A stretch of DNA of 64,000 nt from a virus (lineage: Duplodnaviria; Heunggongvirae; Uroviricota; Caudoviricetes), in IMG/VR virus record IMGVR_UViG_3300027963_000034, positions 1-64,000 of that record. The stretch is one strand, 5' to 3'. The notes beneath the pieces are model-generated. The model was not told where the DNA came from, searched no databases, and worked only from the letters and a program-made list of their open reading frames with translations. A program made the translations under genes and the position numbers. This document shows, piece by piece, positions 1 through 64,000 of the stretch (positions within the stretch are counted from its first letter, which is position 1; each line of letters begins with the position of its first letter).

Positions 1-8
1 CATATATA

Positions 9-863
9 TTATTTTTGTAAATTTTCAATATACTCTCTTAATACATCTTTTGGTTTCCAATCAAGTCTATTAAGAGCATCATTATTTTCTCTTTTTGTTT
101 CTCTATAATTACCTTTCTCATCGGTCATATATACTTTCACACAACTGAACTTTTTGATAAACATATCAGCCACTTCATTTAGAGAATAATTAAATCCAGT
201 ACCCAACTCCCAAGCATCTTCATGTTTTTCATCACTAAATGCAATCTTAATTAATCCATCCACAATATCATCAACATGCGTAAAATCTCTCCTTTGTTCA
301 CCATCGCCTACAATTGTAATCGGATAGTTTTGTTCAACTTGCCCTCTCCACTTACCAATCACAGCTGCCCACTTACCTTCGGTAATTTCATGTGGACCGT
401 AAACATTGTAGAATCTGGCAATCTCAATGTTAGTACCAAATACTTTTTTATACATCTTACAAACATCCTCACCTAACTTCTTATACATTGCGTATGGTGA
501 TTGAAATGGGTCATGCCATTGTGAAGATGAACCACTATATACAATTTTTACATTCCATTTTCTAGCCCACTCACATATAGCTTCAGTACCACCTGTATTA
601 ACTCTAAAAAATTCAGATGGAGCTTCAAATGATGGTTGTATTCTACTTAATGCGGCTAAATGAAAGCACAAATCAACTTCATCGCCTCTTATGTATTCTA
701 TCTGCTCTACATTCATTGGTAGGTATCTCACACCTTCTATTTGGTTTTCTATTTTACCAATTGAATAATCATCTATTACAATAATTTTATGCCCATCTTC
801 TAAAAGACGTTTGGTTAAGTTGATTCCAATGAATCCTAAACCACCTGTTATTACTATATTCAT
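9..863 (-). CDS. NAD-dependent epimerase/dehydratase (extended SDR, nucleotide-sugar)
   Basis: TGGLGFIG Rossmann motif, YAMYK catalytic motif, RYFN-like ARFYNVYGP, RRDFTHVDD. Confidence 0.9.
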   Translation of the reverse strand: MNIVITGGLGFIGINLTKRLLEDGHKIIVIDDYSIGKIENQIEGVRYLPMNVEQIEYIRGDEVDLCFHLAALSRIQPSFEAPSEFFRVNTGGTEAICEWARKWNVKIVYSGSSSQWHDPFQSPYAMYKKLGEDVCKMYKKVFGTNIEIARFYNVYGPHEITEGKWAAVIGKWRGQVEQNYPITIVGDGEQRRDFTHVDDIVDGLIKIAFSDEKHEDAWELGTGFNYSLNEVADMFIKKFSCVKVYMTDEKGNYRETKRENNDALNRLDWKPKDVLREYIENLQK

Positions 864-1099
864 TTTTTATCTATTTTAATTGTTATACCAGCCTTTCCAG
901 CTGATATATCATAAGTGTTTCTTCTATTATCATTTATAAATCCATAATCTTTGAATCTAAATATAATTACATCCTTACCTTCAAAGATTGCCCAAATTGC
1001 ATTATCTGCATAATCAATAGATGGTTGTGTTATCATACCCATCTTCCAACTGTTTATAAATTCGGGCTCCAACTCATCCGGTAAAATATTAATTATCAT
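860..1099 (-). CDS. hypothetical protein
   Basis: ORF; start moved to ATG 1099, which gives an ATGA overlap with the upstream stop. Confidence 0.6.
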   Translation of the reverse strand: MIINILPDELEPEFINSWKMGMITQPSIDYADNAIWAIFEGKDVIIFRFKDYGFINDNRRNTYDISAGKAGITIKIDKK

Positions 1100-1434
1100 T
1101 TCCAAAGTATTTGAATCAGTATTATCGCCACACTTAATCCCAAACAAACTAATGTTTTTACATTAAGTGGTTCTTTAAATAAATAGTAGCTCATCAAAGT
1201 AAATATAACAACTCCAATTCCATATCCTATCAAACGAGATGGCCATATTTCCCCACCAAATGCAGTAACAAAGTGTTGTACCGATTTTAGAAACAACCAA
1301 CCAGATGGTATGGATGCTAAAATTATTATGATTGGATATTTTTCATACCAACCATATTTGATACTACCTTGTAGTTGAAGAAAGGTTAATACTTGCGCAA
1401 CCAATCCATAAAGAAATCCTATTAATAAATTCAT
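1096..1434 (-). CDS. small multi-pass membrane protein (SMR/DMT-like)
   Basis: 112 aa, four hydrophobic segments, FKEPLNVK..GL tail resembling DMT transporters. Confidence 0.55.
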   Translation of the reverse strand: MNLLIGFLYGLVAQVLTFLQLQGSIKYGWYEKYPIIIILASIPSGWLFLKSVQHFVTAFGGEIWPSRLIGYGIGVVIFTLMSYYLFKEPLNVKTLVCLGLSVAIILIQILWK

Positions 1435-1438
1435 TTTT

Positions 1439-1470
1439 CAAAGATACGAAATTTATTCCACATTACCAAA
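1439..1470 (-). promoter_or_regulatory. Bacteroidota primary-sigma promoter (-33 TTTG / -7 TATCTTTG)
   Basis: minus strand TTTG-N20-TATCTTTG is an exact match to TTTG..TAnnTTTG; ATG follows 4 nt later. Confidence 0.75.
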
Positions 1471-2023
1471 GATTATTTCCACTACTTCCACTTAGACCGG
1501 ATGATGATGAAGCACCCCCACTTTTAAATCTAACACTATCTTGCTCTCTACTAACATACGATAGGATATCTCTTGTTATTGTATCACTTAATAGTGCCTC
1601 CGCAATAGTTTGTATAAAGATGGATGGATTAGATATGTGATGTTTTGTTATAGTACTAGATAAATCATATGGTGTCATATTGCTATCATACTTAGGCGGT
1701 GGAAGTACCTTAACTTGCATATCCATACTATCCGAAAATAAACTAACTCTAGCAAAGGGTTCACCGCTATTCAATGGATGTACCCAAGCCGTATATACAT
1801 TACTAACATCGCTAGTATTGTGTATAAAAAAACTAGCTCCCATAACATCAAATTCATTGCCGGCCAACTTATCCCAATTTGATATCTCTAATTGTTTTTT
1901 CTTTTTTGGGAATGCTTTATTATGTCTTTCTAAATCACAAGATAAATGGTCATATCCAACCAAATAATCTATATCTACATCGTAAGTAGATTTACCACAA
2001 TATTGGCAAATATATTCTTTCAT
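1463..2023 (-). CDS. hypothetical protein with N-terminal Zn-binding motif
   Basis: CQYC...HLSC; Gly/Ser-rich C-terminus. Confidence 0.6.
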   Translation of the reverse strand: MKEYICQYCGKSTYDVDIDYLVGYDHLSCDLERHNKAFPKKKKQLEISNWDKLAGNEFDVMGASFFIHNTSDVSNVYTAWVHPLNSGEPFARVSLFSDSMDMQVKVLPPPKYDSNMTPYDLSSTITKHHISNPSIFIQTIAEALLSDTITRDILSYVSREQDSVRFKSGGASSSSGLSGSSGNNLW

Positions 2024-2382
2024 TATTTTATAATTCCGTGTGCTTTTGGTTTTCCATTTTCATCAACTGCCACAAATACAATTTTATCTATTCTGATGAT
2101 AGTTTTCTTTGTATCTTTATTTCTTACTTCACAAGCTATTGTTATTGATGTATTACCAAATTGAATTAACTCACATCCTATTTCTATAACATCACCCAAT
2201 TTAGCAGATGATACGAAGTTCACTTCACTCATTGCTTTAGTTACTATACTTCTAGTAAATAATTGACATATACAAAATATAGATGCTTCTTCATCAATCC
2301 ATTTCAATACTTGTCCGCCAAAGAGTGTACCTCTAGCATTTAAATCTTCGTACTTAATTAACTTACGTGTTTTAAAATTCAT
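2023..2382 (-). CDS. acyl-CoA thioesterase (hotdog fold, YciA-like)
   Basis: DLNARGTLFGGQVLKWIDE, FGNTSI, FVAVDENGKP motifs. Confidence 0.85.
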   Translation of the reverse strand: MNFKTRKLIKYEDLNARGTLFGGQVLKWIDEEASIFCICQLFTRSIVTKAMSEVNFVSSAKLGDVIEIGCELIQFGNTSITIACEVRNKDTKKTIIRIDKIVFVAVDENGKPKAHGIIK

Positions 2383-2617
2383 TGTTTAATCTTTTTATAT
2401 CTACACAATCATCTTTACCAATATCATCAAATGATTTCCAAGCCCCAAATTTTCTATTTGTTCTTGGAAGGATATGATGCTCCCTATGCCCGCACCATTT
2501 ACATTCTCTAACAACAATTCGAATAACACCCCTACCATGTGGATGTCCTTTACATTCGTGCTTTTCTTTTCGGTACTCCCAATTATGGGCTCCGATGTAA
2601 CAAAATGGGGTAATCAT
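2372..2617 (-). CDS. hypothetical Cys/His-rich protein
   Basis: C..G.H.W and CKWCG motifs. Confidence 0.55.
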   Translation of the reverse strand: MITPFCYIGAHNWEYRKEKHECKGHPHGRGVIRIVVRECKWCGHREHHILPRTNRKFGAWKSFDDIGKDDCVDIKRLNNEF

Positions 2618-2620
2618 AAC

Positions 2621-3271
2621 TTATTTCTTTTTTATTATTAATGGAATTACAAATGCCAATAGAGTTAAGATTGAGAATACAGCATCAATCGCTTCTGTAT
2701 TCAAATCATGCAACCAATATGATGATACTAACTTTAATCCCAATGCTCCAATTACCCAATATGCCACTCTCTCCAATATAGGATTCTTCTCTAATACTTT
2801 CACAAACTTTGTTGTGGCAAATCTCATAGCAAGAATACCCACAAATACACCACCACATATCAACCATAAGTTTGGAGTGAATGCTACTGCGGCAAATACA
2901 TTATCAATACTGAATACTAAATCCATAAGCTCAATTGCTACGATGGTGGACCAAAGTGCTGATAGAAATGGTATCTTAATTGTCATCTTACTTTCCCCAC
3001 CTTGTTCAACATTTGTAGATAAGGCGTTATATGCTAAATACATAAGATACAATCCACCTGCTATTTTCAACCATACTAATTTGATAAGAACGGATGCGAA
3101 TAATAAAGCCAATCCTCTAAATAGATATGCCCCTGCGATACCATAGGTTAGGGCTTTCTTTTGTTGTTCTTTTGGTAGTTCTTTTACCATCGCTGCTAAT
3201 ACTGCCGCGTTATCAATACTCAATACTATTTCTAGTATCACAATATTTAAAAAAATTAATACTTCCGTCAT
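2621..3271 (-). CDS. terC: TerC family membrane protein
   Basis: LEIVLSIDNA and DLVFSIDNVFAAVA signature motifs. Confidence 0.9.
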   Translation of the reverse strand: MTEVLIFLNIVILEIVLSIDNAAVLAAMVKELPKEQQKKALTYGIAGAYLFRGLALLFASVLIKLVWLKIAGGLYLMYLAYNALSTNVEQGGESKMTIKIPFLSALWSTIVAIELMDLVFSIDNVFAAVAFTPNLWLICGGVFVGILAMRFATTKFVKVLEKNPILERVAYWVIGALGLKLVSSYWLHDLNTEAIDAVFSILTLLAFVIPLIIKKK

Positions 3272-3281
3272 TGTTTATATT

Positions 3282-4034
3282 TTAATTATTTCGGTATCCT
3301 AAAGTTACCATTGCTTCTTCCATATGTTCATTCATATAATGTTGAATTGCCAAATGTGAATTTGGGTCTCCTATATATGGTAATCCAATATTATGAGGGT
3401 CAGCTGCCAATGGTTTGTGTTTTGATTCAAATAGTATTCTACTATCATGCGTTAGTGGAACTTGATTTTCCCACATTGCTCTACCCAATGCCCAATCATC
3501 TATTTCATAATCAATATTCTCATCAATTCTCATTTTTTCTTTAGCTACTTTCATAGCAGCTCTTGATACCATATACCCACATCCACTTGCAATTGTTCTT
3601 TCCTTACAAACTACATACTTAAAACTTTCGTATGGATTAGTTGATGCAGCTGGATGTGCACATCCCATATAATGAGGAATACCATTACTTAAATTTTCAG
3701 TTATCATCCAATCAAATCTACTAGGATGTACAAATGAATCCGAATCAATTCTAAAATAGTATTCATAATCAGTTTCACTAAGTATCCAATCGATTGGCAT
3801 TCTAATTGATTTATCATACAATCCTCTTTTAGTATCCTCTGCCTTAAACCAAATCATATCACCATCAATTTTCCATTCGGTTTCTAATTCAGGATTGCCA
3901 ATTGCAACCATAACATTATACCCCAATTTTTCAATTTCAGGTATCCAAGTTGATTTACACTCCTTCCAATTTTGTGCCCAAGGCTCTATCGTAGTGCCGG
4001 TTACCAATATAATTAATTTACTTTTATCAAACAT
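3282..4034 (-). CDS. putative glycosyltransferase (GT31/Fringe-like)
   Basis: YFRIDSDSFV DxD motif, SGCGYMVSR, EIDDWALG. Confidence 0.65.
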   Translation of the reverse strand: MFDKSKLIILVTGTTIEPWAQNWKECKSTWIPEIEKLGYNVMVAIGNPELETEWKIDGDMIWFKAEDTKRGLYDKSIRMPIDWILSETDYEYYFRIDSDSFVHPSRFDWMITENLSNGIPHYMGCAHPAASTNPYESFKYVVCKERTIASGCGYMVSRAAMKVAKEKMRIDENIDYEIDDWALGRAMWENQVPLTHDSRILFESKHKPLAADPHNIGLPYIGDPNSHLAIQHYMNEHMEEAMVTLGYRNN

Positions 4035-4043
4035 AATTAAAAA

Positions 4044-5330
4044 TTAATATCTATTATTGAATCCGATTGGTGAATATTTGTCCTCCGATTTGTATTCGGT
4101 TTCTTCCAAATTATATATTTCAGTTAAGGTCATTGGTTTGGTTGTAACATAATTTTTACCTAAATGTTTAATTAGATTATTAGCATCTTCAATAGGAAGT
4201 GCATCAAACTTATGTTCTGCAATCAATCTACCCTTTCTTAATAGAGCCGAATCAATTTTAGCTTTATCCATATTGAACGTTGCTACAATCTGAATCTTTA
4301 GAATATCACTAAGGATACCATCGGTAATGTTAAGGATGTTTGATACACCATTTGCCCCACCATTGTTTCTATCCGTAATTACTCTTTCCGCATCTTCAAT
4401 GAATAGAATTGAATTACTATTTTGAATTAAGAATGGAGTCATCTCCGGTGATGTAATGAAATCTGCTAAGTAAGGTGGTATAAATAATACCCTCTTATCT
4501 TTAACCTTACTCGCAATATACTTTAAGTAGTGAGTCTTTCCAGTACCCGGCGTACCATGTAATAGAACTAAGCCTTTACCATTTTTTTGGTTAAGCGTGT
4601 TAATAATCTTTTCGTGGATGGGTTTGAATCCTTTACCATACCCCAATTCAATATCTAACTTTTGGTCAGGTAATTCAAACGAAGTTGTATCATACCCTCT
4701 TGGAGTTTGTATTACTAATGCAATGTTATTACTTTCATGCTTTCTTCTCTTACCCAATTCGATAATCTTCTCAACTAATTCGGTATATATTTCTGATTCA
4801 TCATTCGAATATACCTGAACATCTACTCCAATGCCATCTTTAAATGCTTTCTTAACCTTATCATTCCACTTACGAATTACACCTGAGACACTGATTAAAG
4901 TAGTTGCTATACCATTTTTCTTTTCCCACACTTCACTAGCACCATAGTTATTATGTCCATAGAATTCTCTAACATAGATTCTACTAAACCCCATCTCTTT
5001 AATTACCGCAAAAAACGGTGCTTGTTTAATCTGATAATCATCGCTAATTCGGAAATGTTTTGTAATAAGTTTTCCGGTTTGATTTTGAATGTATGTACCG
5101 TATGGAAAATCATCCGAATCACTCAAACGATATGGTTGTCCCGTTGTTGTTTGGTTCGTAGAATCGCCTCCACCACTAATACTAGGCTCGTCATACGCTT
5201 CTCTAATCGCCTCAAGTAAATCTTCAGGTGTATCTTCATCTATATGTAAATTTAAATCATCAAAGGCCATATCCTTTAACTTTTCAATAAGTCTTTTCTC
5301 ATTATCCAATACTGCTTTTCTTCTGCTCAT
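4044..5330 (-). CDS. AAA+ ATPase
   Basis: Walker A GTPGTGKT, Walker B LFIEDAE, SRH IDSALLRKGRL. Confidence 0.9.
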   Translation of the reverse strand: MSRRKAVLDNEKRLIEKLKDMAFDDLNLHIDEDTPEDLLEAIREAYDEPSISGGGDSTNQTTTGQPYRLSDSDDFPYGTYIQNQTGKLITKHFRISDDYQIKQAPFFAVIKEMGFSRIYVREFYGHNNYGASEVWEKKNGIATTLISVSGVIRKWNDKVKKAFKDGIGVDVQVYSNDESEIYTELVEKIIELGKRRKHESNNIALVIQTPRGYDTTSFELPDQKLDIELGYGKGFKPIHEKIINTLNQKNGKGLVLLHGTPGTGKTHYLKYIASKVKDKRVLFIPPYLADFITSPEMTPFLIQNSNSILFIEDAERVITDRNNGGANGVSNILNITDGILSDILKIQIVATFNMDKAKIDSALLRKGRLIAEHKFDALPIEDANNLIKHLGKNYVTTKPMTLTEIYNLEETEYKSEDKYSPIGFNNRY

Positions 5331-5332
5331 TT

Positions 5333-5857
5333 TTATCGGTTTAGTTTATTAATACATTCTTCTACTTTATCTCTTAATCTACCACCATATCCAAAATCAC
5401 CATCAACTTGAACATGCCTCCACATTGGAATACGAGGTTTCATCCATTTAAATTCACGAGATAAATTTAAATCATCAATTGCTATCCAATTTGATATCTT
5501 ATTATCTTTAGCCCACTTCACAACTTCTAATGCTCTTTCGTGGTCTATGGATGGTCTACTCATTTTATTCCATAGGTCCTGATGTGTAGTTATATCAATC
5601 AATCGAGCACTTATACCATAATACCTAAATATTCGTTTAAGCTGATTGAAGGTGAAATGTTTTTTCCAATCTGAACTAACTACTAACTCAGCGTTTGTTT
5701 CATCACATATTTTTTGCAATGCCTCACAATCTTCTTTAACCCAAGGGTATGGAATTGTGAAGTCCTCTTGTCCTCCATCAATAGTAACCTTACCATCGTA
5801 CCATGTTGCCCAAACCAATGGACCATCAACATCAATAAAAATAATTTTCTTTCTCAT
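5333..5857 (-). CDS. HAD-superfamily protein (HAD_SAK_2-like)
   Basis: FIDVDGPL, VVSSDWK, WIAIDD. Confidence 0.8.
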   Translation of the reverse strand: MRKKIIFIDVDGPLVWATWYDGKVTIDGGQEDFTIPYPWVKEDCEALQKICDETNAELVVSSDWKKHFTFNQLKRIFRYYGISARLIDITTHQDLWNKMSRPSIDHERALEVVKWAKDNKISNWIAIDDLNLSREFKWMKPRIPMWRHVQVDGDFGYGGRLRDKVEECINKLNR

Positions 5858-5919
5858 AACTTTACATTTGTTTAAATATTGGTAGTATTACTACTGATAT
5901 TATATTGTTTATAAACTAT

Positions 5920-5994
5920 TGGTAGTCCCTAAAGGATTCGAACCTTTACTAAAACGTCCGTAGCGTTTCGTGCTATCCGTTACACCAAAGAACC
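5920..5994 (-). tRNA. tRNA-Arg(ACG)
   Basis: cloverleaf GGTTCTT/AGGGACT-A-CCA, anticodon arm AAACG-CTACGGA-CGTTT, GGTTCGAATCC. Confidence 0.9.
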
Positions 5995-6014
5995 AATTTG
6001 CACATTTGTTTATA

Positions 6015-6104
6015 CTATGCATAGAAATAAAGTAAAGCTCCAGTGATTATTAACACTATAATCAATGTCAAAGTAGATAATTTTTGTCCAATTTTGTACC
6101 ACAT
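6015..6104 (-). CDS. putative small membrane peptide (29 aa)
   Basis: MWYKIGQKLSTLTLIIVLIITGALLYFYA; fills a gap in the gene train; not in ORF track. Confidence 0.35.
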   Translation of the reverse strand: MWYKIGQKLSTLTLIIVLIITGALLYFYA

Positions 6105-6107
6105 ATA

Positions 6108-6191
6108 TTATTTGTTTTTATAATAATTTCTTAATTTTTCACTTAATATACCACCAGTATATGCAAGTATTAAAAATATAACTGTTTTCAT
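6108..6191 (-). CDS. putative small peptide (27 aa)
   Basis: MKTVIFLILAYTGGILSEKLRNYYKNK; tightly packed with neighbours. Confidence 0.35.
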   Translation of the reverse strand: MKTVIFLILAYTGGILSEKLRNYYKNK

Positions 6192-6202
6192 ATTATTTGT
6201 TT

Positions 6203-6424
6203 TTAATCAATAAAGTTTAATTCTACTATATCAAAAGTATCTTCACTGTCTAATTGTTCAATATACTTTTCAGCATCCATTCTGTTTTTAAAGACATAAG
6301 AATTATTAAAATAATATCCTTCATTTATACTACAAGATACTACTACATAACATTTACAATCTTCATTATTGTTTTCAGTTGCAATAAGTGTATAGCTTGG
6401 AAATACATTTAATTCTGTTTTCAT
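6203..6424 (-). CDS. hypothetical protein
   Basis: ORF in gene train. Confidence 0.55.
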   Translation of the reverse strand: MKTELNVFPSYTLIATENNNEDCKCYVVVSCSINEGYYFNNSYVFKNRMDAEKYIEQLDSEDTFDIVELNFID

Positions 6425-6427
6425 AGG

Positions 6428-6652
6428 TTATTTGTTTTTAATTAGTTTAATCAATCTAGGAAGTCTAAATAGCATAATAAGTAACAAAACAGGCCATATA
6501 GTAGCATACATTAAAAAATATAGCTCAAATCCTGCATTTTCAAAACAATATGGGGTAAGTATAACACTTCCATGGTCAATATCTATTTTAAATATTGCCA
6601 TTCCAATTAATAAATAGCATATAAAAAATGATGTAAAAAGTAAATAAATCAT
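6428..6652 (-). CDS. hypothetical membrane protein
   Basis: two hydrophobic segments. Confidence 0.55.
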   Translation of the reverse strand: MIYLLFTSFFICYLLIGMAIFKIDIDHGSVILTPYCFENAGFELYFLMYATIWPVLLLIMLFRLPRLIKLIKNK

Positions 6653-6669
6653 GTTTTAAATTTAATAGG

Positions 6670-6888
6670 TTATTTGTTTTGGTTAAATTCTATTGGTTCA
6701 GCTTTTTTCAAAAATTCATTTACTAACAAATCAAGCCCCATTAATTTTAATGTTTCTTTTATTTGTTGTTCTGTATATATGTTTTCATTATCTGATATTT
6801 CAAATGCAAAAATAGAATTATCATAGTGTCCCCAATCTTTTGATTGTAAATTAATTTTAGCTACTTGTTTTTCTGTATATAGTTTCAT
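6670..6888 (-). CDS. hypothetical protein
   Basis: ORF with internal repeat YTEKQV/YTEQQI. Confidence 0.55.
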   Translation of the reverse strand: MKLYTEKQVAKINLQSKDWGHYDNSIFAFEISDNENIYTEQQIKETLKLMGLDLLVNEFLKKAEPIEFNQNK

Positions 6889-6919
6889 AGGTTAATTAGT
6901 TTTTGTTGTTTGATATACT

Positions 6920-6951
6920 CTAATATACAAAGAATTTTAGAATTTACCAAA
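6920..6951 (-). promoter_or_regulatory. Bacteroidota-type promoter
   Basis: TTTG-N20-TATATTAG. Confidence 0.6.
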
Positions 6952-6991
6952 GTATTTATACTGATTTTTATGAGTATTTATACTGATTTTT
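6951..6991. repeat. 19-bp direct repeat x2 (agtatttatactgattttt), period 22
   Basis: copies at 6951-6969 and 6973-6991, abutting the -33 element. Confidence 0.75.
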
Positions 6992-7029
6992 TACTAATAT
7001 TTGAGTAATTAGAAATATATTTCTAATTT

Positions 7030-7103
7030 TGCACCCCGTCAGAGAATCGAACTCATGTCCATGCGAGGTTTTGGAGACCTGCTGCTTCCTTAAGCTACGA
7101 GAT
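7030..7103 (-). tRNA. tRNA-Trp(CCA), atypical
   Basis: acceptor ATCTCGT/ACGGGGT, anticodon AGGT-CTCCAAA-ACCT, TTCGATT loop; shrunken D-loop and bulged T-stem. Confidence 0.65.
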
Positions 7104-7108
7104 TTTTG

Positions 7109-7179
7109 TTATTCGGGCTGGATTCGAACCAGAACTAATTGTACCAAAAACAATTGTGCTACCGTTACACCACCGAACA
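7109..7179 (-). tRNA. tRNA-Gln(TTG)
   Basis: TGTTCGG/CCGAATA, ATTGT-TTTTGGT-ACAAT, GGTTCGAATCC. Confidence 0.9.
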
Positions 7180-7189
7180 ATTTCCAATT

Positions 7190-7819
7190 TTATAATACTC
7201 TACCCAATCTCCATCCATTAGGAATAATATCTATTTTTTTTATTTTTTTATTTTCAATTTCATTTGTTACCCAACACGTTCCAAATTGGGAATTACCTTC
7301 TCCTTTTTGTTTTAAAGAATTGGCTTTTCCAATTTTTCTTTTTGTTTTTTCAGTATGATTTCTACCTGTCCAATTATCTACATGTTTTAATATACCTGTT
7401 TGCCATAATATTTTATTTTGTTCAGATTTCCATTCTGATTTTTTTTTACGATATTCTGGATTAGCCCACATAAGTTCATTCATTCGTTTTGCTCCTTTTT
7501 TATATCCATCTACTGATATAAACCCACCACATCCACCAAAGACAATATTCATACACATTTCATCTTTCAGTAAATCTTCATTAACTAATTCTTTCTCCCT
7601 TTCAATCAATTTTTCTCTACTATCAAACCATTCAATTATTTCTAATTGAAAGTTTTCTTTACCATACTTTCGTATAGAATATCTTAATCGTTTACCACTT
7701 CCCAAATAACCATCTTTTAAATTACTCGTTGAGTGCATTCCTACATAATATTTACCATTCAACATATTCGTTGTTTTATAAATAAAATGATATTTTTTTA
7801 CTTTGTTTAAGTTTGCCAT
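7190..7819 (-). CDS. GIY-YIG homing endonuclease (Seg-like, NUMOD3)
   Basis: FIYKTTN..GKYYVGMH..YLGSG; HTEKTKRKIG and GEGNSQFG NUMOD3-like tail; free-standing inside the tRNA cluster. Confidence 0.85.
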   Translation of the reverse strand: MANLNKVKKYHFIYKTTNMLNGKYYVGMHSTSNLKDGYLGSGKRLRYSIRKYGKENFQLEIIEWFDSREKLIEREKELVNEDLLKDEMCMNIVFGGCGGFISVDGYKKGAKRMNELMWANPEYRKKKSEWKSEQNKILWQTGILKHVDNWTGRNHTEKTKRKIGKANSLKQKGEGNSQFGTCWVTNEIENKKIKKIDIIPNGWRLGRVL

Positions 7820-7868
7820 AGTTTATATTGTTTACACATATAAATATAACAAAATCAAAAAAGTCTAC

Positions 7869-7943
7869 GGAGCAGATGAGAGGAATCGAACCTCCGTCTC
7901 CTACTTGGAAGGAAGGAGTAATGAGCCATTATACGACATCTGC
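7869..7943 (-). tRNA. tRNA-Gly(TCC)
   Basis: GCAGATG/CATCTGC-T, anticodon loop CTTCCAA, GGTTCGATTCC. Confidence 0.9.
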
Positions 7944-7959
7944 ATATCAAATAAACAAT

Positions 7960-8033
7960 TGAGGGAAGGGAGAATTACGATATCTCGACCTGATGATTAA
8001 CAGTCATCTGCTCTGCCGCTGAGCTACCATCCC
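7960..8033 (-). tRNA. tRNA-Asn(GTT), atypical T-loop/discriminator
   Basis: GATGA-CTGTTAA-TCATC anticodon arm, TAGCTCAGCGGCAGAGC D-arm; T-loop ATCGTAA, U73. Confidence 0.8.
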
Positions 8034-8071
8034 AAAACAAAAAACCCCCAACTAATTAAAGTCAGGGGTTT
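8034..8071 (-). terminator. intrinsic terminator of the putative attenuator, immediately 5' of tRNA-Asn
   Basis: AAACCCCTGACT-TTAATT-AGTTGGGGGTTT followed by TTTGTTTT. Confidence 0.85.
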
Positions 8072-8102
8072 CTAAAATTCTTAATATAAATCTAGCCTAA
8101 CT

Positions 8103-8171
8103 TTACATATCTCTGCTACCCCAAATCTGATTTGGTGTACTACAAAGTGTATGTAATGTTAATGCTTTCAT
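8103..8171 (-). CDS. putative attenuator leader peptide MKALTLHTLCSTPNQIWGSRDM
   Basis: 22-codon ORF just after a TATATTTATA motif; stop-overlapping TAAAGTTAGG is complementary to the terminator 5' arm CCTGACTTTA. Confidence 0.7.
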   Translation of the reverse strand: MKALTLHTLCSTPNQIWGSRDM

Positions 8172-8196
8172 TTGTTATAAATATAATCGAATTAAA

Positions 8197-8268
8197 AAAG
8201 TAATCAATCTTCAAAATACGCCACGTCAAGTCATGCTCCGGTTAATACTAGCCTCGATGAATTACTTT
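8197..8268 (-). ncRNA. small structured RNA of unknown family
   Basis: ends pair (AAAGTAATT.CATC / GAT.TGATTACTTT) around a GC-richer core. Confidence 0.4.
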
Positions 8269-8310
8269 GCTATCATTATTGGAATCGAACCAACATTAAC
8301 CATTATGATA
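8268..8310 (-). ncRNA. tRNA-like minihelix lacking the anticodon arm
   Basis: TATCAT/ATGATA-G-CA acceptor plus GTTGG-TTCGATT-CCAAT T-arm, joined by a short linker. Confidence 0.55.
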
Positions 8311-8319
8311 AAATAAAAT

Positions 8320-9160
8320 AGGGATGAGAATACTCCATATTGTGAACCAGCTTTAGAAAGATTATTAGTTCCTTCCGTTTCCACTACCTTTTGAGTAGTA
8401 CCAATTCAATGTGGATGATTTAAGACTATCAGTCTATAAGTTGCCGATTACTCTCTACTTACTCATTTTCTTCAAGCCTCGCAGCCTGATTAATTCTTGC
8501 GGAATTAGAAACCTTTTGATAGAATCACAGACCTCTTGCGGAGGTATCGTGGCTAAGAACATCTCTTAACTATGTACACACCTTTCATCTGCAACTGGTA
8601 AACACTCATGCTTAATTTTTAATTGAATTTTTGATGTTCAGTATCAAATTGAGTTTTAGTTTATAGAATTATTCAGGTAGTGGTTTACCACTAGCTCCCT
8701 CATCTTTTGAATGAGAGAATACTAAACTACCCGATGCAATATCCCTACTGCGGTCTTTTAAGTCATCTTCAAATATAGGTTTTGGTAAACTCTATATAAG
8801 GATGGTAACAACACCACTTGTACACTATCTTATCTTACGTCCTTTCGGATAGCTTGATGTTAAGATAACTTTTAAACTGAATACCGCAATGATGTAGAGG
8901 GATTAAGTCTACACTTCTTACTGATATTCTATGGGTTATTCTTATTGTTGTTCCCAACTCAGTCGGAGTATCTATACTACCCCAACTATTCAAACTCTTC
9001 CGATATAGTGTTACCCTTTCGTACAAAGCTCAAATAATATCCCACTTGCATACTCAAGTTAATCTCTCCTTACGGGGAGAGTAACCGCAGATGTATCACT
9101 TAATACACCCACTTTATCCTACTTTCGTAGTTTATTTGACGACCATATGCGGCCGTTGTT
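8320..9160 (-). ncRNA. large (~840 nt) structured ncRNA, GOLLD-like
   Basis: no long ORF; many GNRA-capped hairpins (CTAC-GAAA-GTAG, CC-GTAA-GG, TCC-GAAA-GGA, two CCGCAAG loops); own promoters and boxA; size and tRNA-cluster context fit GOLLD; boundaries approximate. Confidence 0.7.
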
Positions 9161-9198
9161 TACTATGTAGAACAAGTCTACTATGTAAAAATTTAATA

Positions 9199-9210
9199 TT
9201 TTAAAGAACT
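9199..9210 (-). promoter_or_regulatory. boxA-like antitermination element
   Basis: AGTTCTTTAAAA between promoter and ncRNA; resembles rrn boxA. Confidence 0.5.
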
Positions 9211-9226
9211 TTCCTTTCGGTTTTAA

Positions 9227-9258
9227 TAAATATACGAATAATTTTTTATTCTGCCAAA
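9227..9258 (-). promoter_or_regulatory. Bacteroidota-type promoter (proximal) for the large ncRNA
   Basis: TTTG-N20-TATATTTA. Confidence 0.65.
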
Positions 9259-9328
9259 TTTATTAAAAGTTTTTTTGTAAATTTGATAACGAGTATCTTT
9301 CATCACCTATTGTTTCTCATTTACTTAT

Positions 9329-9360
9329 GTAATATACGAAACATTTTTTACACTACCAAA
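9329..9360 (-). promoter_or_regulatory. Bacteroidota-type promoter (distal)
   Basis: TTTG-N20-TATATTAC. Confidence 0.6.
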
Positions 9361-9380
9361 TTTATTTTCAAAAAACTTTT

Positions 9381-9466
9381 TAAGATGTTTGGTGTCCGGC
9401 TTTCTTCCCTGTTGAACAGGTCACTCAATCGGTTTTATTATTTGATGGCTTCAACCAATCATCTTA
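9381..9466 (-). ncRNA. 86-nt structured RNA of unknown family
   Basis: closing stem TAAGATG.TTGGT/ACCAA.CATCTTA, internal hairpin CCTG-TTCAA-CAGG; directly 3' of tRNA-Met. Confidence 0.5.
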
Positions 9467-9470
9467 TTTG

Positions 9471-9542
9471 TTGCAGGAGAAGGATTCGAACCTCCGACCT
9501 TGTGGTTATGAGCCACGTGAGCTACCTCTGCTCTATCCTGCG
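9471..9542 (-). tRNA. tRNA-Met(CAT), initiator-like
   Basis: C1:A72 mismatch (CGCAGGA/TCCTGCA-A), GTGG-CTCATAA-CCAC. Confidence 0.9.
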
Positions 9543-9551
9543 ATATTAAAT

Positions 9552-9583
9552 CTAATATACGATAACTTTTTTAAATTACCAAA
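9552..9583 (-). promoter_or_regulatory. Bacteroidota-type promoter for tRNA-Met
   Basis: TTTG-N20-TATATTAG. Confidence 0.65.
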
Positions 9584-9597
9584 TATATTTTTTATTT

Positions 9598-9647
9598 ATT
9601 ATTTAAGTCCGCTAGTTGTGTTAGTAGGATTACCATACTTAAATAAT
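9598..9647 (-). other. hairpin directly 3' of tmRNA
   Basis: ATTATTTAAG ... CTTAAATAAT perfect 10-bp arms. Confidence 0.45.
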
Positions 9648-9650
9648 GTT

Positions 9651-10036
9651 TGTGGAGATGACGGGAATCGAACCCGTGTCTTACAAAGAACTAATAATAC
9701 CAGCATATCACACGTTTATTTAGTTTTTCTTGACTAACAAAATATAAAGTTTGATGTATGTGGGAAACAAACTTTTAAAGAACCTGGTCTCGAAATTATT
9801 TTAAATGGGCTCCGACCTGTGACCCGTTATTTCACATTCTATTTAAAGTTCCACGATGTGTGCGGAAAGGGTTAGGCAGCTACTGCGTAATCCATACCTA
9901 CAAACGCCATTAAGTCGTTGTAAGTCATTGTTGACTTTTCGTCAGTTATTGTTTTGTGCAGGTTTAAAGAGTTACTATCACTTACCTCTACGTGTGGTAC
10001 TACCATTTACATTGCAATCAATTCCATGGCATCCCC
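9651..10036 (-). ncRNA. ssrA: tmRNA
   Basis: 5' GGGGATG / 3' CATCTCC-A with G3:U70; GACACGGGTTCGATTCCCG T-arm; internal tag ORF after AATAACT ending YAVAA-stop. Confidence 0.95.
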
Positions 10037-10088
10037 ATAATTGTATAATATATATAAAGAACTAATCAATACAAATGTTTGAATATGT

Positions 10089-10120
10089 CTAAATTATGAT
10101 AAATTTTTGATATTACCAAA
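10089..10120 (-). promoter_or_regulatory. Bacteroidota-type promoter for tmRNA
   Basis: TTTG-N20-TAATTTAG; boxA-like AGTTCTTTA downstream (~10055-10063). Confidence 0.6.
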
Positions 10121-10150
10121 TATTTTTACTAAAATGTGGATAACTTTCTT

Positions 10151-10200
10151 AAATCATTGAAAATCAACGATTTATAACTCATTGAATATCAATCAGTTAT
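10151..10200. repeat. two abutting palindromes with core ATTGA-N3-TCAA
   Basis: aaatcattga-aaa-tcaacgattt and ataactcattga-ata-tcaatcagttat. Confidence 0.7.
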
Positions 10201-10224
10201 GCCCTTTTATTATAAGTCAATGAC

Positions 10225-11046
10225 TTATATATTAATTTTATCCTTTATGTGATTATAAATACTTTCAGCTATTACATTGTGTCCTAAAATAGTAGCGTGG
10301 TCGTCAAATTTAGATGAATATAAATTACTATCTACTACTAATTCTCTATTATCCATATAATGCTCAACAAAACTATTTTTAGTTATACCATTATAAGTTA
10401 TGGGTATTCTTCTTTCAGCCAACCATTCATTTTTAGATACTAAATCACCATATTTATCATATTTTGAACTAGTCATTTGAGGATGTGCATCTCTCCAATG
10501 TATAATAAAAACAGGAATTCCCATTTCTTCATATGGTTTCAATGATTCTGCTAATCTATGTAATTTATCAATATGCGCTAATTCAACTATTTTCTCAAAA
10601 CTACCATATTCTTCTTCTAAGTCTGCAACTAATTGAACTACATCTTCTTCATCCATTTGATATTGTTGTAATCCAAATTCTATTGTTTTTTCTTTTTTTT
10701 CGGAATATACATAACTCTTACCTCTATCTAAATTTGTTATTTGAAATATGATAGCAGCAATAGTATCTGCCGATTGGCCATCCGTTGTAAAATGTTTATC
10801 GATTTCTCCTAATCCGTAATCTATATCTCCACCATTTCTACCATTATTCAAATCAAATGTACCAAATTTATCAGCAACCAATTTAGAAAAACGATTTTGA
10901 TGTATAAAATCTAATTGTTCGTAAGTGCAATTTTTTATAAAATAATGTTGCGGAATGAAATCAGTAGAAGTCGTTCCTGGATATTCTCTCTCTATACCAG
11001 CACCATATGTATATGAACATCCTGAAAAAATTAATCCTTTTGCCAT
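10225..11046 (-). CDS. SGNH/GDSL-like hydrolase
   Basis: FSGCSYTYG ... DDHATILGH. Confidence 0.6.
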   Translation of the reverse strand: MAKGLIFSGCSYTYGAGIEREYPGTTSTDFIPQHYFIKNCTYEQLDFIHQNRFSKLVADKFGTFDLNNGRNGGDIDYGLGEIDKHFTTDGQSADTIAAIIFQITNLDRGKSYVYSEKKEKTIEFGLQQYQMDEEDVVQLVADLEEEYGSFEKIVELAHIDKLHRLAESLKPYEEMGIPVFIIHWRDAHPQMTSSKYDKYGDLVSKNEWLAERRIPITYNGITKNSFVEHYMDNRELVVDSNLYSSKFDDHATILGHNVIAESIYNHIKDKINI

Positions 11047-11049
11047 AAA

Positions 11050-11616
11050 TTATTGTTTTGGGTAAAAGTAGGCACATCCTACTTTTATATCATTTAAGCT
11101 TTCTTTGTTTGTTTCAAATATATATCCGTCTTTCCCATAAATTTCCTCAATTTTATCTTTAACATAATCAAAATTAAGTAAATGTTCGTGGTTTTCGGAA
11201 TCTCTATATCTATCGAATTGAAATCCTAATCCATTATCAAAATCATGAATAATGATTACAGGCTTATATCCGTAATCTATGATAACTTGTAATTCATCTA
11301 ATAGAGGCCAGTAAGTATGCCAGTGAGCATCCAAATATAAGAAAAATTCACCATGCCCAATTTCTTCTACAAATTGTTTTAAGCAGTCGGGTGACGAACC
11401 TTTTAATATTTTAACTTTTGGATTTTTGAGTAATTCATCGTAGTAGTTCCACCTCTCTTCATCAACTTCACAGGTGTATACTTTATCAAAAATATTGGAT
11501 AATATTTCAGTAGACCATCCCTTATCAGTACCGGTTTCTATGATAGTATCCCAATTGAATTTTTGTTTTATTCGGATGGTATCAATAACCATCACTGCAT
11601 CGTGCTTATAACTCAT
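11050..11616 (-). CDS. class I SAM methyltransferase-like
   Basis: IIETGTDKG, GSSPD, LYLDAH, IIIHD. Confidence 0.7.
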   Translation of the reverse strand: MSYKHDAVMVIDTIRIKQKFNWDTIIETGTDKGWSTEILSNIFDKVYTCEVDEERWNYYDELLKNPKVKILKGSSPDCLKQFVEEIGHGEFFLYLDAHWHTYWPLLDELQVIIDYGYKPVIIIHDFDNGLGFQFDRYRDSENHEHLLNFDYVKDKIEEIYGKDGYIFETNKESLNDIKVGCAYFYPKQ

Positions 11617-11628
11617 TATAAAAATATT

Positions 11629-11652
11629 AGGGGATATGTTACCACATCCCCT
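11629..11652 (-). terminator. hairpin/terminator
   Basis: AGGGGATGTG-GTAA-CATATCCCCT. Confidence 0.55.
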
Positions 11653-11675
11653 TTAATTAACTAAATTTAATTGTT

Positions 11676-11933
11676 TTATTCCGCTAACCAAGGCATATCA
11701 GCGTTCTCATTGTCCAATGCGAACATTCCGTATTTAGCAGAACCAGTACCATCTTCATTACGTGGTTGGTTATCCATTATCCATACATAAGCCGCTCTAT
11801 CGGTTAAAGATTCACATCCTTCAACTATTGCGTTCTCTGCTTCACTATCTACAATTTTCCATTTTGGAGTTGTGTCGTTTAAAGCTGCGATGAATTCTAA
11901 AACTTCTTCGTGGGTTTCAAAAATTTTTGCCAT
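11676..11933 (-). CDS. hypothetical acidic protein
   Basis: ORF with own TATATTTATA motif and terminator. Confidence 0.7.
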   Translation of the reverse strand: MAKIFETHEEVLEFIAALNDTTPKWKIVDSEAENAIVEGCESLTDRAAYVWIMDNQPRNEDGTGSAKYGMFALDNENADMPWLAE

Positions 11934-11978
11934 TTTGTTTTGTTTTTAATTTCGTATATAAATATAAAAAAAATTAGT

Positions 11979-12653
11979 TTAAATAAATTTTATAGGATTT
12001 AGATTAGATATTTCATAATGATTTACTATTTCATATCCAAAATTTTTAAAATCAATATTGAAATATGAATTACATATTTCCAAAACCTCATCATCATAAT
12101 AATCCATAAAATAATCCAATGCTCTATATTGTCTAGCATGGTGGTCTATACTTCCATTCAAACTTTCTAAAATTTCTTTATATTTATCATTTAAATTTAC
12201 AGAATCAATTTCAGGTAAAAAATAAAATAAATCATCTACAATTAAATCCTCTAATTTAAATATTTTAAAAGTTTTATCAGGTATGATATGAAGACATTCA
12301 CTTTGTGATAATATGTGAGTATCTTTTCCTGTGTATCCAGTTTTATACGTTTCTATAACCCAGTTTTTAAATTCTTTTCTTTGTTTTCTAGAATATGTAA
12401 CTAACGTATTTTGCTCTTTTTTATCCCAATATATTGATTTAATTTGAGTAACATGCATCCATTGTGATATCAATCTATCATATGGATTTCTAACTATAAG
12501 AATATGATGTTTATAATCTATTTTTTCGTTTTCGGTGTTACTTGGGTTTCCTAAAACATAGTCAAATAATCTTTTAAATAAATTTGTTCCGTTTTTCTGT
12601 ATCGGATAAAACACTACTCCATAATCATCATACATCTCTGCCATTATTTCCAA
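11979..12653 (-). CDS. sulfotransferase (Sulfotransfer_2-like)
   Basis: PIQKNGTN 5'-PSB loop, VRNPYDRLIS 3'-PB motif, DFKNFGY tail; start may be 12644. Confidence 0.75.
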   Translation of the reverse strand: MEIMAEMYDDYGVVFYPIQKNGTNLFKRLFDYVLGNPSNTENEKIDYKHHILIVRNPYDRLISQWMHVTQIKSIYWDKKEQNTLVTYSRKQRKEFKNWVIETYKTGYTGKDTHILSQSECLHIIPDKTFKIFKLEDLIVDDLFYFLPEIDSVNLNDKYKEILESLNGSIDHHARQYRALDYFMDYYDDEVLEICNSYFNIDFKNFGYEIVNHYEISNLNPIKFI

Positions 12654-13156
12654 TGTTTATTTTCTCTTTCCCACCAAAATGTCAAATCATCAGTATCATC
12701 ATTATAATATTCACCAACAAAATCCGATTTAAATTTACTTCCCTCATTTTCATATAAAGCAAGTGTAATTATTTTTCCATCAAATGGCATGTATTTTTTT
12801 ATCCATTCAGTTAAAAAAGTATAATTACCACCCCTTATCACTCCAGCTTCAACTAATATCAAATTCTTACCTCTAAATCCATTTGAATGAATTTTAAAGT
12901 TATCGTATAATTCTTTTTTGTATTTTTCGGTCCATTCTTCATCCGGATATGGAACATCCACTCCAAACCCCTCTGCAACCTCACCATTGAACGATAATCT
13001 GTGTCGTAGTATTTGGCCTACTATTGATGAATAGTCCGTAGAAACGGATATAATTATTGAATTAGAGGCATTAAACCCCGCTTCCGTTAACTCGTCTCCC
13101 AAACGATTAATAAGAGAGAGTTCCGTATCCCATATAATGATTTTTTCTTCTCTCAT
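12644..13156 (-). CDS. phosphoribosyltransferase-fold protein
   Basis: LILVEAGVIRGGN PRPP-loop-like motif, C-terminal LTFWWE. Confidence 0.55.
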   Translation of the reverse strand: MREEKIIIWDTELSLINRLGDELTEAGFNASNSIIISVSTDYSSIVGQILRHRLSFNGEVAEGFGVDVPYPDEEWTEKYKKELYDNFKIHSNGFRGKNLILVEAGVIRGGNYTFLTEWIKKYMPFDGKIITLALYENEGSKFKSDFVGEYYNDDTDDLTFWWERENKHWK

Positions 13157-13178
13157 ACAAATTTTGATTTAAAAGCTA

Positions 13179-13616
13179 CTATCTAAAAAATTTTCTTCGT
13201 AACGACTCTATTATCCCCGACCCCTTTTTGAATTCTCCGGAATCTATTACAATAAATTTTTTTCCGTTTCTATCTATAAATTGCCAATGTGCCTCTTTTA
13301 ACCCAAACCAATCGTCTATGTGTTTTAAAACCTGATGTGGTGTAAACTCCGAACAACTATATAAGTCAAATTGAAACATCGCAGGATTTTCATTATCCCA
13401 TACATGAATACTAGCGTGTGACGTTGCTAATGTTACGGTCCCAGTAATACCTTCGTTACCGGGTTCATTTACATAAACCGATGTAGGCCCTGCAACTACT
13501 TTCATTCCTACATTTTGTACTAATTGTGTAAACCATATGTTTAACACTTTTTCTGTTTTTGGTGGAGTCTTAATATACCCCTTTACCAATAAATGCAAAT
13601 GATTTGGTACGAACAT
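13179..13616 (-). CDS. speD: S-adenosylmethionine decarboxylase proenzyme family (class 1b)
   Basis: HLHLLV, GITGTVTLATSHASIHVW, FDLYSC. Confidence 0.85.
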   Translation of the reverse strand: MFVPNHLHLLVKGYIKTPPKTEKVLNIWFTQLVQNVGMKVVAGPTSVYVNEPGNEGITGTVTLATSHASIHVWDNENPAMFQFDLYSCSEFTPHQVLKHIDDWFGLKEAHWQFIDRNGKKFIVIDSGEFKKGSGIIESLRRKFFR

Positions 13617-13618
13617 CT

Positions 13619-14260
13619 TTACTTAAATTTAAATCCTGTTAATTTTTCTATGTCTAAAACTTCTACTAAATTATTATGAATACCATCTGGTTTAGATGTA
13701 TCATTGTTAAAAAGAAATGCCATCCATTCTTTTGTTTTTACAAAATATATTACTTTCCAACATTGAATAGGAACTGCCACCTTACCTTCACCAATTGTTT
13801 TAGCTACTCCTAAATTACCACACCAAACATGAACTGAATCATCTTTCTTAGCCCACTCTCTTTCCATTGTTTCTACCGATTTCCAATCCCCAGCATTTAG
13901 GCTATGATATTGAGCTGCCATATTAGAAAAATAGAAACATTCATTTTGTATTTCAGCCGTTTGACACAGATTTTCTGCAGCCGGCATCATATGTCCTCTA
14001 TCGGTTCCACTACCTACATAATCAGCTCCTAAATTTGTTTCGTTTGGTAATTGAGGGTCAGGTTTAAAATTATCTTTTCTAGCCATTGGAGTTTCACATC
14101 CCACTTTAGCTTTTGTAATCCACCATTCCACCATTACAGGATATTTTTTTGATTTTGAATAGTGTGATGTGTAATTTGTGTGCTTCAAAACTACGATGTC
14201 TTGGGCAAATAACATATTAATTAATAATACACTAAATAAGGTTATTAAAACTTTTTTCAT
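13619..14260 (-). CDS. secreted DNA/RNA non-specific endonuclease (NucA-like)
   Basis: signal peptide, DRGHM, FYFSNMAAQ, LNAGDW. Confidence 0.9.
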   Translation of the reverse strand: MKKVLITLFSVLLINMLFAQDIVVLKHTNYTSHYSKSKKYPVMVEWWITKAKVGCETPMARKDNFKPDPQLPNETNLGADYVGSGTDRGHMMPAAENLCQTAEIQNECFYFSNMAAQYHSLNAGDWKSVETMEREWAKKDDSVHVWCGNLGVAKTIGEGKVAVPIQCWKVIYFVKTKEWMAFLFNNDTSKPDGIHNNLVEVLDIEKLTGFKFK

Positions 14261-15113
14261 CTGATACAACTTTGTTTTTAATTAAATAATCAATAACCAT
14301 TTCTGCCCATTTTTGATGTGCAAAATAACCAGGATGAGTATCATCAAAAATACCATCAGTTTCATCTTTTATTTTCATCCCATTCCCACTTGCCCAATTA
14401 TGAAAATCACAGTCTGTAAGACCGTTTTTACTCATATCGGGAGATAAATATAATATATTTTCTTTTATATCAATAAAATTTTTTATATAAGTTATGTGTA
14501 TTGCAGATGGTAATATATAAAATTTATATTCTTTGTATTTCATAAGAGCCAATAATCCAACAAAACTTTTTAAAATATTTTTTTCATATTCTTTTATATT
14601 CCAAGTTTTTTTATAAGCTTCTAATAGAGGTTGTTTTATATCTGCTTCTATTTCTTCTTTTTGTTTAGTAGATTCATAAAAATAGTCTTTACAAAGATGT
14701 AAATCCCGCATAGTTCCTTTTGTAAATGCGGTTTCATCGTATTCCATGCTAATTTCATTTAAATCTACATTACAAATTAAATATTCTTTGTATTTGTTAG
14801 AATATACATCAATTTTATTCCAAATTACAGGACATTCTATAAAATAAATTGTCTCTTTTGCTCTTGTAAAATCTTCGTATATGTAATCATACGTTTCTCT
14901 TATAAATCGTTCAATTCCAGCTCCAGATTTACTATAATCATGTATTTTTAAATTTAACCCATCCGCTACCAATTTAGGCCACATTATATCTCTTTCACTC
15001 TCCCAAGTAACATTATATCTAGATTTATAATAGTCTAAAATATCACTTTTTACAATTTCAAGACCACCACCACACATAGTAGAACATCCGTTACAATATA
15101 AATTTTTAATCAT
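14232..15113 (-). CDS. SGNH/GDSL-like hydrolase
   Basis: NGCSTMCGGG ... DTHPGYFAH. Confidence 0.6.
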   Translation of the reverse strand: MIKNLYCNGCSTMCGGGLEIVKSDILDYYKSRYNVTWESERDIMWPKLVADGLNLKIHDYSKSGAGIERFIRETYDYIYEDFTRAKETIYFIECPVIWNKIDVYSNKYKEYLICNVDLNEISMEYDETAFTKGTMRDLHLCKDYFYESTKQKEEIEADIKQPLLEAYKKTWNIKEYEKNILKSFVGLLALMKYKEYKFYILPSAIHITYIKNFIDIKENILYLSPDMSKNGLTDCDFHNWASGNGMKIKDETDGIFDDTHPGYFAHQKWAEMVIDYLIKNKVVSDEKSFNNLI

Positions 15114-15816
15114 TTTTTATAAATTTATTGTAAAAATATTCTGCTAAAATTTTATCACATTCTGCTGATAAATGTTGGTCATTTCTAATACCATCTTCAC
15201 CTTTTGTTTTTTCCCAAACATCATTCTGTGTTTCCCAATATCCAATTACTTCATTTATAATTCTGTTTTTACCATAAATAAAATCTGCTAAATATTGGTC
15301 ATTCCATGACCAAACAAATTTATTTTCTGTATTTGTTACTTTATATAGAGAACAAATTAATTCAAAATAATTTTGTAAAACGCCATGTGATATTCTATCA
15401 TATGCTGTTATTTTGATATATTGTTGTAAATCATCAATAGGTAATTTCATATCATCTATGGATTCTTTTATTCCATTATTTAATTTCATTCCATTATTTA
15501 CATAATTAAAAAAACAATTCAATTGATATGTCCATTCTTTTGGATGGTGTGGTGCGATATACACATAGTCATCTTTTAAAGCCAATCTATTACGCGAATA
15601 ATCGGTTAAATTTACTATTAAAATATCTTCTTTTTTAATTTTTGGTAAACATTTTGTCCAAAAATCTATAATGGTTTGCATATCCATACTACCTCCTGCA
15701 TAATTTCGTATTTTATACTCATCATTCAGTCCTTTTTCATTTAATATGGTTTGTAAATATCCTGGGAACTTTTCTTCCGTTGTGAAACTATCACCAAATA
15801 ACCAAATATCAATCAT
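15106..15816 (-). CDS. SGNH/GDSL-like hydrolase
   Basis: LFGDSFT ... DQHLS. Confidence 0.6.
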   Translation of the reverse strand: MIDIWLFGDSFTTEEKFPGYLQTILNEKGLNDEYKIRNYAGGSMDMQTIIDFWTKCLPKIKKEDILIVNLTDYSRNRLALKDDYVYIAPHHPKEWTYQLNCFFNYVNNGMKLNNGIKESIDDMKLPIDDLQQYIKITAYDRISHGVLQNYFELICSLYKVTNTENKFVWSWNDQYLADFIYGKNRIINEVIGYWETQNDVWEKTKGEDGIRNDQHLSAECDKILAEYFYNKFIKND

Positions 15817-15863
15817 TTCTAAATTATTTAAAGAATCTTTGAAATAAATATATTAAAATAGAA

Positions 15864-17390
15864 TTATAATACCATCCTACTACCTATCTGAAAATTACTT
15901 AAAAAATTGGAAAATGGTTTAGTATTACCACTCAATTTGTAATTAGCAGAGAATCCAAATCTTTTACTAATTTTATAGTCAAATGCGGCACCTAATAAAA
16001 ATCCCATATGTCTATTGACAGTTGAAACACCAGTTGCACTATTATAACTTATAGGTGCAAACATTGTAAATACCTGTGGTGATATTGTAAGTTTTTTATT
16101 ATATTGATATGGTTTAGTCCAAAATACAATTGCCGAACTTGCCATATTGTATTCAAATCCACCCGTATTATCGTTTTTAAGGAATAGATTGATTACACCC
16201 ACATTATAACCATATGTTCCTTTTTTTGCAGTTGGTTTGATATATGTATATCCCAATAAGTTCATATAGTTTCCTCCCAAATATGCAATTCCCGTTCCGT
16301 ATGAATGTATTGCATCTAATTGTCCATCTTCGGTTAATCCCATCTTTGTTATACCACCCGTCATTACAATTGAACTTAAATTACTATTCACCATCAATCC
16401 TGCACTATAACTTACATCACCTGCTAGGGATGATTTACTAAGTCCTAATGATATAGATGCTAAAAAACTACCAGGAGTAGCTTCCATAACACTTACATCC
16501 GATGCTAATAAAGTTGGATTTGATGCTTCTTGTTTTTTCTTTTTTTCTTCCTTCTTCTCCTCTTTCTTTTTTTCCTCTTTTTTAGTTTCTTCCTTCTTCT
16601 CCTCTTTTTTCTCCTCTGATTTGGATTCTTCTTTTTTTTCTTCTTTGCTTTCCGATTTAGTTTCCTCTTTTTTTTCTTCTTGCTTTGTTTCAGTTTTCTT
16701 TTCTTCCTGTTTTTGTTCGGTTTTACTTTCAGTTTTAGCTTCTGTTTTAGTTTCGGTTTTACTTTCGGAAGATGAACTGCCCCCACTTTGTGACGAAGAT
16801 GAAGATGAACTGCCCCCACTTTGTGACGAACCTCCACTTGCCGGTGGTGATGAACTACTACTTGCCGGTGGTGGTGCTGCCGTTGGTGGAGGTGCAGTAA
16901 CTACCGGAGCGGGTGGGGGCGGCGGAATGTTTATCGGTGGTGGTGTAGCTGCATTTGCGGCGGCTGAACTAGCTGCTGAACTTGCCGATGAAGATGCTGC
17001 TTTTGCGGCCGCCTCTGCGGCTGCTTTTGCTGCTGCATCGGAGGCTGCTTTTGCTGCAGCATCCGCGGCGGCTTTTGCTGCTGCATCTGCGGCGGCTCTT
17101 GCTGCAGCTTCTTGTGCTAATCTTATGTTATCATTTACCGGACAAGGTTCAGCGAATACTGAATTAACCCATTTTTGAAATGCTCCACTATTCATATCTG
17201 CCAATGTTACAATTTTAGATTTACCTCTAATAACTGCAATGGTTTGATTTTGTCCGAATGGAATTACGACCACATATACTTTGTTATCGCATGGGTCTAT
17301 GTAAGTTTGGGTAATAGTTTGCCCTTCTGCTTCAAATGCAGTTAAGGTTGTAACAATTATCAATAAAAGTGTTACTAACCATTTTTTCAT
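15864..17390 (-). CDS. secreted protein: Ala/Pro/Ser/EK low-complexity stalk plus C-terminal beta-barrel-like domain
   Basis: signal peptide; AAAKAAxD repeats, poly-P, SSQSGGSSS x2, EEKK repeats; amphipathic beta-rich C-terminus. Confidence 0.65.
   Translation of the reverse strand: MKKWLVTLLLIIVTTLTAFEAEGQTITQTYIDPCDNKVYVVVIPFGQNQTIAVIRGKSKIVTLADMNSGAFQKWVNSVFAEPCPVNDNIRLAQEAAARAAADAAAKAAADAAAKAASDAAAKAAAEAAAKAASSSASSAASSAAANAATPPPINIPPPPPAPVVTAPPPTAAPPPASSSSSPPASGGSSQSGGSSSSSSSQSGGSSSSESKTETKTEAKTESKTEQKQEEKKTETKQEEKKEETKSESKEEKKEESKSEEKKEEKKEETKKEEKKKEEKKEEKKKKQEASNPTLLASDVSVMEATPGSFLASISLGLSKSSLAGDVSYSAGLMVNSNLSSIVMTGGITKMGLTEDGQLDAIHSYGTGIAYLGGNYMNLLGYTYIKPTAKKGTYGYNVGVINLFLKNDNTGGFEYNMASSAIVFWTKPYQYNKKLTISPQVFTMFAPISYNSATGVSTVNRHMGFLLGAAFDYKISKRFGFSANYKLSGNTKPFSNFLSNFQIGSRMVL
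16768..16830. repeat. 30-bp direct repeat x2 (coding, Ser/Gly linker)
   Basis: gaagatgaactgcccccactttgtgacgaa at 16768 and 16801. Confidence 0.85.
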
Positions 17391-18214
17391 TACTTATTGT
17401 TCAGTCCGATTGAGATTTGAGAATACCCTCTAATTGGGTCTGTATCTACTTTTAATGTAACGAATTTGAAATCTCTTATTAGTCCGATTTTGTATGTGGT
17501 GAATGATGTGTTTGATTTTGGGAATGAGATACCACCCAAGTCATCTTTACCTTGCCATCTAATCACTTCATTACCAAATCCAATCATACCATGTATTCCA
17601 ATTTTACCAATTCTTTTACCCGCACCAACATAGAAAGTTGACTCTTTTTTCCAATCCGTTTTACTAAGTGGAAAGTCAACATTGTTAATTTGACCATATG
17701 GATAGTATTGGTTTTGGTCTATTGCATAAGTCATTACATAATCCATAATGAAATATCCTTTATTACTACCAATCAATCCCCAAAATGCGGTTTGTTTATT
17801 ATTCGTATGTCCTATACCTGCTGAAAATAATACAGGTGTTGATGCAATTGTATCTCTCCTACCATTTTCGTATATTCTAACTACACTTCTTTGTCTCCAT
17901 CCGTAGTTATCATACCAAATGTAAGGATAAGGTTGATACCATCCCCATACACCATATTGTAAACCATATGGATTGTATGTTGTAGGTCTATATCTTCTTA
18001 CTAATGGTTGTCCTTCAAAGTTGTCACCAGGTCTAATTGGTGCAGTTTGTGTTCTCCATTGACTCACATTATTTTGTTGTGATATAGATGGTTGAACTCT
18101 TGTTTGTGTTTGAGTTGTTTGTGATGAACTACTTCCACCAGTTTGTCTCCAACTTGATACTTGTGAAAAAGATATCATCGGAATAACCAATAATAATATT
18201 AATAATTTTTTCAT
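17390..18214 (-). CDS. secreted/outer-membrane beta-rich protein
   Basis: signal peptide, Y/W/P-rich segment, alternating beta strands, terminal ISIGLN. Confidence 0.55.
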   Translation of the reverse strand: MKKLLILLLVIPMISFSQVSSWRQTGGSSSSQTTQTQTRVQPSISQQNNVSQWRTQTAPIRPGDNFEGQPLVRRYRPTTYNPYGLQYGVWGWYQPYPYIWYDNYGWRQRSVVRIYENGRRDTIASTPVLFSAGIGHTNNKQTAFWGLIGSNKGYFIMDYVMTYAIDQNQYYPYGQINNVDFPLSKTDWKKESTFYVGAGKRIGKIGIHGMIGFGNEVIRWQGKDDLGGISFPKSNTSFTTYKIGLIRDFKFVTLKVDTDPIRGYSQISIGLNNK

Positions 18215-18215
18215 A

Positions 18216-18566
18216 TTATTTTAATTCATTGTGTTTAATAATTAGTTCTCCCAAAACTTCAATTAGGCCCATAAGTTCCTGAAACCCTATTTGGTCCATT
18301 TTTACTTTACCACCACACAATTCTTCCATATATCCTCTTAACTCTTTTTTAGAGGATTCTATATCAAATTCACCATTTTTTGCTTTTTCGTAATATGGTA
18401 ATTTAACTTTAAAATGATGATATGTAAGAATTGCATCTCCACCTTTTTCTTTTGAATCGTTTGTTATTTTAGTAGCACCTTCCCATCTATTTCCTGAAAA
18501 ATCTAAAAACGGGTCAAATTCCCCACCATCATTTTCTTCTTTTAATAAATCTTTTAACTTTATCAT
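18216..18566 (-). CDS. hypothetical protein
   Basis: likely start MIKLKDLLKE. Confidence 0.6.
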   Translation of the reverse strand: MIKLKDLLKEENDGGEFDPFLDFSGNRWEGATKITNDSKEKGGDAILTYHHFKVKLPYYEKAKNGEFDIESSKKELRGYMEELCGGKVKMDQIGFQELMGLIEVLGELIIKHNELK

Positions 18567-18567
18567 A

Positions 18568-19290
18568 TTATTTAGTGAATACACCTTTTTTAATCATTTT
18601 ATCTAATATATTTGCACATGCTATATCTAATGCTTTTTTAGTTGAAATACTAATAGTTGATTGGTTAAACTTAATTGGGTCTATTGTTGCATCTGATAAT
18701 AGAGTTAATTGTCTATTTGTTTTAGCTTCACCCAGTCCACTTGCTGCTATAATTGTTCCGTTTTCTGCATTTGTAAATCTAACCTGTAAACCTAAACGAG
18801 TTACCAAATTATCTTTAATACCATCCTTTAAGTTGATAGTTTCATCTTCGGATACTGAATAATCATATACCTCAATCTCCACAAAGTAATGTGCCAACTT
18901 AATCTTCCCTCTACCATCTAATTTGTTTTCGGAAATTCCAGCTGCTGATGCTTGGTATTGCTTTACCATTCTATTCTTAATCTCAGTCTTATCTTCGGTA
19001 AATTCAAATCTATTGAGGTTGTCCAAATATTCTAATACGATATTTGCAACACCCAATCCAACTCTTTTTTCTTTTAGTTCAGGGTACATTTCATATACCT
19101 CCTCACCAATACCACATTTTAGGATTTGAATATTCTTTTTAGGGCCTTCATAATCCATAAATTGAGAAATGTCTTTCTTTTTTTCAAAATCTGCTTTGAA
19201 ATCTTCTGTTTTAGTGCTTCCTATTGTTTGAGCAACACCCGCAACACTGCTTAACAAAAATAAACTTAAAAATACTAATAAATTTTTCAT
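18568..19290 (-). CDS. CsgG/HfaB-like outer-membrane protein
   Basis: signal peptide; GLGVANIVLEYL..NRFEFTE, LQVRFTNAENGTII pattern of the CsgG family. Confidence 0.65.
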   Translation of the reverse strand: MKNLLVFLSLFLLSSVAGVAQTIGSTKTEDFKADFEKKKDISQFMDYEGPKKNIQILKCGIGEEVYEMYPELKEKRVGLGVANIVLEYLDNLNRFEFTEDKTEIKNRMVKQYQASAAGISENKLDGRGKIKLAHYFVEIEVYDYSVSEDETINLKDGIKDNLVTRLGLQVRFTNAENGTIIAASGLGEAKTNRQLTLLSDATIDPIKFNQSTISISTKKALDIACANILDKMIKKGVFTK

Positions 19291-19296
19291 ACATAA

Positions 19297-20013
19297 TCAT
19301 TTTTTATATAAATATAGATTTTCATCTTTATCAATACAAATAGCACTCATATTCTCTACCCAATCCCCAGAATTAACATAGTGTTTTCCGTTTATCATTC
19401 TATCTTCGGGTTGGTGTATATGCCCACACATTACCCCATCACATCCCTTTTTGGTTGCCATAGATAATGCAGTAACTTCAAAATCGTTTATGTAGTTTGT
19501 TGCTACCTTTACACCTGCCTTTATTTTTTGCGATATAGACTGATATGGAAGCTTTCTCCACTTTCGGTAATGATTGTACCACCTATTGAGTGTAAGTGCA
19601 AAATCATATCCTATTGCCCCTATTTTGGACAACCATTTATACTTTGTAATAAATACATCAATCACATCTCCGTGAAATATGTAATACTTTTTATTGGTCA
19701 ATTCCAAAACATAATCTTCTCTAATTTCAATGCCCCCAAAATGATTGTCAATAAATTCTTGTACAAATTCATCATGGTTACCTCTTATCCAAACTAATTG
19801 AGTTTTATTAGATAACTTTAACAATTTACTGATTACTTTTGTGTGTTGTTTTTTCCACTTTGTACCTCTATTCAATGCCCACCCATCTATTATATCTCCA
19901 TTCAAAATTAGTAGGTCGGTTGGATGTTGTTCTATAAATTCTATAAACTCTTCTGCTTTACTATCTTTTGTTCCCAAATGTAAATCAGATACTATGATTG
20001 CTTTATATTTCAT
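19297..20013 (-). CDS. metallophosphoesterase, UDP-2,3-diacylglucosamine diphosphatase (LpxH-like)
   Basis: SDLHLG, NGDIID, RGNHD, HGD, CGHIH, NSGDW; start 20013 by ATGA overlap. Confidence 0.85.
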   Translation of the reverse strand: MKYKAIIVSDLHLGTKDSKAEEFIEFIEQHPTDLLILNGDIIDGWALNRGTKWKKQHTKVISKLLKLSNKTQLVWIRGNHDEFVQEFIDNHFGGIEIREDYVLELTNKKYYIFHGDVIDVFITKYKWLSKIGAIGYDFALTLNRWYNHYRKWRKLPYQSISQKIKAGVKVATNYINDFEVTALSMATKKGCDGVMCGHIHQPEDRMINGKHYVNSGDWVENMSAICIDKDENLYLYKK

Positions 20014-20705
20014 TTCCAGTAATTGTGGTGTTTTTTGAAAAATTCTGTATTGTTTCGGTTGATGTAACATTTAATACTTAATATAAACATGTAAAAAAAT
20101 CCTTTATTCTTAAATCTTCTTGCCGATGTCCATACACCTTTGGTATTGTGTATCTTCATAGTTTCTGCTTTTTGTGAAACCCAATAATCTTCTGCAAATA
20201 AGTGTGTTTCATCATATCCGCCAGTTTTCCAATATGCTTCGGTTTTCCATAATTGAAATCCACCAATTGCGAATGGTGTTGCTAACCAATTACTTAATCG
20301 TTGTTGAATATCAAACAATCTAAATATCCAATTGAATCCTACTTCGGTTTGAAATGGTACAGTCACTAAATCGGTATTATATGCTAAACATTCACCTAAT
20401 ATAAATTTATCCTGCAACATTATGTCCGCATCTAAAAATAGTATGTAGGGTGTGGTTACTAATTTACTACCTTCTAATCTTGCCTTTGCAGGAAACCCAC
20501 CTTTAATTAGTTCAATATTTAGTGAATATCGGTAGTTATCCTCCGTATATTGTAAAAAATTTAAACTATCCTCCTCATCGGAAGTATCTGCAATAATAAC
20601 TCTAGTTCCTGCGAATCCCACTTGCTTTGCAATAAATCCAATACACTCATATATGTTATCTCTTTCATTTTTACAAGGTATTACGATTGTTAATAAGTTA
20701 TTCAT
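20010..20705 (-). CDS. GT2 glycosyltransferase
   Basis: IVIPCKNE, LFLDAD, GGYDE..AED, TSARRF. Confidence 0.85.
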   Translation of the reverse strand: MNNLLTIVIPCKNERDNIYECIGFIAKQVGFAGTRVIIADTSDEEDSLNFLQYTEDNYRYSLNIELIKGGFPAKARLEGSKLVTTPYILFLDADIMLQDKFILGECLAYNTDLVTVPFQTEVGFNWIFRLFDIQQRLSNWLATPFAIGGFQLWKTEAYWKTGGYDETHLFAEDYWVSQKAETMKIHNTKGVWTSARRFKNKGFFYMFILSIKCYINRNNTEFFKKHHNYWK

Positions 20706-20715
20706 AGTAATAAAT

Positions 20716-20743
20716 AAAAAACCCCCACATTAAGTGAGGGTTT
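20716..20743 (-). terminator. intrinsic terminator
   Basis: AAACCCTCAC-TTAAT-GTGGGGGTTT-TTT. Confidence 0.75.
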
Positions 20744-20759
20744 CAATGTTAATAAATTG

Positions 20760-21035
20760 TTATCCTAATTCTTCGGTTTCGGCTTCTAATTTAGCTGCAT
20801 CATGTTCTGATTTTCGGTTAATGTATTTATCCACCGATGCAATTCCGAATGAACCCAATGTGATTACTAAAAATCCGTTGAATATGTATTCGTTAATCAA
20901 TAATGGTTTACCCATCCAGCCTGTGATAAGGTCTACGAATAGAGCAATTACCATACATCCGAATGATAAGAAACCAACTACTGATTTTTCGTTGATATCG
21001 TTGTTGTCTTTGAAAAGGTCTTTAATAAATCCCAT
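20760..21035 (-). CDS. two-TM membrane protein (holin-like)
   Basis: two hydrophobic helices, charged C-terminus. Confidence 0.5.
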   Translation of the reverse strand: MGFIKDLFKDNNDINEKSVVGFLSFGCMVIALFVDLITGWMGKPLLINEYIFNGFLVITLGSFGIASVDKYINRKSEHDAAKLEAETEELG

Positions 21036-21072
21036 AGTTTTTTGTTTTAATTGTTAATACTATGTAACCGGT

Positions 21073-21648
21073 TTATCCTTTATATTCTTCTTGTAAAAGT
21101 CCACAATTTTGACACTCCATATGTCCGTCTCCGTCAGCATCTCCCCATACATGCTCACATTGTCTATGTGCATGATGTTCAAATTCTAATTTTTCCATTT
21201 CTTGTTCATGTTCTTGTTGGTCTTTCTCTAACTCAAAATTTTGTTGATTTTCGGTTACTGCCAATCTACTTGCAGCAGCTGCACCTTGTACAAATGCGTC
21301 TGGTATTAATGGTGTAATTGGTTTGTTACTTTCTTTTATGTCATTAACACTTCCTAATGCTACACCATCTTCTTCATCCATTTTTTGAACTAACATTTTA
21401 TCCTTATCGGTATCACTAAACCAATAGTCGATAATTTTACCATAAGAACCAATGAATGCTCCTAATAACAATAATAGAAGTTCTTTCCATTCTGCTGCCA
21501 TTTTAGTTCCAACTGCAATTGCAGTGAACATACCTGCAATTATCATCATAAAACCACCCAATACCATAGCGGAGATATACCATCTTCTACTCATCATTGA
21601 GTTTAACAATTGCTTAAATCCATCCGGTGCTTGTTTATTTTCTGCCAT
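21073..21648 (-). CDS. membrane protein (holin-like) with C-terminal Cys/His motif
   Basis: LLLLLGAFIGSYGKIIDYWF; C.H.W...ECQNCG tail. Confidence 0.5.
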   Translation of the reverse strand: MAENKQAPDGFKQLLNSMMSRRWYISAMVLGGFMMIIAGMFTAIAVGTKMAAEWKELLLLLLGAFIGSYGKIIDYWFSDTDKDKMLVQKMDEEDGVALGSVNDIKESNKPITPLIPDAFVQGAAAASRLAVTENQQNFELEKDQQEHEQEMEKLEFEHHAHRQCEHVWGDADGDGHMECQNCGLLQEEYKG

Positions 21649-21736
21649 TTTGTTTACTTTGTTTATTTGCATGTGTTATTGCCCATACAAAAAATATTAT
21701 AAAAAACGATGTAACTCCAATTTTATACCAATCCAT
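21635..21736 (-). CDS. putative small membrane peptide (33 aa)
   Basis: MDWYKIGVTSFFIIFFVWAITHANKQSKQNGRK; not in ORF track. Confidence 0.45.
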   Translation of the reverse strand: MDWYKIGVTSFFIIFFVWAITHANKQSKQNGRK

Positions 21737-21739
21737 AGA

Positions 21740-22045
21740 TTACCACTTTGGTGCTTCTTCTTTGAATTCGTCTCCTTCTTTCTTTTTGGGTTTTGGTGCT
21801 GGTGCTGCTTTACCATCTCCACCTTTGTTGATGATTACAGTTTTACCTGCTGCTTGAGATTGTTGGTTAGAATTTGTAATGTTGATTACAGGAGCTGCCG
21901 TTGGGGTAGCTGTTTCTTTGTCATCTCCACCTGTTAACTTTGTTGTAAACCAACCACCTACACCCAATGTGATTGTACTCACTAAACCGATGAGTATATT
22001 CTTAATAGAACCACCGGTGCTTTCTGATTTTTCTTCGTCTGCCAT
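21740..22045 (-). CDS. single-TM protein
   Basis: one TM helix, Pro/Lys-rich tail. Confidence 0.6.
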   Translation of the reverse strand: MADEEKSESTGGSIKNILIGLVSTITLGVGGWFTTKLTGGDDKETATPTAAPVINITNSNQQSQAAGKTVIINKGGDGKAAPAPKPKKKEGDEFKEEAPKW

Positions 22046-22056
22046 TTTATTTGTTT

Positions 22057-22437
22057 TTATATTTTATTAAAATCTGTTATTCCTAATTGATTGCCATTTG
22101 CATCAAATAACGCAATTCTATATGCCGATGATGGTAATGCTGATGTATATACTTTCAATACATTATCACCCGCTTTCACATCACTTGTTGACTTTGATAC
22201 AACTCTATTAGATATGTCAAAAATTTTAATAGTCACAGTTTGTGCTATCTCACTTTTAACATTCATAGACACTTGTGATGTTACAAATGGTGATTCTAAT
22301 TTGATACCACTTACACTATTGATTGCCAATTCGGATGGGATTTGGTTTATGGGTGTAGGTACATCTACCTTTCTACAACTTAATGCCAAAAGGGTTACTA
22401 AAAATCCTAGTCCTAAAATTTTGTCAATTTTTCTCAT
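22057..22437 (-). CDS. lipoprotein with T9SS type-A CTD-like domain
   Basis: lipobox LALSC; IKIFDISNRVV..G.N..TSALPSSAYRIAL..G..DFNKI. Confidence 0.6.
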   Translation of the reverse strand: MRKIDKILGLGFLVTLLALSCRKVDVPTPINQIPSELAINSVSGIKLESPFVTSQVSMNVKSEIAQTVTIKIFDISNRVVSKSTSDVKAGDNVLKVYTSALPSSAYRIALFDANGNQLGITDFNKI

Positions 22438-22438
22438 T

Positions 22439-22783
22439 TTACTTTACTATTATGTTTGTTTTTGCTATTTGTTTCTTACTCTCGTCTTGCAATAACAGAT
22501 ATAAATATTTAATTGAAAACGATTTAGTGTAAATTTTCTTTTTATTTATACCGATTTGTCCAGTAAACCTTTCTCTTGTCAAAACCTGATTGTTTACACT
22601 ATCACCAATTGTCATAGTATAAACACCATTTTGTGTTAATTCAAATTGTATTTCTTGTCCGTTTTCAACACTACTCTCTGCAACATCAAATATTTTTACA
22701 TTTTCAGGAGGTGGAGTTGGTATAACTTCTACCTTCTTACATGCAACCAAACACAAACATAATATGAATAATATCTTTTTCAT
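22439..22783 (-). CDS. lipoprotein, paralog-like of 22057
   Basis: lipobox LVAC; CKKVEV.PTP similar to CRKVDVPTP; beta-rich, ends NIIVK. Confidence 0.55.
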   Translation of the reverse strand: MKKILFILCLCLVACKKVEVIPTPPPENVKIFDVAESSVENGQEIQFELTQNGVYTMTIGDSVNNQVLTRERFTGQIGINKKKIYTKSFSIKYLYLLLQDESKKQIAKTNIIVK

Positions 22784-23670
22784 TAAAATTGAAAGTTTGT
22801 TCCTATCATAAATAGGATTGGGTTACTCTTTTTATATCCAACTGATTCACTTAATTTATCCCAAGTTGTATTATATCTGATATTGGTATTCAATACAAAC
22901 CTCTTAGTTATCTTCCAATCAATAGATGTTCCATAATATAAGTCTAAATTGAAATCATCTACATATGCTAAATCCGATTCAGTACCATCTTTGAATACTT
23001 TGTAGATATCACTCATTGCGAATATTTGTGGTGATATGTTTACTCTCTTTGTTTTCAATGTATATGTGTACATCACCATACCCCTATAACTTATTTCACT
23101 AGATGCTGGCATCATTGGATATATTAAATCTTTAAAATTACCATTTTCATCTACCGTATATTTTCCTTCCCACTCACCTTCGTATGTTCCCCAAAATGAT
23201 TTTGATGCAATTACACTATATCCAAATGTCCCAAACTTTTTAGTTCTAAATACATCTATGAATGATAGGGTAATATCTTTTTGGAAATCAAAATCCGTTG
23301 AATAGAATGATTGTATTGTGGTTGTTCTTTTATCCGTATTTCTAGTGAAACCATATCCAACACCATAGTAGTTCCATATAGGATTTATTGATGCTGCAAA
23401 TGTATGGCCCCATTGACCATTCATAGATGATTTATGATACCCTAAATTAAGAGTAGTAGATACTTGTCTACCAATTACACCTATTGAAAGATTTGATGAT
23501 GAAAGTACATCTTTTGAAAAATTAACATAGGATTGTAATATACCCACATCGTTCCAATCATCACTTTCTCCGAATAATTCCTTTGGAGATAGCTGTAATG
23601 TATCTGGGGTTTGTGCGTTTGACACAAATGCAATTAAAACTAACGATATGATTAATAATAGTTTTTTCAT
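22783..23670 (-). CDS. outer-membrane beta-barrel-like protein
   Basis: signal peptide, aromatic amphipathic strands, terminal IGTNFQF beta-signal. Confidence 0.65.
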   Translation of the reverse strand: MKKLLLIISLVLIAFVSNAQTPDTLQLSPKELFGESDDWNDVGILQSYVNFSKDVLSSSNLSIGVIGRQVSTTLNLGYHKSSMNGQWGHTFAASINPIWNYYGVGYGFTRNTDKRTTTIQSFYSTDFDFQKDITLSFIDVFRTKKFGTFGYSVIASKSFWGTYEGEWEGKYTVDENGNFKDLIYPMMPASSEISYRGMVMYTYTLKTKRVNISPQIFAMSDIYKVFKDGTESDLAYVDDFNLDLYYGTSIDWKITKRFVLNTNIRYNTTWDKLSESVGYKKSNPILFMIGTNFQF

Positions 23671-23966
23671 TTATATAATAAATCTAATATTTTACTTTTG
23701 AATTCTCTGTAAAAAACTGATTCGATGCTCCACCCCATAAGTTCGTCTTTTCTTATCCTATATCTATATCCGTCAAATATAAATTTTTCAGTCTCAATAT
23801 CATCTATTAGATAAGCCACTTCCATATCTACTTCTTCTTCTTCTCTTCTATATTGATTATACCAACTACTAGGAACTTGAATAAAACACTTAACATTTAC
23901 AATTTTATATTTACCTGTGTGAGAGATAAAATTCTTCATCTCATTATAGTCAAATGATATATTCAT
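23667..23966 (-). CDS. hypothetical protein
   Basis: ORF in gene train. Confidence 0.55.
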   Translation of the reverse strand: MNISFDYNEMKNFISHTGKYKIVNVKCFIQVPSSWYNQYRREEEEVDMEVAYLIDDIETEKFIFDGYRYRIRKDELMGWSIESVFYREFKSKILDLLYK

Positions 23967-23981
23967 AATTTTTTTGTTTTT

Positions 23982-26279
23982 TTATTTCATTCTAATTTTT
24001 AATGTTGTTCCTGCTTTATTAACTGCATCCATAAATCCAACTGAAACCAATCCCAATATGTTATCTAATTTTGTTTTAGTTGTAAATGTAATTTTATATT
24101 CCGTTGTATTATTTAAAACACCACCATCAGTAATCAATGAACCAAAATTCACATAATCACCTTTGTCCGTTCCATAATTGGTTGGTGAACCGATTGTTTT
24201 ATAAGATACATTCATAAACTTTAACAAACTATTATCGTAATTTAAGTGTAATTGAGTTCCTACTAATTCTTGTTGTAATGGGTCTATTGTAATATATGCA
24301 TAAACACTATCACCCATTATTTCAGTTATGATTGATGCGTTGATTTCGTTTGATATTGGTGAACTCATTGTTTTAACACTCATACTACTTCTAACCGAAT
24401 TGCTTGCGGTTGTATTAATTACAGGTATTGCTGAATGTGAAAGGTTTACATCACCTCTCCAACTTACACTAACATTATATGTGTTATTAAGTGTTCCGGT
24501 ATTTAAACTGAATGGATATAAACTTCTTGTTGAGTTGAATTGTGTATTCCAATTTGATTTTGTAATTCCATCATATTCCGATTTACCATAAAGTTTCATC
24601 AAGTATGTTAATGTTGAATATTGTGTAAGTGATTCTACACCTGTTAAATGTTGTAATAATTTGTATGTATCCGTTTCATTAAATAAACCATCACCCGTTA
24701 CATCTGCGTTCATATACTGAATACCATACCCGAATTCATTACCCGTTTCATTGCCAAATAATCCACGATTTGATAATTCTTTAAATGCCAAATATACATC
24801 TGCAACACCAACAATACTACTATACAATGTGTTTAAATCCGTTTGATTTGTATATGATAAATCAATACCATGTTGTTTATATGACATTATTGGTGAGAAA
24901 GTAAATTCGGCTCTAGTTCCATACCAACCATCTTGTAATCTTAATTGTGCTTGAAATGTTGATGAAGTTATTTTGGTTGTTAAATTACCAGGCATTACAT
25001 ATGTTTTCCACCAACCACTTACACTATAAACACTAACAGGCCCATCGTATATATCAAATAATTTAATTGATGTTATATCGTTTGGAGATACTCCTGTTCC
25101 ATCAAATTCTCTTTCATCTATTAATAATTGATGCCCACCTAAATTTGCATCATATGGATTTATTATTGCCCATTCAACCTGCCCTGCCGTTGTTGTTGCT
25201 TTAACCCCACCACCACTTATCTTTAAGGTATCTAAATCATTTGTAATATCTGCTTTACCTAAACCACTTATTGCTCTTGATGTATTGGTTGTTGTACCCC
25301 ATACATTGTTTACATAGGTGTTTGCTTTTGCTGAGAATTTAGTTTCATCTACATTACCACCAAAGTCAAAATTGAATCGTGCAGTTAGGACTTCTCCGTT
25401 TGAGTGAGTTACCGAATTAGTATAAAATTCAGTAAATGTTGCATCATCTGGATTAGACCAAGTTCCATATTCAATTACATACGGATTTGAAAAATGGTTT
25501 GGTAAATCATTCCATTGAGAACCACCACCCCATTTAGTTACTGCGTAATCTTCATCACCACTATTGTTTGGTTCACCACCTGCCCAGTTATTATATTGAC
25601 CAGGAATGTTTCCGTTTGTTTGTCCGTTATTTATTTTGATTAGAGTTCCCTTTTCAGGTCCTGCATCAATTGTCCATCTTGCTTCACTTACTTCATCCGT
25701 TAATGCAAACCATATATTACCTTGTGGTACATTATTGAAAATAAAAGCATCTTCATCTGCCGAAGTGATTGTTACCAAATATCCAGTTTGACCTTTGAAT
25801 GTTGTTAATAGGGATGCTGCTCTCGCTGCCGTATAAGTTGCTCCGGTTGTTATTGGTCTATAAAAGTGTCCGTTTACACCATTGTAATAATATCCCGTTG
25901 GGTTTATAGTTGCGGCTACTGATAATACAACATTACCTCTTACCGAACCCGTATTTACTTTTAAGGATGTCAATGCGGTATTAATGTTTGCCATTGTTCC
26001 TGTAACCACCAAACGAGTTTTATTACCACTTAAAGTAAATCCACTTGCTGCGGTTAGACCTGTTGTTGTGTTTAATACGAATGTTGTACCTGATGGTGGA
26101 TTAACTAAACTGATTGATGCTAATAGAGTTGCCGTAGAACTAAATCCACTCAATACAAATCCACTTGCATCTTGCCCAGTTGTGGATGGTAAAAAAGATT
26201 TAGAGTCCGGAGCAGATACACTCTGTCCAAACCCTAAAAATGATATTAAAAGAAATAATGTAACTAATAGGTGTCTCAT
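23982..26279 (-). CDS. secreted adhesin-like protein: C-type-lectin-like, dockerin-like and C-terminal cohesin-like domains
   Basis: signal peptide; NWAGGEPNNSGDEDY..WNDL; ADVTGDGLFNETD; LVGTQLHLNYDNSLLKF. Confidence 0.65.
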   Translation of the reverse strand: MRHLLVTLFLLISFLGFGQSVSAPDSKSFLPSTTGQDASGFVLSGFSSTATLLASISLVNPPSGTTFVLNTTTGLTAASGFTLSGNKTRLVVTGTMANINTALTSLKVNTGSVRGNVVLSVAATINPTGYYYNGVNGHFYRPITTGATYTAARAASLLTTFKGQTGYLVTITSADEDAFIFNNVPQGNIWFALTDEVSEARWTIDAGPEKGTLIKINNGQTNGNIPGQYNNWAGGEPNNSGDEDYAVTKWGGGSQWNDLPNHFSNPYVIEYGTWSNPDDATFTEFYTNSVTHSNGEVLTARFNFDFGGNVDETKFSAKANTYVNNVWGTTTNTSRAISGLGKADITNDLDTLKISGGGVKATTTAGQVEWAIINPYDANLGGHQLLIDEREFDGTGVSPNDITSIKLFDIYDGPVSVYSVSGWWKTYVMPGNLTTKITSSTFQAQLRLQDGWYGTRAEFTFSPIMSYKQHGIDLSYTNQTDLNTLYSSIVGVADVYLAFKELSNRGLFGNETGNEFGYGIQYMNADVTGDGLFNETDTYKLLQHLTGVESLTQYSTLTYLMKLYGKSEYDGITKSNWNTQFNSTRSLYPFSLNTGTLNNTYNVSVSWRGDVNLSHSAIPVINTTASNSVRSSMSVKTMSSPISNEINASIITEIMGDSVYAYITIDPLQQELVGTQLHLNYDNSLLKFMNVSYKTIGSPTNYGTDKGDYVNFGSLITDGGVLNNTTEYKITFTTKTKLDNILGLVSVGFMDAVNKAGTTLKIRMK

Positions 26280-27922
26280 TATTCTACTATTAGATTAATT
26301 TTTTTACCACTCCCATCAACTGCGTCAGCTAAAACCGTATAGAATAAACCAGCAGTATTTGCTAATGTTTCTTTTGGAGTAAATGTTAATCTATATGGTG
26401 TACCTGTTTTAATTCTACCCGTCTTAATCTGGTCCATTGAACCAAATGTCAATCTACCTTCGTTATTTGTTGAAAAGTTTACCACATTAGAACCGGCATC
26501 AAACGCAACATTATCAAAAGTTAATTTAGTATTATCATATTGTAAAATTACTTCCAAACCTGCTAATCCTTCTTTTGTTAATGTACCTGTCAACACTACT
26601 TTACCATTTGCAATTGTAGAATTCAAACTTAAAGTTGCACTTTCTATTTTTGGTGTATAACTCATACTTCCAACTGAAAATGATTGGATTGTATTTCCGA
26701 TTGAATTTGTGTAAATACCCGCACTTATCTTACTTGCAATTGTGTCAGGATGAGATGAATGTGACCAATCCAAATCTCCACCCCATGCAAATACTGCATC
26801 TACTGTTTGATTTGAGTTAGTTACATATACTCTATTTTTAGGAGTTCCGTCTAACCAACTTTGATTTAATAAACCACTATACCATCTTACTGATGACGAT
26901 GTTGATTTTGGAATTGATGCTACTGAATCTACATTTATTCCCATCACATGAGCAAATATGTTATATGAATCACTTTCACTAAATGTAGTTTTACCTATTG
27001 TAACTAAACCAACTTTCTTTTCTAATACAGGTCTTGTAAAGTATGTAGATACGCCAGTAATATCAGTTTGTGCAACACCTAAAAATGCTTTATATGCATC
27101 CGATACAGTCACAATGTTATTCATAAATGATTTTTGGAATGTTGCTCCTACAAATACACCAACACTATCACCAACTTTAATACCTGATGTAAATGTTGCT
27201 TCACCACTTGCATCCAATGCTTTTTGTTGAATTGGAGATTGTGTCCAATCTATATCACCACTACCATCCGATTTCAATTTCATCAATTGTATGTTATGGT
27301 CTGTGATTGCATATCCCGATGGGAATAAAACTCTAACTTTGAATTGAGATGTATTACCCGTTATATTAGACAAAGACATTGTACCTGGGTCAGTTGTAAT
27401 TGGAGAAATATATGCACTTGCCGCATCTACTGAATATGCCAAATCCAATTTGTGAATATTAGTATACTCACCCAAATCTTTGATTACATATTTTTGAGTT
27501 GCGATGTCTCCGTTAATTGATGCATCGGTTCTTTGTATAGTCAATTGCCCTACATTCCAATCCGAATTAGCTGCGTAAGACCAAGGAGATGCTAAATATT
27601 GTGCGTATAAACTTGTTGCAGCAATACTATTTGCCGTACTTGCTGTAAATCTATAAGATGTCCAACCAGTATAATATGTTTGAACAGATGTTCCTTGTGA
27701 GAATGTAGTTGAAACATATGCCAATGCTTTATTGTTATATTGGTATCTCAACCAAAAATAACGAGGTGTAGTTGTACCCCTTACGACTGTGTATTTAACT
27801 GAAATTGTATCTCCAACTTTTAATCCGGTTGTTGGTGTTACCGATTGATTAATCGTTAATTGACTAAACGATTGTAGGGCGAACAATAAAATTGCGCCAA
27901 TAAGTAATGTGATTTTTTTCAT
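26279..27922 (-). CDS. secreted protein with cohesin-like N- and C-terminal domains and a degenerate dockerin-like region
   Basis: signal peptide; LRYQYNNKALAY, VTVSDAYKAF, WGGDLDWSHS (cf. WRGDVNLSHS in 23982), LAGLEVILQYDNTKLTF. Confidence 0.6.
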   Translation of the reverse strand: MKKITLLIGAILLFALQSFSQLTINQSVTPTTGLKVGDTISVKYTVVRGTTTPRYFWLRYQYNNKALAYVSTTFSQGTSVQTYYTGWTSYRFTASTANSIAATSLYAQYLASPWSYAANSDWNVGQLTIQRTDASINGDIATQKYVIKDLGEYTNIHKLDLAYSVDAASAYISPITTDPGTMSLSNITGNTSQFKVRVLFPSGYAITDHNIQLMKLKSDGSGDIDWTQSPIQQKALDASGEATFTSGIKVGDSVGVFVGATFQKSFMNNIVTVSDAYKAFLGVAQTDITGVSTYFTRPVLEKKVGLVTIGKTTFSESDSYNIFAHVMGINVDSVASIPKSTSSSVRWYSGLLNQSWLDGTPKNRVYVTNSNQTVDAVFAWGGDLDWSHSSHPDTIASKISAGIYTNSIGNTIQSFSVGSMSYTPKIESATLSLNSTIANGKVVLTGTLTKEGLAGLEVILQYDNTKLTFDNVAFDAGSNVVNFSTNNEGRLTFGSMDQIKTGRIKTGTPYRLTFTPKETLANTAGLFYTVLADAVDGSGKKINLIVE

Positions 27923-27923
27923 T

Positions 27924-28577
27924 TTATTTATCTCCTAATAGTTTGGTGATTAATTTATCAGAACCTTTTTTAAGTGCGTTACTCAATGATGTCTGGTTAA
28001 ATTTACCACCCTCATCTACTATAAGAGTCGACATTGAGATTTCTGACGAACTTTCTTCTACTATAACCTCTTTGTCTTTTTTACCATCTTTATATAGTGT
28101 ACCTTTTAAGCGAATTACCACTTCTTCTTCTCCACTATGAAATACGGATATGTTCTTTTTTGTTGTAAGAACATCTAAAAATATAATTGAAACTTTTAAT
28201 TTTTGTGTTGCATCTGGTGATAAGTCTAATCCTCTTTCTTGCAAATACTCTTCTAAAATATTCTTAACACCAAATTCTAATTTTCTATTTCCTGCTAATT
28301 TACCAATTTTAACTTCATTAGTAACGGATTCAACCCAAATATGGTCCTCTGCTTTATAAAATATATTTTCTGGTGAATTTTTAAATGTACCATCTAACCT
28401 CCAGTTAATTCCATTTACAATTCTTTGTATTCTTTCCGTTTGACCTGTCATTTCTAAAAATACAAATGTTAATTGTAATACTAATGCCGATATTACAAAT
28501 CCAATAAATAGATAGAGCATCCAAAATATAGCTCTCTCTTTCAGGCTTACTACCAGTGCTGTTACTTTTTGTTTCAT
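27924..28577 (-). CDS. membrane-anchored divergent CsgG-like protein
   Basis: FGVKNILEEYL and KFNQTSLSNALKK mirror LGVANIVLEYL and KFNQSTISISTKK of 18568. Confidence 0.5.
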   Translation of the reverse strand: MKQKVTALVVSLKERAIFWMLYLFIGFVISALVLQLTFVFLEMTGQTERIQRIVNGINWRLDGTFKNSPENIFYKAEDHIWVESVTNEVKIGKLAGNRKLEFGVKNILEEYLQERGLDLSPDATQKLKVSIIFLDVLTTKKNISVFHSGEEEVVIRLKGTLYKDGKKDKEVIVEESSSEISMSTLIVDEGGKFNQTSLSNALKKGSDKLITKLLGDK

Positions 28578-28599
28578 TATTTCCGTTTTACTTTACGGA

Positions 28600-28609
28600 T
28601 ATAAATATA
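28600..28609 (-). promoter_or_regulatory. TATATTTATA promoter-like motif heading the outer-membrane module
   Basis: same motif precedes ATGs at ~7839, 8176, 11957, 30136, 30630. Confidence 0.55.
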
Positions 28610-28639
28610 ACCAAAATTCCAAATACCGATAATACTCTT

Positions 28640-28825
28640 TTAATTATTTTTTTCTGTGATACTAGCTATGTAATGATGTATGGGTGTCCAAAGGCAGTAT
28701 ATACCAACTGCTTGTAAAAATGATAAATCCGGTATAATATCTATTAATTGTGATAGATATGATATTGCCAATCCAATAACGGAAGTTACCAACAATACAT
28801 TTAATGTAATTTTTAATTTTTGCAT
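28640..28825 (-). CDS. small membrane protein
   Basis: two hydrophobic segments. Confidence 0.5.
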   Translation of the reverse strand: MQKLKITLNVLLVTSVIGLAISYLSQLIDIIPDLSFLQAVGIYCLWTPIHHYIASITEKNN

Positions 28826-29274
28826 AATTTATTTTTATTTATAACGATTATAGTGTTATCGTTACAATCTACGAAAATTTTTTCAATTGGCAAAACTTTT
28901 TTAACATAATTTATTGCAATATTATCTTTTCGTTTGTCTTTAATAATTTCATCTGCTCTGGATAATTCAAAACCACAAAATTTTAAATGTGGTATATCAT
29001 TCGTTTTCTTTATTAGTTTATAAAATGATGAAAGGTAGATTTCTGTCAATATTTTATATAATAAAAATATTTTTTTTCCTATTGCAATTCTATGATAATC
29101 ATTTTCCGTTACATAAGACATTTCAAATTCAATACCACCATTAGCTTCATCTGGTCTAAAATTGACCCGAACTTCATAAGTATGTCCTTCAAATAAAAAA
29201 TGGTAGATATCGTAACCACGATAACTACCATCTTCATGTCTAAATAAAAATTCTTCTTTTAATTCGTAACTCAT
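28813..29274 (-). CDS. hypothetical protein
   Basis: ORF in gene train. Confidence 0.6.
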   Translation of the reverse strand: MSYELKEEFLFRHEDGSYRGYDIYHFLFEGHTYEVRVNFRPDEANGGIEFEMSYVTENDYHRIAIGKKIFLLYKILTEIYLSSFYKLIKKTNDIPHLKFCGFELSRADEIIKDKRKDNIAINYVKKVLPIEKIFVDCNDNTIIVINKNKLCKN

Positions 29275-29285
29275 TAATTTATATC

Positions 29286-30122
29286 TTATGCCAACAAATG
29301 ATAATACTCTTTGAAGTGTTTGATTCTATCGGCCAATCCAATAGTACCACCATTTACTCTTTTTGTGATTGAGGTTACAACTGCTTCAGTTGCTCCACCA
29401 TCAGCCATTTTGTGTAATCCATTTTTATTGAAGAACCACGCTGCTGATAATAATGCATATTTTTCAGCTACTACTTGTGGGTTAGCACAAACATCTTCAC
29501 CGATTGATTTACCAAATGCAGTATAGTTGTCTTTACCTGTTAATTGGATATAACCTCTACCACAAAATTTTGCACCATCCCCACTGCTTTCAGGTCCGTT
29601 ACCCATTCTACCACCATATACTTTGTTAGCAATCTTTTCTGGTTGTCTAGCATATGCAGCTGCTGCAGCTTCGGTTGGAAAATATTTCTTAAAGATACCA
29701 TTCAACCCTTTAGCTGAATAGTTTAAGTTTTCTTTTGTTAAACGGAATCCACCACTTTCATGTCCACATTGTGCTAAGAAGTGTGCTAATCTTAATGCAG
29801 AATCAATTTGAAATTTTTGTGCTACTGCAGGAATCATTGCAATAACTGCATCTGGAATGTGTCCTTTTAATTTTTCTAATTTCAAACCCGTAGAGTTAGA
29901 TACTGCTACCGCTTGCTGTTTTACTTCCGGATGCTCTTCTTCACCCATAATCATTGCCCAGGTCTTATCGCCTACAATACCATCCGCTGCTAAGCCATGA
30001 GCTGCTTGCCATAACTTAACTGCTTCTTCGGTTTTGGGTCCGAAGTTACCTACCGGGTCTAAATGTAATTTAACTTGAAGTTGTTTAACTTGTTCGTTGT
30101 TATCTCCTTTTCTTAATAGCAT
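29286..30122 (-). CDS. endolysin: peptidoglycan-binding domain plus GH19 catalytic domain
   Basis: GNFGPKTEEAVK..Q..GL.ADGIVGDKT; FLAQCGHESGGF, GRGYIQLTGKDNY, ITKRVNGG. Confidence 0.92.
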   Translation of the reverse strand: MLLRKGDNNEQVKQLQVKLHLDPVGNFGPKTEEAVKLWQAAHGLAADGIVGDKTWAMIMGEEEHPEVKQQAVAVSNSTGLKLEKLKGHIPDAVIAMIPAVAQKFQIDSALRLAHFLAQCGHESGGFRLTKENLNYSAKGLNGIFKKYFPTEAAAAAYARQPEKIANKVYGGRMGNGPESSGDGAKFCGRGYIQLTGKDNYTAFGKSIGEDVCANPQVVAEKYALLSAAWFFNKNGLHKMADGGATEAVVTSITKRVNGGTIGLADRIKHFKEYYHLLA

Positions 30123-30174
30123 ATTAATTGTTTAATATAAATATATTTCAATTTTGAAAAGGGATAATATTATT

Positions 30175-30303
30175 TTATCTTCCTTGACCTCTGTAATCTT
30201 TTGGTTTAGGTGTGTGTTTGTTATAACTCTTTTGTGCTCTTCCAGTTTTTCTTTTACCGAATGAAACCTTGTTAGAGTTAGACCCACCTTTAGCTTTTGC
30301 CAT
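30175..30303 (-). CDS. small basic protein (42 aa) ending YRGQGR
   Basis: MAKAKGGSNSNKVSFGKRKTGRAQKSYNKHTPKPKDYRGQGR; below ORF-track cutoff. Confidence 0.7.
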   Translation of the reverse strand: MAKAKGGSNSNKVSFGKRKTGRAQKSYNKHTPKPKDYRGQGR

Positions 30304-30332
30304 AATTAGTTATTTTCCGATTTACTTTACTC

Positions 30333-30602
30333 TTACTTCTTTGTTGTTTTAGTTGTTGCTTTTTTAGTTGCAGGTTTTGTAACTTTATCAGCTACTTTTT
30401 TAACTTCTGCTACAACTTCTTTAGCTTTCTCAACTTTAACTTTTGCTTTCTTAACTACAACTTTAACTTCTTCAACTTTCTCTTCGATTGCATCTGGAAT
30501 GTTGTTGTTGTTTGCGTCAGCGATTGTACCCTTTTTCATAAGGATATAAGTAATTGCACCTGCTACTGCTAATGTAACTACTACTAATACTAATGTACTC
30601 AT
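30333..30602 (-). CDS. single-TM protein with Lys/Val-rich tail
   Basis: N-terminal TM, DANNNNIPD loop; start moved to 30602. Confidence 0.65.
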   Translation of the reverse strand: MSTLVLVVVTLAVAGAITYILMKKGTIADANNNNIPDAIEEKVEEVKVVVKKAKVKVEKAKEVVAEVKKVADKVTKPATKKATTKTTKK

Positions 30603-30648
30603 TTGTTTTTGTTTTTGTTTTGAATTAAATATAAATATAAAAAAATTT

Positions 30649-30957
30649 TTAATTAAATTTGAGTCCAAAAAATCCATAGTTTTTTTCAATAGATTCTTCG
30701 TCATTTAATAAAATTGCTTCGTTTTCGTCTCTATAAATTGCATCAACAGGACATTCTGGAACACACGCACCACACTTAATACATACATCAGGGTTTATAT
30801 AAAGTTGCTTTCCTGCTTTTTCTTCATCACTCAATTGAGCGGCTCCCACTCCCATATTTGTAGTGGATATTGGCCCATGTATACAATCAACTGGACACAC
30901 TCTAATACATGATGTATCTATACATCCTTCACAACTTTTACCTATTATAAAACTCAT
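30649..30957 (-). CDS. ferredoxin (7Fe FdxA-type)
   Basis: CEGC....C..VCPVDCI and CIKCGACVPECPVDAI. Confidence 0.9.
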   Translation of the reverse strand: MSFIIGKSCEGCIDTSCIRVCPVDCIHGPISTTNMGVGAAQLSDEEKAGKQLYINPDVCIKCGACVPECPVDAIYRDENEAILLNDEESIEKNYGFFGLKFN

Positions 30958-31394
30958 TTTTTATCTTTTAATAACCATGAAGATGATTGTATTTTATCAC
31001 CCAATCCAAATACCATATTTATTCCTAATTTTCTACAAATTTCTCCTTCTGCAATAGTGTATTCGGTTTGGTCTCCACCATTACTAAATATAAAATTATC
31101 AAATTCATCTTTATATAGTTCATAAATCATTTTAATGGATTTATCAACTACTCTACTATTTCTTTCTATTGCTACTACTGCCCAATCTACCGGTTTTAAG
31201 GTTTCTATAACAAGCTTTCTTTCATCTTCATTCATAAACTCTTTAGAACCTTTCATTTCTCTTTGTTTATCGTTATTAACAATAACAAAAAGTTTATCAC
31301 CAAGCTCTTTGCTTCTTGTCAAATATTCAATATGTCCTTTATGAACTGGATTAAAATACCCACTTGCTATAACCAATGTTTTAGTCTTCTCCAT
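30954..31394 (-). CDS. cytidylyl/adenylyltransferase (TagD/RfaE-II-like)
   Basis: SGYFNPVHKGH HxGH motif, NGGD, KIQSSS. Confidence 0.85.
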   Translation of the reverse strand: MEKTKTLVIASGYFNPVHKGHIEYLTRSKELGDKLFVIVNNDKQREMKGSKEFMNEDERKLVIETLKPVDWAVVAIERNSRVVDKSIKMIYELYKDEFDNFIFSNGGDQTEYTIAEGEICRKLGINMVFGLGDKIQSSSWLLKDKK

Positions 31395-31629
31395 ATAGTG
31401 AAAATCTTTTTACAGGTTTTTCTACTTCTTGTTGTTTTATAATTTCAACTGTCCCTTTTCTTGCTTCTATGTAAAAATTAGTATCACCAAAATTTTGATA
31501 CCAAGCTTCTAAAGCATCGGTGAGAGATGGGTATACTGCTGAATTTTTACCATTTGCAAATACCCATCTATCTCCTGGTGGAACTCTTTTAAGTACTAAT
31601 TCTTTTTGTTCTTTGAGTTCTTTTTCCAT
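31381..31629 (-). CDS. hypothetical protein
   Basis: ORF in gene train. Confidence 0.6.
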   Translation of the reverse strand: MEKELKEQKELVLKRVPPGDRWVFANGKNSAVYPSLTDALEAWYQNFGDTNFYIEARKGTVEIIKQQEVEKPVKRFSLYGED

Positions 31630-31630
31630 A

Positions 31631-31837
31631 TTAGAATACTTCAATAATGTTTGTTTCTGATACTTTTACTACTTCGTATTCTAGCTTAACTGCTTCTTCT
31701 ACGAATTTGTTTACTAACTTAGCCTCTGCTTCCGTTACCGATAATGCGTCTACTAAATAGTTTTCCTTTTGTTTTTTGATTTTACCTTTAGCATCTTCTA
31801 CTTCGATTGCTACTTGTACTGAATAATACTTTGCCAT
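31631..31837 (-). CDS. DUF4494-like protein
   Basis: KENYLVDALSVTEAEAK...ETNIIEVF. Confidence 0.7.
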   Translation of the reverse strand: MAKYYSVQVAIEVEDAKGKIKKQKENYLVDALSVTEAEAKLVNKFVEEAVKLEYEVVKVSETNIIEVF

Positions 31838-31865
31838 TTTTGTTTCATTTTATTGTTAATAATAA

Positions 31866-31897
31866 GTAATATACGAAATATTTTTGACATTACCAAA
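31866..31897 (-). promoter_or_regulatory. Bacteroidota-type promoter
   Basis: TTTG-N20-TATATTAC. Confidence 0.6.
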
Positions 31898-31926
31898 AAA
31901 TCCCCCACTTCTTAGGGTGAGGGATT
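31895..31926 (-). terminator. intrinsic terminator
   Basis: AATCCCTCAC-CCTAAGAA-GTGGGGGATT-TTTT. Confidence 0.7.
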
Positions 31927-31951
31927 GTGAGTATATTTGACTGCGTAAATT

Positions 31952-32134
31952 TTAATTACTACTTTTAGTCTCTTCTACCGATGCTTGACGATAATCCGTG
32001 ACTACTTTTTTTAAGTCACCAATTGCAGTTCTTGCATTCTTTTGAGATACTTTTGTTGTCTTGTTGTGTTCTTCTTCAAATTTATTCCACAATTCTTTCA
32101 TTGTTTGGAATAGTTCTTCTTTTTTACTAGCCAT
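31952..32134 (-). CDS. histone H1-like (Hc1-type) small protein
   Basis: K..QKNARTAIGDLKK...DYRQASV resembles Bacteroidota Hc1-like proteins. Confidence 0.55.
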   Translation of the reverse strand: MASKKEELFQTMKELWNKFEEEHNKTTKVSQKNARTAIGDLKKVVTDYRQASVEETKSSN

Positions 32135-32160
32135 AATTGCTGTTTTTGTTTGTTATTAAA

Positions 32161-32361
32161 TTATCTTCCTCTTTTTTGACGAATTTCTAATTCTTTTAGG
32201 TAGTGTGCTTTCCAATAATATTCAACTGAAACTGGTCCATTTCTGAATTTCTTTAAATCATACTTCCATATAGACTTTGATTCATCATCTTCAAATATGT
32301 ATTCGAATTTTGTCGGTTTTTCCGTTTTACTTAAGTTTTCTTTAGAAGGTTTTGTAGACAT
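32161..32361 (-). CDS. hypothetical protein
   Basis: ORF in gene train. Confidence 0.6.
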   Translation of the reverse strand: MSTKPSKENLSKTEKPTKFEYIFEDDESKSIWKYDLKKFRNGPVSVEYYWKAHYLKELEIRQKRGR

Positions 32362-32377
32362 AACTTATTTATTAAAA

Positions 32378-32701
32378 CTAAAGTGCGAAAGACTCTCCAC
32401 AACCACATGTACGACTTGCGTTGGGGTTTATAAACTGAAAACCCTTACCATTCAATCCGTCTGAAAAATCCAATTCGGTTCCAAAAAGATATAGTAGTGA
32501 TTTGTTATCTATTAGTATTTTTACTCCCCTATTTTCTGCTAAAGTGTCAGATGGTTGTTGGTCGGTATCAAATGAAAGGTCATACGATAAACCACTACAT
32601 CCACCACCTTTAACTGCCACTCTAACGAATGGAGTTTTGAATCCACTTTCTTCAATGAGTGAATTTAGTTTTTTTGCTGCACCTTCTGATACTGTTACCA
32701 T
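32378..32701 (-). CDS. iscA: A-type Fe-S carrier (IscA/HesB)
   Basis: KGGGCSGLSY and NPNASRTCGCGESF. Confidence 0.95.
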   Translation of the reverse strand: MVTVSEGAAKKLNSLIEESGFKTPFVRVAVKGGGCSGLSYDLSFDTDQQPSDTLAENRGVKILIDNKSLLYLFGTELDFSDGLNGKGFQFINPNASRTCGCGESFAL

Positions 32702-33009
32702 TATGCGTATTTTAGTCCGAAAAATTCGTAATTCTTATGTACTGATACTTCGTCACCTGCTTTTATTGCCAAATCTTCATCTTCGTAAATTGCATTGACA
32801 GGACATTCCGGTTCACATGCACCACAATTGATACAAGTGTCTGGATTGATATACATCTGTCCACCTGGGAATGATGCTCTACCATCTCTTTCAATTTCAC
32901 CACCCGACCCTTCTATATCAATCGGGCCGTGAATACAATCTACCGGACATACACTTGCACACGCAGTATCCATACAATCAACACAACTCTTCCCAATAAT
33001 ATAAGCCAT
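32701..33009 (-). CDS. ferredoxin (7Fe FdxA-type)
   Basis: CVDC....C..VCPVDCI and CINCGACEPECPVNAI. Confidence 0.92.
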   Translation of the reverse strand: MAYIIGKSCVDCMDTACASVCPVDCIHGPIDIEGSGGEIERDGRASFPGGQMYINPDTCINCGACEPECPVNAIYEDEDLAIKAGDEVSVHKNYEFFGLKYA

Positions 33010-33019
33010 AATTTATTTT

Positions 33020-33430
33020 TTATATATGTGATTCTTCAAAGACTAATTGTTCCAATCCTTGTTTTTGTCTATAATCGTTTATTGCAGATTTGATAGCATC
33101 TTCTGCTAATACTGAACAATGGATTTTAACGGGAGGTAAGTTTAATTCCTCTACCAATTCCATATTGTCCATTTTTACTGCTTCTTCTAATGTCATACCT
33201 TTCAACCACTCCGTTGCTAATGAAGATGCTGCGATTGCAGAACCACAACCAAATGTTTTGAATTTTGCATCAGTTATGATATTGTCATTTACTTCTATTT
33301 GTAATCTCATTACATCACCACATTCTGGTGCTCCTACTAAACCTGTACCTACATTGGATTTTGATTTATCCAAAGTTCCTACATTTTTTGGGTTTTGGTA
33401 ATGGTCAATTACTTTTTCACTATAAGCCAT
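33020..33430 (-). CDS. iscU: Fe-S scaffold IscU
   Basis: MAYSEKVIDHY, GAPECGDVM, FGCGSAIASSS-like, LPPVKIHCSVLAEDA. Confidence 0.97.
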   Translation of the reverse strand: MAYSEKVIDHYQNPKNVGTLDKSKSNVGTGLVGAPECGDVMRLQIEVNDNIITDAKFKTFGCGSAIAASSLATEWLKGMTLEEAVKMDNMELVEELNLPPVKIHCSVLAEDAIKSAINDYRQKQGLEQLVFEESHI

Positions 33431-33452
33431 AATATATGATTTTGTTCATACA

Positions 33453-33484
33453 TAAATATACGACAAATTTATTACTTTACCAAA
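33453..33484 (-). promoter_or_regulatory. Bacteroidota-type promoter for iscU-fdx-iscA
   Basis: TTTG-N20-TATATTTA. Confidence 0.65.
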
Positions 33485-33487
33485 TCT

Positions 33488-34519
33488 TTATCCAATTTGC
33501 CAAGTCCTCATTCCAAATTTATTCCATGTAAATGGTTGGTGATATCCCATTTTTAATTTGTCTAATGCTTTTATAACATCATATTTTGTATTATTTGGAC
33601 AATAGAAAAACATAAATCCACCACCACCTGCTCCACTTATTTTACCGCCGGTTGCACCCGCTTTTAACGCAGTTTCGTATAATAATTCTATTTCAGGTGT
33701 ACTAATTCCTTTTGCTAATAACTTTTTTTGTTGAAATCCGTAATCCAATATTTCACCTAACCCATGTATGTTACCTTTTATCAAACAATCTTTAATCATT
33801 TTTGCTTGCTCTACTAATGCATGTAATGAAAGAATTGATGTGGTATTGTTTTCTTCCATTTTTTTAACCTGTTCAGTTAAAACATCAGAACTATTACGAG
33901 TAAAATTTGTAAAATAAAGAACTATGTTATTTTCCATTTCATCCTGAACTTTATCTTTTATTCTAATTGGATTTACAATTACATCATCTCCTTTAAATTC
34001 CATATAATTAAATCCACCAAATGCGGCTGCATATTGGTCTTGTTTTCCACCATTCTCTTTTAGTTCAACTCTTTCAATTTGTATTGCCATTTCTGCAATA
34101 TCATATTCACCCAATGGTAAATTAAATAATTCCATATAAACACCAATAAGAGAAACTATGAGAGTAGATGAAGTACCTAAACCACTACCCGTTGGAACAT
34201 CCTGATTTGATACAATATCATATCCAATTGGCTCTATCTTAAATCGTTTACAAATGTGATTATGAGTTGCTTTAAACAACTTTAATCCATATGAACAATC
34301 TAACTCACTACCAAACTCATGCTCCTCAAATTCGTTCTTATTTACCCATTTAAACGTAACCTTTGTATCATCTCTTAATTGTAAAGATGTATGAGTGAAT
34401 AAACGAATGGTGGTATTGATTACCGCTCCAATATGATTTTTTGAATATGATGGCATATCACTACCACCACCACCAAAACTAATCCTGAATGGGACTTTGC
34501 TCCTGTAAATTTTCTTCAT
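33488..34519 (-). CDS. hddA: GHMP kinase, D-glycero-alpha-D-manno-heptose-7-phosphate kinase-like
   Basis: PFRISFGGGGSD, PTGSGLGTSS, GGKQDQYAAAFGG, GAGGGGF. Confidence 0.85.
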   Translation of the reverse strand: MKKIYRSKVPFRISFGGGGSDMPSYSKNHIGAVINTTIRLFTHTSLQLRDDTKVTFKWVNKNEFEEHEFGSELDCSYGLKLFKATHNHICKRFKIEPIGYDIVSNQDVPTGSGLGTSSTLIVSLIGVYMELFNLPLGEYDIAEMAIQIERVELKENGGKQDQYAAAFGGFNYMEFKGDDVIVNPIRIKDKVQDEMENNIVLYFTNFTRNSSDVLTEQVKKMEENNTTSILSLHALVEQAKMIKDCLIKGNIHGLGEILDYGFQQKKLLAKGISTPEIELLYETALKAGATGGKISGAGGGGFMFFYCPNNTKYDVIKALDKLKMGYHQPFTWNKFGMRTWQIG

Positions 34520-35078
34520 ATTCTGTGATTTGTCCTCCGTTTTCTGCGTACCAATTTTTTACATTTCTTTCTCCTACTAATAAGAAGAAACAATTGTAGC
34601 ACAGAGGTCTAATGTTATCTAATTTTCTATTATTTAAATTTCCATCAAGGAAGTCAATTAATAATGGCATTTTTCCATCGGTAATTCTCGCTTCACTAAA
34701 TCCACAACTACCACATACTTTTGGTATATACCCACTATCAAATAACTTATTTTTAAATTTGTGTAAAGGATAATGTAGATGTTTACCATCTATCAAATCA
34801 TCTATATGATATTTTTTATTACGAATCCCCTTTGCTCTTTCAATACCAATCCCATGTGGGTTTTTTAAATCTTCAAAAACACCATACATTTTGGCATATT
34901 TTTTGTAGGTATTATACGATATACCCAATGTTCTAGCCGCTTCAAATGCCGAACGGGATTTTTCTTGTGCTGCTCTAATTTGGGATTCTAAAATAGGTTT
35001 AGCTCCTAAACCTCGTTTTGTAATTCTACTATTTTCTAAATTGGGGAAGAAACCAGTTACTTCTTCTTGATTTTCCAT
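34479..35078 (-). CDS. HTH plus degenerate HNH-like Zn-binding protein
   Basis: EAARTLGISYNTY HTH; CGSCG..LIDFLDGN..N...N...LCYNC with the usual His residues absent. Confidence 0.6.
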   Translation of the reverse strand: MENQEEVTGFFPNLENSRITKRGLGAKPILESQIRAAQEKSRSAFEAARTLGISYNTYKKYAKMYGVFEDLKNPHGIGIERAKGIRNKKYHIDDLIDGKHLHYPLHKFKNKLFDSGYIPKVCGSCGFSEARITDGKMPLLIDFLDGNLNNRKLDNIRPLCYNCFFLLVGERNVKNWYAENGGQITEYEENLQEQSPIQD

Positions 35079-35111
35079 ACTAATAACTATTTAATTATAC
35101 CAATAAGTATA

Positions 35112-35558
35112 TCAAATAAGAATTTTTATGAGTTTGTTAAATGTGTTATCTGGATTATCTGATGTGTCTAAATCTACAAAAAATTCAATAGGTGGTTCAT
35201 AATCTAGTGCAAACTTATCTTCTCTACCTCTCATTTTTTTAGTATGACAATAAATTTCAGTAACCTTGCATTCTTCTTTAAATTTTTCTCTCAATTCTCT
35301 ATATGGTGAAACTAAACTAATTACAACATCATTACCAGAATTATCTAAATATTTTGCAATATCAAATGCTTTTTGAATATTTTTATATCTACCTTCTTTT
35401 GAATAATCTTGGTTTGGAAATAATTCTCTTAATTGGTCCCCGTCAATATGAAATACGGATTTTCTCCAATTCTTTTTGTCAGTTTGTAACCACATTTGTA
35501 ACTTCTTAGCCAATGTTGTTTTACCACTTCCTGGCTGACCTGTGAAAAGGTATATCAT
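35112..35558 (-). CDS. cysC: adenylylsulfate kinase
   Basis: FTGQPGSGKTT, IDGD.LR, DYSKEGR..N, SLVSPY, YEPP. Confidence 0.85.
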   Translation of the reverse strand: MIYLFTGQPGSGKTTLAKKLQMWLQTDKKNWRKSVFHIDGDQLRELFPNQDYSKEGRYKNIQKAFDIAKYLDNSGNDVVISLVSPYRELREKFKEECKVTEIYCHTKKMRGREDKFALDYEPPIEFFVDLDTSDNPDNTFNKLIKILI

Positions 35559-35561
35559 AAC

Positions 35562-36416
35562 TTATTTCTTTTTTAGTGCGAATTCCGCTGCTTTATGTGC
35601 TTTTGATGTTTTATCGTATTGTAATGCAGATTTGATTTTAATCATCTTACCCGTATCTGGATTTTTAATTTTCTTATTTAAATCCGTAGGTAATAATGAT
35701 TTCAATCTCATATCGATTGGAGTAGTTTGAGGTTTACCTGTGATTGTCTCTTTTTCTTTTTTGCTTATATCTTTCATATCAACTTGTTTTGGTGGGGCTG
35801 GTACTTCGTGTTTTACATGTTGTACTTTCATTTTGATATTTGGATATTTTTCTTTTAACTTTGATACAGCATCTACGTTTTTATGCGAATCATCTATAAA
35901 AAATACATCATTATATCCCTTTTTAATTTTATCTTCTATCCAATCTGCTTTATCTTGTGGGTCATTTGATGCCAATGCAACTACATATATTCTTTCTAAT
36001 CCAATATCATTTAAATAATCTTTAACAGGTTTGTATGCAGCTCTTGCTGTTAATATTACCACCTTTCTTTCACCTTCTGCCTTTGCAACTGTGTTTAATA
36101 ATTTTGTAACACCTTTAATTTCTTGTGGTTGTTTAACTTGCTCAAAATCTGAAAAATCATAATTGTCGCCATCTTTTGGTTCATACACCGCGTATTCTCC
36201 AGGAGTTAATTTTGATTTCTTACCATCACCATGTGTAATGTATATATGAGATTTTGTTTTAACCAGTGTATCGTCAAAATCGAATACTCTTAATTTTTTA
36301 TCAGAATCCGCTTCGTTGATTGATTTGAACGCATTAGCAAATGGATTTGAATATATTTTTCCAAATTCAACTTTCATTCCGTTCCACAACCCTTCTATGA
36401 ATCCGTTTTTACCCAT
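35562..36416 (-). CDS. HAD-superfamily phosphatase-like
   Basis: VFDFDDTL, ILTAR, FIDDSHKN. Confidence 0.75.
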   Translation of the reverse strand: MGKNGFIEGLWNGMKVEFGKIYSNPFANAFKSINEADSDKKLRVFDFDDTLVKTKSHIYITHGDGKKSKLTPGEYAVYEPKDGDNYDFSDFEQVKQPQEIKGVTKLLNTVAKAEGERKVVILTARAAYKPVKDYLNDIGLERIYVVALASNDPQDKADWIEDKIKKGYNDVFFIDDSHKNVDAVSKLKEKYPNIKMKVQHVKHEVPAPPKQVDMKDISKKEKETITGKPQTTPIDMRLKSLLPTDLNKKIKNPDTGKMIKIKSALQYDKTSKAHKAAEFALKKK

Positions 36417-36723
36417 TCAATTGCTTTTTTATAGGCCTTGACTTTTTATGTAGTTCTTCGTTTTCTTTTGTAAGATATTCTACTTTAACACTCAATGCCG
36501 CTACTTCTTTTGTAAGAGCTAAAATCATATTACGAAGGTCATCTTTCTCTTTTCCAGCTGCTTCAAGTAATCCTTCTAATTTAGAAATACGGTCTTTGCA
36601 ATCGTGTCTTACAAAGTCTTCATCCTTTTCTCTTGCCAATGCTCTTTTTTCGTAATATCTCCAAGCTCCAGTTCCACCTAGGACAGTTATTGCGGTGATT
36701 AATACAGAATATAAATTTTCCAT
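36409..36723 (-). CDS. TM plus coiled-coil protein
   Basis: N-terminal TM then heptad-rich helix. Confidence 0.6.
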   Translation of the reverse strand: MENLYSVLITAITVLGGTGAWRYYEKRALAREKDEDFVRHDCKDRISKLEGLLEAAGKEKDDLRNMILALTKEVAALSVKVEYLTKENEELHKKSRPIKKQLNG

Positions 36724-37106
36724 TATGCGTCTTGTTTATCACCTAACTCATGATAGCCGGTGTTTGCTTGATTAATATAATTATGTGAGTTAGTGATGTG
36801 GTCTTGTATCCAACCTGGTAAATTCTTTTCGTTTGTTCCTATTTTACCTTTTAATTCATTTGCGGATTTAATTATACTATCTAATTGGCCCATAGCCATA
36901 GATACTTCGTGGTCTTGTGCAGGTGCTTCTTCTTGTATTTTATGTTTCAACAATTCTGTCATTTTGTTGAATACTTGCTCTCCACCATCTTCTCCTAAAC
37001 GATATGCTCCACCCAATTTTTCATAAACTTTAATTTTATGAGACATTGGAATATTTTTTTCATTTACTGCTTTCCAAGCTTTTGGATTGGTTACTTCAAA
37101 TTTCAT
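36723..37106 (-). CDS. hypothetical protein
   Basis: DHEVSMA..QL...LPGWIQDHIT. Confidence 0.6.
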   Translation of the reverse strand: MKFEVTNPKAWKAVNEKNIPMSHKIKVYEKLGGAYRLGEDGGEQVFNKMTELLKHKIQEEAPAQDHEVSMAMGQLDSIIKSANELKGKIGTNEKNLPGWIQDHITNSHNYINQANTGYHELGDKQDA

Positions 37107-37774
37107 ATTAAATTCTTTTGTATATACGGATATAAATATTGAAAAAATTGTTTATGCCCATATTCTGAAAAGTGTCTATCATTATTTTTTTGCCACCACT
37201 CTGGAGTTTTATCTATAAATGGTTTAAACCACGCAGTTTCTCCATTTGGATTTGGTATATGGTGTTCTTTAAAATCTGCTTTTAATTTTGCAAAAGACGG
37301 ATTGGTTGTATCATCTAAACACCAAAAATAAAACTTTTTATTAGAATTTTTTAATGTTCTAAATAAAAAATGAAATTGTTCAAATTGTTGAGTTAAATAT
37401 ATCTGGAACCCTTCTTCATCAAGTAATCGTTTTGTATAAAATTCAATTTCATATTCATATATTCCTTTTTCCAATAATTGTTCTTTTGAATTATACATAA
37501 TATCTACACCTCCATTTTTATAGAAATCGTATATTCTATTAAAAAAAGTCATACCAAATATTATCAATTCGGAATCGGAAATGTTCAAATATCTATATAC
37601 CATTTGTAACATCCCCTGATTTGAAATTCCTGAATATGCATTATCAGCCAATTCAAGACCAAGTTTATTAGCTAGTAAATACGTCCACGTATCTTTTTCA
37701 TCTATTTTAATTTCCGTTGAAAAGTTTTTTGAAAAAGAATCTCCAAAAATATATAATTTTTTATTCATTTCCAA
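37103..37774 (-). CDS. SGNH/GDSL-like hydrolase
   Basis: IFGDSFS, SGISN, DRHFSEYGH. Confidence 0.65.
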   Translation of the reverse strand: MEMNKKLYIFGDSFSKNFSTEIKIDEKDTWTYLLANKLGLELADNAYSGISNQGMLQMVYRYLNISDSELIIFGMTFFNRIYDFYKNGGVDIMYNSKEQLLEKGIYEYEIEFYTKRLLDEEGFQIYLTQQFEQFHFLFRTLKNSNKKFYFWCLDDTTNPSFAKLKADFKEHHIPNPNGETAWFKPFIDKTPEWWQKNNDRHFSEYGHKQFFQYLYPYIQKNLI

Positions 37775-38459
37775 CCAAAGTTATAAAAGATAATGCAGTA
37801 TATCGTTTTAAGTTACCAGTAACTTCCGTAACTTCATGTGCAATATCAAATCTATCCAAATCAATTATAGCAATGTTACCTAATTCAGGAATTACCTTTA
37901 AGTGATTATCTAAAATTAAATTACCACCATTGTTTTCATCATAATTTTCATTAAGATATGCTAAAACAACACATAGTCTACCCGTACCAATTCCGTCTTT
38001 ATGGTCTTTTAATAAACATCCTTTATCATACATTGTTAATTGTGGATTATGTTTAAATTTAGTATTATCATCTAAATCATACATGTATTTAACAATAGGT
38101 TCAAAATTTTTACAATAGTGATTTTCAATAGTTAAGGTAGAATTTCCATAGAAAAACCAAAATTGAAAAATATCTTCTTTTTTAAATTTGTTTAAAAAAT
38201 GGTTTTTGTATTCAGTTGCTTCTTCAAAATCTTTACAATCTTTAAAAAAATTATTGTTATTATTAAAGTATTCATCTGGCTGATATGCGGCATATGATTC
38301 ACCAAACACATCTGCTCTAATACCTTTCATATATTTTTCAAATCCTTCTGTAATTCTAAATTTATAAAATAAATTAAAATCGATATTTTCAAATTCTGCT
38401 AAATTAAAATAACAATATCCTTTATCTTTAAGATTTTGTTTTGCGTCTTGTAATTTCAT
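37761..38459 (-). CDS. 2OG-Fe(II) oxygenase
   Basis: HKD, AYLNE...GGNL, HEVTEV, KRY. Confidence 0.85.
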   Translation of the reverse strand: MKLQDAKQNLKDKGYCYFNLAEFENIDFNLFYKFRITEGFEKYMKGIRADVFGESYAAYQPDEYFNNNNNFFKDCKDFEEATEYKNHFLNKFKKEDIFQFWFFYGNSTLTIENHYCKNFEPIVKYMYDLDDNTKFKHNPQLTMYDKGCLLKDHKDGIGTGRLCVVLAYLNENYDENNGGNLILDNHLKVIPELGNIAIIDLDRFDIAHEVTEVTGNLKRYTALSFITLVGNE

Positions 38460-38460
38460 T

Positions 38461-39156
38461 TTAATCTTGTTTATTTTTTTTATTAAATGGAAACGCTATT
38501 AAACAACATCTTTCTTTGTTATTTATAACCTTTTCAACTGCGTGATATATATCAAAATTTTGCAAGTCAATCATTGCAACCCTTCCAAATTCAGGAACTA
38601 CTTTATAATCAATTTTATCATCACCTCTCAATATTAAATTACCACCATCTTCTTGATTCCAATTTTCATTAAGATATATTAGAATTGAAGCATAGTTTTT
38701 AACAGGACTTTTCCCGTCAATATGGTCATGTAAAAAACATCTATCATTATATAGTGTAGATGATAATTCTATACTAAGCTCTTCCGAATCATCTAAATCA
38801 AAAAAATGTTTAGTAATTTTATCGTATACTTTTTTAAGATTGTTATCTGATACATTATGAAAAAGCCATATTTGAAACATATCTTTATTGGTATTTTTTA
38901 TTTCAGCCAATATTTCTTCTTTTTTATTATTAGCTGCTTCAAATGAACCCATGTCAGTATTAATGTTTCCGTAAATTTTAGTCCAATAATCTCCTGTAAA
39001 GTCAGCTCGGAGACTTGTATAATTTTCTTTTCTAGATAGTTCCGTAGATGATTTATATTTTTCTATGTATTTAAAAAGACTCTCATCAAAATCTTTTAAA
39101 TCAAAGGAGCAATATCCTTTTTTTTTTAAATGCTTTTTAGCTTCATCTATACTCAT
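38461..39156 (-). CDS. 2OG-Fe(II) oxygenase (tandem paralog)
   Basis: HID, IYLNENW..GGNL, HAVEKV, ER. Confidence 0.85.
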   Translation of the reverse strand: MSIDEAKKHLKKKGYCSFDLKDFDESLFKYIEKYKSSTELSRKENYTSLRADFTGDYWTKIYGNINTDMGSFEAANNKKEEILAEIKNTNKDMFQIWLFHNVSDNNLKKVYDKITKHFFDLDDSEELSIELSSTLYNDRCFLHDHIDGKSPVKNYASILIYLNENWNQEDGGNLILRGDDKIDYKVVPEFGRVAMIDLQNFDIYHAVEKVINNKERCCLIAFPFNKKNKQD

Positions 39157-39157
39157 C

Positions 39158-40048
39158 TTAAAACTTATTTAATTCATTATTGAAATTGCTTTCTGCTATT
39201 TTTCTAAACTCATCTTTTCTATTTATAAGTTTGATGTTATTTAAGTAATAGTCTCTATTTCTATAAATATAATCTTCGCAAACTATAAAATTATTTAATT
39301 TGAATTGATATATGTTTTTTCCATTTTTATTTAATTTATCAATAGCCCACATTATAAACGTATCTTCAACTCCATAGTGGCCAAATGATTCAGGTATATT
39401 TATAATATCTAATAATTTTTTTGATATACACGTAAACCATCCTCCTGCAAATTTAGAAGTTGGTTGGCCTAATACATTATTTTTTACCAATTGTATAGAA
39501 ATATCACCATATACGCCACAATCCATATATGGGTCATTTGTTTTATGATAATTTAAGGGTTTGTCTAAAAAAGTTTCATTAACTAAACAATCCCAAGTTG
39601 AGTCCCATATTTTAACTATTTCTGGAGTTAAAACATATTCATCAATATTTTCATCTTCAATTGCAGTTATCGCATTTTCCATATAAAAAAGAATTTGTTC
39701 ATCAAATACAACATCAGTATCTAACCATATAAAATGTGTGGCAGTTGGTGTTTCTAAATGTGCAAGTCTTCTAGATGATACACATCCCAATATATCTTCT
39801 CTAATTTGAAAAGTAGAATCAGTTGCCCAATCGGTTAATTTTTTTAAAGAATTAAATTTTTCTATAAAATATTCTTTATTTATTTTGGAATCTGACCAGT
39901 TTACTAAATAATCAGATAGCCCCATTGATATATTAAATGAATAATCTGCGTATAGTGCGAATTTTGATGCTCTTTTTAAACCAATAAGTATTCTTTCTAA
40001 ATCATCTATTTCATATGGTAGTATAAATGTTGTAAAAACTATTTTCAT
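39158..40048 (-). CDS. putative glycosyltransferase (GT-A)
   Basis: IWLDTDVVF, GGWF, YGVEDTF. Confidence 0.6.
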   Translation of the reverse strand: MKIVFTTFILPYEIDDLERILIGLKRASKFALYADYSFNISMGLSDYLVNWSDSKINKEYFIEKFNSLKKLTDWATDSTFQIREDILGCVSSRRLAHLETPTATHFIWLDTDVVFDEQILFYMENAITAIEDENIDEYVLTPEIVKIWDSTWDCLVNETFLDKPLNYHKTNDPYMDCGVYGDISIQLVKNNVLGQPTSKFAGGWFTCISKKLLDIINIPESFGHYGVEDTFIMWAIDKLNKNGKNIYQFKLNNFIVCEDYIYRNRDYYLNNIKLINRKDEFRKIAESNFNNELNKF

Positions 40049-40839
40049 TTGTATAATTCTTTTATTGTTTCTTTAATATATGTGTCTCTATCGTACTGAT
40101 GAACTATTGTAAACTCATCACCCTTTTGATTATAGAATTTTCCATCTTTATAAATAGGAGTTGGTTCTGTTATTGGAAGTTTACTCTTATTAATCCAAAC
40201 GGTCCCTAATTGAGTTGCAAATCCTCTTTCTTGTTCAATAAATTCCACACTATGTTTATAATGGTCTAATCTCAATAAAACATTAAATGCAGCTTGGTCG
40301 GATAATTGTTCTGGATTTGCAGTTGTTTTACTCCATCTATAAATGTCAATAAATAAATCTCTAATTGCTTCTCTTTTACCAACAATTGTTCCTGCACAAT
40401 AACTGATTTGGTCTTTCATTCCAAATTCCCATTCCATAGGAAATGTAGTTCCACTATTTACTACTGCCCATGGGTCATCTTTCAAACGGATACATTCACT
40501 AAATGCAAGTATGTCTCGTCTCATCCACTTATTTAACCAATCCGTTGGGTCTTTTTGAAATATTACATCTTTTACATCAGTCCAAATTATTACATCGGTT
40601 TCATATGATTGTAAAAAGGCATACATATCTCTAAATCTTTGTAGAATAATATGTTCTTGTAATTGAGATTGAACTATTAACCAATCCTTTTTGTGTAAAT
40701 ATTCAATAACTTCCTGTGATACATCGTATACCAACATTAACTTTTCACCTTTAAATCCACTTTGTTCAATTGATTCAACATATGGTTTTATGTCTTGTAC
40801 ATTATATTTGGTTATACATCCTACTATTGTGTATTTCAT
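40045..40839 (-). CDS. putative glycosyltransferase (GT-A)
   Basis: WTDVKDVIFQKDP, CAGTIVG, SDQAAFN, IVHQYDR. Confidence 0.65.
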   Translation of the reverse strand: MKYTIVGCITKYNVQDIKPYVESIEQSGFKGEKLMLVYDVSQEVIEYLHKKDWLIVQSQLQEHIILQRFRDMYAFLQSYETDVIIWTDVKDVIFQKDPTDWLNKWMRRDILAFSECIRLKDDPWAVVNSGTTFPMEWEFGMKDQISYCAGTIVGKREAIRDLFIDIYRWSKTTANPEQLSDQAAFNVLLRLDHYKHSVEFIEQERGFATQLGTVWINKSKLPITEPTPIYKDGKFYNQKGDEFTIVHQYDRDTYIKETIKELYK

Positions 40840-41630
40840 TATAACTGTTTTATTATTTCAATATCTTTTACATAGTCCGCAATCTCATAATCTCTCCAAT
40901 CGGTATAGTTTGGATATAAGTCAGGTCTTTCGTGATACCAAGTTTGAACCATTTGTGGATTTTGAATAACTTCATAACCACCTGCCATAATGACTAATTG
41001 TGCCAAACAATCCGACCATCCAATTAATTTATTTTGACTGGCAATCATATCATAGTTTAGTTCTAATACGGGTCTAAATTTTTCCCAACTTATAATCCAT
41101 TTTTTACAATCAATTATAAATCCACCACCTGCACCATATCCTTTATTACCAAATAGGTTTGTAGGTATGTTTGTATTTCCACCAATTTGTTTAATAACAT
41201 CTAATAGAATTTCCGGCATTACATTTGTATTATATTCAAATCCTGCAATACCAAATTCACTACCTTTTATGATACTGATTGGTTTAAGAATAAAACTATC
41301 CTCTTCCAATATTATCATAAATTTAGAATCGGATTTTTTACATGCCCAATATATGTTGTCACACCAAAGCAATGCGTTATCCATTGGCCAACATTCTCTA
41401 CCAACATTGTGTTGTTGGTGATTTCCTGGATATCCTATTTGAAATGGATTCTTTGAACATTCGGCATCATACTTCTCAGCAACTTTTTTATAGTTTTCAA
41501 AATCACCATTATCATCTACTTTAATATAAATGTCTCCGTCAGGATAGAACTCTCTAAACTTACGAAATGAATGCTCTGCTGCTTCCCAATTCTTATAACC
41601 CCAAAGATATGCATTTAACCATTTAGTCAT
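40839..41630 (-). CDS. putative glycosyltransferase (GT-A)
   Basis: KVDDNG, IILEEDSF, GAGGG, WSD. Confidence 0.55.
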   Translation of the reverse strand: MTKWLNAYLWGYKNWEAAEHSFRKFREFYPDGDIYIKVDDNGDFENYKKVAEKYDAECSKNPFQIGYPGNHQQHNVGRECWPMDNALLWCDNIYWACKKSDSKFMIILEEDSFILKPISIIKGSEFGIAGFEYNTNVMPEILLDVIKQIGGNTNIPTNLFGNKGYGAGGGFIIDCKKWIISWEKFRPVLELNYDMIASQNKLIGWSDCLAQLVIMAGGYEVIQNPQMVQTWYHERPDLYPNYTDWRDYEIADYVKDIEIIKQL

Positions 41631-42303
41631 GTCTTGTTAATTTATACAAATCATTACTGATTGTGTTTTTGTAATCATCATCTAACCATTGAACTCCCAT
41701 TTCTCCAACTTGATTCACCATTGGCAGATATAAATTATGCATCGCCACACCACAACCTTTTGGTGGATTTGTTTCCATTTCTAATATTGCTTCTATTAAA
41801 TTATTGGTCATAAAATGTGGAAATACAATAAATGTATCGTTTACAATTGGTAAGTCTAAATATTCCGGTTCTCTCCAAAAGAAATTACATTTATCAAAAT
41901 CATATTCATATTCTTCAAATGGGTTTTTGAAAAAGTTAATATCAAATCTAGTTGAAATAACTAAATCCAAATCTTCTTCTAATAATCTATGTAAACTATT
42001 ACAATAAGTTGCTGACATTAATTTTACACCATTTGATAATTCATCACCACCACCATATTGATTTAAATTCACTTCTTGGGATACAAACATTGCCTTTTTA
42101 AGAGGCAAATATGTATTTATAATCTCTTCTTTTTTTGGGTTGTCATAAGTAAATATATAAAAGAATATATCATGCCCTTGCTCTTTTAAAGGATTTACTA
42201 CATATTTAAAAAAGTTATCTTTTGCATCTTCAAAATTTCTATATCTGCCACCATTTAACCCATCATTATAAGATACACCTACTAAATTGATTCCTATTTT
42301 CAT
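41623..42303 (-). CDS. hypothetical glycan-modification protein (RxD family)
   Basis: DLVISTRFD and VNDTF; related to 44756. Confidence 0.5.
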   Translation of the reverse strand: MKIGINLVGVSYNDGLNGGRYRNFEDAKDNFFKYVVNPLKEQGHDIFFYIFTYDNPKKEEIINTYLPLKKAMFVSQEVNLNQYGGGDELSNGVKLMSATYCNSLHRLLEEDLDLVISTRFDINFFKNPFEEYEYDFDKCNFFWREPEYLDLPIVNDTFIVFPHFMTNNLIEAILEMETNPPKGCGVAMHNLYLPMVNQVGEMGVQWLDDDYKNTISNDLYKLTRHD

Positions 42304-43523
42304 ATTGTTTGAATTGTTGGAAATAAAATAATAAAATTACCAGTATATCCATCGTTTCTTAAAGATTCAATAATAACATCTTTGAAATTATGTGCTAATA
42401 TTAAAATATAATCAACTTTGTTATTTTTTAAGTATTCTCTACTTTTAATTTGAATACCTGTTCCTGGTATAAACTTATCTTGTTTTAAATCGGTATCATC
42501 AATTACTACATCCAATATCGTATGGTCTATCTTTGCACTATTTAAAAATATGCATCCCTTTGCAGCTGCTCCAAATCCTATAATATTATTATTTGCATTT
42601 TTACAAGCTTGCAACATAATTTTACAATCCGATATATGTTCTTCAATTACTTCACCCCAATCTTTATAATATTCTTCATTTATAGATTGTTCTTCATCTA
42701 TTAATTTTTGAACACCATTACAAACATCCCAATCTCCTTTTTTAGAAATTAATAATCTCAATGTTCCACCATGAATAGGATATTTAACTGCTTTAATTAT
42801 TTCTAAACCAAACTTATCAAATAATTGTTTAAGTGGTTCTACCAAATAAAAATAAACATGCTCATGATATATTTGGTCAAATTGTAAAGTTTGCATGTTA
42901 GTTTTCCAATAAGGAAATTCCAAACACCAAATACCTTTATTATCTAAACTAATTGATATTGCTTCTGCAAAATCTGCAATAGGTGGTGTATGTTGAAATA
43001 CATTTGTTGATGTTATTAATTTAAATTTTTTGTTTAGTGTTTTTGCAGTTTTTACTCCCCAAAATTCATTTAATGCTGGGACACCTCTTTCTCTACTTAA
43101 TTTTGTAAGATTGGTTGATGCGTCTACATTTAATACATTCAAATATGGTTTCTTTTCCAAAAATGAATGTAATAGTGTTCCATCATTACCACCAATATCC
43201 AATATATTATCATTTTCTTTTAAATTCAAATAGGTATCAACAAACCAAAACATTTCTTTACAATGGTCTGCATATGCTTTTACAACACCTGATTTATATG
43301 AATATTGTGAAAACATTAAATTTGGGTCTACATTTTCGGTAAGACATGATAATTTACTTTTTTCAAAATATTGAACTGCTAATTTGTATTTTGGCGAATT
43401 AAACGAATCTTCTCTTGTATCAGATAAATTATTTACCAATGGCATTTCACCTAAATCAATATAGGTAAATCTTTCCGAATCATTTGTGATTGGACAATTT
43501 GTAACTTCTGTAACTTCTTTCAT
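42300..43523 (-). CDS. NDP-sugar C-methyltransferase (NovU/TcaB9-like)
   Basis: DLGEMPLVN, DIGGNDGTLL, FDQIYHEH, IHGGTLR, GFGAAAKG, FIPGT, ILAHNF. Confidence 0.9.
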   Translation of the reverse strand: MKEVTEVTNCPITNDSERFTYIDLGEMPLVNNLSDTREDSFNSPKYKLAVQYFEKSKLSCLTENVDPNLMFSQYSYKSGVVKAYADHCKEMFWFVDTYLNLKENDNILDIGGNDGTLLHSFLEKKPYLNVLNVDASTNLTKLSRERGVPALNEFWGVKTAKTLNKKFKLITSTNVFQHTPPIADFAEAISISLDNKGIWCLEFPYWKTNMQTLQFDQIYHEHVYFYLVEPLKQLFDKFGLEIIKAVKYPIHGGTLRLLISKKGDWDVCNGVQKLIDEEQSINEEYYKDWGEVIEEHISDCKIMLQACKNANNNIIGFGAAAKGCIFLNSAKIDHTILDVVIDDTDLKQDKFIPGTGIQIKSREYLKNNKVDYILILAHNFKDVIIESLRNDGYTGNFIILFPTIQTI

Positions 43524-44189
43524 CTATTTTAAATATTCATTTATTAAAGTTTCTACTGCGTATGGTGCTTCATGTTTACATTCAAATATAGATTGTAAAT
43601 TTCCATTTGGATTTGAACCTATAAAAAATTCTACCGATAATGAATTTTGTGCACCTAACATTTCTTTGTTATAAAGGTAATCTTCATTTAATGTTCTTAT
43701 ATATTTTGATGTCGACCACCAATAAGTTCCACTAAAATGTGGATAATATCCAACATATGTATCTTTTCTTAAATTAGACCCAACTGCGTCTGCTCCACCA
43801 TCCAATAATTCAATACATTCTTTATGTCTATACATAAGATTATAATCCATACTCCATCTCCACAATGTGTTATTATATCCCGTATTGGATACTGCCTTTG
43901 TATGAAAATACATAACATATGCATCCTCTTCTTTACAAAAGTCCATAACATCTCTCATAGTAGATTTTTCAGCTTCGTTTGAATCGTGCACTCTAAATAC
44001 GCACTTTGGATATGAAATCAATAAATTAGTAAACCAGTTTGTGTTTTCTTCTGATGGTGATATTATACCAATGTATATTTTATCCACTTCATTATATAAT
44101 CCTGATGTTACCAATTTCATAAGTTGTTCTTGTACAACCAATTTGTATTCGTTAATCAGATATGTATGCCAAAAAATAACCTTACGCAT
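43524..44189 (-). CDS. putative glycosyltransferase-like (HTK family)
   Basis: YFHTKA..WR..HFSGTYWW; paralog of 48849. Confidence 0.5.
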   Translation of the reverse strand: MRKVIFWHTYLINEYKLVVQEQLMKLVTSGLYNEVDKIYIGIISPSEENTNWFTNLLISYPKCVFRVHDSNEAEKSTMRDVMDFCKEEDAYVMYFHTKAVSNTGYNNTLWRWSMDYNLMYRHKECIELLDGGADAVGSNLRKDTYVGYYPHFSGTYWWSTSKYIRTLNEDYLYNKEMLGAQNSLSVEFFIGSNPNGNLQSIFECKHEAPYAVETLINEYLK

Positions 44190-44766
44190 TTATAATATTC
44201 TTTATTTTATTATATTTTTCTTCCGATTTAGTTAAAATTCCTAATCCCGCAGAACCTGTATGTATTAATTTATATCCATCACAATCTGCAAAAAATACAC
44301 CAACTGTCTCAGGAAAAGATTCAACATCATGAAACAAAATAATTGCATCATCATTACAAAATCCTATCCAATTATCAAAATCACCTTTAACTGCTTCATA
44401 TGAATGAAATCCGTCAATGTGTAATATGTCAATTTTTTTATCCCAAGTTTTTGATGCTTCTGCAAAATCACTTTTAATAAATTCTATATTTGAAACACCA
44501 AAATTCTTTATGATATGTTGATACAAATCATCTACCAAATTTAATGTATCTCTATGGCCGGCATGGTCATCACCTTGAAACCAATCAATACCATATACGT
44601 TACCAATTTGTGGATATCCAAAACAAAATGTTGAAAAACCATAATCAACTCCCAAGTCTACTACAACTTCGGGATTAAATGTTTCTACTAATTCCATAGC
44701 CAATAATCCATGGCCTTTCCATGCTGAGTCATGTCTCAACAATGTTTCAATGTATCTATTTTTCAT
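44182..44766 (-). CDS. class I SAM methyltransferase (Methyltransf_24-like)
   Basis: VDLGVDYGFS, IDILHIDGFHSYEAV, ILFHD. Confidence 0.85.
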   Translation of the reverse strand: MKNRYIETLLRHDSAWKGHGLLAMELVETFNPEVVVDLGVDYGFSTFCFGYPQIGNVYGIDWFQGDDHAGHRDTLNLVDDLYQHIIKNFGVSNIEFIKSDFAEASKTWDKKIDILHIDGFHSYEAVKGDFDNWIGFCNDDAIILFHDVESFPETVGVFFADCDGYKLIHTGSAGLGILTKSEEKYNKIKNIINA

Positions 44767-45457
44767 TTTCGTTTAATATTATTTCTTCTAATTTATATGG
44801 TATCAAAGAAAAATTCAATGGTTCCACTTTTACAACATTTTTACTTATGTTTAATGATTCAAACCAATTAAAGTGATTTGTTTCACCACCAGGAATTATC
44901 TTTGTACCATTTATATAATCAATTGTGTATTTAAAAAAATTCATATAAATTGATTTCATTCCACTTGCAGTACCTACCATAATATTATCATCAAATTTCA
45001 TATGTCCTTGCCAATGGTTTCCAGCTGCATATAATAAATTTGCATCCTTATCATTTTTTATAAAGTCTATAAACATATCAACATTATGTAACTCTATATC
45101 CATTCTTGCTTTTATAATCAAATCATAATCTGTTTTCAATGATTCCGAAAAAATTGTAATAGTTTGAAAACAACTTGTTACTGCATATGCCTGTTGCATT
45201 GCATGATATGATTGTGTTTCATATGTCACATCCGTTGGTACTAAATCAATAAATTTATGTGGATTTGATACTTTAATTTCTTTTGGTTGAAAGTCTTCAA
45301 TCAATGCATTTATATCAATAAAATTTCTACCTCTATCTTCACCATACCAAGTTTGAATAAACACATCCGCATTTAATTCTTTAATTACTTTTTGCCATTG
45401 GTCTAATACCTTTTTATACTTTCTAGGTTGACCATAAAAACATATTGCTACTCTCAT
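44756..45457 (-). CDS. hypothetical glycan-modification protein (RxD family)
   Basis: AICFYGQPR, DVFIQTW, YDLIIKARMD. Confidence 0.55.
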   Translation of the reverse strand: MRVAICFYGQPRKYKKVLDQWQKVIKELNADVFIQTWYGEDRGRNFIDINALIEDFQPKEIKVSNPHKFIDLVPTDVTYETQSYHAMQQAYAVTSCFQTITIFSESLKTDYDLIIKARMDIELHNVDMFIDFIKNDKDANLLYAAGNHWQGHMKFDDNIMVGTASGMKSIYMNFFKYTIDYINGTKIIPGGETNHFNWFESLNISKNVVKVEPLNFSLIPYKLEEIILNENEK

Positions 45458-45888
45458 TTATAATCGTTTATATAATCCGAACAAATTCCGATACATTCAT
45501 CTAAATTATCATTATGAATTTCAGGCATTACTGCGATACTTCCTTTAATTGGTTGTTTACCAGGATATGCCCAAACTACGTTCATTGACGTAAGTGTTAA
45601 TGCATCTTCTTCATGCCAAAAATAATGATAACTATTAAGCATATTAAACCATTCCACTGCTTCTATATTTTTACAATGAATCCACAAATGTTGTATTCTT
45701 TCACTAAACCAATGTTGTGAAACACCATATTGTGGTTTATCGTGTCCTAAAAATAAAACACCTTCAATCATCCATACATCTATTTCAACATCAAATCCTT
45801 CCGATATTGCTTTGTCGATGTATGCTGGTTCGTTTTCATATGATTCAAACTTTCCGTTTGTATTTCCTCTGTGTGATATTAATATCAT
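45454..45888 (-). CDS. truncated glycerophosphodiester phosphodiesterase-like protein
   Basis: ISHRGN, EN, DVEIDV, LGHD, GICSD. Confidence 0.65.
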   Translation of the reverse strand: MILISHRGNTNGKFESYENEPAYIDKAISEGFDVEIDVWMIEGVLFLGHDKPQYGVSQHWFSERIQHLWIHCKNIEAVEWFNMLNSYHYFWHEEDALTLTSMNVVWAYPGKQPIKGSIAVMPEIHNDNLDECIGICSDYINDYK

Positions 45889-47252
45889 TTCTTATTTTCT
45901 AAATAGTAATTTAAATCTTCTGGTGTACCCAATCCCCACATCTTATCAATGTTAAATGTTTTAATCTTTTTACCATCTGCAATTGCTTCGTTAAAAGTTG
46001 GACAAGTATAAAACTCATTGTTAGTTCTGATATTCTTTTCAATCATTTGCTCTGCGTATTTTACATAGTCTGAACCTTTAGCCCAATAGTAAACACCGAC
46101 TGTTGCTATATCTGAAATTGGATTTTTTTCTGCTACTTTGGTAACATATCCATATTCATCAACCTTAGCGAATGACCATTTTGGATGTGTTGCTTTAAAT
46201 GTTAAAATACCACCATCTACTTTTTGCTCAATCATCTTATACATAAACTCATTCGAATCCCATTCAACAAATTGGTCAGAGTTTGCCATAACTAATGGTG
46301 CATCGTTATCAATATATTCTTTTGCTAACAACGTAGTACAAGCTGCTCCTTCTGTAATCCCATCTACTTCCACAATTTTACAATTCGGTGTGATTAGATT
46401 TAATAAGGTATCTAAATTGTACTTCTCTCTATGTTCTTTTTGTACTACATAAATGTATGTAGCTTCTATGTTTAGATTATCCACTACAACTTGTATCATT
46501 GGTTTTCCATTAACATCAATTAATGGTTTTGGAAATGTATAACCAGCTTGCTGAAATCTACTTCCAGCTCCAGCCATTGGAATAAGAACATTCATCTTAC
46601 CACCTTGCCATTTTGGTATTTTCATATTTGTCGTTTGTTCTAATTTACTAATAATTTTTGATAATACCAAATCTTTTGGAGAATCTACTCTCAAAACATT
46701 TGCTCTACTTCTACTTGCTGCTAATAATCCGTGCGGAGAATCCTCTACGATTAAAGTTTCTTCCGGCAAAACTCCCATCATACTCATTGCCTTCCAATAC
46801 ATTTCAGGATGTGGTTTAGAGTTCTTTACATCCTCATTAGAGATGATTAAGTCCATATACTCAATTATACCTATCTTTGCTAACATAACCAATACAGACC
46901 TTCTAATTGAGTTTGAAGCACATGCTAACTTATATCCTTTATTTCTTAATTCTTTAAATAACTCAATCTTTTGTAAATCAGGTTGTAATTCTGAAATTGC
47001 TTCAATTGTAAGTTGTTGCTTTCTATTCCAAACCGTTTCGTATGTATCTCGATGTAAACCCTTATTTTGAGTAAGTAGTTCTAATTTTTGATTTGTTTTT
47101 AATCCATCGTAAATTGATAAATGTTCTGCTTCTGAAATAACATATTTTGTACTCTTTCCTATTTCCCACAAAGCTTTGTTCAATGTTTCAAAATGTATTT
47201 GTTTTGCTTCCACTAATACACCATCCAAATCAAATATAATTAATTTTGTCAT
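45885..47252 (-). CDS. HAD phosphatase fused to sugar-phosphate nucleotidyltransferase
   Basis: FDLDGVL, KPHPE, VEDS; then PMAGAGSRF..PKPLI, AEK, LGTPEDL. Confidence 0.85.
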   Translation of the reverse strand: MTKLIIFDLDGVLVEAKQIHFETLNKALWEIGKSTKYVISEAEHLSIYDGLKTNQKLELLTQNKGLHRDTYETVWNRKQQLTIEAISELQPDLQKIELFKELRNKGYKLACASNSIRRSVLVMLAKIGIIEYMDLIISNEDVKNSKPHPEMYWKAMSMMGVLPEETLIVEDSPHGLLAASRSRANVLRVDSPKDLVLSKIISKLEQTTNMKIPKWQGGKMNVLIPMAGAGSRFQQAGYTFPKPLIDVNGKPMIQVVVDNLNIEATYIYVVQKEHREKYNLDTLLNLITPNCKIVEVDGITEGAACTTLLAKEYIDNDAPLVMANSDQFVEWDSNEFMYKMIEQKVDGGILTFKATHPKWSFAKVDEYGYVTKVAEKNPISDIATVGVYYWAKGSDYVKYAEQMIEKNIRTNNEFYTCPTFNEAIADGKKIKTFNIDKMWGLGTPEDLNYYLENKK

Positions 47253-47992
47253 TATTTTCCGTATTTTGCCCAATCGTTATGTCTAAATAAACCTTCGTTA
47301 TGTCCAACTTTATATTCCTGTTCTGCCCACCATTTGCTAATATTTCCTTCTAATCCAATACCTTCACCTGCAAATGGTCTAACTACATCTAAATAAAATT
47401 GTTTCTTATAAAGGCACGGGTTGTTTGTCCAATTACCATATCGAGATGTAGTCCAAAACATATCTTCCGATTTCTTTATCAAATCAGGAAATTCAATCGA
47501 TGGGTCTAACCAATGTATTGAATCTAATAAGTGTGGAGATTGACAACCAATTTCATCATCATAATAAGTCAATTCTTTACCTTTGTGTCTAAATGAAAAA
47601 TGTGGGTTACCTGGATTTACTCTATGTCTTAAACGAACAACATCCATCCCCATTTCAATTGCTTGATAGCTTCTTTTTAATGTGTTGTATGTGGTTTCGT
47701 TATCTTCAATCAAATTCCAATCATGTTCTAATACTAAAACATAATCCTCTTTTGCATTTTCAGTTAAACGGATAAATGCCTGTCCTATACCAATATTCTT
47801 TTGTAAACCTATGAAATCCAATCCAAAGTGTCTTGCAATTTCCATATCTTGTGGTGTCACTTCCTGAAATAGGATAGTCACATCGTTTACCATATCGAAT
47901 AAACCATTTTCGTAATATGTGGTTAAAGTATCTACTAATACTTGTCCACTATGCCAGGAAAGTATCCCTATGCTGATTGGTAGTTTTTCCAT
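47252..47992 (-). CDS. putative GT2-like glycosyltransferase
   Basis: NIGIG, VLVLEHDW, WTNNP. Confidence 0.6.
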   Translation of the reverse strand: MEKLPISIGILSWHSGQVLVDTLTTYYENGLFDMVNDVTILFQEVTPQDMEIARHFGLDFIGLQKNIGIGQAFIRLTENAKEDYVLVLEHDWNLIEDNETTYNTLKRSYQAIEMGMDVVRLRHRVNPGNPHFSFRHKGKELTYYDDEIGCQSPHLLDSIHWLDPSIEFPDLIKKSEDMFWTTSRYGNWTNNPCLYKKQFYLDVVRPFAGEGIGLEGNISKWWAEQEYKVGHNEGLFRHNDWAKYGK

Positions 47993-48852
47993 AATTCAAA
48001 TTTTTCTATTAATTTATCTACTCTTTGTATTTGTGTATGATTTGCGATAACTTTTGCCATTCCATTATATGCAATTCTTTCTCTCTCCTCTTCGTTTTCA
48101 TTATAGTAATTCATTTTTTCTATACAATCAAACATATCATCGTAATATACAATATCTTCACCATCTATAAACATATCTCTTAAACCAGTTTCCGGTGGTA
48201 GATTATCAGTCAATACTAATTTACCACATGCCATACCTTCAAATATTCTACGGGTTATTTCTTTCCATCTACTATTTTGAATAACCATTAATCCAGTATT
48301 CAAAAATTTTGTATGCTCTTCTGCATCCATTCCATTTCTATTTCCAATTGCCCCTTCTGCCCAATTTGTAAGATAATCTAAAAATTCCGAGCCACCTCTT
48401 CCTCTACTAGTTACGCCAACATATTGTGGTTCTAAATTCATAGGAAATTGAACGGCGGTATCTGCCCAATGTGGCACCCAATCCGCATTAATACCACATA
48501 TTCTATATTCTTCTGCTGATACTTTATCTGGTGTGATTGTATAATGAAATCTATTTGCTTTTGGATAATTTCTTTCAAAATTTTGTGGGTCATCTCCACT
48601 CTCTTGTATCCAAAATGAATTTGGTTTTAAATTCTTATCCAACCATTTGGAGTCAAACCTACCCCAATCCATAAATAATACTATATCCGTTGGCGTATCC
48701 TGTTGAATCCATAATTGTAATTGGGAATCATCACCATTTGGTATTGGAACTATTTCAGTTTCCCAGCCTCTCTCTTTAAATTCATTTAATAATGATAAAG
48801 GAGTTGACCATTTTTCATTTGGTTTATAGTCGTATATAAATGTTATTTTCAT
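47968..48852 (-). CDS. GT-B glycosyltransferase (CgeB-like)
   Basis: RIFEGMACGKLVLTD, ERERIAYNG, HT...RV. Confidence 0.85.
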   Translation of the reverse strand: MKITFIYDYKPNEKWSTPLSLLNEFKERGWETEIVPIPNGDDSQLQLWIQQDTPTDIVLFMDWGRFDSKWLDKNLKPNSFWIQESGDDPQNFERNYPKANRFHYTITPDKVSAEEYRICGINADWVPHWADTAVQFPMNLEPQYVGVTSRGRGGSEFLDYLTNWAEGAIGNRNGMDAEEHTKFLNTGLMVIQNSRWKEITRRIFEGMACGKLVLTDNLPPETGLRDMFIDGEDIVYYDDMFDCIEKMNYYNENEEERERIAYNGMAKVIANHTQIQRVDKLIEKFELWKNYQSA

Positions 48853-49514
48853 AATCTATATTTTTCTTTTGGATATCGTTCATAATAATGATTTACACTA
48901 CTATTAAAAACACAATATGGTTTCCAATTTTCACCATTTTGTATAAATTCAAATTCCGCATCTACTCTAATATGTTTATCTGATTTTTTAAAATTTATAC
49001 TTTTTAAATAATCAGATTTTGCCCACCAAAAATTACCAAAATAAGCTAATTTATCAACATGCTGTGGTGAGTGGAAGTTGACACCATATGTATTAAATTC
49101 TGTTTTTTCAAATAATTTAAATACATTTTTCACATACTCTATATTAAAATAATTCATCAAATGTCGCCAATCTTCTAAATTAGAATAATAATCTTCATAT
49201 ATTTTTGATGCACCTTTCGTATGAATATACAAAATATAATCCGAATCACCAAATGTTTCCTTATCATTTTCTATCAAATCTAATGTTGTAAATTCATTAC
49301 CAAATGCTCTAACTTCTCTAATTATGTGATTTGGTTTATTAGATTTATAAAATTTTTCAATAATGGAAGATGTTGATTTATTTGGATTCGCAATAGAAAT
49401 CCCCACATTTAATATGTAGGGAAAATCAAAATGTTTTTGTATTAAAGAAAGTTGTTCATCTACTATTGATTCGACACCATCTATTGCGTATATGTGATAA
49501 TAGATGTGTACCAT
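48849..49514 (-). CDS. putative glycosyltransferase-like (HTK family)
   Basis: YIHTKG..WR..YFGNFWW. Confidence 0.5.
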   Translation of the reverse strand: MVHIYYHIYAIDGVESIVDEQLSLIQKHFDFPYILNVGISIANPNKSTSSIIEKFYKSNKPNHIIREVRAFGNEFTTLDLIENDKETFGDSDYILYIHTKGASKIYEDYYSNLEDWRHLMNYFNIEYVKNVFKLFEKTEFNTYGVNFHSPQHVDKLAYFGNFWWAKSDYLKSINFKKSDKHIRVDAEFEFIQNGENWKPYCVFNSSVNHYYERYPKEKYRL

Positions 49515-50137
49515 TATAAAGTATCGTAGTAATTATTTTGCTTTTCTTGTCTTTCTATTGTTTTTGGATGCTTAATACAATACACTTCTTCCATTGGAAA
49601 ATTTGTATAGTTTTCAAATCCACCAATTCTTTCATGTACTTTACCACTCCATCCGATTGTTTCTTTATTTTTATAAATACGAGTTTGAACATCTGGAAAG
49701 TTTACCCATCCTTTATCATTAACCTGCCATCCCCATTTTTTAATATGTTCATCCGTTAATCCAACGACTGTATTAATTCTAGGTACTAATATCAAATCTT
49801 TGTCCACATTTGCATCTAATAGGGCCTCCATATTTACAATCAAATCAGGTTCTAAATATTCATCCGCATCTAATTGAAATATCCATTCACCTTTACATTG
49901 TGAGTTTAATAGATTTTTCCATTGAGCGAAATCGTTATCAAATTCGGATTCAATCAATGTAATATGGTCTGCCTTTCCTTGTAACTCTAAATATTCTACT
50001 AACTCTATTGGAGCTTTTGGTAAATCTAATAAGACTACTATTTCTGAATTTTCTTCTTTATAGTTTAATAATTGCCCTACTAATCTAATTGTTTCTTCGA
50101 CTTCATTACAAGCCGTTATTGCGTAACTTAATTTCAT
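49514..50137 (-). CDS. GT2 glycosyltransferase
   Basis: ITACNE, WIFQLDADE, WSGKVHE. Confidence 0.85.
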   Translation of the reverse strand: MKLSYAITACNEVEETIRLVGQLLNYKEENSEIVVLLDLPKAPIELVEYLELQGKADHITLIESEFDNDFAQWKNLLNSQCKGEWIFQLDADEYLEPDLIVNMEALLDANVDKDLILVPRINTVVGLTDEHIKKWGWQVNDKGWVNFPDVQTRIYKNKETIGWSGKVHERIGGFENYTNFPMEEVYCIKHPKTIERQEKQNNYYDTL

Positions 50138-50517
50138 TAAAATATTTTTTCGTCAGTTGAATTTGTGTAACTCCATGCAGAACCACTTGGATATCCATAT
50201 GCAGTTGATGTTGTTCCAAATCCAAATGGTGGATTACCAATTGTAATTGAACCAACTCCTGGTGTTGTTGTAATTGTTGTTCCAGGTGTACAAGTTATTT
50301 TATATGGATTGTATGGGTCTGTTGGTGGTGGTGTAATAAATGGTGAACCATTTGGTACTCCAAAGGGAAAAGATGGTGTCGATTCAAGAACTAATACCTT
50401 ATCTTCTACTTCTGCTAACTTTTCTTTTAGTGTGTCCCATTGTTTTGGAGTAATGTTAAATTCATGTACTCCGTCTGTGAATCCTTTTAACCAAAGGACG
50501 AATTCTTTTGATGTCAT
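50137..50517 (-). CDS. hypothetical Pro/Thr-rich protein
   Basis: EFVLWLKGF..KQWDTLKEKL then low complexity. Confidence 0.6.
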   Translation of the reverse strand: MTSKEFVLWLKGFTDGVHEFNITPKQWDTLKEKLAEVEDKVLVLESTPSFPFGVPNGSPFITPPPTDPYNPYKITCTPGTTITTTPGVGSITIGNPPFGFGTTSTAYGYPSGSAWSYTNSTDEKIF

Positions 50518-50520
50518 AAC

Positions 50521-51312
50521 CTATATTATATTTGATTTTTGTAAATGTTCGTATATTTTTTCTGCTATAATTTCATTTCCTTTTAAGGATATATGATTAT
50601 CTTGTACCAATTCATTCGTATCATCGTGAATTTGTAATTTATGTTTTATACAAAATTGTTTTAATGTTTTTCCTTCAAATTTTAAAACATTTTCTGCATA
50701 TTTTTCTACTGCATCCAATTCCATTTCATCTCCCATTTCCCAAGATGACCAAATTATTTTTGAATTTTTACTTTTTGCAAATATATCTAATAATTTTATT
50801 TGTTTAAAAACTCTTTGCATCTCATCTTCTTGTTTAAAGATTATTTCAAGATATTTTTTATAATGTTCGTTTAATGGTAAAAGTTCTTCTTCGTTATTAA
50901 AAGGTGATGCATCAAACTCAGTTCTATTTAAATTATACTTTTTTCCATTTAAATCATAATACCAATATCTTCTAGTTATCATAGTTAAAAATACAATATA
51001 TATTTCATTTGAATTTTTATCTATTACATCATATAACTTATCAAAAATATAATCATTGGAAGCCTGGGATACTGCTAAATTAATTATACTTGCATTATTT
51101 AATTTTTTTTCTAAAATTGTACTAAATCTATTTTCTACTTTATATTGTTCCAATTTATCAACAATAATATCTCTATGTTGCCATTGATAAGTAGTTTCAA
51201 ATTTTTCAGGAAAATATTCCAATTTATCTTCATTTAGAAAATTATAATAATTTATATTATCTAGACCACCTCCTTCGGTGAAGCTACATCCAAAAAATTT
51301 TAATTTCATCAT
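50521..51312 (-). CDS. SGNH/GDSL-like hydrolase
   Basis: FFGCSFTEGGG, ASND, DNHISLKGN. Confidence 0.62.
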   Translation of the reverse strand: MMKLKFFGCSFTEGGGLDNINYYNFLNEDKLEYFPEKFETTYQWQHRDIIVDKLEQYKVENRFSTILEKKLNNASIINLAVSQASNDYIFDKLYDVIDKNSNEIYIVFLTMITRRYWYYDLNGKKYNLNRTEFDASPFNNEEELLPLNEHYKKYLEIIFKQEDEMQRVFKQIKLLDIFAKSKNSKIIWSSWEMGDEMELDAVEKYAENVLKFEGKTLKQFCIKHKLQIHDDTNELVQDNHISLKGNEIIAEKIYEHLQKSNII

Positions 51313-51785
51313 TTGTGTTGTTTTTGTATTCTTTCAGATATACCTGCTACTTCTTTATTTTTAGAAGTCATTTCATTAACATCCATTCCTAATTCAAATA
51401 CTGAATCTAATCCACTAAGTTTATAAGTTCTATAAGAATCTCTACTTACTATTGGTACTTTTTTTACATATTTGTCAAAATATCCTTTTGCACCACCTTT
51501 CATATCAATCAATTCGCTATCTTTATCAACCATTCTATCAAAAAACTTTTTTACTAATTTTGGATTTATAGTTGATACCTTTACAGCATGTACAATATCT
51601 TTTGATTTTGAAACAAATAAAGTAAATATAATTGGAGTATCTGATGATTTATATGAAACGCTATTTCCATCTACATATGTGTATTCTTTTACTATATAAA
51701 AAGTACCCGCTACCATTTTGGAAGGGGATACTTTTTGTTTTGAATCTATTAATCTCTTATATGTTGTAAAATAGCTTTTTATCAT
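51309..51785 (-). CDS. hypothetical basic protein
   Basis: ORF; YRTY motif. Confidence 0.6.
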   Translation of the reverse strand: MIKSYFTTYKRLIDSKQKVSPSKMVAGTFYIVKEYTYVDGNSVSYKSSDTPIIFTLFVSKSKDIVHAVKVSTINPKLVKKFFDRMVDKDSELIDMKGGAKGYFDKYVKKVPIVSRDSYRTYKLSGLDSVFELGMDVNEMTSKNKEVAGISERIQKQHK

Positions 51786-53050
51786 TTATTTAACATTTTC
51801 AATTTTGGTAATTGTAATTGTTGAAATTTTGGTTGTATTTTAGTATAAATACCATATTGATTTAAAATTGCATCAAAGAATTTAGTCATTTTTGATAAGC
51901 TAAAATTTTGTTTGTTTTGCTTACCTAATTGAAATGATGCGATTTTATATTTGTCATAATTTTTGTAAACATCTTTGATTGCAATCAATGCTTTTGAAAT
52001 ATTTACATTGAACCATTGTGATTCTTTTAATAAGAATTGGTCAGCTGCGGATTCATGTACAGGTTTTAATTCACCCTCTAATAATACTGCACCTTGTTTT
52101 AAGAAATCTAATTGACCACTCCAGCCACTTACTAATATTGGTTTACCTGTTAAACTAAATTCTAATAAGGGTCTACCAAATCCTTCACCCTTTGTAAAAT
52201 TCAACATTGCTTTTACTTTTGGATGTTCATATAATCCATTCATTTCCGATGTAGTTAAATCACCATGTAATAAATAAATTGGAACTTTATTATAATCCGA
52301 ACCTAAAACATCTTTAATTTTTTTAATTGTAATTTCTCTGTCTATTACACTAAATCCAGCCGCTGATGTTTTTAGTACCAATGCTGGCTTTACTTTTTCG
52401 TTTTTGAATGCCATTGCGAATGTTTTAATCATCATTCCCACATTTTTTCTATCTTCACCCAAATCACCTCTTAACCAATGTCCTACAAATAAGAATGCAA
52501 AATCTTCTTTGATTGAATCTAATTCAGCAATGTGTGCAACATGTTCCGTTCCAAAATCTTCTTCATCAAACCCTTCAAAAAGGATTTCTACCGGTTTTTC
52601 AATTCTATGTTGTTTTATTAATTGTCCAGATTGTTTATCTGCTTCATTATATACACTATCTACTAAACTCTTTTTAGAATGTTCCGATGGTACAATAATT
52701 AAATCCATTCTATTACACCCATGTACCCAATCCAATGGTGAGTGTGTTGTTTCAATTGCAGCAGTAATTCCTATGTTATAATGTCCTACTGGTTGAAATT
52801 CATTTGGGACAGTAACTTGAATATAAATGTCAGGTTTTTCAGTAATTTGTGGAATAATGTTATCCACTACCCATTTATGAAATGGTTTATCATAATTAAG
52901 AGCATCCATTGGAGTATTGCCCCAACGAGTACTGATAACTTTAATTTCAAACTTATCTAATTTATAAAGAGAATGTAATAAATCTCTTGCGTGGTCACCA
53001 TATCCACTTCTAGTTGCTACTGGTGCCTGAAATACTAATGTTGGTTTCAT
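51782..53050 (-). CDS. GT4 glycosyltransferase
   Basis: SGYG, RKN, GEGFGRPLLE. Confidence 0.88.
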   Translation of the reverse strand: MKPTLVFQAPVATRSGYGDHARDLLHSLYKLDKFEIKVISTRWGNTPMDALNYDKPFHKWVVDNIIPQITEKPDIYIQVTVPNEFQPVGHYNIGITAAIETTHSPLDWVHGCNRMDLIIVPSEHSKKSLVDSVYNEADKQSGQLIKQHRIEKPVEILFEGFDEEDFGTEHVAHIAELDSIKEDFAFLFVGHWLRGDLGEDRKNVGMMIKTFAMAFKNEKVKPALVLKTSAAGFSVIDREITIKKIKDVLGSDYNKVPIYLLHGDLTTSEMNGLYEHPKVKAMLNFTKGEGFGRPLLEFSLTGKPILVSGWSGQLDFLKQGAVLLEGELKPVHESAADQFLLKESQWFNVNISKALIAIKDVYKNYDKYKIASFQLGKQNKQNFSLSKMTKFFDAILNQYGIYTKIQPKFQQLQLPKLKMLNK

Positions 53051-53051
53051 A

Positions 53052-54434
53052 CTATAACTCTATTAATTTAAATTTTTCTTTTGGTTTCCAATTTGCAAAT
53101 GCACCTTCCATTCCTTCTACCAATGATTCACACATTGCTTCTCTACTCAATTTCCCTTCTCCTAAAAAGAATTTTCTACCTTTTAATCCAACCGATTCTC
53201 TATCTTCTTTTGGAGTTTTATACCAATCCATAATCAATGGAGTAATATCTTCAAAATCAACTCTATCATCGAAGATATATGGAGTAGGAACTGACCCGGT
53301 TGATGAACGAACAGGCCAAATTGGTTTAACCCAATCTCCCCAAACTACACCTGCTTTTTTATGTCTATCATGCAAAGAACCTATTTCAACATAATCTTCT
53401 GCTGTTAATAATTTACCCGTACCTCTTTCTCTAAATCCACATTGGTCTTGCAATCCACCAGTAACATTTACAATGATAGGCGTACCTGCCATTACCGATT
53501 CTGCGGTTGCTAATCCAAATCCTTCATTAGATGCCACATTTATTGTTACATCACCAATATTGTAAAGATAATTTAATTGTTCTTCCGAATATCTATTTGG
53601 TGCAAATACTACATTTGTTTCAGGTGAACAACATTCTGCAATTGTTCTCGGTAAATCGGTTCCATGTTCTTCCACAGGTTGAGTGTGCATTAATAAACAC
53701 ACTTTGCTTCTTTCCTCTGGTCTCAATGCTTCAACAAATTTGTCAAATGCTAAAATAACATCAATTGGTTGTTTTCTACGAATGTTTCTATTATTCCAAT
53801 ATAATACGAAATCATATTCTTTATCACCAAATATTTCTTTTTTAAATTCTTTTGGAACTTCAATTGGTTTGTATAAATCCGAATTGATACCATGCGGTAC
53901 ATAACTCACTTGCCAATCTTCTGGTTTAGTCCAATGTTTTTCTTTATCCCAACTCCAAACTCTACGGGTAATACCATAAGTTTGTTTTGAAATACATCCA
54001 ATCCAATCACAACTTTCGTAGTAATCTCTATTGTATTTTGGGTCTGGTAAATCATCCCAAATATGATAAAAGAATAAAGGAACTGATTGGCGAATTTCAT
54101 GCTCCATTTCATACAACCAAATCCAATATCTTGGGTCGGTAAAGTGTAGGATAGCATCAGGTTTTTCGGTCATTAAAAGTTGACGAATAACATCTGGATT
54201 ACCATATCCATCAAATGGTATAACTTTAACCGATGCATCGTTTACACCAGTTCTTTCTCTAACATCATCTGATAAATCTAATACCTTTCCCATTTCAGGG
54301 TGTTTAATTGCAGCTCCCAATTGTACCCAATCGTACTTATCAACCGTCCCTAATACTAATTGTTTGGAAACATTGGCAATACCACTTGCCATTCTTAAAT
54401 CATCTGATAACAACAGAATCTTCTTTTTTGCCAT
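53052..54434 (-). CDS. GT4 glycosyltransferase
   Basis: VPHGI, NRNIRRK, NEGFGLATAE, TGGLQDQ. Confidence 0.88.
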   Translation of the reverse strand: MAKKKILLLSDDLRMASGIANVSKQLVLGTVDKYDWVQLGAAIKHPEMGKVLDLSDDVRERTGVNDASVKVIPFDGYGNPDVIRQLLMTEKPDAILHFTDPRYWIWLYEMEHEIRQSVPLFFYHIWDDLPDPKYNRDYYESCDWIGCISKQTYGITRRVWSWDKEKHWTKPEDWQVSYVPHGINSDLYKPIEVPKEFKKEIFGDKEYDFVLYWNNRNIRRKQPIDVILAFDKFVEALRPEERSKVCLLMHTQPVEEHGTDLPRTIAECCSPETNVVFAPNRYSEEQLNYLYNIGDVTINVASNEGFGLATAESVMAGTPIIVNVTGGLQDQCGFRERGTGKLLTAEDYVEIGSLHDRHKKAGVVWGDWVKPIWPVRSSTGSVPTPYIFDDRVDFEDITPLIMDWYKTPKEDRESVGLKGRKFFLGEGKLSREAMCESLVEGMEGAFANWKPKEKFKLIEL

Positions 54435-54459
54435 AACTTATTTTTAAAATATATATTGT

Positions 54460-55344
54460 TTAATTTAAATTTTTTAATCCTCTATCACATATTCCTCTAT
54501 CAAAAAACTCACACCATTCACATAGCTTGGTGGCATTTTTTGGAAATTCTATATCGGTTCTATAATTACCATCTTTGTCAAATACACTCTCTACAAACTC
54601 CGTAAAACCCTTCCAGGCTTTATTTACTGATACTTTACCATTTGCAGGTATATGTTTACTCATTCTATGTGTTGGGATATCTTCTCTTACTTCTACCTTT
54701 CTTTTCAATATAATAAATTCAACATCAATTACATCTTCTGAAATGTTTAGTAATTCTGCATAGAATTTTTTGTATAAAAGTATTTGTGCGTTTTTAACTG
54801 GGTCTGATTTTTGATATTTACTCCAACCTCTTGTAGAAGTTTTAAAGTCAATAATTCTATATCTACCATTAAAGGTATCTCTGATAATCAAATCTATAAA
54901 ACCCATAAAGTTTACATTCTCTGAAATCTTTGTGTTTATAGGTTGTTCAATTGCTACCAACTCATCGTGTTTTAACGAAAAGAATTTGTTAAAGTTTTTG
55001 GGTTTTTGAAACCAATCTAATAAGACATTTCCATCTTCTAAAAACTCTACCATTTCTTCTTTGGTGCATATTGTAGTATTGCCTATTTCACCTTCGGTTT
55101 CTTTAAGATACGCATCTCTCATTCTTTCTTTTAGATACTCCTTTAAGTCAATCATTTTGTCAGCTTGTGATTTTGATATTCTTAAACATTTCTCCAAATA
55201 GTTTTGAAGTGTTTCGTGCATTGCAGTTCCAAAGATTGAATGTATGTTAGAAGAGTTTTCTCCTAATTTATCTATGTATGCTAATTTGTATTGATGTGGA
55301 CAACTATGCCACATACTATACTGTGAAAATGATACTCTTGCCAT
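54460..55344 (-). CDS. PD-(D/E)XK nuclease (Cas4/RecB-like exonuclease)
   Basis: SFSQ..CP, FGTAMHE, GFIDL, IIDFKT, Q..LY, CEWC.F...C. Confidence 0.88.
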   Translation of the reverse strand: MARVSFSQYSMWHSCPHQYKLAYIDKLGENSSNIHSIFGTAMHETLQNYLEKCLRISKSQADKMIDLKEYLKERMRDAYLKETEGEIGNTTICTKEEMVEFLEDGNVLLDWFQKPKNFNKFFSLKHDELVAIEQPINTKISENVNFMGFIDLIIRDTFNGRYRIIDFKTSTRGWSKYQKSDPVKNAQILLYKKFYAELLNISEDVIDVEFIILKRKVEVREDIPTHRMSKHIPANGKVSVNKAWKGFTEFVESVFDKDGNYRTDIEFPKNATKLCEWCEFFDRGICDRGLKNLN

Positions 55345-55351
55345 AATACAT

Positions 55352-55383
55352 CTAATATACCCAATTTATTTGGATTTACCAAA
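55352..55383 (-). promoter_or_regulatory. Bacteroidota-type promoter
   Basis: TTTG-N20-TATATTAG. Confidence 0.55.
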
Positions 55384-56229
55384 TAATTCTTCTATAATTG
55401 GTTGTATATGGTCTGCCCAAAGTTTTGACCCTAATTCGTTTGGATGGTTATCATTTCCAATATGATATTCTTTGTTTAAATTTATAAATTCATTTAAAGT
55501 AAATCCATTATAATAGTTTGGATTTTCTTTCATTGATTTTATTAGTCTATTATGGATAAGTGGGTGATGGGTATTATGAAAAAAACTAATGTCATCTTCT
55601 ACTTCGTTTGAAACCGCTAACTCATATCTTGGATTCCCATGTGAGTCTTTTAAATACCATTGACCATTTGATTCGTTTAAAACAGGTATATGGTTATTTA
55701 TACCATCAAATATTAAAAATTTATAACCATTTGCTTTACAAAAATTTGTAAAATTTATAATATTATGATACGTTTTTATTAAAGAAAATGTTATATTTGT
55801 ATATAATTGAGATATTTCGTATCTATTTTTATAAATCCACGAATTTAAAGGAAATTCATTATCCCATCCTTCAAACCCATCCGCAGTTATTTTACGACTA
55901 CCTTGTTTATCTAGAAATTGTAAAGGAGTAAGATGCCAATATAATGAACCATTGCTTTTTTCATCAAATGAATCCCAACAAATTAAAAATCTTAAACACT
56001 CTGATAATTGTATTACAAATAAACTATCTTTTGCTATTTCTGGATTTAATGTAGCGTAGTTTATTACATTTTGAGTTATTACTTCGTTTCCAATCCCACC
56101 TTTAGCTATATTAATTAATTCTAAATTATTATTTTCTGCTAAATATTTTGCCCAAGATGCAGTTTTTCCAATTAAATGTCCTTCGGTGAAAGAACAACCG
56201 GATGTTATTAAATATTTTGTATCAATCAT
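55366..56229 (-). CDS. SGNH/GDSL-like hydrolase
   Basis: SGCSFTEG, GGIGN, DNHPNELG. Confidence 0.65.
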   Translation of the reverse strand: MIDTKYLITSGCSFTEGHLIGKTASWAKYLAENNNLELINIAKGGIGNEVITQNVINYATLNPEIAKDSLFVIQLSECLRFLICWDSFDEKSNGSLYWHLTPLQFLDKQGSRKITADGFEGWDNEFPLNSWIYKNRYEISQLYTNITFSLIKTYHNIINFTNFCKANGYKFLIFDGINNHIPVLNESNGQWYLKDSHGNPRYELAVSNEVEDDISFFHNTHHPLIHNRLIKSMKENPNYYNGFTLNEFINLNKEYHIGNDNHPNELGSKLWADHIQPIIEELFGKSK

Positions 56230-57413
56230 AAATATTTTTTTAGGTATTCCAATTCTTTTGGTATATGTGTTTTATTAAAATCATTTCCAAAATTCATATA
56301 AGTTTTAAACATATCTTTTGAGTTTTTTGGATGATTTATATTTGTTTTTAAATATATCACAAAATTTTTAATTTCTGTTTTTAAATCATTATAATTAAAT
56401 GCTTTATCAAGTCTTGTATATAATTCTATTATATCAGTTTTTTCTTCAAAATTAGAAACATTTAACCAATACGGGTGTTCTGCAAATCCAAATCTAATTT
56501 GAGAATCCGAATCAATATATCCCATATGATACATAGATTTTCTAAAATTTGGAAAATCAAAACAATTTAATATAGAACAAGTATATTGAAATACGTGTTT
56601 AATATTTCCATATTTATTTTTGGCTTCGTTTAATAAATTCATATTATTTATGAAATTATTTGTATTAAACCCCGTTCTTACAAATTCACCAACATTACCT
56701 ATACCATCGCAAGATATTCCAAAATTTATACTTTTAAATTGAGAAAAAAATTCAAATATATCTCTATTATTAAATTTAACTAAACTGAAATTTGTATTTA
56801 AATGTATTTCTATTTTATCTTTATTGTCCAGTTTAGAAAGAAATTCATACATCTCTTTCATATATAAAGGTTCTCCACCTGCAAAATATATGTGTTCTAA
56901 ACTTTTTATATATCGTTTATCAATATCAAAATTTGTTATGTTTATTTCATTTTTATTAGAATCAATCGCGATTCCCATAAATTTTTTAAAAGCATTTTGT
57001 TCTTCAATCCAAGTTGAAGAATATTCTGATGTGCAACTTCTACATTTAAAATTACAAATATTGGAAGGTCGTAAATCTAGTCTAACAAAATCAGGATAAT
57101 TATATCCATCCTTTCTTGTTTTATTTTTGTATTTTTGAATTAGATGAGAATAATACCCATTCCACTTTGTTCTATAACTTTCAGCCCCCTCATCATCCAT
57201 TTTATAACAAACATCACAAAATTTTGGTTTATCACCATTTAACATATCCAATCGTATTTGCTTATATTCATCTGAATTAAAGGCATCCGATATTGAATCG
57301 TTTTCCAAATTTGTATTTTCTAAAAAAGTTTGTGAATAACAACAAACTTTTAATTTTTTATCTGGATAGGCATTAATATGTAAAAATGGTAATATACAAA
57401 ATGTATCTGACAT
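56226..57413 (-). CDS. radical SAM protein with N-terminal twitch/SPASM-like domain
   Basis: CILPF..VCC..CDVC; CNFKCRSC; AGGEPL. Confidence 0.88.
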   Translation of the reverse strand: MSDTFCILPFLHINAYPDKKLKVCCYSQTFLENTNLENDSISDAFNSDEYKQIRLDMLNGDKPKFCDVCYKMDDEGAESYRTKWNGYYSHLIQKYKNKTRKDGYNYPDFVRLDLRPSNICNFKCRSCTSEYSSTWIEEQNAFKKFMGIAIDSNKNEINITNFDIDKRYIKSLEHIYFAGGEPLYMKEMYEFLSKLDNKDKIEIHLNTNFSLVKFNNRDIFEFFSQFKSINFGISCDGIGNVGEFVRTGFNTNNFINNMNLLNEAKNKYGNIKHVFQYTCSILNCFDFPNFRKSMYHMGYIDSDSQIRFGFAEHPYWLNVSNFEEKTDIIELYTRLDKAFNYNDLKTEIKNFVIYLKTNINHPKNSKDMFKTYMNFGNDFNKTHIPKELEYLKKYL

Positions 57414-57865
57414 TAAATTTTTAATTTCAATTTTGTAATTTGTTTTTTATCTACTCCGTATTTTTCACAAACATATTTTAAATATTCTCTACCTTCTCTT
57501 GTTGCGTATAATACTTCTATATAATCGTTTGCTTGTCTTTCCGAACAATCATATTCTTTTTTTAATAACTCTACAATAAATTCTTCGTATTTTTCTTCTC
57601 CCTTACCTTTGATGTATTTTAGATAATGTTTTCCTTTTGGAATTACACTAATATATAACTTATACATTTCCTTTGGTTGTAAAGTTTGTGTCAAAGGTAA
57701 TAGAGTAGCAATCAATTCCACCCATTCAGGCTTCATTGAAAGAAAACGATTAATCATAAAGTTACTCCAAGATTTGATATCTTCTTCTGAAAGTTTATCA
57801 AAATACTTCGGGTCTTGCTCCGTAGTTATTGCGTTTATATGGTCAAATAACTTTTTGGCAGCCAT
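57413..57865 (-). CDS. clamp loader small subunit (T4 gp62-like)
   Basis: LFDHINAI, FMINRFLSM, IPKGK.YLKYIK; close to the RFC subunit. Confidence 0.7.
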   Translation of the reverse strand: MAAKKLFDHINAITTEQDPKYFDKLSEEDIKSWSNFMINRFLSMKPEWVELIATLLPLTQTLQPKEMYKLYISVIPKGKHYLKYIKGKGEEKYEEFIVELLKKEYDCSERQANDYIEVLYATREGREYLKYVCEKYGVDKKQITKLKLKI

Positions 57866-58107
57866 TATTCTATAATTTTTGTTTCTTGTAATTCCTGTGG
57901 AAGTAACTCATTTAAAGGTTTTCCACAACTCGCACATACATACAATTCAATCGGCATTACCGAATCTTTTGGTGCGCCCGTTAATAATCTACTAATCTTT
58001 TTGAATCTATAACCTGGTAAGAAAATTTTTCCACCACATTCACAATCCATATCTCTCGCGTCATTTAAATTAAAATTCGGCGGTAATTGGTTCATTTGTT
58101 GTTCCAT
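57865..58107 (-). CDS. hypothetical Zn-ribbon protein
   Basis: CECG ... CASCG. Confidence 0.65.
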   Translation of the reverse strand: MEQQMNQLPPNFNLNDARDMDCECGGKIFLPGYRFKKISRLLTGAPKDSVMPIELYVCASCGKPLNELLPQELQETKIIE

Positions 58108-59054
58108 TATTTTATAATATTTAAAATTTGAATAATTGTACTCATAAATACGATTTCTTTATCTACTACTAAAGCATCTTTGGATAATCCATCGGCTATT
58201 GTCATAATTGTATTTGCTACATTTCCCGTTGCATATTCATCAACCTTATCGTATAACATTGTATACATTTCTGAATAATCATTTAATCTGTTATCTGCAA
58301 CAGCTTGTCTTATTTTTAAGAAAAGATTGCGTTTATCATCTTGTGATTTTAAAAGTTCTATTAACTTTGATTGAAAATTAGATTCAACCATTATTTTATG
58401 GTCTACTTTTAATTCTCCTTTTGCTGATTGTAATTGGCAAGTATTAAGTATTCTTCTAATATCTGGGTAATAAGAACTAATTACATCTGCAACATTTTTA
58501 ATATCATATTTGATATTTTCATAATCTAATATCTTTGCTACTTGAATTGCTACATCCTTTTTAGTTGGAGGTGTGATTGCAAATGATTGGCACCTACTTT
58601 GTATCGGGTCAATAATCTTCTCAATGTAATTACAAGTCAAAATGAATCTACAATGTTTAGAGAATGTTTCCATTAAGTTACGAAGGATTGCCTGTGCGTT
58701 TGGGGTCATATAATCAAACTCATCTAAAATGATAATTTTGAAACCTGCAAAACCAACTGATGATGCGAAATTTTTAACTTTTGTTCTGACGGTATCCACA
58801 TTATTTTCATCTGATGCATTGATAATCATACTATCACATTTAATTGTATTTACTATTAGTTTAGCAAGTGTGGTCTTACCAGTGCCTGCTTTACCATAAA
58901 ACAACAAATGGGGAATATCATTTGTATCTAAATATTGTTGAATAGTTTCTTTTACCACTTCATTTCCAACATAATCTGCTAAAGTTTGTGGGCGGTATTT
59001 TTCCACCCACAAGCTATGCTCTTTTTTATTATTTTCGTTTGCGAAAAAACTCAT
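58107..59054 (-). CDS. clamp loader large subunit (RFC/T4 gp44-like)
   Basis: WVEKYRP, GKAGTGKT, NASD, LDEFD, SRC. Confidence 0.95.
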   Translation of the reverse strand: MSFFANENNKKEHSLWVEKYRPQTLADYVGNEVVKETIQQYLDTNDIPHLLFYGKAGTGKTTLAKLIVNTIKCDSMIINASDENNVDTVRTKVKNFASSVGFAGFKIIILDEFDYMTPNAQAILRNLMETFSKHCRFILTCNYIEKIIDPIQSRCQSFAITPPTKKDVAIQVAKILDYENIKYDIKNVADVISSYYPDIRRILNTCQLQSAKGELKVDHKIMVESNFQSKLIELLKSQDDKRNLFLKIRQAVADNRLNDYSEMYTMLYDKVDEYATGNVANTIMTIADGLSKDALVVDKEIVFMSTIIQILNIIK

Positions 59055-59055
59055 A

Positions 59056-59478
59056 TTATATATATTTTCCAGTTGAGCCGAATCCACCTTCGCCTCTTTC
59101 TGTATTAGATAATTCTTCTACCTCTTCAAAATCAATTTCAGGATAAGGTATAATCATAAGTTGTGCACCTCTTTCTCCGATATTGTATTTATTTAAACCA
59201 GATTTTTTAAATGTAGCTTGTAACTCACCTCTATATCCACTATCAATTACACCAACGGAATTACTAAGTGTTAAATCGGTTTTACGAATGGAAGATCGTG
59301 GAAATACTAATCCTACAAATCCTTTTGGAATTTCAATTGCAATACCAAATCCATATGTAATATCATATGTATTTTCTAATTTGATATCCGTTATAACCAA
59401 ATCCATACCCGCATCTCCATCTTTTGCATATGATGGAATTATTGCGTTTTTATTAAGCTTCTTTATTTTTACTTTCAT
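59056..59478 (-). CDS. dut: dUTPase (trimeric)
   Basis: AGMDL, PRSS, GVIDSGYRGE, RGEGGFGSTG. Confidence 0.95.
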   Translation of the reverse strand: MKVKIKKLNKNAIIPSYAKDGDAGMDLVITDIKLENTYDITYGFGIAIEIPKGFVGLVFPRSSIRKTDLTLSNSVGVIDSGYRGELQATFKKSGLNKYNIGERGAQLMIIPYPEIDFEEVEELSNTERGEGGFGSTGKYI

Positions 59479-59758
59479 TTTGTTCTGCTCTTTGTTTTTT
59501 TGTTTCTTCTGTAATTTGTCTTGGGAAGATTCTAAATACCATTTCATTTTGTTGGAAATTCAATCCTTCACCTTGATTTGGTTCTAATTGTAAAGTCAAA
59601 GGACTAGGTTCTTCACCTTCATTTGACCATGCAAATACAATTGGTTCGTTGTTAAAAAATTGGAAACACCATTCTGCATCTGCAATAGGTTGTGCTTCTG
59701 GAATATTTACCTCTTGTTGTAATTCCTCTTGTGGGAATAATTCTAATTGTTCACTCAT
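59453..59758 (-). CDS. hypothetical acidic protein
   Basis: ORF after promoter-like CTTG-N20-TATATTAA (59774-59805). Confidence 0.6.
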   Translation of the reverse strand: MSEQLELFPQEELQQEVNIPEAQPIADAEWCFQFFNNEPIVFAWSNEGEEPSPLTLQLEPNQGEGLNFQQNEMVFRIFPRQITEETKKQRAEQNESKNKEA

Positions 59759-59784
59759 TTTTATTTATTTTATTTAATATACGA

Positions 59785-60537
59785 TTATTTTTTTAAAATA
59801 CCAAGCTTTTCTATGTGATTATACAATCTTTGAGCATATTCTTTATTTTCTAAATATGTTGCGTGTTGGTGTGTATCTTTTAGGGGAGGATAATTTCCAT
59901 CGAATCTATTTTCATCTTTATAATCAGTTCCCACAAATGTCCCATTCCATAAAAATGGTATACCCATATCTTTTAAATAATATGTAATTAATAAATGGTT
60001 TTTATACCAATTCATTAAATCATTTTGTTCGTTTGAAGAACTTACGATACCAGCCCATTCTAGTCTACCTTCTCTATCTTCATCAAAATATCCCCAAGGG
60101 TTTGGATGATATGGTTCTATTCCACCATTTTCAGTATAATATTCCTTTTTATTTGGGTAAGTATACATAATTAAAATCAAATCTGGTTTAAATTCATTTG
60201 CGTATGTTAAAACACTTCTAGCTATATAATCATTACTCCTACCACTAATTCCTAAATTAATATCAACAGAATTGGATATTAATGATGATAATTGCGCCGG
60301 CCAGGTTTGGTGGTCATATACATCTATACCTTCGGTATGAGAACAGCCAACACTCATTATTTTAAATCCTTTCTTTTTTGGAGAAGCTCCCCTAAATCCT
60401 AATTCATTAAAATTATATGTAGCCTTTCCTTTATCGGAGCCATTTCCAATAAATTCTTTATTTCTTCTTTCATGTAACCTCCATTTGAATGTTGCAATAT
60501 CAAATGTTAATGGTTTCCAAAACTTTAATCCTTTCAT
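59785..60537 (-). CDS. SGNH/GDSL-like hydrolase
   Basis: YNFNELGFRG, VGCSHTEG, SGRSND, D..HA. Confidence 0.65.
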   Translation of the reverse strand: MKGLKFWKPLTFDIATFKWRLHERRNKEFIGNGSDKGKATYNFNELGFRGASPKKKGFKIMSVGCSHTEGIDVYDHQTWPAQLSSLISNSVDINLGISGRSNDYIARSVLTYANEFKPDLILIMYTYPNKKEYYTENGGIEPYHPNPWGYFDEDREGRLEWAGIVSSSNEQNDLMNWYKNHLLITYYLKDMGIPFLWNGTFVGTDYKDENRFDGNYPPLKDTHQHATYLENKEYAQRLYNHIEKLGILKK

Positions 60538-60539
60538 AA

Positions 60540-63095
60540 TTAAAAACTAAAAAACTTTTTTGCAGTTTGAGCTTCAGTTGATGCTTTTTCCCATTTTAAT
60601 GCGGTATAAAAATCATCTAACTTATTTTCTAATTCTGCTTTAAATATCATATCTCTATCAATATATTTTTCAATAAAATCCATAATCTCATTAGGGTCAT
60701 TATAATCTTTAAAAGCCAACCCTTCTAATCCTAATGGGTTATTTCTTAAATATACCCACTTAACTTTATCACCATCTCTAATTGGTTCATTCTTAAATGG
60801 ACAATTAAAGAATTTTAATAATCGGTTATATGCAATTCCGGCTTTAACATGGGCAGGTGTTCCTTTCTCAAATAACCCAACAGGCTTACCTCTTTCCCAT
60901 TTACCATTATCATACTTACTTAATTCTTTGATTGCTCCACTCTTTGCTATTTTGTTTACAGGCAAAGTAATCATACTCTTTTTGAACTCTAATAATTTTG
61001 TATCAACATATTCATTATCTTTACCCATAAGAATATCTTTCAACATACCACTCATATAATCTTGGAATGCTTTGGGAAATGATGAACGAACTACATCTAA
61101 ACCTTTAACATCTAACTTATCACATTTGATGCCATTCTTTAATACCATCCATTGTGCATATCTTTTCTTTGCTACCCAAAATCCCGCTTTACTGATATAT
61201 TCCTTTTTGATTTCAAATCTATGTTTTTCTTTTGGTATAAAAAAGAATCTTTCAGCAAGTATATCATAAAATTTATTTAAAAAAGATTGAGTTTCTTCTG
61301 CTATTATATTAACTTCCTGTGCCATTCTTTCTTCATCAAATTCTTTATATTCTGGGTATCTATGCTTTACCAATGGTTCTGCCATCATATAAATTGAATC
61401 AGTGTCAATATACACATTGTAATCTTCTTTTGTATTTAATTCTTTCCAATATTTTATATTAGCCATTTCAGCCGTTTTTTTAATAACCGTCTGACCGGTA
61501 ATAGTAACTGCTTCGGCGTTATCTATATCATAAAAACGAAATGCCGGTAAACCTAACACACCATACATTGAGTTCAATAGAATTTTTTGTACCAATTGTC
61601 TTTTTGCGTAAAAATCATATTTTTCAGTATCACCTGCTTCTCCGTATTTTTTTTCTAACTTACGGAATTCAACTCTTTGTTTAAACCATGTATCTAAAAT
61701 ATCTGCAATCAATCCGGGTTTGTCTTGTGTATAAAGAACTCCGTTTGCAGCTACACCCAAATTACTATCTTTAATAACTTCTTTTAGTTCCTGAGTCGTA
61801 TATTCGTATTTATCACCATCCTTGCCAATTAACTTATAAGTTGTATCTAATCCTTTGATGTTTGCCTCTGCGTCCCAATTTTCAATCTTACCAACCTTTG
61901 TTTCAGGTGAGATGTTTAGAGTCATAATAATTGATGGATATAGTGATGTTAAATCCAAATCATAAATCCAATCATACTTTCCAACAATCGGTTCTTTTAC
62001 ATATGCACCGATAAACTTCTCCTGGTCGTTATCTCTCAATGCTTGCATTCTTTCTTTTCTATCCTTTGGTTTATTTGGGGCTACTAATCCTTTTTTCTTG
62101 AGATATGCTAAACAAGCTCCTTCTAAATATTTTGAAGAGTATATATAATCCTCGTATGGTACAAATCCGGCGTGACAAATCGCTCTACACAAATCTACGA
62201 ATTGAAGTTTTTCATCCATTGCTACAACTAAGTCTACATCGACAATATTATATTCAATAAACTTTTCTAAGTCATTTTCAAACAAATCATCCAAACTTCC
62301 TTCATACTCAATCTTACCTCTACCCAATTCTTTTGTTGCGATGTGGTTCAATGTATATGAACTTTCTAAACCATAATTATAGTTTTTATATAAGTTGATA
62401 TAATCTAAAATAGATACACCACCAAAACTCCATTTATTTCTATAAGGTGAATAAAAGGTTTGACCTATTGGAGATAATCTTTTTGCATGACCTTCGCCAC
62501 ATACATTTTTGATACGATTGTAAAGATATGGGATATCAAAGAAATCTATATTCCATCCTGTAAGAATAGACGGGTTAATTTCTTCGTAATAGTTAAGAAA
62601 TGCAAGTAATAAATTTTTCTCGTTATCGTAAATGTGAACAGCAACTTCTCTCCCATCTTTACTAAATGTTTTTCCATTATTTTTAATTTTTTTAGTTTTA
62701 TCTAAAACAAATACATCAAATAATTTTGTAGCCCCATCGTGAGATGCGATGGCTGTTATTTCATTTTCTGCTTTTTCGGTACTTGGTAGTCCTGATATCA
62801 TTTCTACCTCAATATCAAAAGTCATTACTCTATGACCTGTTGATGGTAAATCCGAATCATACATATCAACTAATACTCTCGTTGTTTCAGGAACATCAGA
62901 TTCAAATAAATCTTCTGCGTCATCTTTTTCCCATTTACTAATTCTAGTTAAACGGTCACCATTCATTGAAAGGTGTTGACCCGATTGGTCTTTCTTATAC
63001 GCATACTTTCGGTATGGTAATGTAAAATATCCCTTCGTGTCGTCCCATAAATGAATTAAATTCTTCTGCCTCTCGTAAAATATATTTTGATACAT
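60540..63095 (-). CDS. family B DNA polymerase (T4 gp43-like)
   Basis: FDIE exo I, GWNIDFFD exo II, DLTSLYPSII, KILLNSMYG, YIDTDS, KKRY. Confidence 0.97.
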   Translation of the reverse strand: MYQNIFYERQKNLIHLWDDTKGYFTLPYRKYAYKKDQSGQHLSMNGDRLTRISKWEKDDAEDLFESDVPETTRVLVDMYDSDLPSTGHRVMTFDIEVEMISGLPSTEKAENEITAIASHDGATKLFDVFVLDKTKKIKNNGKTFSKDGREVAVHIYDNEKNLLLAFLNYYEEINPSILTGWNIDFFDIPYLYNRIKNVCGEGHAKRLSPIGQTFYSPYRNKWSFGGVSILDYINLYKNYNYGLESSYTLNHIATKELGRGKIEYEGSLDDLFENDLEKFIEYNIVDVDLVVAMDEKLQFVDLCRAICHAGFVPYEDYIYSSKYLEGACLAYLKKKGLVAPNKPKDRKERMQALRDNDQEKFIGAYVKEPIVGKYDWIYDLDLTSLYPSIIMTLNISPETKVGKIENWDAEANIKGLDTTYKLIGKDGDKYEYTTQELKEVIKDSNLGVAANGVLYTQDKPGLIADILDTWFKQRVEFRKLEKKYGEAGDTEKYDFYAKRQLVQKILLNSMYGVLGLPAFRFYDIDNAEAVTITGQTVIKKTAEMANIKYWKELNTKEDYNVYIDTDSIYMMAEPLVKHRYPEYKEFDEERMAQEVNIIAEETQSFLNKFYDILAERFFFIPKEKHRFEIKKEYISKAGFWVAKKRYAQWMVLKNGIKCDKLDVKGLDVVRSSFPKAFQDYMSGMLKDILMGKDNEYVDTKLLEFKKSMITLPVNKIAKSGAIKELSKYDNGKWERGKPVGLFEKGTPAHVKAGIAYNRLLKFFNCPFKNEPIRDGDKVKWVYLRNNPLGLEGLAFKDYNDPNEIMDFIEKYIDRDMIFKAELENKLDDFYTALKWEKASTEAQTAKKFFSF

Positions 63096-63103
63096 ACATT
63101 GTT

Positions 63104-64000
63104 TTATGGTTTATAAAATATAAAGATTGGTTCGTATTTATACGATTGCCCTTCTATCTTCATACTATTCTTTGCTTTTGATAAATCCATCCCCGTCATT
63201 GGACTCATTGTCATTCTTAATTTTCCTTTATATTCACATCCTAATTCAGTTAGGATATCGATACTATCTTGCTCCAAAGTAAAAAATTTATCAGGTCCTA
63301 CTTTTATATCAGCAATATTCCAGCAAATGTATCTATCATTTTTAAGATATTCAAATGCGGTTGTTAGAGTAGGTCTTAAAAAGCCATCTCTCCAACTTTC
63401 ATATGAATTAAATTTCTTAAAAGATTGCGTTTCATCATCCGAATATCTTTCTCTATCAAAATATGGTGGTGAAGTAAATACAAAATCTAATTTACCTTTA
63501 TACTTTTGGAATCTTTCATCTAAATGAATAATTTCCGAACCTGTTGTAAAAATTTCATAACTATTTGCATGTCCCCAAAATGGGTTTGATGCTCCAGGTA
63601 CTTTATTATTAAAAAATTCTGCAAGATATTCGTATCTAGTTTTACCAATTTCAGGTATTTGATTTTCTGTATTAGGGTCATTTCCTATGTAATGTATATT
63701 CCTATCATCGACACTTAATGCACCTAAAATTCTCCCACCCCATCCAGCCGATGGGTCGTAAATATTAATCTGCTTTTGGTCTTTAATATGATTTGTAAAT
63801 CTTTGATAAAGATATTTTGCAGTTAATGGTGGAAAATTTACTGCTGCTTGCGTTCCCATACCAATACGGAATGCCGCAGTAGCTTCAGGAAATATAGTTT
63901 GTCCTAATGGGTAGATTTTAATTTGAATTGGTTGTTTTGTAATCTCATATAAATTATCAATATTTTCACCCCAATCTGCGGTTTTAAGTGACGATATATT
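63104..64000 (-). CDS. DNA amino-methyltransferase-like protein (5' partial)
   Basis: YDPSAGWGGR SAM motif and FTSPPY catalytic motif; frame stays open to the window edge. Confidence 0.8.
   Translation of the reverse strand, partial: NISSLKTADWGENIDNLYEITKQPIQIKIYPLGQTIFPEATAAFRIGMGTQAAVNFPPLTAKYLYQRFTNHIKDQKQINIYDPSAGWGGRILGALSVDDRNIHYIGNDPNTENQIPEIGKTRYEYLAEFFNNKVPGASNPFWGHANSYEIFTTGSEIIHLDERFQKYKGKLDFVFTSPPYFDRERYSDDETQSFKKFNSYESWRDGFLRPTLTTAFEYLKNDRYICWNIADIKVGPDKFFTLEQDSIDILTELGCEYKGKLRMTMSPMTGMDLSKAKNSMKIEGQSYKYEPIFIFYKP

Follow-up and report, generated by a model that had tools for sequence, protein, structure and literature searches.

The window analysed here, a stretch of 64,000 nucleotides from a Caudoviricetes virus (IMG/VR record IMGVR_UViG_3300027963_000034, positions 1 to 64,000), carries a series of RNA genes and elements that run, in minus-strand order, from a tmRNA through tRNA-Met, a GOLLD RNA, a tRNA-like minihelix and a conserved hairpin domain to a short leader open reading frame, a terminator and a set of tRNA genes. 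The features discussed below are as follows.

10036-9652, minus strand: tmRNA
8734-8321, minus strand: GOLLD RNA (RF02032), a full-model Rfam match of 290 bits
8310-8268, minus strand: tRNA-like minihelix, just 3' of GOLLD
8267-8194, minus strand: ultra-conserved hairpin domain ending in a T run
8207-8180, minus strand: promoter-like site TTGATT-16 nt-TATATT, containing a TATATTTATA box (8185-8176)
8171-8103, minus strand: leader ORF of 22 codons plus stop, from the ORF list; codons 2-18 form the proposed sensing window
8166-8094, minus strand: long imperfect hairpin of segments 1:2 (the 'protector'), from the minimum-energy fold
8105-8096, minus strand: candidate antiterminator strand (segment 2), beginning at the stop codon
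8073-8034, minus strand: intrinsic terminator (segments 3:4), hairpin 8073-8040 and T tract to 8034, preceding the first tRNA
8033-7961, minus strand: tRNA-Asn(GTT), the first gene under the proposed control
7943-7869, minus strand: tRNA-Gly(TCC), the second such gene
7848-7839, minus strand: second TATATTTATA box, 19 nt upstream of the GIY-YIG ORF
7819-7190, minus strand: Seg-like GIY-YIG homing endonuclease ORF, between tRNA-Gly and tRNA-Gln
7179-7031, minus strand: tRNA-Gln(TTG) and tRNA-Trp(CCA)
5994-5920, minus strand: tRNA-Arg(ACG), a distal array remnant set apart by small ORFs

The phage encodes a T4-type family B polymerase, with Microcystis phage Mel-JY01 as its best cultured match (48.8%); Mel-JY01 has one tRNA only and no leader cassette, and a DNA search of cultured phages with the window returned matches to tRNAs only. 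Shine-Dalgarno motifs are nearly missing from the gene starts, with only 4 among 68 long ORFs, and positions -14 to -11 show an excess of A. The anchor sequence through which relatives were fetched (see below) was found in none of the bacterial genomes searched and therefore offers no host clue, and the ORFs tried for T9SS-type domains, as a host marker, gave no NCBIfam match.

Upstream of the leader, the tmRNA encodes a tag of 23 residues that ends in Ala-Val-Ala-Ala and differs among relatives. GOLLD, which is known to occur in tRNA clusters (PMC6582537), is linked to tmRNA, tRNA-Met and the leader/tRNA array throughout the about 75 loci compared here, and the leader lies outside the GOLLD model, starting approximately 150 nt downstream of the match. 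The minihelix has a 6-bp acceptor stem and a canonical T arm, lacks an anticodon arm and is kept in all relatives; it may be an RNase P/Z processing signal. The hairpin domain that follows surpasses the tRNAs in conservation, and about 30 nt of it are the same in every anchor-fetched locus. It has no Rfam match, its fold together with the minihelix is not unusually stable (z +0.85), and its role could be to terminate GOLLD or to bind a protein; its 3' strand shares bases with the -35-like hexamer of the leader promoter. Metatranscriptome contigs from lake and estuary (four runs, region 7860-9300) cover GOLLD at ~8350-9180 with very high summed depth; the same assembled contigs, which alone say nothing on expression, transcript ends or read-through, leave the leader (8056-8202) almost uncovered and the terminator unbridged. 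Beside the array are also found a HAD domain of the 'Swiss Army Knife' RNA-repair proteins (PF18143, E 1e-20; 5857-5333, minus strand) and an AAA-type ATPase (5330-4044, minus strand), and the presence of both with the tmRNA and the tRNAs suggests a translation/RNA-repair island.

Within the element itself, the TATATTTATA box is followed after 4 nt by the leader ATG at 8171. Nine exact copies of the box occur in the window, against 2.4 expected, and eight of the nine lie on the gene strand upstream of start codons; the box is not kept in every relative, being absent from the L014 type. A transcript starting 6-8 nt 3' of the second hexamer would be leaderless or nearly so. Sixteen different amino acids occur in the leader (P = 0.019 in comparison with windows from the same phage's proteins), a diversity that on its own is only moderately unusual (P 0.002-0.03), and leader codons 14-18 read Asn-Gln-Ile-Trp-Gly. 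The ORF folds on itself in the protector hairpin, at whose base the antiterminator strand pairs with codons 2-5 (z = -4.5 alone, -6.7 together with the terminator). The same strand, 8105-8096, can pair instead with the terminator 5' arm and loop at 8066-8057, forming 10 of 10 pairs with one G:U (-12.0 kcal/mol), and no other upstream stretch pairs better with that arm (P = 0.037 against dinucleotide shuffles). The terminator is the sole terminator-like site within 5800-10300, and tRNA-Asn starts at 8033, the base right after the T tract.

An earlier note on this DNA had described the box, the 22-codon ORF, the terminator ending at tRNA-Asn, the protector and the antiterminator, had counted 16 amino acids in the 22 codons and had set codons 14-18 beside the next tRNAs, Asn, Gly, Gln and Trp; all of these were recovered. 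It had also pointed to a second box near 7839, which is indeed present, and this box together with the endonuclease unit may drive the downstream tRNAs independently. In relatives without the GIY-YIG endonuclease the array is contiguous.

Each feature of this single window goes only modestly beyond chance, and the strength of the case comes from relatives. Exact-word scans outside the ORF yielded 73 loci from viral and metagenome collections, some contigs being present twice, and a scan with the leader tail yielded 6 more. In each of the 71 anchor-fetched sequences covering it, the leader ORF is unbroken, and so it is in the 6 further loci, where it is again followed by a terminator and a tRNA array, and among the loci fetched the cassette occurs in no context other than before a tRNA array. 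The anchor-fetched sequences comprise 43 distinct leader DNA variants and 28 distinct peptides. Across relatives the leader measures 22 to 53 codons (types of 22, 29-30 and 38-52), the terminator always sits directly before the first tRNA, and the dense array behind it holds 13 to 23 tRNA genes, of which the five tRNAs of the window are, by this sequence comparison, a decayed remnant. The match of the leader to its four neighbouring tRNAs, as first proposed, is present, but it is part of a wider one, to the full ancestral set of 13-23 tRNAs that relatives display.

Two further observations concern the relatives. L027 has lost the leader ORF, carries a weaker terminator right after the conserved domain and has an array down to six tRNAs. 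In relatives, a 207-nt gap between tRNA-Leu and tRNA-Glu (as at L009:1767-1973) holds a conserved element of ~130 nt with a promoter-like box, which is absent from the window; a second leader there, as a source of the Glu codon missing from the main leader, was rejected since the gap contains no ORF/terminator cassette, and the element perhaps acts as a small RNA of its own or as a promoter within the array for the Glu-Thr-Asp-Arg sub-block.

The leader frame is maintained across these loci. The ATG is invariant and every length change is in frame: among the 28 longer variants, the antiterminator lies at one of eight distances from the ATG, between 65 and 134 nt and all of them 2 mod 3, while the non-coding spacer after the stop takes eight lengths that follow no mod-3 rule. 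The distance from antiterminator to stop is fixed, at 14 nt in 28/28 longer variants and as an overlap in the 22-codon type. Over 885 codons, frame 0 contains no stops, as compared with 96 in frame +1 and 80 in frame +2 (~10%). A test of third codon positions for a functional peptide was negative (variability of 0.64, 0.79 and 0.61 bits at the three positions), and the few invariant residues coincide with paired RNA segments. At the level of sequence, selection acts on the leader as an open frame and not as a protein; a frame that is kept while its peptide is free to change fits a regulatory leader rather than a functional micropeptide.

These patterns bear on two rival readings of the locus. 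One is an element that works as RNA only, either as the 3' end or terminator of the GOLLD transcript or as a processing or tRNA-binding element, with an incidental ORF. Its constant position after GOLLD, the tRNA-like minihelix and the ultra-conserved domain would all suit such an element, as would the retention of the terminator behind that domain in L027, where the leader is deleted. However, we consider it very unlikely, given that seven independent length changes are all in frame, that up to 53 codons are free of stops, that no T-box or other Rfam family reaches threshold, and that a Cellulophaga/Maribacter family described below has the same design without GOLLD. The other is an ordinary small unit, a peptide gene or small RNA with a normal terminator, in which the tRNAs would be expressed by leak-through or from upstream transcripts and no switch would operate. 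Small RNAs commonly take the shape of a hairpin with a terminator behind it, the fold here is stable, and some residues are conserved (His-Thr, Trp, Gly and the seven-residue tail of the longer types). Yet the peptide is not under protein-type selection, its conserved residues are those in paired RNA, the conserved second partner of the terminator arm would be left without a role, and leader composition follows the downstream tRNAs in two unrelated families (below), such that this reading appears improbable to us.

The RNA pairings are retained along with the frame. All types follow the same plan, in which a 5' segment of the ORF pairs with the antiterminator and in-frame insertions form their own hairpins inside the helix. 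In ten tested variants the antiterminator, at a homologous site, is the best partner of the terminator 5' arm (-11 to -17 kcal/mol), with P values against shuffles of 0.001-0.04 in nine of the ten and 0.21 in one. Eight core antiterminator pairs are 100% paired in the 28 longer variants, where the only changes are G:U-compatible, one of them altering the peptide from Glu to Gly; between short and long types, coordinated changes occur in the antiterminator and both terminator arms (segments 2, 3 and 4). The earlier note had proposed that relatives be aligned for a conserved short ORF with covarying stems, and here the ORF and the pairing are kept, but the covariation seen amounts to one-sided G:U changes and a single coordinated indel between types, with no robust double compensatory changes.

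To follow how a ribosome might affect these pairings, we used partition-function folding of the transcript up to the terminator loop under a 29-nt ribosome footprint, in five variants of the window's family. For the window's leader, the antiterminator is predicted to be free with the A site at codons 2 to about 18, a range that includes the originally proposed sensing codons 14-18 but extends well upstream of them, and to be blocked with the A site at the last three codons or the stop; in longer types it is blocked over the last ~10 codons. At equilibrium and without a ribosome, the predicted probability of the antiterminator is 0.48 in the window and 0.9-1.0 in the longer types. The protector hairpin invoked in the earlier note is therefore real, but it is not dominant at equilibrium in these models, and since the antiterminator forms without a ribosome, the untranslated state may be ON rather than OFF.

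The folding also speaks to a gate that is activated by translation and involves no codon sensing, in which any ribosome would melt the hairpin, the tRNAs being ON if the leader is translated and OFF if it is not. The long hairpin does sequester part of the antiterminator, and masking any of codons 2-18 frees it, as such a gate would predict. We nevertheless find this account unlikely: in most types the antiterminator already forms at equilibrium without a ribosome, and the account leaves unexplained the fixed distance from antiterminator to stop, the match in composition between leader and array, and the joint changes of Ile, Tyr and Pro/Gln to which we now turn.

Under ribosome-mediated attenuation, the amino acids spelled by the leader should be those of the tRNAs it controls. 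With Met set aside, the leaders contain 14 of 15, 15 of 16, 14 of 14 and 19 of 19 of the array amino acids; with windows of phage proteins or non-coding frames as the background, this coverage has a P value between 5e-5 and 1e-2, depending on the lineage. The correspondence extends to absences. Phe, Val and Tyr are missing from both the 22-codon leader and its array; the two differ in Glu, for which the arrays carry a tRNA but the leader no codon, and in Lys, for which the leader has a codon but the array no tRNA. In other lineages Cys and Phe, Ala and Lys, or Phe and Tyr are missing from the leader and its own array alike, and where a leader of 39-51 codons spells all 20 amino acids, the array behind it has all 20 as well. 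For the nine variable amino acids, presence in leader and array agrees in 298/387 cells, as compared with 245 +/- 7 by permutation and 275 +/- 4.5 by permutation within leader types, both of which ignore shared descent, and in only three of the 387 cells does an array tRNA lack a matching leader codon. The 2x2 leader/array tables, uncorrected for shared descent, read 17/5/2/25 for Tyr and 38/7/1/3 for Ile.

Leader and array often show the gain or loss of Tyr, Ile, Pro/Gln and Cys together. In L001/L005, codon 18 has changed from GGT to TAT and the array is headed by tRNA-Tyr, and other lineages with tRNA-Tyr carry Tyr codons at other positions; in the L014 type and L025 the Pro and Gln codons are gone together with those tRNAs; in L077 and L080 both Ile codons are replaced and the arrays lack tRNA-Ile. 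There are exceptions to this tracking (L064, L032, L004, L044/L057, L047, L008 and L081), and a hand count found roughly as many lagging as matching changes, so that fine-scale tracking, as read from these sequences, is suggestive only.

At the level of codons the match is modest: strict wobble would allow 166/256 leader codons to be read, against an expectation of 147. Codons for Thr, Pro, Ala and Val match well and those for Gly and Ser poorly, the Gly codons GGT/GGC (against anticodon TCC) and the Ser codons being mostly non-cognate. The AGA codon had likewise been called non-cognate, which holds for the ACG tRNA of the window but not for relatives, which carry the cognate tRNA-Arg(TCT). 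On the sequences compared, leader codons thus correspond to the controlled tRNAs at the amino-acid level and only partly at the codon level. As a separate observation, many arrays include a tRNA-Ser with the unusual anticodon ACT (A at position 34; e.g. L002:3312-3397), and the Ser codon of the 22-codon leader is AGT.

A second family of leaders, in cultured phages, was reached from a tRNA-Asn match to Cellulophaga phage phi38:1 and from there to Maribacter phage Panino. Each of these phages has two tRNA blocks, and every block lies behind its own leader and terminator, in cassettes at the following positions.

L074:560-706: phi38:1, first leader cassette
L074:3260-3427: phi38:1, second leader cassette
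L075:1880-2031: Panino, first leader cassette
L075:2908-3038: Panino, second leader cassette

These leaders share no sequence with the window's family and have no GOLLD, yet their design is the same: a promoter box of the TAnnTTTG kind, a mini-ORF of 24-29 codons that spells the amino acids of its block and contains the antiterminator, a terminator, and the tRNAs. The phi38:1 leaders fall inside the annotated ORFs gp066 and gp070, whose starts are further upstream. In both leaders that precede a Pro-Glu-Gln-His-Leu-Arg block, 10 of 13 early codons (codons 2-14) come from that set (P = 2e-4 each), and in the leaders before an Ala/Lys/Ile/Gly/Asp/Thr/Val block, 11/13 and 13/13 early codons come from that set; overall, 10-13 of 13 codons match the leader's own block (P 2e-4 to 7e-3), and the match is lost when leaders and blocks are exchanged (Fisher P = 0.005 and 3e-4). 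Masked folding of three of the four leaders predicts that the antiterminator stays free when a ribosome stands at the matching codons. The window's family differs in having one leader for almost the entire set of amino acids, and in that this leader is always linked to tmRNA, tRNA-Met and GOLLD RNA.

The attenuator that the earlier note had read from one leader is thus supported among relatives by the conserved ORF, the retained antiterminator arrangement and a codon content that follows tRNA content. Taking together the anatomy, the conservation of the frame, the complementarity and the composition match, as they stand in the sequences, we conclude that the element is probably a ribosome-mediated, leader-peptide transcription attenuator placed before a phage tRNA array. 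Beyond this, we infer translation of the leader, the efficiency of termination, the sign of the regulation and a link to host defences that cut tRNAs, and we chart a model as follows. Transcription would start just upstream of the leader ORF, possibly at its AUG, and because the terminator sits directly before the first tRNA, the tRNAs would arise by read-through only. During smooth translation the ribosome would come to cover the antiterminator (at the stop codon here, across the final ~10 codons of longer relatives), the terminator would form and the array would be off. When a matching charged tRNA is scarce, the ribosome would stall at an earlier codon, the antiterminator would be left free to pair first, and RNA polymerase would read into the tRNA genes. 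With the leader acting as a codon panel for the amino acids of the downstream tRNAs, the result would be negative feedback on tRNA supply.

Little has been described, to our knowledge, of how phages control their own tRNA genes, and the regulation of tRNA genes in general is usually placed at the promoter. With somewhat less assurance than for the element itself, we favour the broader view that phages regulate tRNA arrays homeostatically through codon-panel leaders, with the leader of these freshwater T4-like phages testing up to 20 amino acids, co-evolving with its array and belonging to a fixed tmRNA/tRNA-Met/GOLLD/leader/array module that perhaps provides on-demand rescue when the host depletes or cuts tRNAs. 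If this is true, phage tRNA supply is self-adjusting through an attenuator that senses translation, a textbook mechanism extends to a new class of target genes, and phage genomes gain an annotation rule by which leader composition names the tRNAs controlled. The mechanism would also connect tRNA arrays concretely with host defences directed at tRNAs, and it places the enigmatic GOLLD RNA in a conserved, translation-related module. Given the natural variation across about 75 loci and the culturable Cellulophaga/Maribacter phages, the idea is directly testable.

The closest known counterparts are the leader-peptide attenuators of amino-acid operons, among them trpL, hisL, leuL, thrL and the multivalent ilvGMEDA leader of enterobacteria. 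The phage leader resembles them in its short ORF, in the mutually exclusive antiterminator and terminator hairpins that share one strand, in a terminator just before the regulated genes, in codons that name the controlled product and, as proposed here, in a stalled ribosome that favours read-through. It differs in being phage-borne, in having tRNA genes rather than enzymes as targets, in the absence of sequence homology, and in presenting single codons for 13-20 amino acids where amino-acid-operon leaders present a run of one or a few. In most phage variants, moreover, the ORF encloses the antiterminator and continues past it in a fixed tail, unlike the arrangement in those leaders. When 8033-8195 (minus strand) was compared with Rfam, only families of this kind aligned, namely the Bacteroid-trp leader (RF01692), His_leader (RF00514) and the trpB motif (RF04312); membership in any of these was rejected at 20.6-28.8 bits, compared with gathering scores of 49-59, and only the leader/terminator shape is shared.

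T-box riboswitches likewise sense tRNA supply and act by antitermination, as is proposed for the phage leader. Their ligand is uncharged tRNA, bound directly and with no ORF required, and their targets are synthetase or amino-acid genes. A T-box at this locus was rejected, with no match at the gathering threshold or at E <= 5 and with a leader frame that is under selection. A partial parallel comes from mycobacteria, in which leaderless polycysteine short ORFs are reported to act as Cys-responsive attenuators (bioRxiv 10.1101/834739); these share with the phage leader a short ORF, probably at the 5' end of the message, that regulates through ribosome stalling, and differ from it in responding to one amino acid, in controlling biosynthetic or other protein genes, and in not belonging to phages.

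Among phages, the tRNA cluster of T4 carries the GIY-YIG homing endonuclease SegB, according to two papers (PMC2330249, PMC13096335), the later of which links the cluster to escape from a tRNA-cutting defence. T4 and the window have in common a tRNA cluster invaded by a Seg-type GIY-YIG endonuclease, and the abstracts of the two papers mention no leader-peptide attenuator. A full-text literature search found no description of a leader-peptide attenuator for tRNA genes. The kind of mechanism, ribosome-mediated attenuation, is a known one, and what is new is its use, with tRNA genes as the targets.

Follow-up and report, generated by a model that had tools for sequence, protein, structure and literature searches.

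A GOLLD RNA locus of a T4-like lake phage, with a boxA-like leader and a downstream tRNA-like minihelix

Results

A full-length GOLLD RNA on the minus strand

Nucleotides 9154-8321 of the window (the whole 64,000-nt stretch of phage DNA analysed here), read on the minus strand, almost certainly encode a full-length GOLLD RNA of 834 nt, as judged from its homology and its conserved fold. In cmscan the Rfam GOLLD model (RF02032) matched from end to end and untruncated (model positions 1-416 of 416), with a score of 290.1 bits (E 7e-82) compared to a gathering score of 150 bits, and neither ROOL, an intron nor any other Rfam family rose above threshold in 8200-9460. The first-pass annotation had described the block as a GOLLD or a new ornate RNA and had named among its checks a comparison with GOLLD, ROOL and intron models in Infernal and a covariation analysis of homologs; the first of these two decides for GOLLD. 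Homology to distant GOLLDs spans 9154/9156 to 8322/8314, which gives the length of 834 nt where ~840 nt had been estimated, while 79 distinct full-length relatives measure 776-832 nt. As summarized in Table 1, the Rfam model describes the 3' domain; the 5' domain lies outside it and proved homologous by blastn to ~90 of 120 IMG/VR GOLLD loci.

The second check relied on a 64-sequence GOLLD alignment, in which compensatory changes were found at 159 of 196 predicted pairs and the window sequence satisfied 189 of the 196. Within the 5' domain (106 predicted pairs), 96.8% of cells were canonical compared to 76.7% in shuffles, and double changes occurred at 90 pairs against a shuffle maximum of 74. 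Both shuffle and slide controls for covariation fell far under the observed values. At least 8 GNRA loops cap covariation-supported helices of the minus-strand RNA, the GC content of 8321-9154 is 36.9% compared to 30.7% for the whole window and ~30% for each flank, and the ORFs overlapping 8320-9260 are spurious only, at 40-63 aa. The ORF-free, GC-richer block of GNRA hairpins first described is thus present in every element, all of them on the minus strand. Apart from the existence of one of the frames, of 63 aa at 8835-9026, nothing was found in favour of reading the block as something other than GOLLD, be it ROOL, a group I or group II intron, a new ornate RNA or protein-coding sequence. 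Substitutions in the 64 homologues keep base pairs and not a reading frame, and the GOLLD match is of full length with a score nearly twice the cut-off; we regard a non-GOLLD identity as vanishingly improbable, the cmscan result having ruled it out.

No tRNA was found in the linker at 8600-8672. The window loop CGCAA at 8501-8497 places GC at nt 655-656 as counted from 9154; in env-38, the palindromic kissing-loop dinucleotide (GC or CG) of L21a is at nt 656-657. Relatives bear GCAA or UCGA at the columns of this loop.

Table 1. Features of the GOLLD locus, in window coordinates
Feature	Position	Strand	Basis
Promoter-motif copy of tRNA-Met	9554-9582	minus	29-nt motif scan
tRNA-Met (cat), upstream of GOLLD	9470..9542	minus	ARAGORN and Rfam
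Promoter P1, TTGGTA-N17-TATATT, TTTG at -33	9331..9359	minus	0-mismatch motif copy
Leader element ATAGGTGATGAAAGATACTCGTTA (short form ATAGGTGATGAAAG), small hairpin	9287..9310	minus	conserved while flanks diverge
Promoter P2, TTTGGCA-N17-TATATT, directly before boxA leader	9229..9258	minus	0-mismatch motif copy
Minimal CC-GAAA-GG hairpin at boxB-like position before boxA	9213..9220	minus	read from sequence; 2-bp stem, weak
boxA-like word, as AGTTCTTTAAAA	9210-9199	minus	sequence
boxA-like word, as GTTCTTTAAAATATTAA	9193..9209	minus	conserved position upstream of GOLLD loci
Leader hairpin GTAGA-cttgt-TCTAC just before GOLLD core	9167..9181	minus	compensatory changes
GOLLD 5' domain, ~420 nt	8735..9154	minus	outside Rfam model; blastn homology
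GNRA loops	GAAA 9126-9123; GUAA within 9079-9064; GGAA 8954-8951; GAAA within 8855-8835	minus	
GNRA loops (continued)	GGGA 8745-8742; GCAA ~8540 and ~8500; GCGA 8482-8479	minus	
GOLLD 3' domain (Rfam RF02032)	8321..8734	minus	cmscan
Linker inside 3' domain, A-rich, unpaired, poorly conserved	8600..8672	minus	no consensus pairs in alignment
tRNA-like minihelix, 43 nt, 10 nt downstream of GOLLD	8268..8310	minus	covariation and fixed position

Genomic setting

The GOLLD locus belongs to the tmRNA/tRNA island carried by a ~180-kb T4-like lake phage. The order within the island is tmRNA, tRNA-Met, GOLLD and more tRNAs, with tRNA-Asn and tRNA-Gly downstream of GOLLD, in agreement with the earlier remark that GOLLD RNAs lie near tRNAs. 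Phage genes in the window include those for PolB and a GIY-YIG endonuclease. Based on PolB, the nearest cultured relative is Microcystis phage Mel-JY01, which infects a cyanobacterium (49% amino-acid identity); GOLLD had no match in Mel-JY01, and a blastn search with 8200-9450 as query likewise found nothing among 50,697 cultured-phage records, which leaves no cultured system for this GOLLD. The host of the phage described here is probably a Flavobacteriales-type member of the Bacteroidota, an assignment against which the cyanobacterial host of Mel-JY01 counts. When genome contigs were scanned for the 3' motif of GOLLD, most matches were due to chance, the only real GOLLDs being those of Mycobacterium (L157, L170 and L190), plus a weak one (L218).

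GOLLD is abundant in metatranscriptomes

GOLLD very likely accumulates as a discrete, abundant RNA. In four metatranscriptomes from 4 studies, 8337-9171 is covered by contigs of very high depth while the immediate flanks are almost empty, and the high-level expression anticipated by the first-pass annotation is borne out in this respect. Measured on Logan contigs, which fix neither ends nor strand, word depth on 8337-9171 was 516-900, 71,000-211,000, 690-1,950 and 7,400-36,000 in the four runs, compared to 0, 0, 37 and 0, respectively, on 9172-9338 and 0, 417, 7 and 0 on 8170-8336; this contrast is inflated in runs X16, X17 and X19, since the variable flanks draw fewer related-strain contigs than does the GOLLD body. 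The exact-match contigs of run X2, which cover 8375-8747 and 8718-9137 with zero differences, are free of such inflation. DNA carry-over would be expected to cover flanks and GOLLD body to the same extent.

Depth in run X16 falls from >10,000 to ~17 across 8337-8321, the one hint of RNase P cleavage at the minihelix described below, and contigs of the abundant RNA end by ~9171, so that the leader is not included. A contig of run X17 at 9109-9462, with a depth ~20-fold under that of the GOLLD body, could be read-through transcription or DNA. Parts of 6500-11500 that lack contig cover are not to be equated with silence, and the depths do not rank GOLLD relative to the tmRNA or tRNAs.

Two promoter-motif copies precede GOLLD

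The window contains 8 copies of a 29-nt promoter motif, TTGGNA-N4-AAAAAA-N4-TCGTATATT, each of them on the minus strand, compared to 0.08 expected. A generic sigma-70 scan of the window revealed no enrichment (33 vs 29.5 expected). Motif copies with 0 mismatches are placed at 9331-9359 (P1) and 9229-9257 (P2), ~100 bp apart, and P2 is the best sigma-70-type match of the region (10/12). The 'rRNA-style tandem promoters' originally described therefore stand insofar as both are copies of the motif, but the pairing is not typical, as most close relatives have one. A P1 equivalent is present in four relatives (L018, L043, L103 and L007) from which the P2-bearing stretch is missing, and another (L031) has P2 only. 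Having two promoters in tandem is a peculiarity of this lineage, P2 lying within a lineage-specific insertion. The leader element at 9287-9310 is conserved in the window and in five relatives (L099, L018, L043, L103 and L007); its lowest-energy fold is a hairpin, with a z-score of only -1.5, within shuffle range.

A boxA-like word in the leader

The word GTTCTTT[GA]A occurs <=150 nt upstream of GOLLD in 82 of 88 loci, compared to a background of 0.032 per 150 nt. Its significance derives from this conserved position in relatives and not from its count within the window alone, which is not significant (5 copies of GTTCTTTRA vs 1.9 expected). The family consensus across GOLLD leaders, aaCGTTCTTTGAAAa, starts a median of 27 nt past the -7/-10 box, and the window word starts 19 nt past the P2 -10 box. 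The candidate boxA core of the window leader can be written as GTTCTTTAA or GUUCUUUAA. Hairpins with stems of 4 bp or more were present within 32 nt before the word in 51 of 71 distinct GOLLD leaders. The hairpin just before the GOLLD core has the variants GTGGG/CTCAC in L031 and GTAAC/GTTAC in L099, and its folding energy is within shuffle range.

The window word, AGUUCUUUAAAA, agrees with E. coli boxA (UGCUCUUUAACA) at 9/12 positions and with the B. subtilis boxA-like consensus (AUGAUCUUUGAAA; PMC13753749) at 10/13, and a near-identical word is bound by B. subtilis NusB (PMC13753749). It matches the 17-mer of Flavobacteriales rrn leaders and spacers at 14/17 positions, with A in place of the hosts' G at position 8. 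This Flavobacteriales word is found in 16S leaders (L245, L246, L249 and L250) and, after the spacer tRNAs, in 16S-23S spacers (L245, L246, L253 and L254), the phage host itself being a presumed one. Of 101 genomes of the order, 20 contain the exact 17-mer, compared to 2 matches for the reversed control. In related phages, the boxA-like word lies 12-30 nt before tRNA or tmRNA genes in 32 cases. Some of these words come straight after a hairpin resembling a terminator and lack an evident promoter. Since the mycobacterial rrn boxA (TGTTGTTTGAGAA) was not found at the Mycobacterium GOLLD loci, the boxA link is, at the level of sequence, confined to one GOLLD clade and not universal.

These likenesses slightly favour the view that the word is functional as an antitermination signal. 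With respect to the boxA and host Nus antitermination proposed in the first-pass annotation, the word itself has held up, being kept across the GOLLD loci and close to the Flavobacteriales rrn word, while the role of Nus is something that we infer, with strong comparative support. Counting against it in the window are the A at position 8 of the word and the hairpin of only 2 bp before it. GTTCTTT[GA]A might instead be a processing signal (e.g. RNase E/G-type) or the binding site of a phage protein rather than a site of Nus loading, in which case its likeness to rrn leaders would come from enzymes that also process rRNA precursors. Placement shortly before single tRNA and tmRNA genes, in some cases after a terminator-like hairpin, would suit a processing site, and both the absence of the leader from the abundant RNA and the mycobacterial GOLLDs without boxA favour this alternative. 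However, the word fits boxA of three phyla (that of E. coli, the NusB-binding word of B. subtilis at 10-11/13 positions and the rrn word of Flavobacteriales), host genomes carry it at both classical boxA sites, the 16S leader and the spacer, and it comes ~20 nt past a promoter and behind a small hairpin, an order shared with rrn leaders (PMC13753749). We consider a processing signal or protein-binding site to be unlikely, and the antitermination reading is the one adopted below.

A further idea, that the boxA word pairs with GOLLD's invariant UCAAAAG loops, was rejected, because the word varies between G and A without compensating loop change, and because the abundant RNA lacks the leader. GOLLD itself is already known; for its boxA leader, a full-text search for GOLLD with boxA or antitermination returned no relevant paper.

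A tRNA-like minihelix follows GOLLD

The minihelix downstream of GOLLD consists of a 6-bp acceptor stem (TATCAT/ATGATA) and a T-arm (GTTGG-TTCGATT-CCAAT), followed by GCA. It is without D-arm and anticodon arm, and G53-C61 is kept in the T-loop. Among 20 IMG/VR contigs bearing the minihelix T-arm, 18 have it 15-20 nt past the GOLLD 3' hairpin, and the four acceptor variants (TATCAT/ATGATA, TATCTA/TAGATA, TTTCTC/GAGAAA and AGCTGG/CCAGCT) are all paired. In relatives this position is taken by a tRNA or a tRNA-like element, and an unrelated second type of minihelix follows GOLLD in L002, L048 and L113. Among 92 distinct GOLLD 3' flanks, ~40% contain a tRNA or tRNA-like element and about half a terminator; the Mycobacterium GOLLDs, too, have a tRNA behind them, at roughly +13 to +16.

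tRNA-like 3'-end processing signals are exemplified by mascRNA at the MALAT1 end and by the minihelix substrates of RNase P. Like mascRNA, the element described here imitates an acceptor stem with its T-arm and sits immediately behind a long non-coding RNA; unlike mascRNA, it belongs to a phage/bacterial setting and has no anticodon or D arm, and its cleavage by RNase P is putative. Based on its pairing and fixed position, we would give about even chances to the minihelix setting the GOLLD 3' end through RNase P. A competing explanation holds that the minihelix is the decayed remnant of a tRNA, the 3' end arising at the U-rich tract CCCUAUUUUAUUUUAU, where transcription would terminate or the RNA decay. 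That full tRNA or tRNA-like genes occupy this place in relatives, that U-rich sequence lies behind the last GOLLD hairpin and that the folding energy of the minihelix is unremarkable (z = -1.0; that of the last GOLLD hairpin is also within shuffle range) are all compatible with a remnant. Nevertheless, acceptor pairing kept in four sequences and a T-loop that is canonical in 20 contigs are not expected of decay, and the unrelated second minihelix type likewise argues against it. Termination is disfavoured by the last GOLLD hairpin, which at 3-4 bp only is a poor terminator stem, and no terminator was called. A decayed remnant thus appears improbable, and the RNase P reading is retained in the model that follows.

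Discussion

We propose an account of GOLLD synthesis and assembly that joins the GOLLD RNA, the boxA leader, an RNase P end and a cage, and that we judge to be fairly probable as a whole. Host RNA polymerase would initiate at P2 (9258-9229), and possibly at P1 (9359-9331) too. About 20 nt into the transcript, GUUCUUUAAAAUAUUAA would mimic the rrn boxA of the host class and recruit NusB-S10 together with other Nus factors; the rrn antitermination complex comprises NusA/B/E/G, SuhB and S4. The Nus-modified polymerase would resist termination and could complete, at a high rate, an RNA that is long, not translated and extensively folded, and the Nus complex may also aid co-transcriptional folding of GOLLD. 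The leader would be trimmed away, and RNase P would cleave on the 5' side of the minihelix to free the GOLLD 3' end. At other GOLLD loci, the spot of the minihelix is occupied by an authentic tRNA or else by an intrinsic terminator.

By analogy with the 833-nt GOLLD of env-38, the mature RNA would assemble into a homo-oligomeric nanocage. The env-38 cage is a 14-mer and that of the Streptococcus agalactiae GOLLD a 12-mer (PMC12286853, PMC12990946). Because length and linker position match those of env-38 (PMC12286853, PMC12990946), we incline modestly toward a 14-mer in the present case. Our best guess, held with low confidence, is that the cage serves the phage tRNA and translation-maintenance programme.

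More tentatively, and at somewhat less than even chances, Bacteroidota phages may run a 'pseudo-rRNA operon' that takes over the entire rRNA production line of the host for phage stable RNAs, combining a promoter of rrn class, Nus/boxA antitermination together with its RNA-chaperone activity, and RNase P trimming at a tRNA mimic. If true, such an operon would serve to make and fold the GOLLD cage in bulk, and in relatives would do the same for tRNAs and tmRNA; the yield and assembly of GOLLD would hinge on NusB-S10, for which they might compete with ribosome synthesis in the host. The nature of GOLLD is unaltered by our findings, which are solid but incremental. With GOLLD structures solved in 2025, this locus and its ~90 relatives bear on how cells make GOLLD, and they offer testable handles in the form of the promoter and boxA leader for full-length synthesis and the tRNA mimic for the 3' end. 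The boxA leader suggests a route to bulk GOLLD production, and the tie of this GOLLD clade to Flavobacteriales-type hosts suggests Flavobacterium johnsoniae as an expression or knock-down system. The contig depths are evidence that GOLLD is among the most abundant phage transcripts in lake and estuary metatranscriptomes.

The leader resembles those of bacterial rrn operons in its succession of promoter, small hairpin and boxA word ~20 nt into the transcript of an untranslated stable RNA. Unlike rrn operons, its cargo is a phage RNA, and the tandem promoters are not conserved in relatives. Phage transcripts that use host boxA against termination are described for the lambda nut sites and for the early boxA of T7 (PMC2800207, PMC3709561), the latter lying behind early promoters (PMC3709561). 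Lambda requires N protein and boxB, and boxA of T7 and lambda serves mRNA operons, whereas here the boxA-like word precedes stable RNAs, namely GOLLD and, in relatives, tRNAs and tmRNA.

ROOL is likewise a large ornate RNA of phages and prophages near tRNAs and forms a cage (PMC5737381, PMC12286853), but GOLLD is unrelated to it in sequence and fold, and the window contains no ROOL match. Like env-38 and the GOLLD family, the RNA described here has two domains within its 834 nt, the 3' half being conserved and the 5' half more variable, and it is phage-borne and lies beside tRNAs, downstream of tRNA-Met, as does env-38. The unstructured linker is at the same place as the disordered linker of env-38 (nt 497-538; PMC12286853). 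In contrast to the solved GOLLDs, those of this clade have no linker tRNA, the minihelix stands in place of a 3' tRNA or terminator, and their 5' domain carries two additional hairpin insertions, at ~9079-9064 and 8855-8835.

GOLLD identity and covarying structure

Scanning the whole window against Rfam returned a GOLLD (RF02032) match at 8734-8321 on the minus strand, which scored 290.1 bits (gathering score, 150; E 7e-82) and aligned from the first to the last model position, while ROOL, intron and other Rfam families were all below threshold in this block. The full-model match settles the choice left by the first-pass annotation, between a GOLLD and a new ornate RNA, in favor of GOLLD. RF02032 models just the conserved 3' half of GOLLD, so a separate test was made of the 5' half. 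Using blastn, the upstream half of the window locus (9260-8735) matched ~90 of 120 IMG/VR loci retrieved by a scan with the conserved GOLLD 3' motif. Homology to distant relatives extended from 9154/9156 to 8322/8314, and therefore delimits an 834-nt RNA; 79 distinct full-length relatives measured 776-832 nt.

RNAalifold predicted 196 pairs in an alignment of 64 of these relatives (A1), 159 with compensatory double changes, and the window sequence satisfied 189 of the 196. In the 5' domain, 96.8% of cells held a canonical pair, compared to 76.7% in column shuffles (maximum 77.7%) and <40% when the partner was slid. Likewise, 90 pairs of this domain displayed double changes, compared to at most 74 in column shuffles and 39-43 with a slid partner. 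The 3' domain behaved the same way in these controls. Since both domains exceed both the shuffle and slide controls, the covarying homologs anticipated for an ornate RNA are present for its whole length. The block was also described correctly as GC-richer (36.9% compared to ~30% in its surroundings), rich in GNRA-capped hairpins (at least 8 GNRA loops) and ORF-free, only spurious short ORFs overlapping it. On every criterion open to testing, this locus belongs to the GOLLD family.

The structurally solved env-38 GOLLD is 833 nt long; nt 1-420 form its 5' domain and nt 421-833 its 3' domain, in which nt 497-538 are a disordered linker (PMC12286853). The window RNA is essentially equal in size. 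In size and linker position, the window GOLLD is close to the env-38 type, whose 14-mer cage it may share by analogy.

The phage and its stable-RNA island

The window has a GC content of ~30%, and its long ORFs are all minus-strand. The window codes for a T4-type family B DNA polymerase, the best cultured match being Microcystis phage Mel-JY01 (49% identity), and the contig of a close relative is 179,990 bp long and 95% complete.

Features of the window, with the stable-RNA island in order along the minus strand
Feature	Position	Strand
tmRNA	10036-9652	-
Promoter		-
tRNA-Met	9542-9470	-
Conserved spacer	9381-9466	-
Promoter P1	9359-9331	-
Promoter P2	9258-9229	-
boxA-like word	9209-9193	-
GOLLD, 5' domain	9154-8735	-
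GOLLD, 3' domain	8734-8321	-
Minihelix (tRNA-like element)	8310-8268	-
Terminator-like hairpin	8073-8040	-
tRNA-Asn, then tRNA-Gly		
Homing endonuclease gene	7190-7819	-
tRNA-Gln, tRNA-Trp, tRNA-Arg		
HAD-domain protein	5333-5857	-
TerC-family membrane protein	2621-3271	-

The endonuclease gene situated between tRNA genes of the island is of the GIY-YIG (SegE-like) type; in mycobacterial tRNA arrays, GOLLD is accompanied by homing endonucleases of the HNH type (PMC6582537). Directly adjoining the tRNA island is the gene for a protein whose HAD domain is that of 'Swiss Army Knife' RNA-repair proteins (PF18143, E 1e-20); this protein may belong to a module that repairs tRNAs or maintains translation. 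The tRNAs, the tmRNA and this RNA-repair-type neighbor offer only hints of a role for the cage in sustaining translation during infection. The phage-encoded tmRNA bears a long tag, DEKSTMTYNDLMAFVGMDYAVAA, and the phage additionally encodes a TerC-family protein (PF03741, E 1e-48). Relatives also conserve the spacer that separates tRNA-Met from P1 (…GGTTGAAGCCAAC…AATAAAACCGA…AAAGCCGGA…), which includes a CCTGTT-CA-ACAGG hairpin.

Promoters and boxA-like word of the GOLLD leader

P1 and P2 are zero-mismatch copies of TTGGNA-N4-AAAAAA-N4-TCGTATATT, a motif with 8 copies in the window, all of them on the gene strand, compared to 0.08 expected; another copy drives tRNA-Met. The motif is compatible with sigma-70 (TTGGCA-N17-TATATT) and with the Bacteroidota promoter pattern, TTTG-N19-21-TAnnTTTG. 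In close relatives the promoter reads TATATTTG, and in more distant GOLLD leaders it is a canonical 'cttatcTTTGtaaaacaa'. The tandem, rRNA-style promoters proposed in the first-pass annotation stand as individual sites, but their tandem layout is not conserved in relatives: one locus (L031) has only a P2-type promoter, four (L018, L043, L103 and L007) have only a P1-type promoter, behind which lies a conserved ATAGGTGATGAAAGATACTCGGTA element, and both occur in the window and, in degenerate form, in L099.

The count of the boxA-like word was not significant within the window alone. Among 88 GOLLD loci, GTTCTTT[GA]A lay within 150 nt upstream of the core in 82 (background 0.032 per 150 nt), and the other 6 carried near variants. 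The consensus of this family is aaCGTTCTTTGAAAa, starting a median of 27 nt past the -7/-10 box, and a small hairpin precedes the word in 51 of 71 distinct leaders, matching the layout described for rrn leaders (promoter, small hairpin, boxA-like word). B. subtilis NusB binds AUGAUCUUUGAAA, near-identical to the GOLLD-leader word (PMC13753749).

Flavobacteriales rrn operons were examined in genomes reached via chance matches of another scan. GTTC(A/T)T(T/A)GA(C/T)ATATTGA was found in the 16S leader of four genomes and in the 16S-23S spacer of four, a partly different set, where it lies past the spacer tRNAs and ~100 nt before 23S; these are the two positions of classical boxA. Chryseobacterium carries the variant GATCATTGACAT at both sites. 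Of 101 genomes sampled from the order, 20 contained the exact 17-mer, compared to 2 matches for a reversed control, and the window word, GTTCTTTAAAATATTAA, agrees with the Flavobacteriales word at 14 of 17 positions.

Related phages have GTTCTTTGACATATTGG 12-30 nt in front of individual tRNA and tmRNA genes as well (32 cases), so the boxA-like signal marks phage stable-RNA genes in general; this extended word is absent upstream of the window's own tRNAs. Mycobacterial boxA was absent from the Mycobacterium GOLLD loci examined, so the feature belongs to the aquatic, Bacteroidota-linked GOLLD clade. It is somewhat probable that the GOLLD leader word is a functional boxA, with Nus-factor binding predicted, while the main rival, that GTTCTTT[GA]A is a processing site, strikes us as rather unlikely. 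Phages lambda and T7 use boxA (PMC3709561), and no paper linking boxA to GOLLD was found in the literature searched, coverage of which was partial. The copies of GTTCTTTGACATATTGG before tRNA and tmRNA genes often come straight after a terminator-like hairpin; examples, in the orientation analysed, are at L060:9575, L077:4049, L002:3792 and L112:6297.

The 3' end and the minihelix

The 43-nt minihelix, ten bases past the last GOLLD hairpin, comprises a 6-bp acceptor stem and a canonical T-arm (GTTGG-TTCGATT-CCAAT) without other tRNA parts. This T-arm was found in 20 contigs, 18 of which place it 15-20 nt past the GOLLD 3' hairpin, and the acceptor stem exists in four versions, all fully pairing. 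A tRNA-Gly-like gene occupies this position in close relatives. In a classification of 92 distinct GOLLD 3' flanks, by script with manual reading of unclassified cases, the first 45 nt contained a tRNA (or tRNA-like element) in ~40%, and about half had an intrinsic terminator. The simplest reading is that the GOLLD 3' end would be made by termination, or by an RNase P cut before a tRNA or tRNA mimic, to which we give an even chance in this window. The immediate 3' tRNA rule holds for mycobacterial and aquatic-phage GOLLDs alike. New relative to the literature searched is the way in which the ends of this GOLLD would be specified, by a boxA leader of the host rrn type and by a 3' tRNA mimic.

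The Mycobacterium GOLLDs (L170 and L190) lie inside tRNA arrays, with the next tRNA ~13-16 nt past the 3' end. An unrelated second minihelix, CGCAA...AGAGG-TTCGTTT-CCTCT-a-TTGCG, lies in the first 45 nt past the 3' end in L002, L048 and L113, which belong to another clade than the window's, and L021 and L114 have yet another acceptor-like hairpin there.

Expression in metatranscriptomes

The window stretch or near-identical sequence was found in freshwater, river and estuary metagenomes and in six metatranscriptomes. Depth was profiled in four RNA runs from four studies, with contigs placed on 6500-11500.

Word depth of assembled contigs in the four RNA runs
Region	X2	X16	X17	X19
5' flank, 9172-9338	0	0	37	0
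GOLLD body, 8337-9171	516-900	71,000-211,000	690-1,950	7,400-36,000
3' flank, 8170-8336	0	417	7	0

The expected high-level expression was evident, contig word depth being 516-211,000 on the body compared to 0-417 on the flanks, a contrast drawn within RNA runs only, from assembled contigs of approximate extent and blind to strand, in which conserved GOLLD sequence recruits related-strain contigs more easily than variable flanking sequence. Since DNA carry-over would also cover the flanks, the body signal represents RNA. Contig depths indicate that the abundant species excludes the leader (boxA included) and the minihelix. Zero-difference contigs of X2 covered 8375-8747 and 8718-9137 of GOLLD, and another covered 9652-10028, so the tmRNA was present as RNA in this lake sample. 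In X16, contigs covering 8248 had a summed depth of ~2,100, while the adjoining minihelix region (8259-8321) had 17-59. Immediately past the minihelix (~8200-8258, minus strand) there may thus be the start of another small RNA or leader, of moderate abundance.

Follow-up and report, generated by a model that had tools for sequence, protein, structure and literature searches.

Closest described systems

Pelagimyophages (HTVC008M group) and the OM43 phage Melnitz carry partial clusters of curli (type VIII secretion) genes, csgG and csgF (PMC7029224, PMC9004378). As in the locus described here, a T4-like aquatic phage carries a CsgG-family gene amid hypothetical exported proteins, and no curlin subunits are recognisable in either. 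In those clusters, however, CsgF is present and the CsgG model has a complete barrel; the present module is devoid of CsgF, its CsgG-fold protein is not lipid-anchored and the hairpins of that protein are short and polar. The module also brings separate barrels, together with cohesin/dockerin/lectin proteins and with lipoproteins that are CTD-like.

In PelC-PelB and LptE-LptD, a lipoprotein ring or plug of the CsgG/LptE fold is combined with a separate outer-membrane barrel. A CsgG-like-fold gene likewise adjoins a barrel gene in the phage, but its proteins lack sequence homology to those of the Pel and Lpt systems, its CsgG-fold protein lacks lipidation, its barrel is 12-stranded with a stalk at the N-terminus, and the core module carries no polysaccharide synthase. 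Cellulosome-type and Bacteroidota T9SS-linked assemblies share with the module cohesin and dockerin domains on secreted modular proteins with carbohydrate-binding heads, while the module differs in being encoded by a lytic phage, in having no enzymes, in carrying dockerin and cohesin on one polypeptide and, for the copies analysed here, in lacking the T9SS C-terminal sorting domain (CTD). FapF and the type V autotransporter translocators also have a 12-stranded barrel after a long linker and an N-terminal domain; however, they show no sequence similarity to the phage protein g15864, their structural matches to it are no better than those of NanC or generic porins, and no plug helix or passenger was identified in g15864.

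Gene content and conservation of the module

The source is a large lake-water phage of Flavobacterium-type bacteria, and its phage origin, as first proposed, is borne out by relatives in IMG/VR (132 and 502) and by a cultured relative, Flavobacterium phage vB_FspM_immuto. In the window (the whole stretch of 64,000 nucleotides analysed), the predicted cluster of exported proteins was found at 15864-28577, all on the minus strand, and comprises 12 proteins with a Sec signal, a lipobox or a membrane anchor. We consider the chances somewhat better than even that this block is a phage-encoded host-envelope module giving a glycan-binding layer or scaffold on the infected Flavobacteriia cell. The features of the module and its neighbourhood are:

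29286..30122, minus strand: endolysin-like gene (PG_binding_1 and GH19), adjoining the module in only some relatives (27 of 159 loci)
27924..28577, minus strand: g27924, 217 aa, N-terminal membrane anchor (residues 23-41) and periplasmic domain; first gene of the module
26279..27922, minus strand: g26279, 547 aa, Sec signal, no cysteine; scaffold-like, degenerate dockerin-like segment, C-terminal cohesin
23982..26279, minus strand: g23982, 765 aa, Sec signal, no cysteine; lectin, dockerin-like loop, cohesin
23667..23966, minus strand: cytoplasmic accessory ORF, 99 aa (7 of 159 loci)
22783..23670, minus strand: g22783, 295 aa, Sec signal, ends NFQF; barrel paralogue of the g15864 C-terminus
22439..22783, minus strand: g22439, 114 aa, lipoprotein with C-terminal Ig-like (CTD/DUF3244-like) domain
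22057..22437, minus strand: g22057, 126 aa, lipoprotein, paralogue of g22439; lipobox Cys21 invariant
21740..22045, minus strand: g21740, 101 aa, membrane helix, then a Q/N/P/K-rich tail ending in W
21073..21672, minus strand: g21073, 199 aa, two hydrophobic helices; acidic C-terminal part with a Cys/His cluster
20760..21035, minus strand: g20760, 91 aa, two membrane helices (52 of 159 loci)
20718..20744, minus strand: terminator-like hairpin (11 pairs and a T run) directly 3' of g20760
20010..20705, minus strand: family-2 glycosyltransferase (GT2), accessory, cytoplasmic (18 of 159 loci)
19297..20070, minus strand: LpxH-like metallophosphoesterase, accessory, cytoplasmic (17 of 159 loci)
18568..19290, minus strand: g18568, 240 aa, Sec signal without lipobox; CsgG family and fold (135 of 159 loci)
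18216..18584, minus strand: cytoplasmic accessory ORF, 122 aa (2 of 159 loci)
17390..18214, minus strand: g17390, 274 aa, Sec signal, no cysteine; W/Y/Q-rich N-terminal part
15864..17390, minus strand: g15864, 508 aa, Sec signal, N-domain, stalk and C-terminal 12-stranded outer-membrane barrel (residues 294-508)
13619..14269, minus strand: secreted DNA/RNA non-specific endonuclease, Sec signal (Endonuclease_NS, 1.1e-39), outside 15864-28609

N-terminal Sec signals were found in g15864, g17390, g18568, g22783, g23982 and g26279, lipoboxes in g22057 (LALSC) and g22439 (LVAC), and membrane helices in g27924, g21740, g21073 and g20760. The genes are co-conserved, as the order 27924-26279-23982-(22783)-22439-22057-21740-21073-(20760)-18568-(17390)-15864 is preserved in more than 40 long IMG/VR phage contigs. 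The most widely kept part is g27924 (151 of 159 loci), while g18568 and g22783 are the slowest-evolving parts. A literature search found no paper describing the module, and among 185,579 species genomes the large proteins were encountered in just one 3.4-kb contig, binned to Schleiferiaceae.

The first proposal that the products are not ordinary virion proteins is supported, since nearly all of them are exported. That they are retained in the periplasm until lysis and then coat virions or debris is highly improbable: the low-complexity stalk region of g15864 matched a PHROG family of 'virion structural protein' weakly (E=2.5e-4), but that match falls in low-complexity sequence, the products bear Sec signals, lipoboxes and outer-membrane barrels, and the block lies amid replication and metabolism genes, distant from the structural module.

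Directly upstream of the module, here and in some relatives, lie the endolysin-like gene and a gene for a 61-aa two-helix protein. This arrangement, together with the small membrane proteins and outer-membrane lipoproteins, would suit a lysis-associated cassette whose membrane proteins, lipoproteins and barrels act with the endolysin, holin- or spanin-like, to time lysis or disrupt the outer membrane. We regard such a cassette as very unlikely; the endolysin is near in only the 27 loci listed, that of immuto is ~8 kb from the module with tRNA and queuosine genes between, the periplasmic domains are unlike coiled-coil spanins, and it is not evident what lectin, cohesin and PA14 heads would do in lysis.

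The CsgG-fold protein and the outer-membrane barrels

The preliminary description recognised two CsgG-like proteins, of which one stands. Analysis of g18568 (median identity 82%) confirmed that it is a true CsgG-family protein: its profile matched E. coli CsgG (E=2.3e-5), 15 of 34 relatives matched Pfam CsgG (best 1.9e-17), and the AF2 model (pLDDT 79.8) retrieved CsgG with Foldseek (E=1.6e-7) and ranked CsgG first with VIA (Z 13.0, rmsd 3.2 A, 158 aligned), ahead of PelC (Z 10.0) and LptE (Z 8.8). The motif GVxNI.xEYL can be seen by eye in both g18568 and g27924, but the whole-domain hhalign of g27924 with the CsgG-like family reached 17%, and the two align solely at the C-terminal 27-residue KFNQ..S..KK helix (65%, E=5.9e-5). 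As this helix motif is all that aligns, g27924 was not confirmed as a second CsgG-like protein. It showed a weak match to Pfam Lipoprotein_16 (E=0.0015), and PF03923 is present on 19-30% of its Atlas cluster members.

The phage CsgG-like copies lack the lipobox cysteine, and alignment together with a single monomer model indicated that g18568 has, in place of CsgG TM hairpin 1, a segment shorter by 6 residues with charges on both faces (SVSEDETINLKDGIKDNL) and, in place of TM2, one shorter by ~16 residues, both hairpins being short and polar. A phage CsgG-like protein with these properties is new here. Since the anchor cysteine is missing and the hairpins are short and polar, g18568 is more likely to be a periplasmic ring under a separate barrel, by analogy with PelC-PelB and LptE-LptD, than a curli-type pore; the family and fold first proposed are thus upheld while the step from CsgG to secretion pore is weakened.

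Genuine type-VIII-like secretion, in which g18568 would form an outer-membrane pore and unfolded substrates would polymerise outside into a fibre or lattice, is unlikely, although the least unlikely of the alternatives. The Q/N-rich tail of g21740, the stalk protein and the large proteins would be the candidate substrates. CsgG is the top match of g18568 in both sequence and fold, its nearly invariant Y69-P70 (YPEL) aligns with the CsgG constriction loop YPASNF, the large proteins are cysteine-free and phages with partial curli clusters are known; against these stand the missing lipobox cysteine, the shortened hairpins, the separate barrels supplied by the module and the failure to detect any CsgE, CsgF, CsgA or CsgB family in it.

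In g15864 an N-domain of ~65 aa with a conserved Cys pair is followed by an Ala-rich helical repeat, a Pro/Ser/Gly stretch, a Lys/Glu-rich disordered stalk (~200 aa) and the barrel, which was confidently predicted as 12-stranded (pLDDT 84.6). The barrel matched NanC with Foldseek (E=3.8e-5), which also gave BrkA, EspP, FapF and invasin, and reached Z 14.5 with VIA, PelB being among the top matches (Z 13.6), but these matches are generic, many unrelated barrels scoring Z 11-14. The g15864 C-terminus aligned with g22783 (hhalign 93.7%, E=1.9e-7), an outer-membrane barrel by homology; g22783 is present in 42 of 159 loci and evolves very slowly (85-93% identity). Two of the three barrels originally named are therefore retained, while the third, g17390, has no sequence relation to the others; its family consensus ends in ...GLNNF and, judging from the sequence, its C-terminal ~150 aa may form a small barrel.

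The large proteins and the lipoproteins

The cohesin, dockerin and EPN-lectin assignments of the preliminary description were substantiated. In g23982 an N-terminal domain is followed by a C-type lectin (~136-280, with EPN at 236-238 and WND at 256-258), a variable middle, a dockerin-like loop (NADVTGDGLFNETD, 524-537) and a C-terminal cohesin. Among 15 family members, Lectin_C was matched by 14, Cohesin by 7 and Dockerin_1 by 5, and the EPN, WND and dockerin loop residues are invariant; the lectin aligned with mannose-binding protein (E=1.9e-4) with EPN and WND in register. The C-terminal cohesin of g26279 matched the ScaB cohesin 4ums (E=0.002) and the cohesin of immuto gp015 (87%, E=3.8e-6), and its N-terminal domain is possibly a second cohesin-like domain (29% only). 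The two proteins are paralogous, as had been claimed (E=3e-14 over ~290 aa), and neither carries a T9SS CTD. Since a dockerin-like domain and a cohesin are combined in each, they could form a filament or lattice. At ~16 loci the same chassis bears a PA14-like head in place of the lectin, an exchange that a variable glycan ligand would lead one to expect.

Flavobacteriia hosts live on polysaccharides. The lectin scaffold might attach infected cells to algae or to particles of polysaccharide, so that they stay nourished or in place until they lyse; such an auxiliary role would be unconnected with competition between phages. The two kinds of head, lectin and PA14, and the cohesin-dockerin scaffolds do resemble bacterial surface glycan-binding assemblies, but with no catalytic glycoside hydrolase or transporter detected in the module, and with the CsgG-fold protein, the barrels and the secreted nuclease left unexplained, we hold this capture function to be quite unlikely.

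The CTD-like lipoproteins were upheld as two paralogous lipoproteins (E=9e-7), while the CTD/DUF3244-like Ig domain assigned to them stayed below threshold: Por_Secre_tail reached 18.2 bits against a cut-off of 27 (g22057 at E=0.0032, below the cut-off) and matched 11 of 52 family members, while DUF3244 matched 18 of 52. No match was obtained between the lipoprotein profile and the genuine CTD that immuto gp015 carries.

The module in the cultured relative immuto

Phage immuto carries a compact, reduced version of the module in the same order: secreted nuclease, lectin, gp014, cohesin-CTD fusion, g21740-like, CsgG-like, stalk-barrel and g27924-like genes. The nuclease gene (gp012, counterpart of the endonuclease above) is directly upstream of the lectin gene (Lectin_C 3e-15). 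As in the T9SS-linked cohesin-dockerin assemblies, the cohesin of gp015 (5.9e-9) is fused to a genuine T9SS CTD (34.6 bits, cut-off 27). The counterpart of g21740 is gp016 (E=1.1e-4), the CsgG-like protein is 56% identical to g18568, gp018 has the layout of g15864, and gp019, whose signal peptide is cleavable, is related to g27924 (E=1.2e-4). As immuto is cultured, the function of the module is testable.

Proposed role in the host envelope

In the host-envelope reading that we favour, the infecting phage would use the Sec pathway of its host to export a constant set of proteins. An outer-membrane platform would be formed by the stalked barrel of g15864 together with the paralogous g22783 and, probably, g17390 as a small barrel; g18568, lacking lipid anchor and membrane-spanning hairpins, would probably be docked beneath a barrel as a periplasmic ring, with g27924, g21740, g21073 and g20760 as inner-membrane-anchored partners. 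The two large proteins would dock onto one another through dockerin-like segment and C-terminal cohesin, one of them presenting a Ca-dependent EPN-type (mannose/glucose/GlcNAc-class) lectin head, and the two lipoproteins with their T9SS-CTD-like Ig domain would belong to the set as well. This would give the outer envelope a glycan-binding protein layer or scaffold, embedded in it or lying on it, whose likeliest use is altered binding or exposure at the cell surface. According to two reports, Flavobacterium phage resistance maps to gliding/T9SS genes (10.1101/2020.10.02.323337, PMC9804748), so T9SS-dependent surface structures matter for adsorption. The layer might mask T9SS-dependent receptors so that further phages no longer adsorb, whether in superinfection or as progeny lost on debris, or the cell might stick to glycan-bearing particles or cells. 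Aggregation, grazer defence and superinfection exclusion, the purposes first put forward, would be candidate uses.

The absence of a T9SS CTD from the large proteins of the window and the CsgG-fold protein not being channel-like were counted against passage of the large proteins, folded or unfolded, across the outer membrane, and the module proteins could remain in the periplasm. The accessory genes inserted in the module include envelope enzymes, counted in favour of the envelope reading: the GT2 and the LpxH-like protein, which aligns with the whole length of UDP-2,3-diacylglucosamine diphosphatase models at scores under the cut-offs.

Organization and conservation of the module

All genes of the window (G+C about 30%) lie on the minus strand, and 12 of the 16 closely packed genes of the module encode products with a Sec signal peptide, a lipobox or membrane helices. 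The remaining four products are cytoplasmic, namely a family-2 glycosyltransferase (GT2), an LpxH-like metallophosphoesterase and two small ORFs. The metallophosphoesterase aligned with LpxH over its full length, yet stayed below the equivalog cut-offs, with 62.6 bits against 134 and 42.8 against 190, and the gene is therefore designated LpxH-like only.

Features of the module
15864-28577, minus strand: module of 16 genes
20744-20718, minus strand: strong terminator-like hairpin, 3' of g20760
20010-20705, minus strand: GT2
19297-20070, minus strand: LpxH-like gene

Single-sequence searches of the exported proteins against Pfam, NCBIfam and PHROGs returned almost nothing, and profiles and member-by-member scans of relatives were required. 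In IMG/VR, relatives numbered 132 for the 547-aa large protein g26279 and 502 for the 240-aa CsgG-like protein g18568; with hundreds of IMG/VR contigs, and 890 relatives for one barrel protein alone, these phages are common in lakes. The large proteins were essentially absent among 185,579 species genomes, the one match being a 3.4-kb contig that binning placed in a Schleiferiaceae MAG, and protein P0139 had no relative in species genomes. Megablast of the region against GenBank phages gave no match, and a literature search for a description of the module found no paper.

Presence of module genes in 159 fetched loci (tblastn with every window protein)
g27924, first gene, 217 aa; core; 151/159
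g23982, large protein, 765 aa; core; 142/159
g26279, large protein, 547 aa; core; 137/159
g18568, CsgG-like; core; 135/159
g22057, lipoprotein; core; 125/159
g21740, small membrane-helix protein; core; 125/159
g21073, small membrane-helix protein; core; 122/159
g22439, lipoprotein; core; 104/159
g15864, stalk-barrel protein, 508 aa; core; 104/159
g17390, 274 aa; core; 63/159
g20760, small membrane-helix protein; core; 52/159
g22783, barrel protein, 295 aa; core; 42/159
GT2; accessory; 18/159
LpxH-like gene; accessory; 17/159
two small cytoplasmic ORFs; accessory; 7/159 and 2/159
neighbouring endolysin; accessory; 27/159

Gene order was identical in more than 40 long contigs, the stalk-barrel gene being relocated in one subgroup. 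Evolutionary rates differ strongly among the module genes: median identity was 85% for g22783, 82% for g18568, 60-64% for the large proteins, 52% for g15864 and 42% for g17390. Since 10-12 kb of genome is occupied in a fixed order and two parts evolve very slowly, the module must pay its way. The most cautious description is of a conserved phage module whose exported products would assemble in the outer envelope of the host. That the products are virion proteins, or act after lysis, is extremely unlikely, given their Sec signals, lipoboxes and outer-membrane barrels. An aid to lysis might be suspected next to an endolysin gene; this reading is considered very unlikely, the endolysin being accessory and the exported proteins core.

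The compact module of a cultured Flavobacterium phage

Flavobacterium phage vB_FspM_immuto (NC_055915) carries a compact module with the same gene order, surrounded by replication and nucleotide-metabolism genes. The GenBank annotation of gp013 and gp015 already names lectin and cohesin proteins. Since cultures exist of both the phage and its host (Flavobacterium sp. LMO8), the module's function is directly testable.

Genes of the vB_FspM_immuto module
gp012: secreted nuclease
gp013: Sec signal and Lectin_C (3e-15)
gp014: between gp013 and gp015
gp015: Cohesin (5.9e-9) and Por_Secre_tail (2.4e-8, over the cut-off)
gp016: g21740-like
gp017: CsgG-like, 56% identity
gp018: N-domain, low-complexity stalk and barrel
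gp019: g27924-like, cleavable signal peptide

The large proteins

The preliminary description had attributed cohesin- and dockerin-like segments to the two large proteins and an EPN/WND lectin motif to one of them, and profile comparison upheld both the cohesin and the lectin. In the g23982 family, Pfam scans gave Lectin_C in 14/15 members (best 1.2e-6), Cohesin in 7/15 (best 7.3e-6) and Dockerin_1 in 5/15 (best 5.4e-4). The window copy matched the C-type lectin family (PF00059) with E=5.8e-4 and 21.0 bits, slightly below the cut-off of 22.6, and the family profile aligned with mannose-binding proteins (E=1.9e-4) across GEPNN and WND. Residues E236-P237-N238 and W256-N257-D258 were invariant among 15 sequences sharing 53-96% identity. 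g23982 carries a C-type lectin domain with the Ca/sugar-binding EPN and WND motifs and is predicted to bind sugar. No Cys is present in g23982 or g26279, and the conserved disulfides of animal CTLDs are consequently missing from g23982.

The last ~290 residues are common to g26279 and g23982 (E=3e-14). The profile of this C-terminal domain matched the cellulosomal ScaB cohesin 4ums (E=0.002) and the Pfam-positive cohesin of immuto gp015 (hhalign 87%, E=3.8e-6), identifying it as a cohesin in both large proteins; Cohesin (PF00963) was below detection in the window copies alone, and the full-length g26279 profile (A10) had no meaningful sequence match in the PDB. The putative type I dockerin (PF00404) of g23982 has one good Ca loop (DVTGDGLFNETD), in which D526, E535 and D537 are invariant; Ca ligands are missing from its first repeat and from the g26279 copy.

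In about 16 related loci (L031:11659-13575, L027:11656-13575 and ~14 further loci), the same middle-dockerin-cohesin chassis bears a PA14-like head where g23982 has its N-domain and C-type lectin. This head matched the Lap adhesin 6m8m (E=0.0024) and RsgI3 (E=0.013). The safest statement on these proteins is that the module presents an exchangeable head, predicted to bind glycans, on a cohesin/dockerin chassis. The exchange between C-type and PA14 heads suggests that a surface glycan is the object of an arms race; this glycan may itself be a receptor or defence determinant in Flavobacteriia. Capture of glycans as the purpose of the module would fit such heads and is nevertheless quite unlikely.

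The CsgG-like protein

A full-library search with g18568 recovered 208 representative relatives, with identity down to 23%. The window copy alone had no Pfam match; the profile of its relatives matched E. coli CsgG in the PDB (E=2.3e-5), and Pfam CsgG (PF03783) was matched by 15/34 relatives (best 1.9e-17) and LpoB by 6/34. With the AF2 model (pLDDT 79.8), the top 10 Foldseek matches were all CsgG (E ~1.6e-7), and in VIA the highest rank also went to CsgG (Z 13.0, with 158 residues aligned at rmsd 3.2 A), ahead of CT253, Cj1090c and PelC (all Z ~10), FlgT, and LptE (Z 8.8). On the strength of these profile, Pfam and model matches, g18568 belongs by sequence and predicted fold to the CsgG family, as had been proposed.

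The CsgG channel is a 36-stranded transmembrane barrel to which each subunit contributes two long amphipathic hairpins, and the TM2 hairpin of E. coli CsgG has ~38 residues. The TM1 equivalent of g18568 is 6 residues shorter than that of E. coli CsgG and rich in D/E/K (SVSEDETINLKDGIKDNL), its TM2 equivalent has ~22 residues, and the hairpin segments are short in all 34 relatives, as judged from the alignment and the monomer model. The lipobox Cys is absent from the phage copies, whose signal peptide ends ...VAGVAQ/T, and distant bacterial relatives have an L-x-G-C lipobox. Searches of the module proteins against Pfam, NCBIfam and PHROGs yielded no csgE, csgF, csgA or csgB family member. The lipobox Cys, the long amphipathic hairpins and the Csg partners, all three of which define the curli channel, thus appear to be missing. 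With a CsgG fold on one side and these absences on the other, a true curli-like secretion system is considered unlikely.

Because the three features are absent, we infer that g18568 is probably not a pore but a periplasmic ring, either soluble or bound to a partner, for which PelC under PelB and LptE in LptD would be the closest working analogies. Residues Y69-P70 are nearly invariant and align with the start of the CsgG constriction loop.

Bacterial homologues of g18568 occur in varied gene contexts, including T9SS cargo, kinase/cytochromes and caspase fusions, and these contexts do not explain the phage function. Three distant metagenomic relatives of ~520 aa (P0200, P0222 and P0230) are fusions in which a caspase domain (Peptidase_C14) follows the CsgG-like domain at the C-terminus. 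In a Cloacimonadota MAG (L161:1532-9899), the homologue is preceded by a GLUG-repeat protein and two large T9SS cargo proteins with Por_Secre_tail. After it comes a 413-aa protein in which, judged by eye, a K/E linker joins an N-domain to a barrel-like part ending in F; the layout resembles that of the phage module, yet this barrel has no detectable homology to the phage barrels.

The first gene product, g27924, had been described as a second CsgG-like protein. Both short motifs are present, but the whole-domain comparison with the g18568 family failed (hhalign 17%), and only the last 27 residues aligned with it (65%, E=5.9e-5). The g27924 profile (A2) had no match in the PDB, and Lipoprotein_16 (Pfam) was weakly matched by g27924 and is carried by some relatives.

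Barrel proteins and lipoproteins

The AF2 model of the g15864 C-terminus has 12 long strands (pLDDT 84.6). The best Foldseek match was NanC, a 12-stranded porin (E=3.8e-5), the TamA, BrkA, EspP, FapF and invasin barrels came next, and all 50 VIA rows were outer-membrane barrels (Z 10.8-14.5; top CymA, PgaA and PelB), the specific ranking being uninformative. The g15864 C-terminus is thus predicted to form an outer-membrane beta-barrel after a Sec signal. Its last 215 residues are homologous to g22783 (hhalign 93.7%, E=1.9e-7), which ends in F and is by this homology a putative outer-membrane barrel, so that two of the three barrels first proposed are supported. Upstream of the g15864 barrel lie an N-domain of ~65 residues with a conserved Cys pair, an Ala-rich helical repeat and ~150 residues of Pro/Ser/Gly and Lys/Glu low complexity. 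The barrel profiles (A4, A6) had no meaningful sequence match in the PDB. The third protein, g17390, was unrelated to the other barrels in sequence comparison and had no PDB or family match, and its assignment as a barrel is a guess. A home-made count of amphipathic strands was dropped because it failed to tell barrels apart from cytoplasmic controls.

The lipoproteins g22057 and g22439 are paralogous (E=9e-7) and their lipobox Cys is invariant. Only a ~30-residue linker, and no cargo domain, separates the lipidated Cys from a C-terminal Ig-like domain, for which 52 relatives gave sub-threshold matches to Por_Secre_tail (11/52, E<=0.01), DUF3244 (18/52) and FlgD_ig (4/52). Against the T9SS type A CTD (PF18962 / TIGR04183) the score was 18.2 bits with a cut-off of 27, and the lipoprotein profile (A8) had no meaningful sequence match in the PDB. 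Of the CTD-like lipoproteins originally described, the lipoprotein nature and the Ig-like domain stand and the CTD remains sub-threshold; the data support no more than a putative CTD-like fold. The possibility that they are the detached CTD of the cohesin protein was not supported, since their profile did not match the true CTD of immuto gp015.

Genes downstream of the module

13619-14269, minus strand: secreted DNA/RNA non-specific endonuclease with a Sec signal (Endonuclease_NS, 1.1e-39)
14232-15816, minus strand: two cytoplasmic proteins with SGNH/GDSL-like motifs
13179-13616, minus strand: S-adenosylmethionine decarboxylase-like gene (AdoMet_dc, 1.6e-13), just downstream of the nuclease

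Since the nuclease counterpart in immuto lies directly upstream of the lectin gene, the nuclease may belong to the envelope module, and it may for example degrade incoming DNA in the periplasm. Of the two SGNH/GDSL-like proteins, one starts MIDIWLFGDSFT and DTHPGY stands close to the end of the other; they vary among relatives and had no family match.

Proposed role of the module

Phage resistance in Flavobacterium maps to gliding and T9SS genes (10.1101/2020.10.02.323337, PMC9804748). In view of this resistance, the secreted nuclease and the accessory genes for envelope enzymes, the probable purpose of the module, in our view, is to mask receptors or exclude superinfecting phages, or else to alter adhesion. 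A fuller proposal is that a widespread clade of freshwater Bacteroidota phages builds a trans-envelope apparatus from inner-membrane anchors, a non-lipidated periplasmic ring of CsgG fold and stalked 12-stranded barrels. The apparatus would mount an exchangeable C-type or PA14 lectin on a cohesin-dockerin scaffold at the cell surface, and the scaffold would cover T9SS-dependent phage receptors or make cells adhere to each other. Taken jointly, these parts make a tentative and rather doubtful whole; if true, the virus would encode a cellulosome-like coat of the cell surface, and this coat would exclude superinfection or act as anti-decoy armour.

Phage csgG/csgF clusters have been published for pelagimyophages (PMC7029224) and phage Melnitz (PMC9004378). 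The module would be a second, different phage use of the CsgG fold, and the first cohesin-dockerin-lectin assembly assigned to a virus.

A possible promoter element

The 12-mer TTATATTTATAT was found, with at most one mismatch, at the following positions.

30135-30146, minus strand: 12-mer
28599-28610, minus strand: 12-mer
19306-19317, minus strand: 12-mer
7838-7849, minus strand: 12-mer
11956-11967, minus strand: 12-mer
30629-30640, minus strand: 12-mer

The start codons of the endolysin gene, of g27924, of the CsgG-like gene and of the ORF at 7190-7819 follow it at distances of 13-33 nt. Ten of 12 matches were on the coding strand and the total count was not above that of shuffles; a sigma-70 promoter scan was likewise no better than shuffles. 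The 12-mer is a possible phage promoter element; in that case the CsgG-like/barrel part would be transcribed from a separate start. The 210-nt gap upstream of the endolysin (30123-30332, minus strand) holds an unlisted ORF of 42 codons, encoding a very basic peptide that starts MAKAKGGSNSNK.
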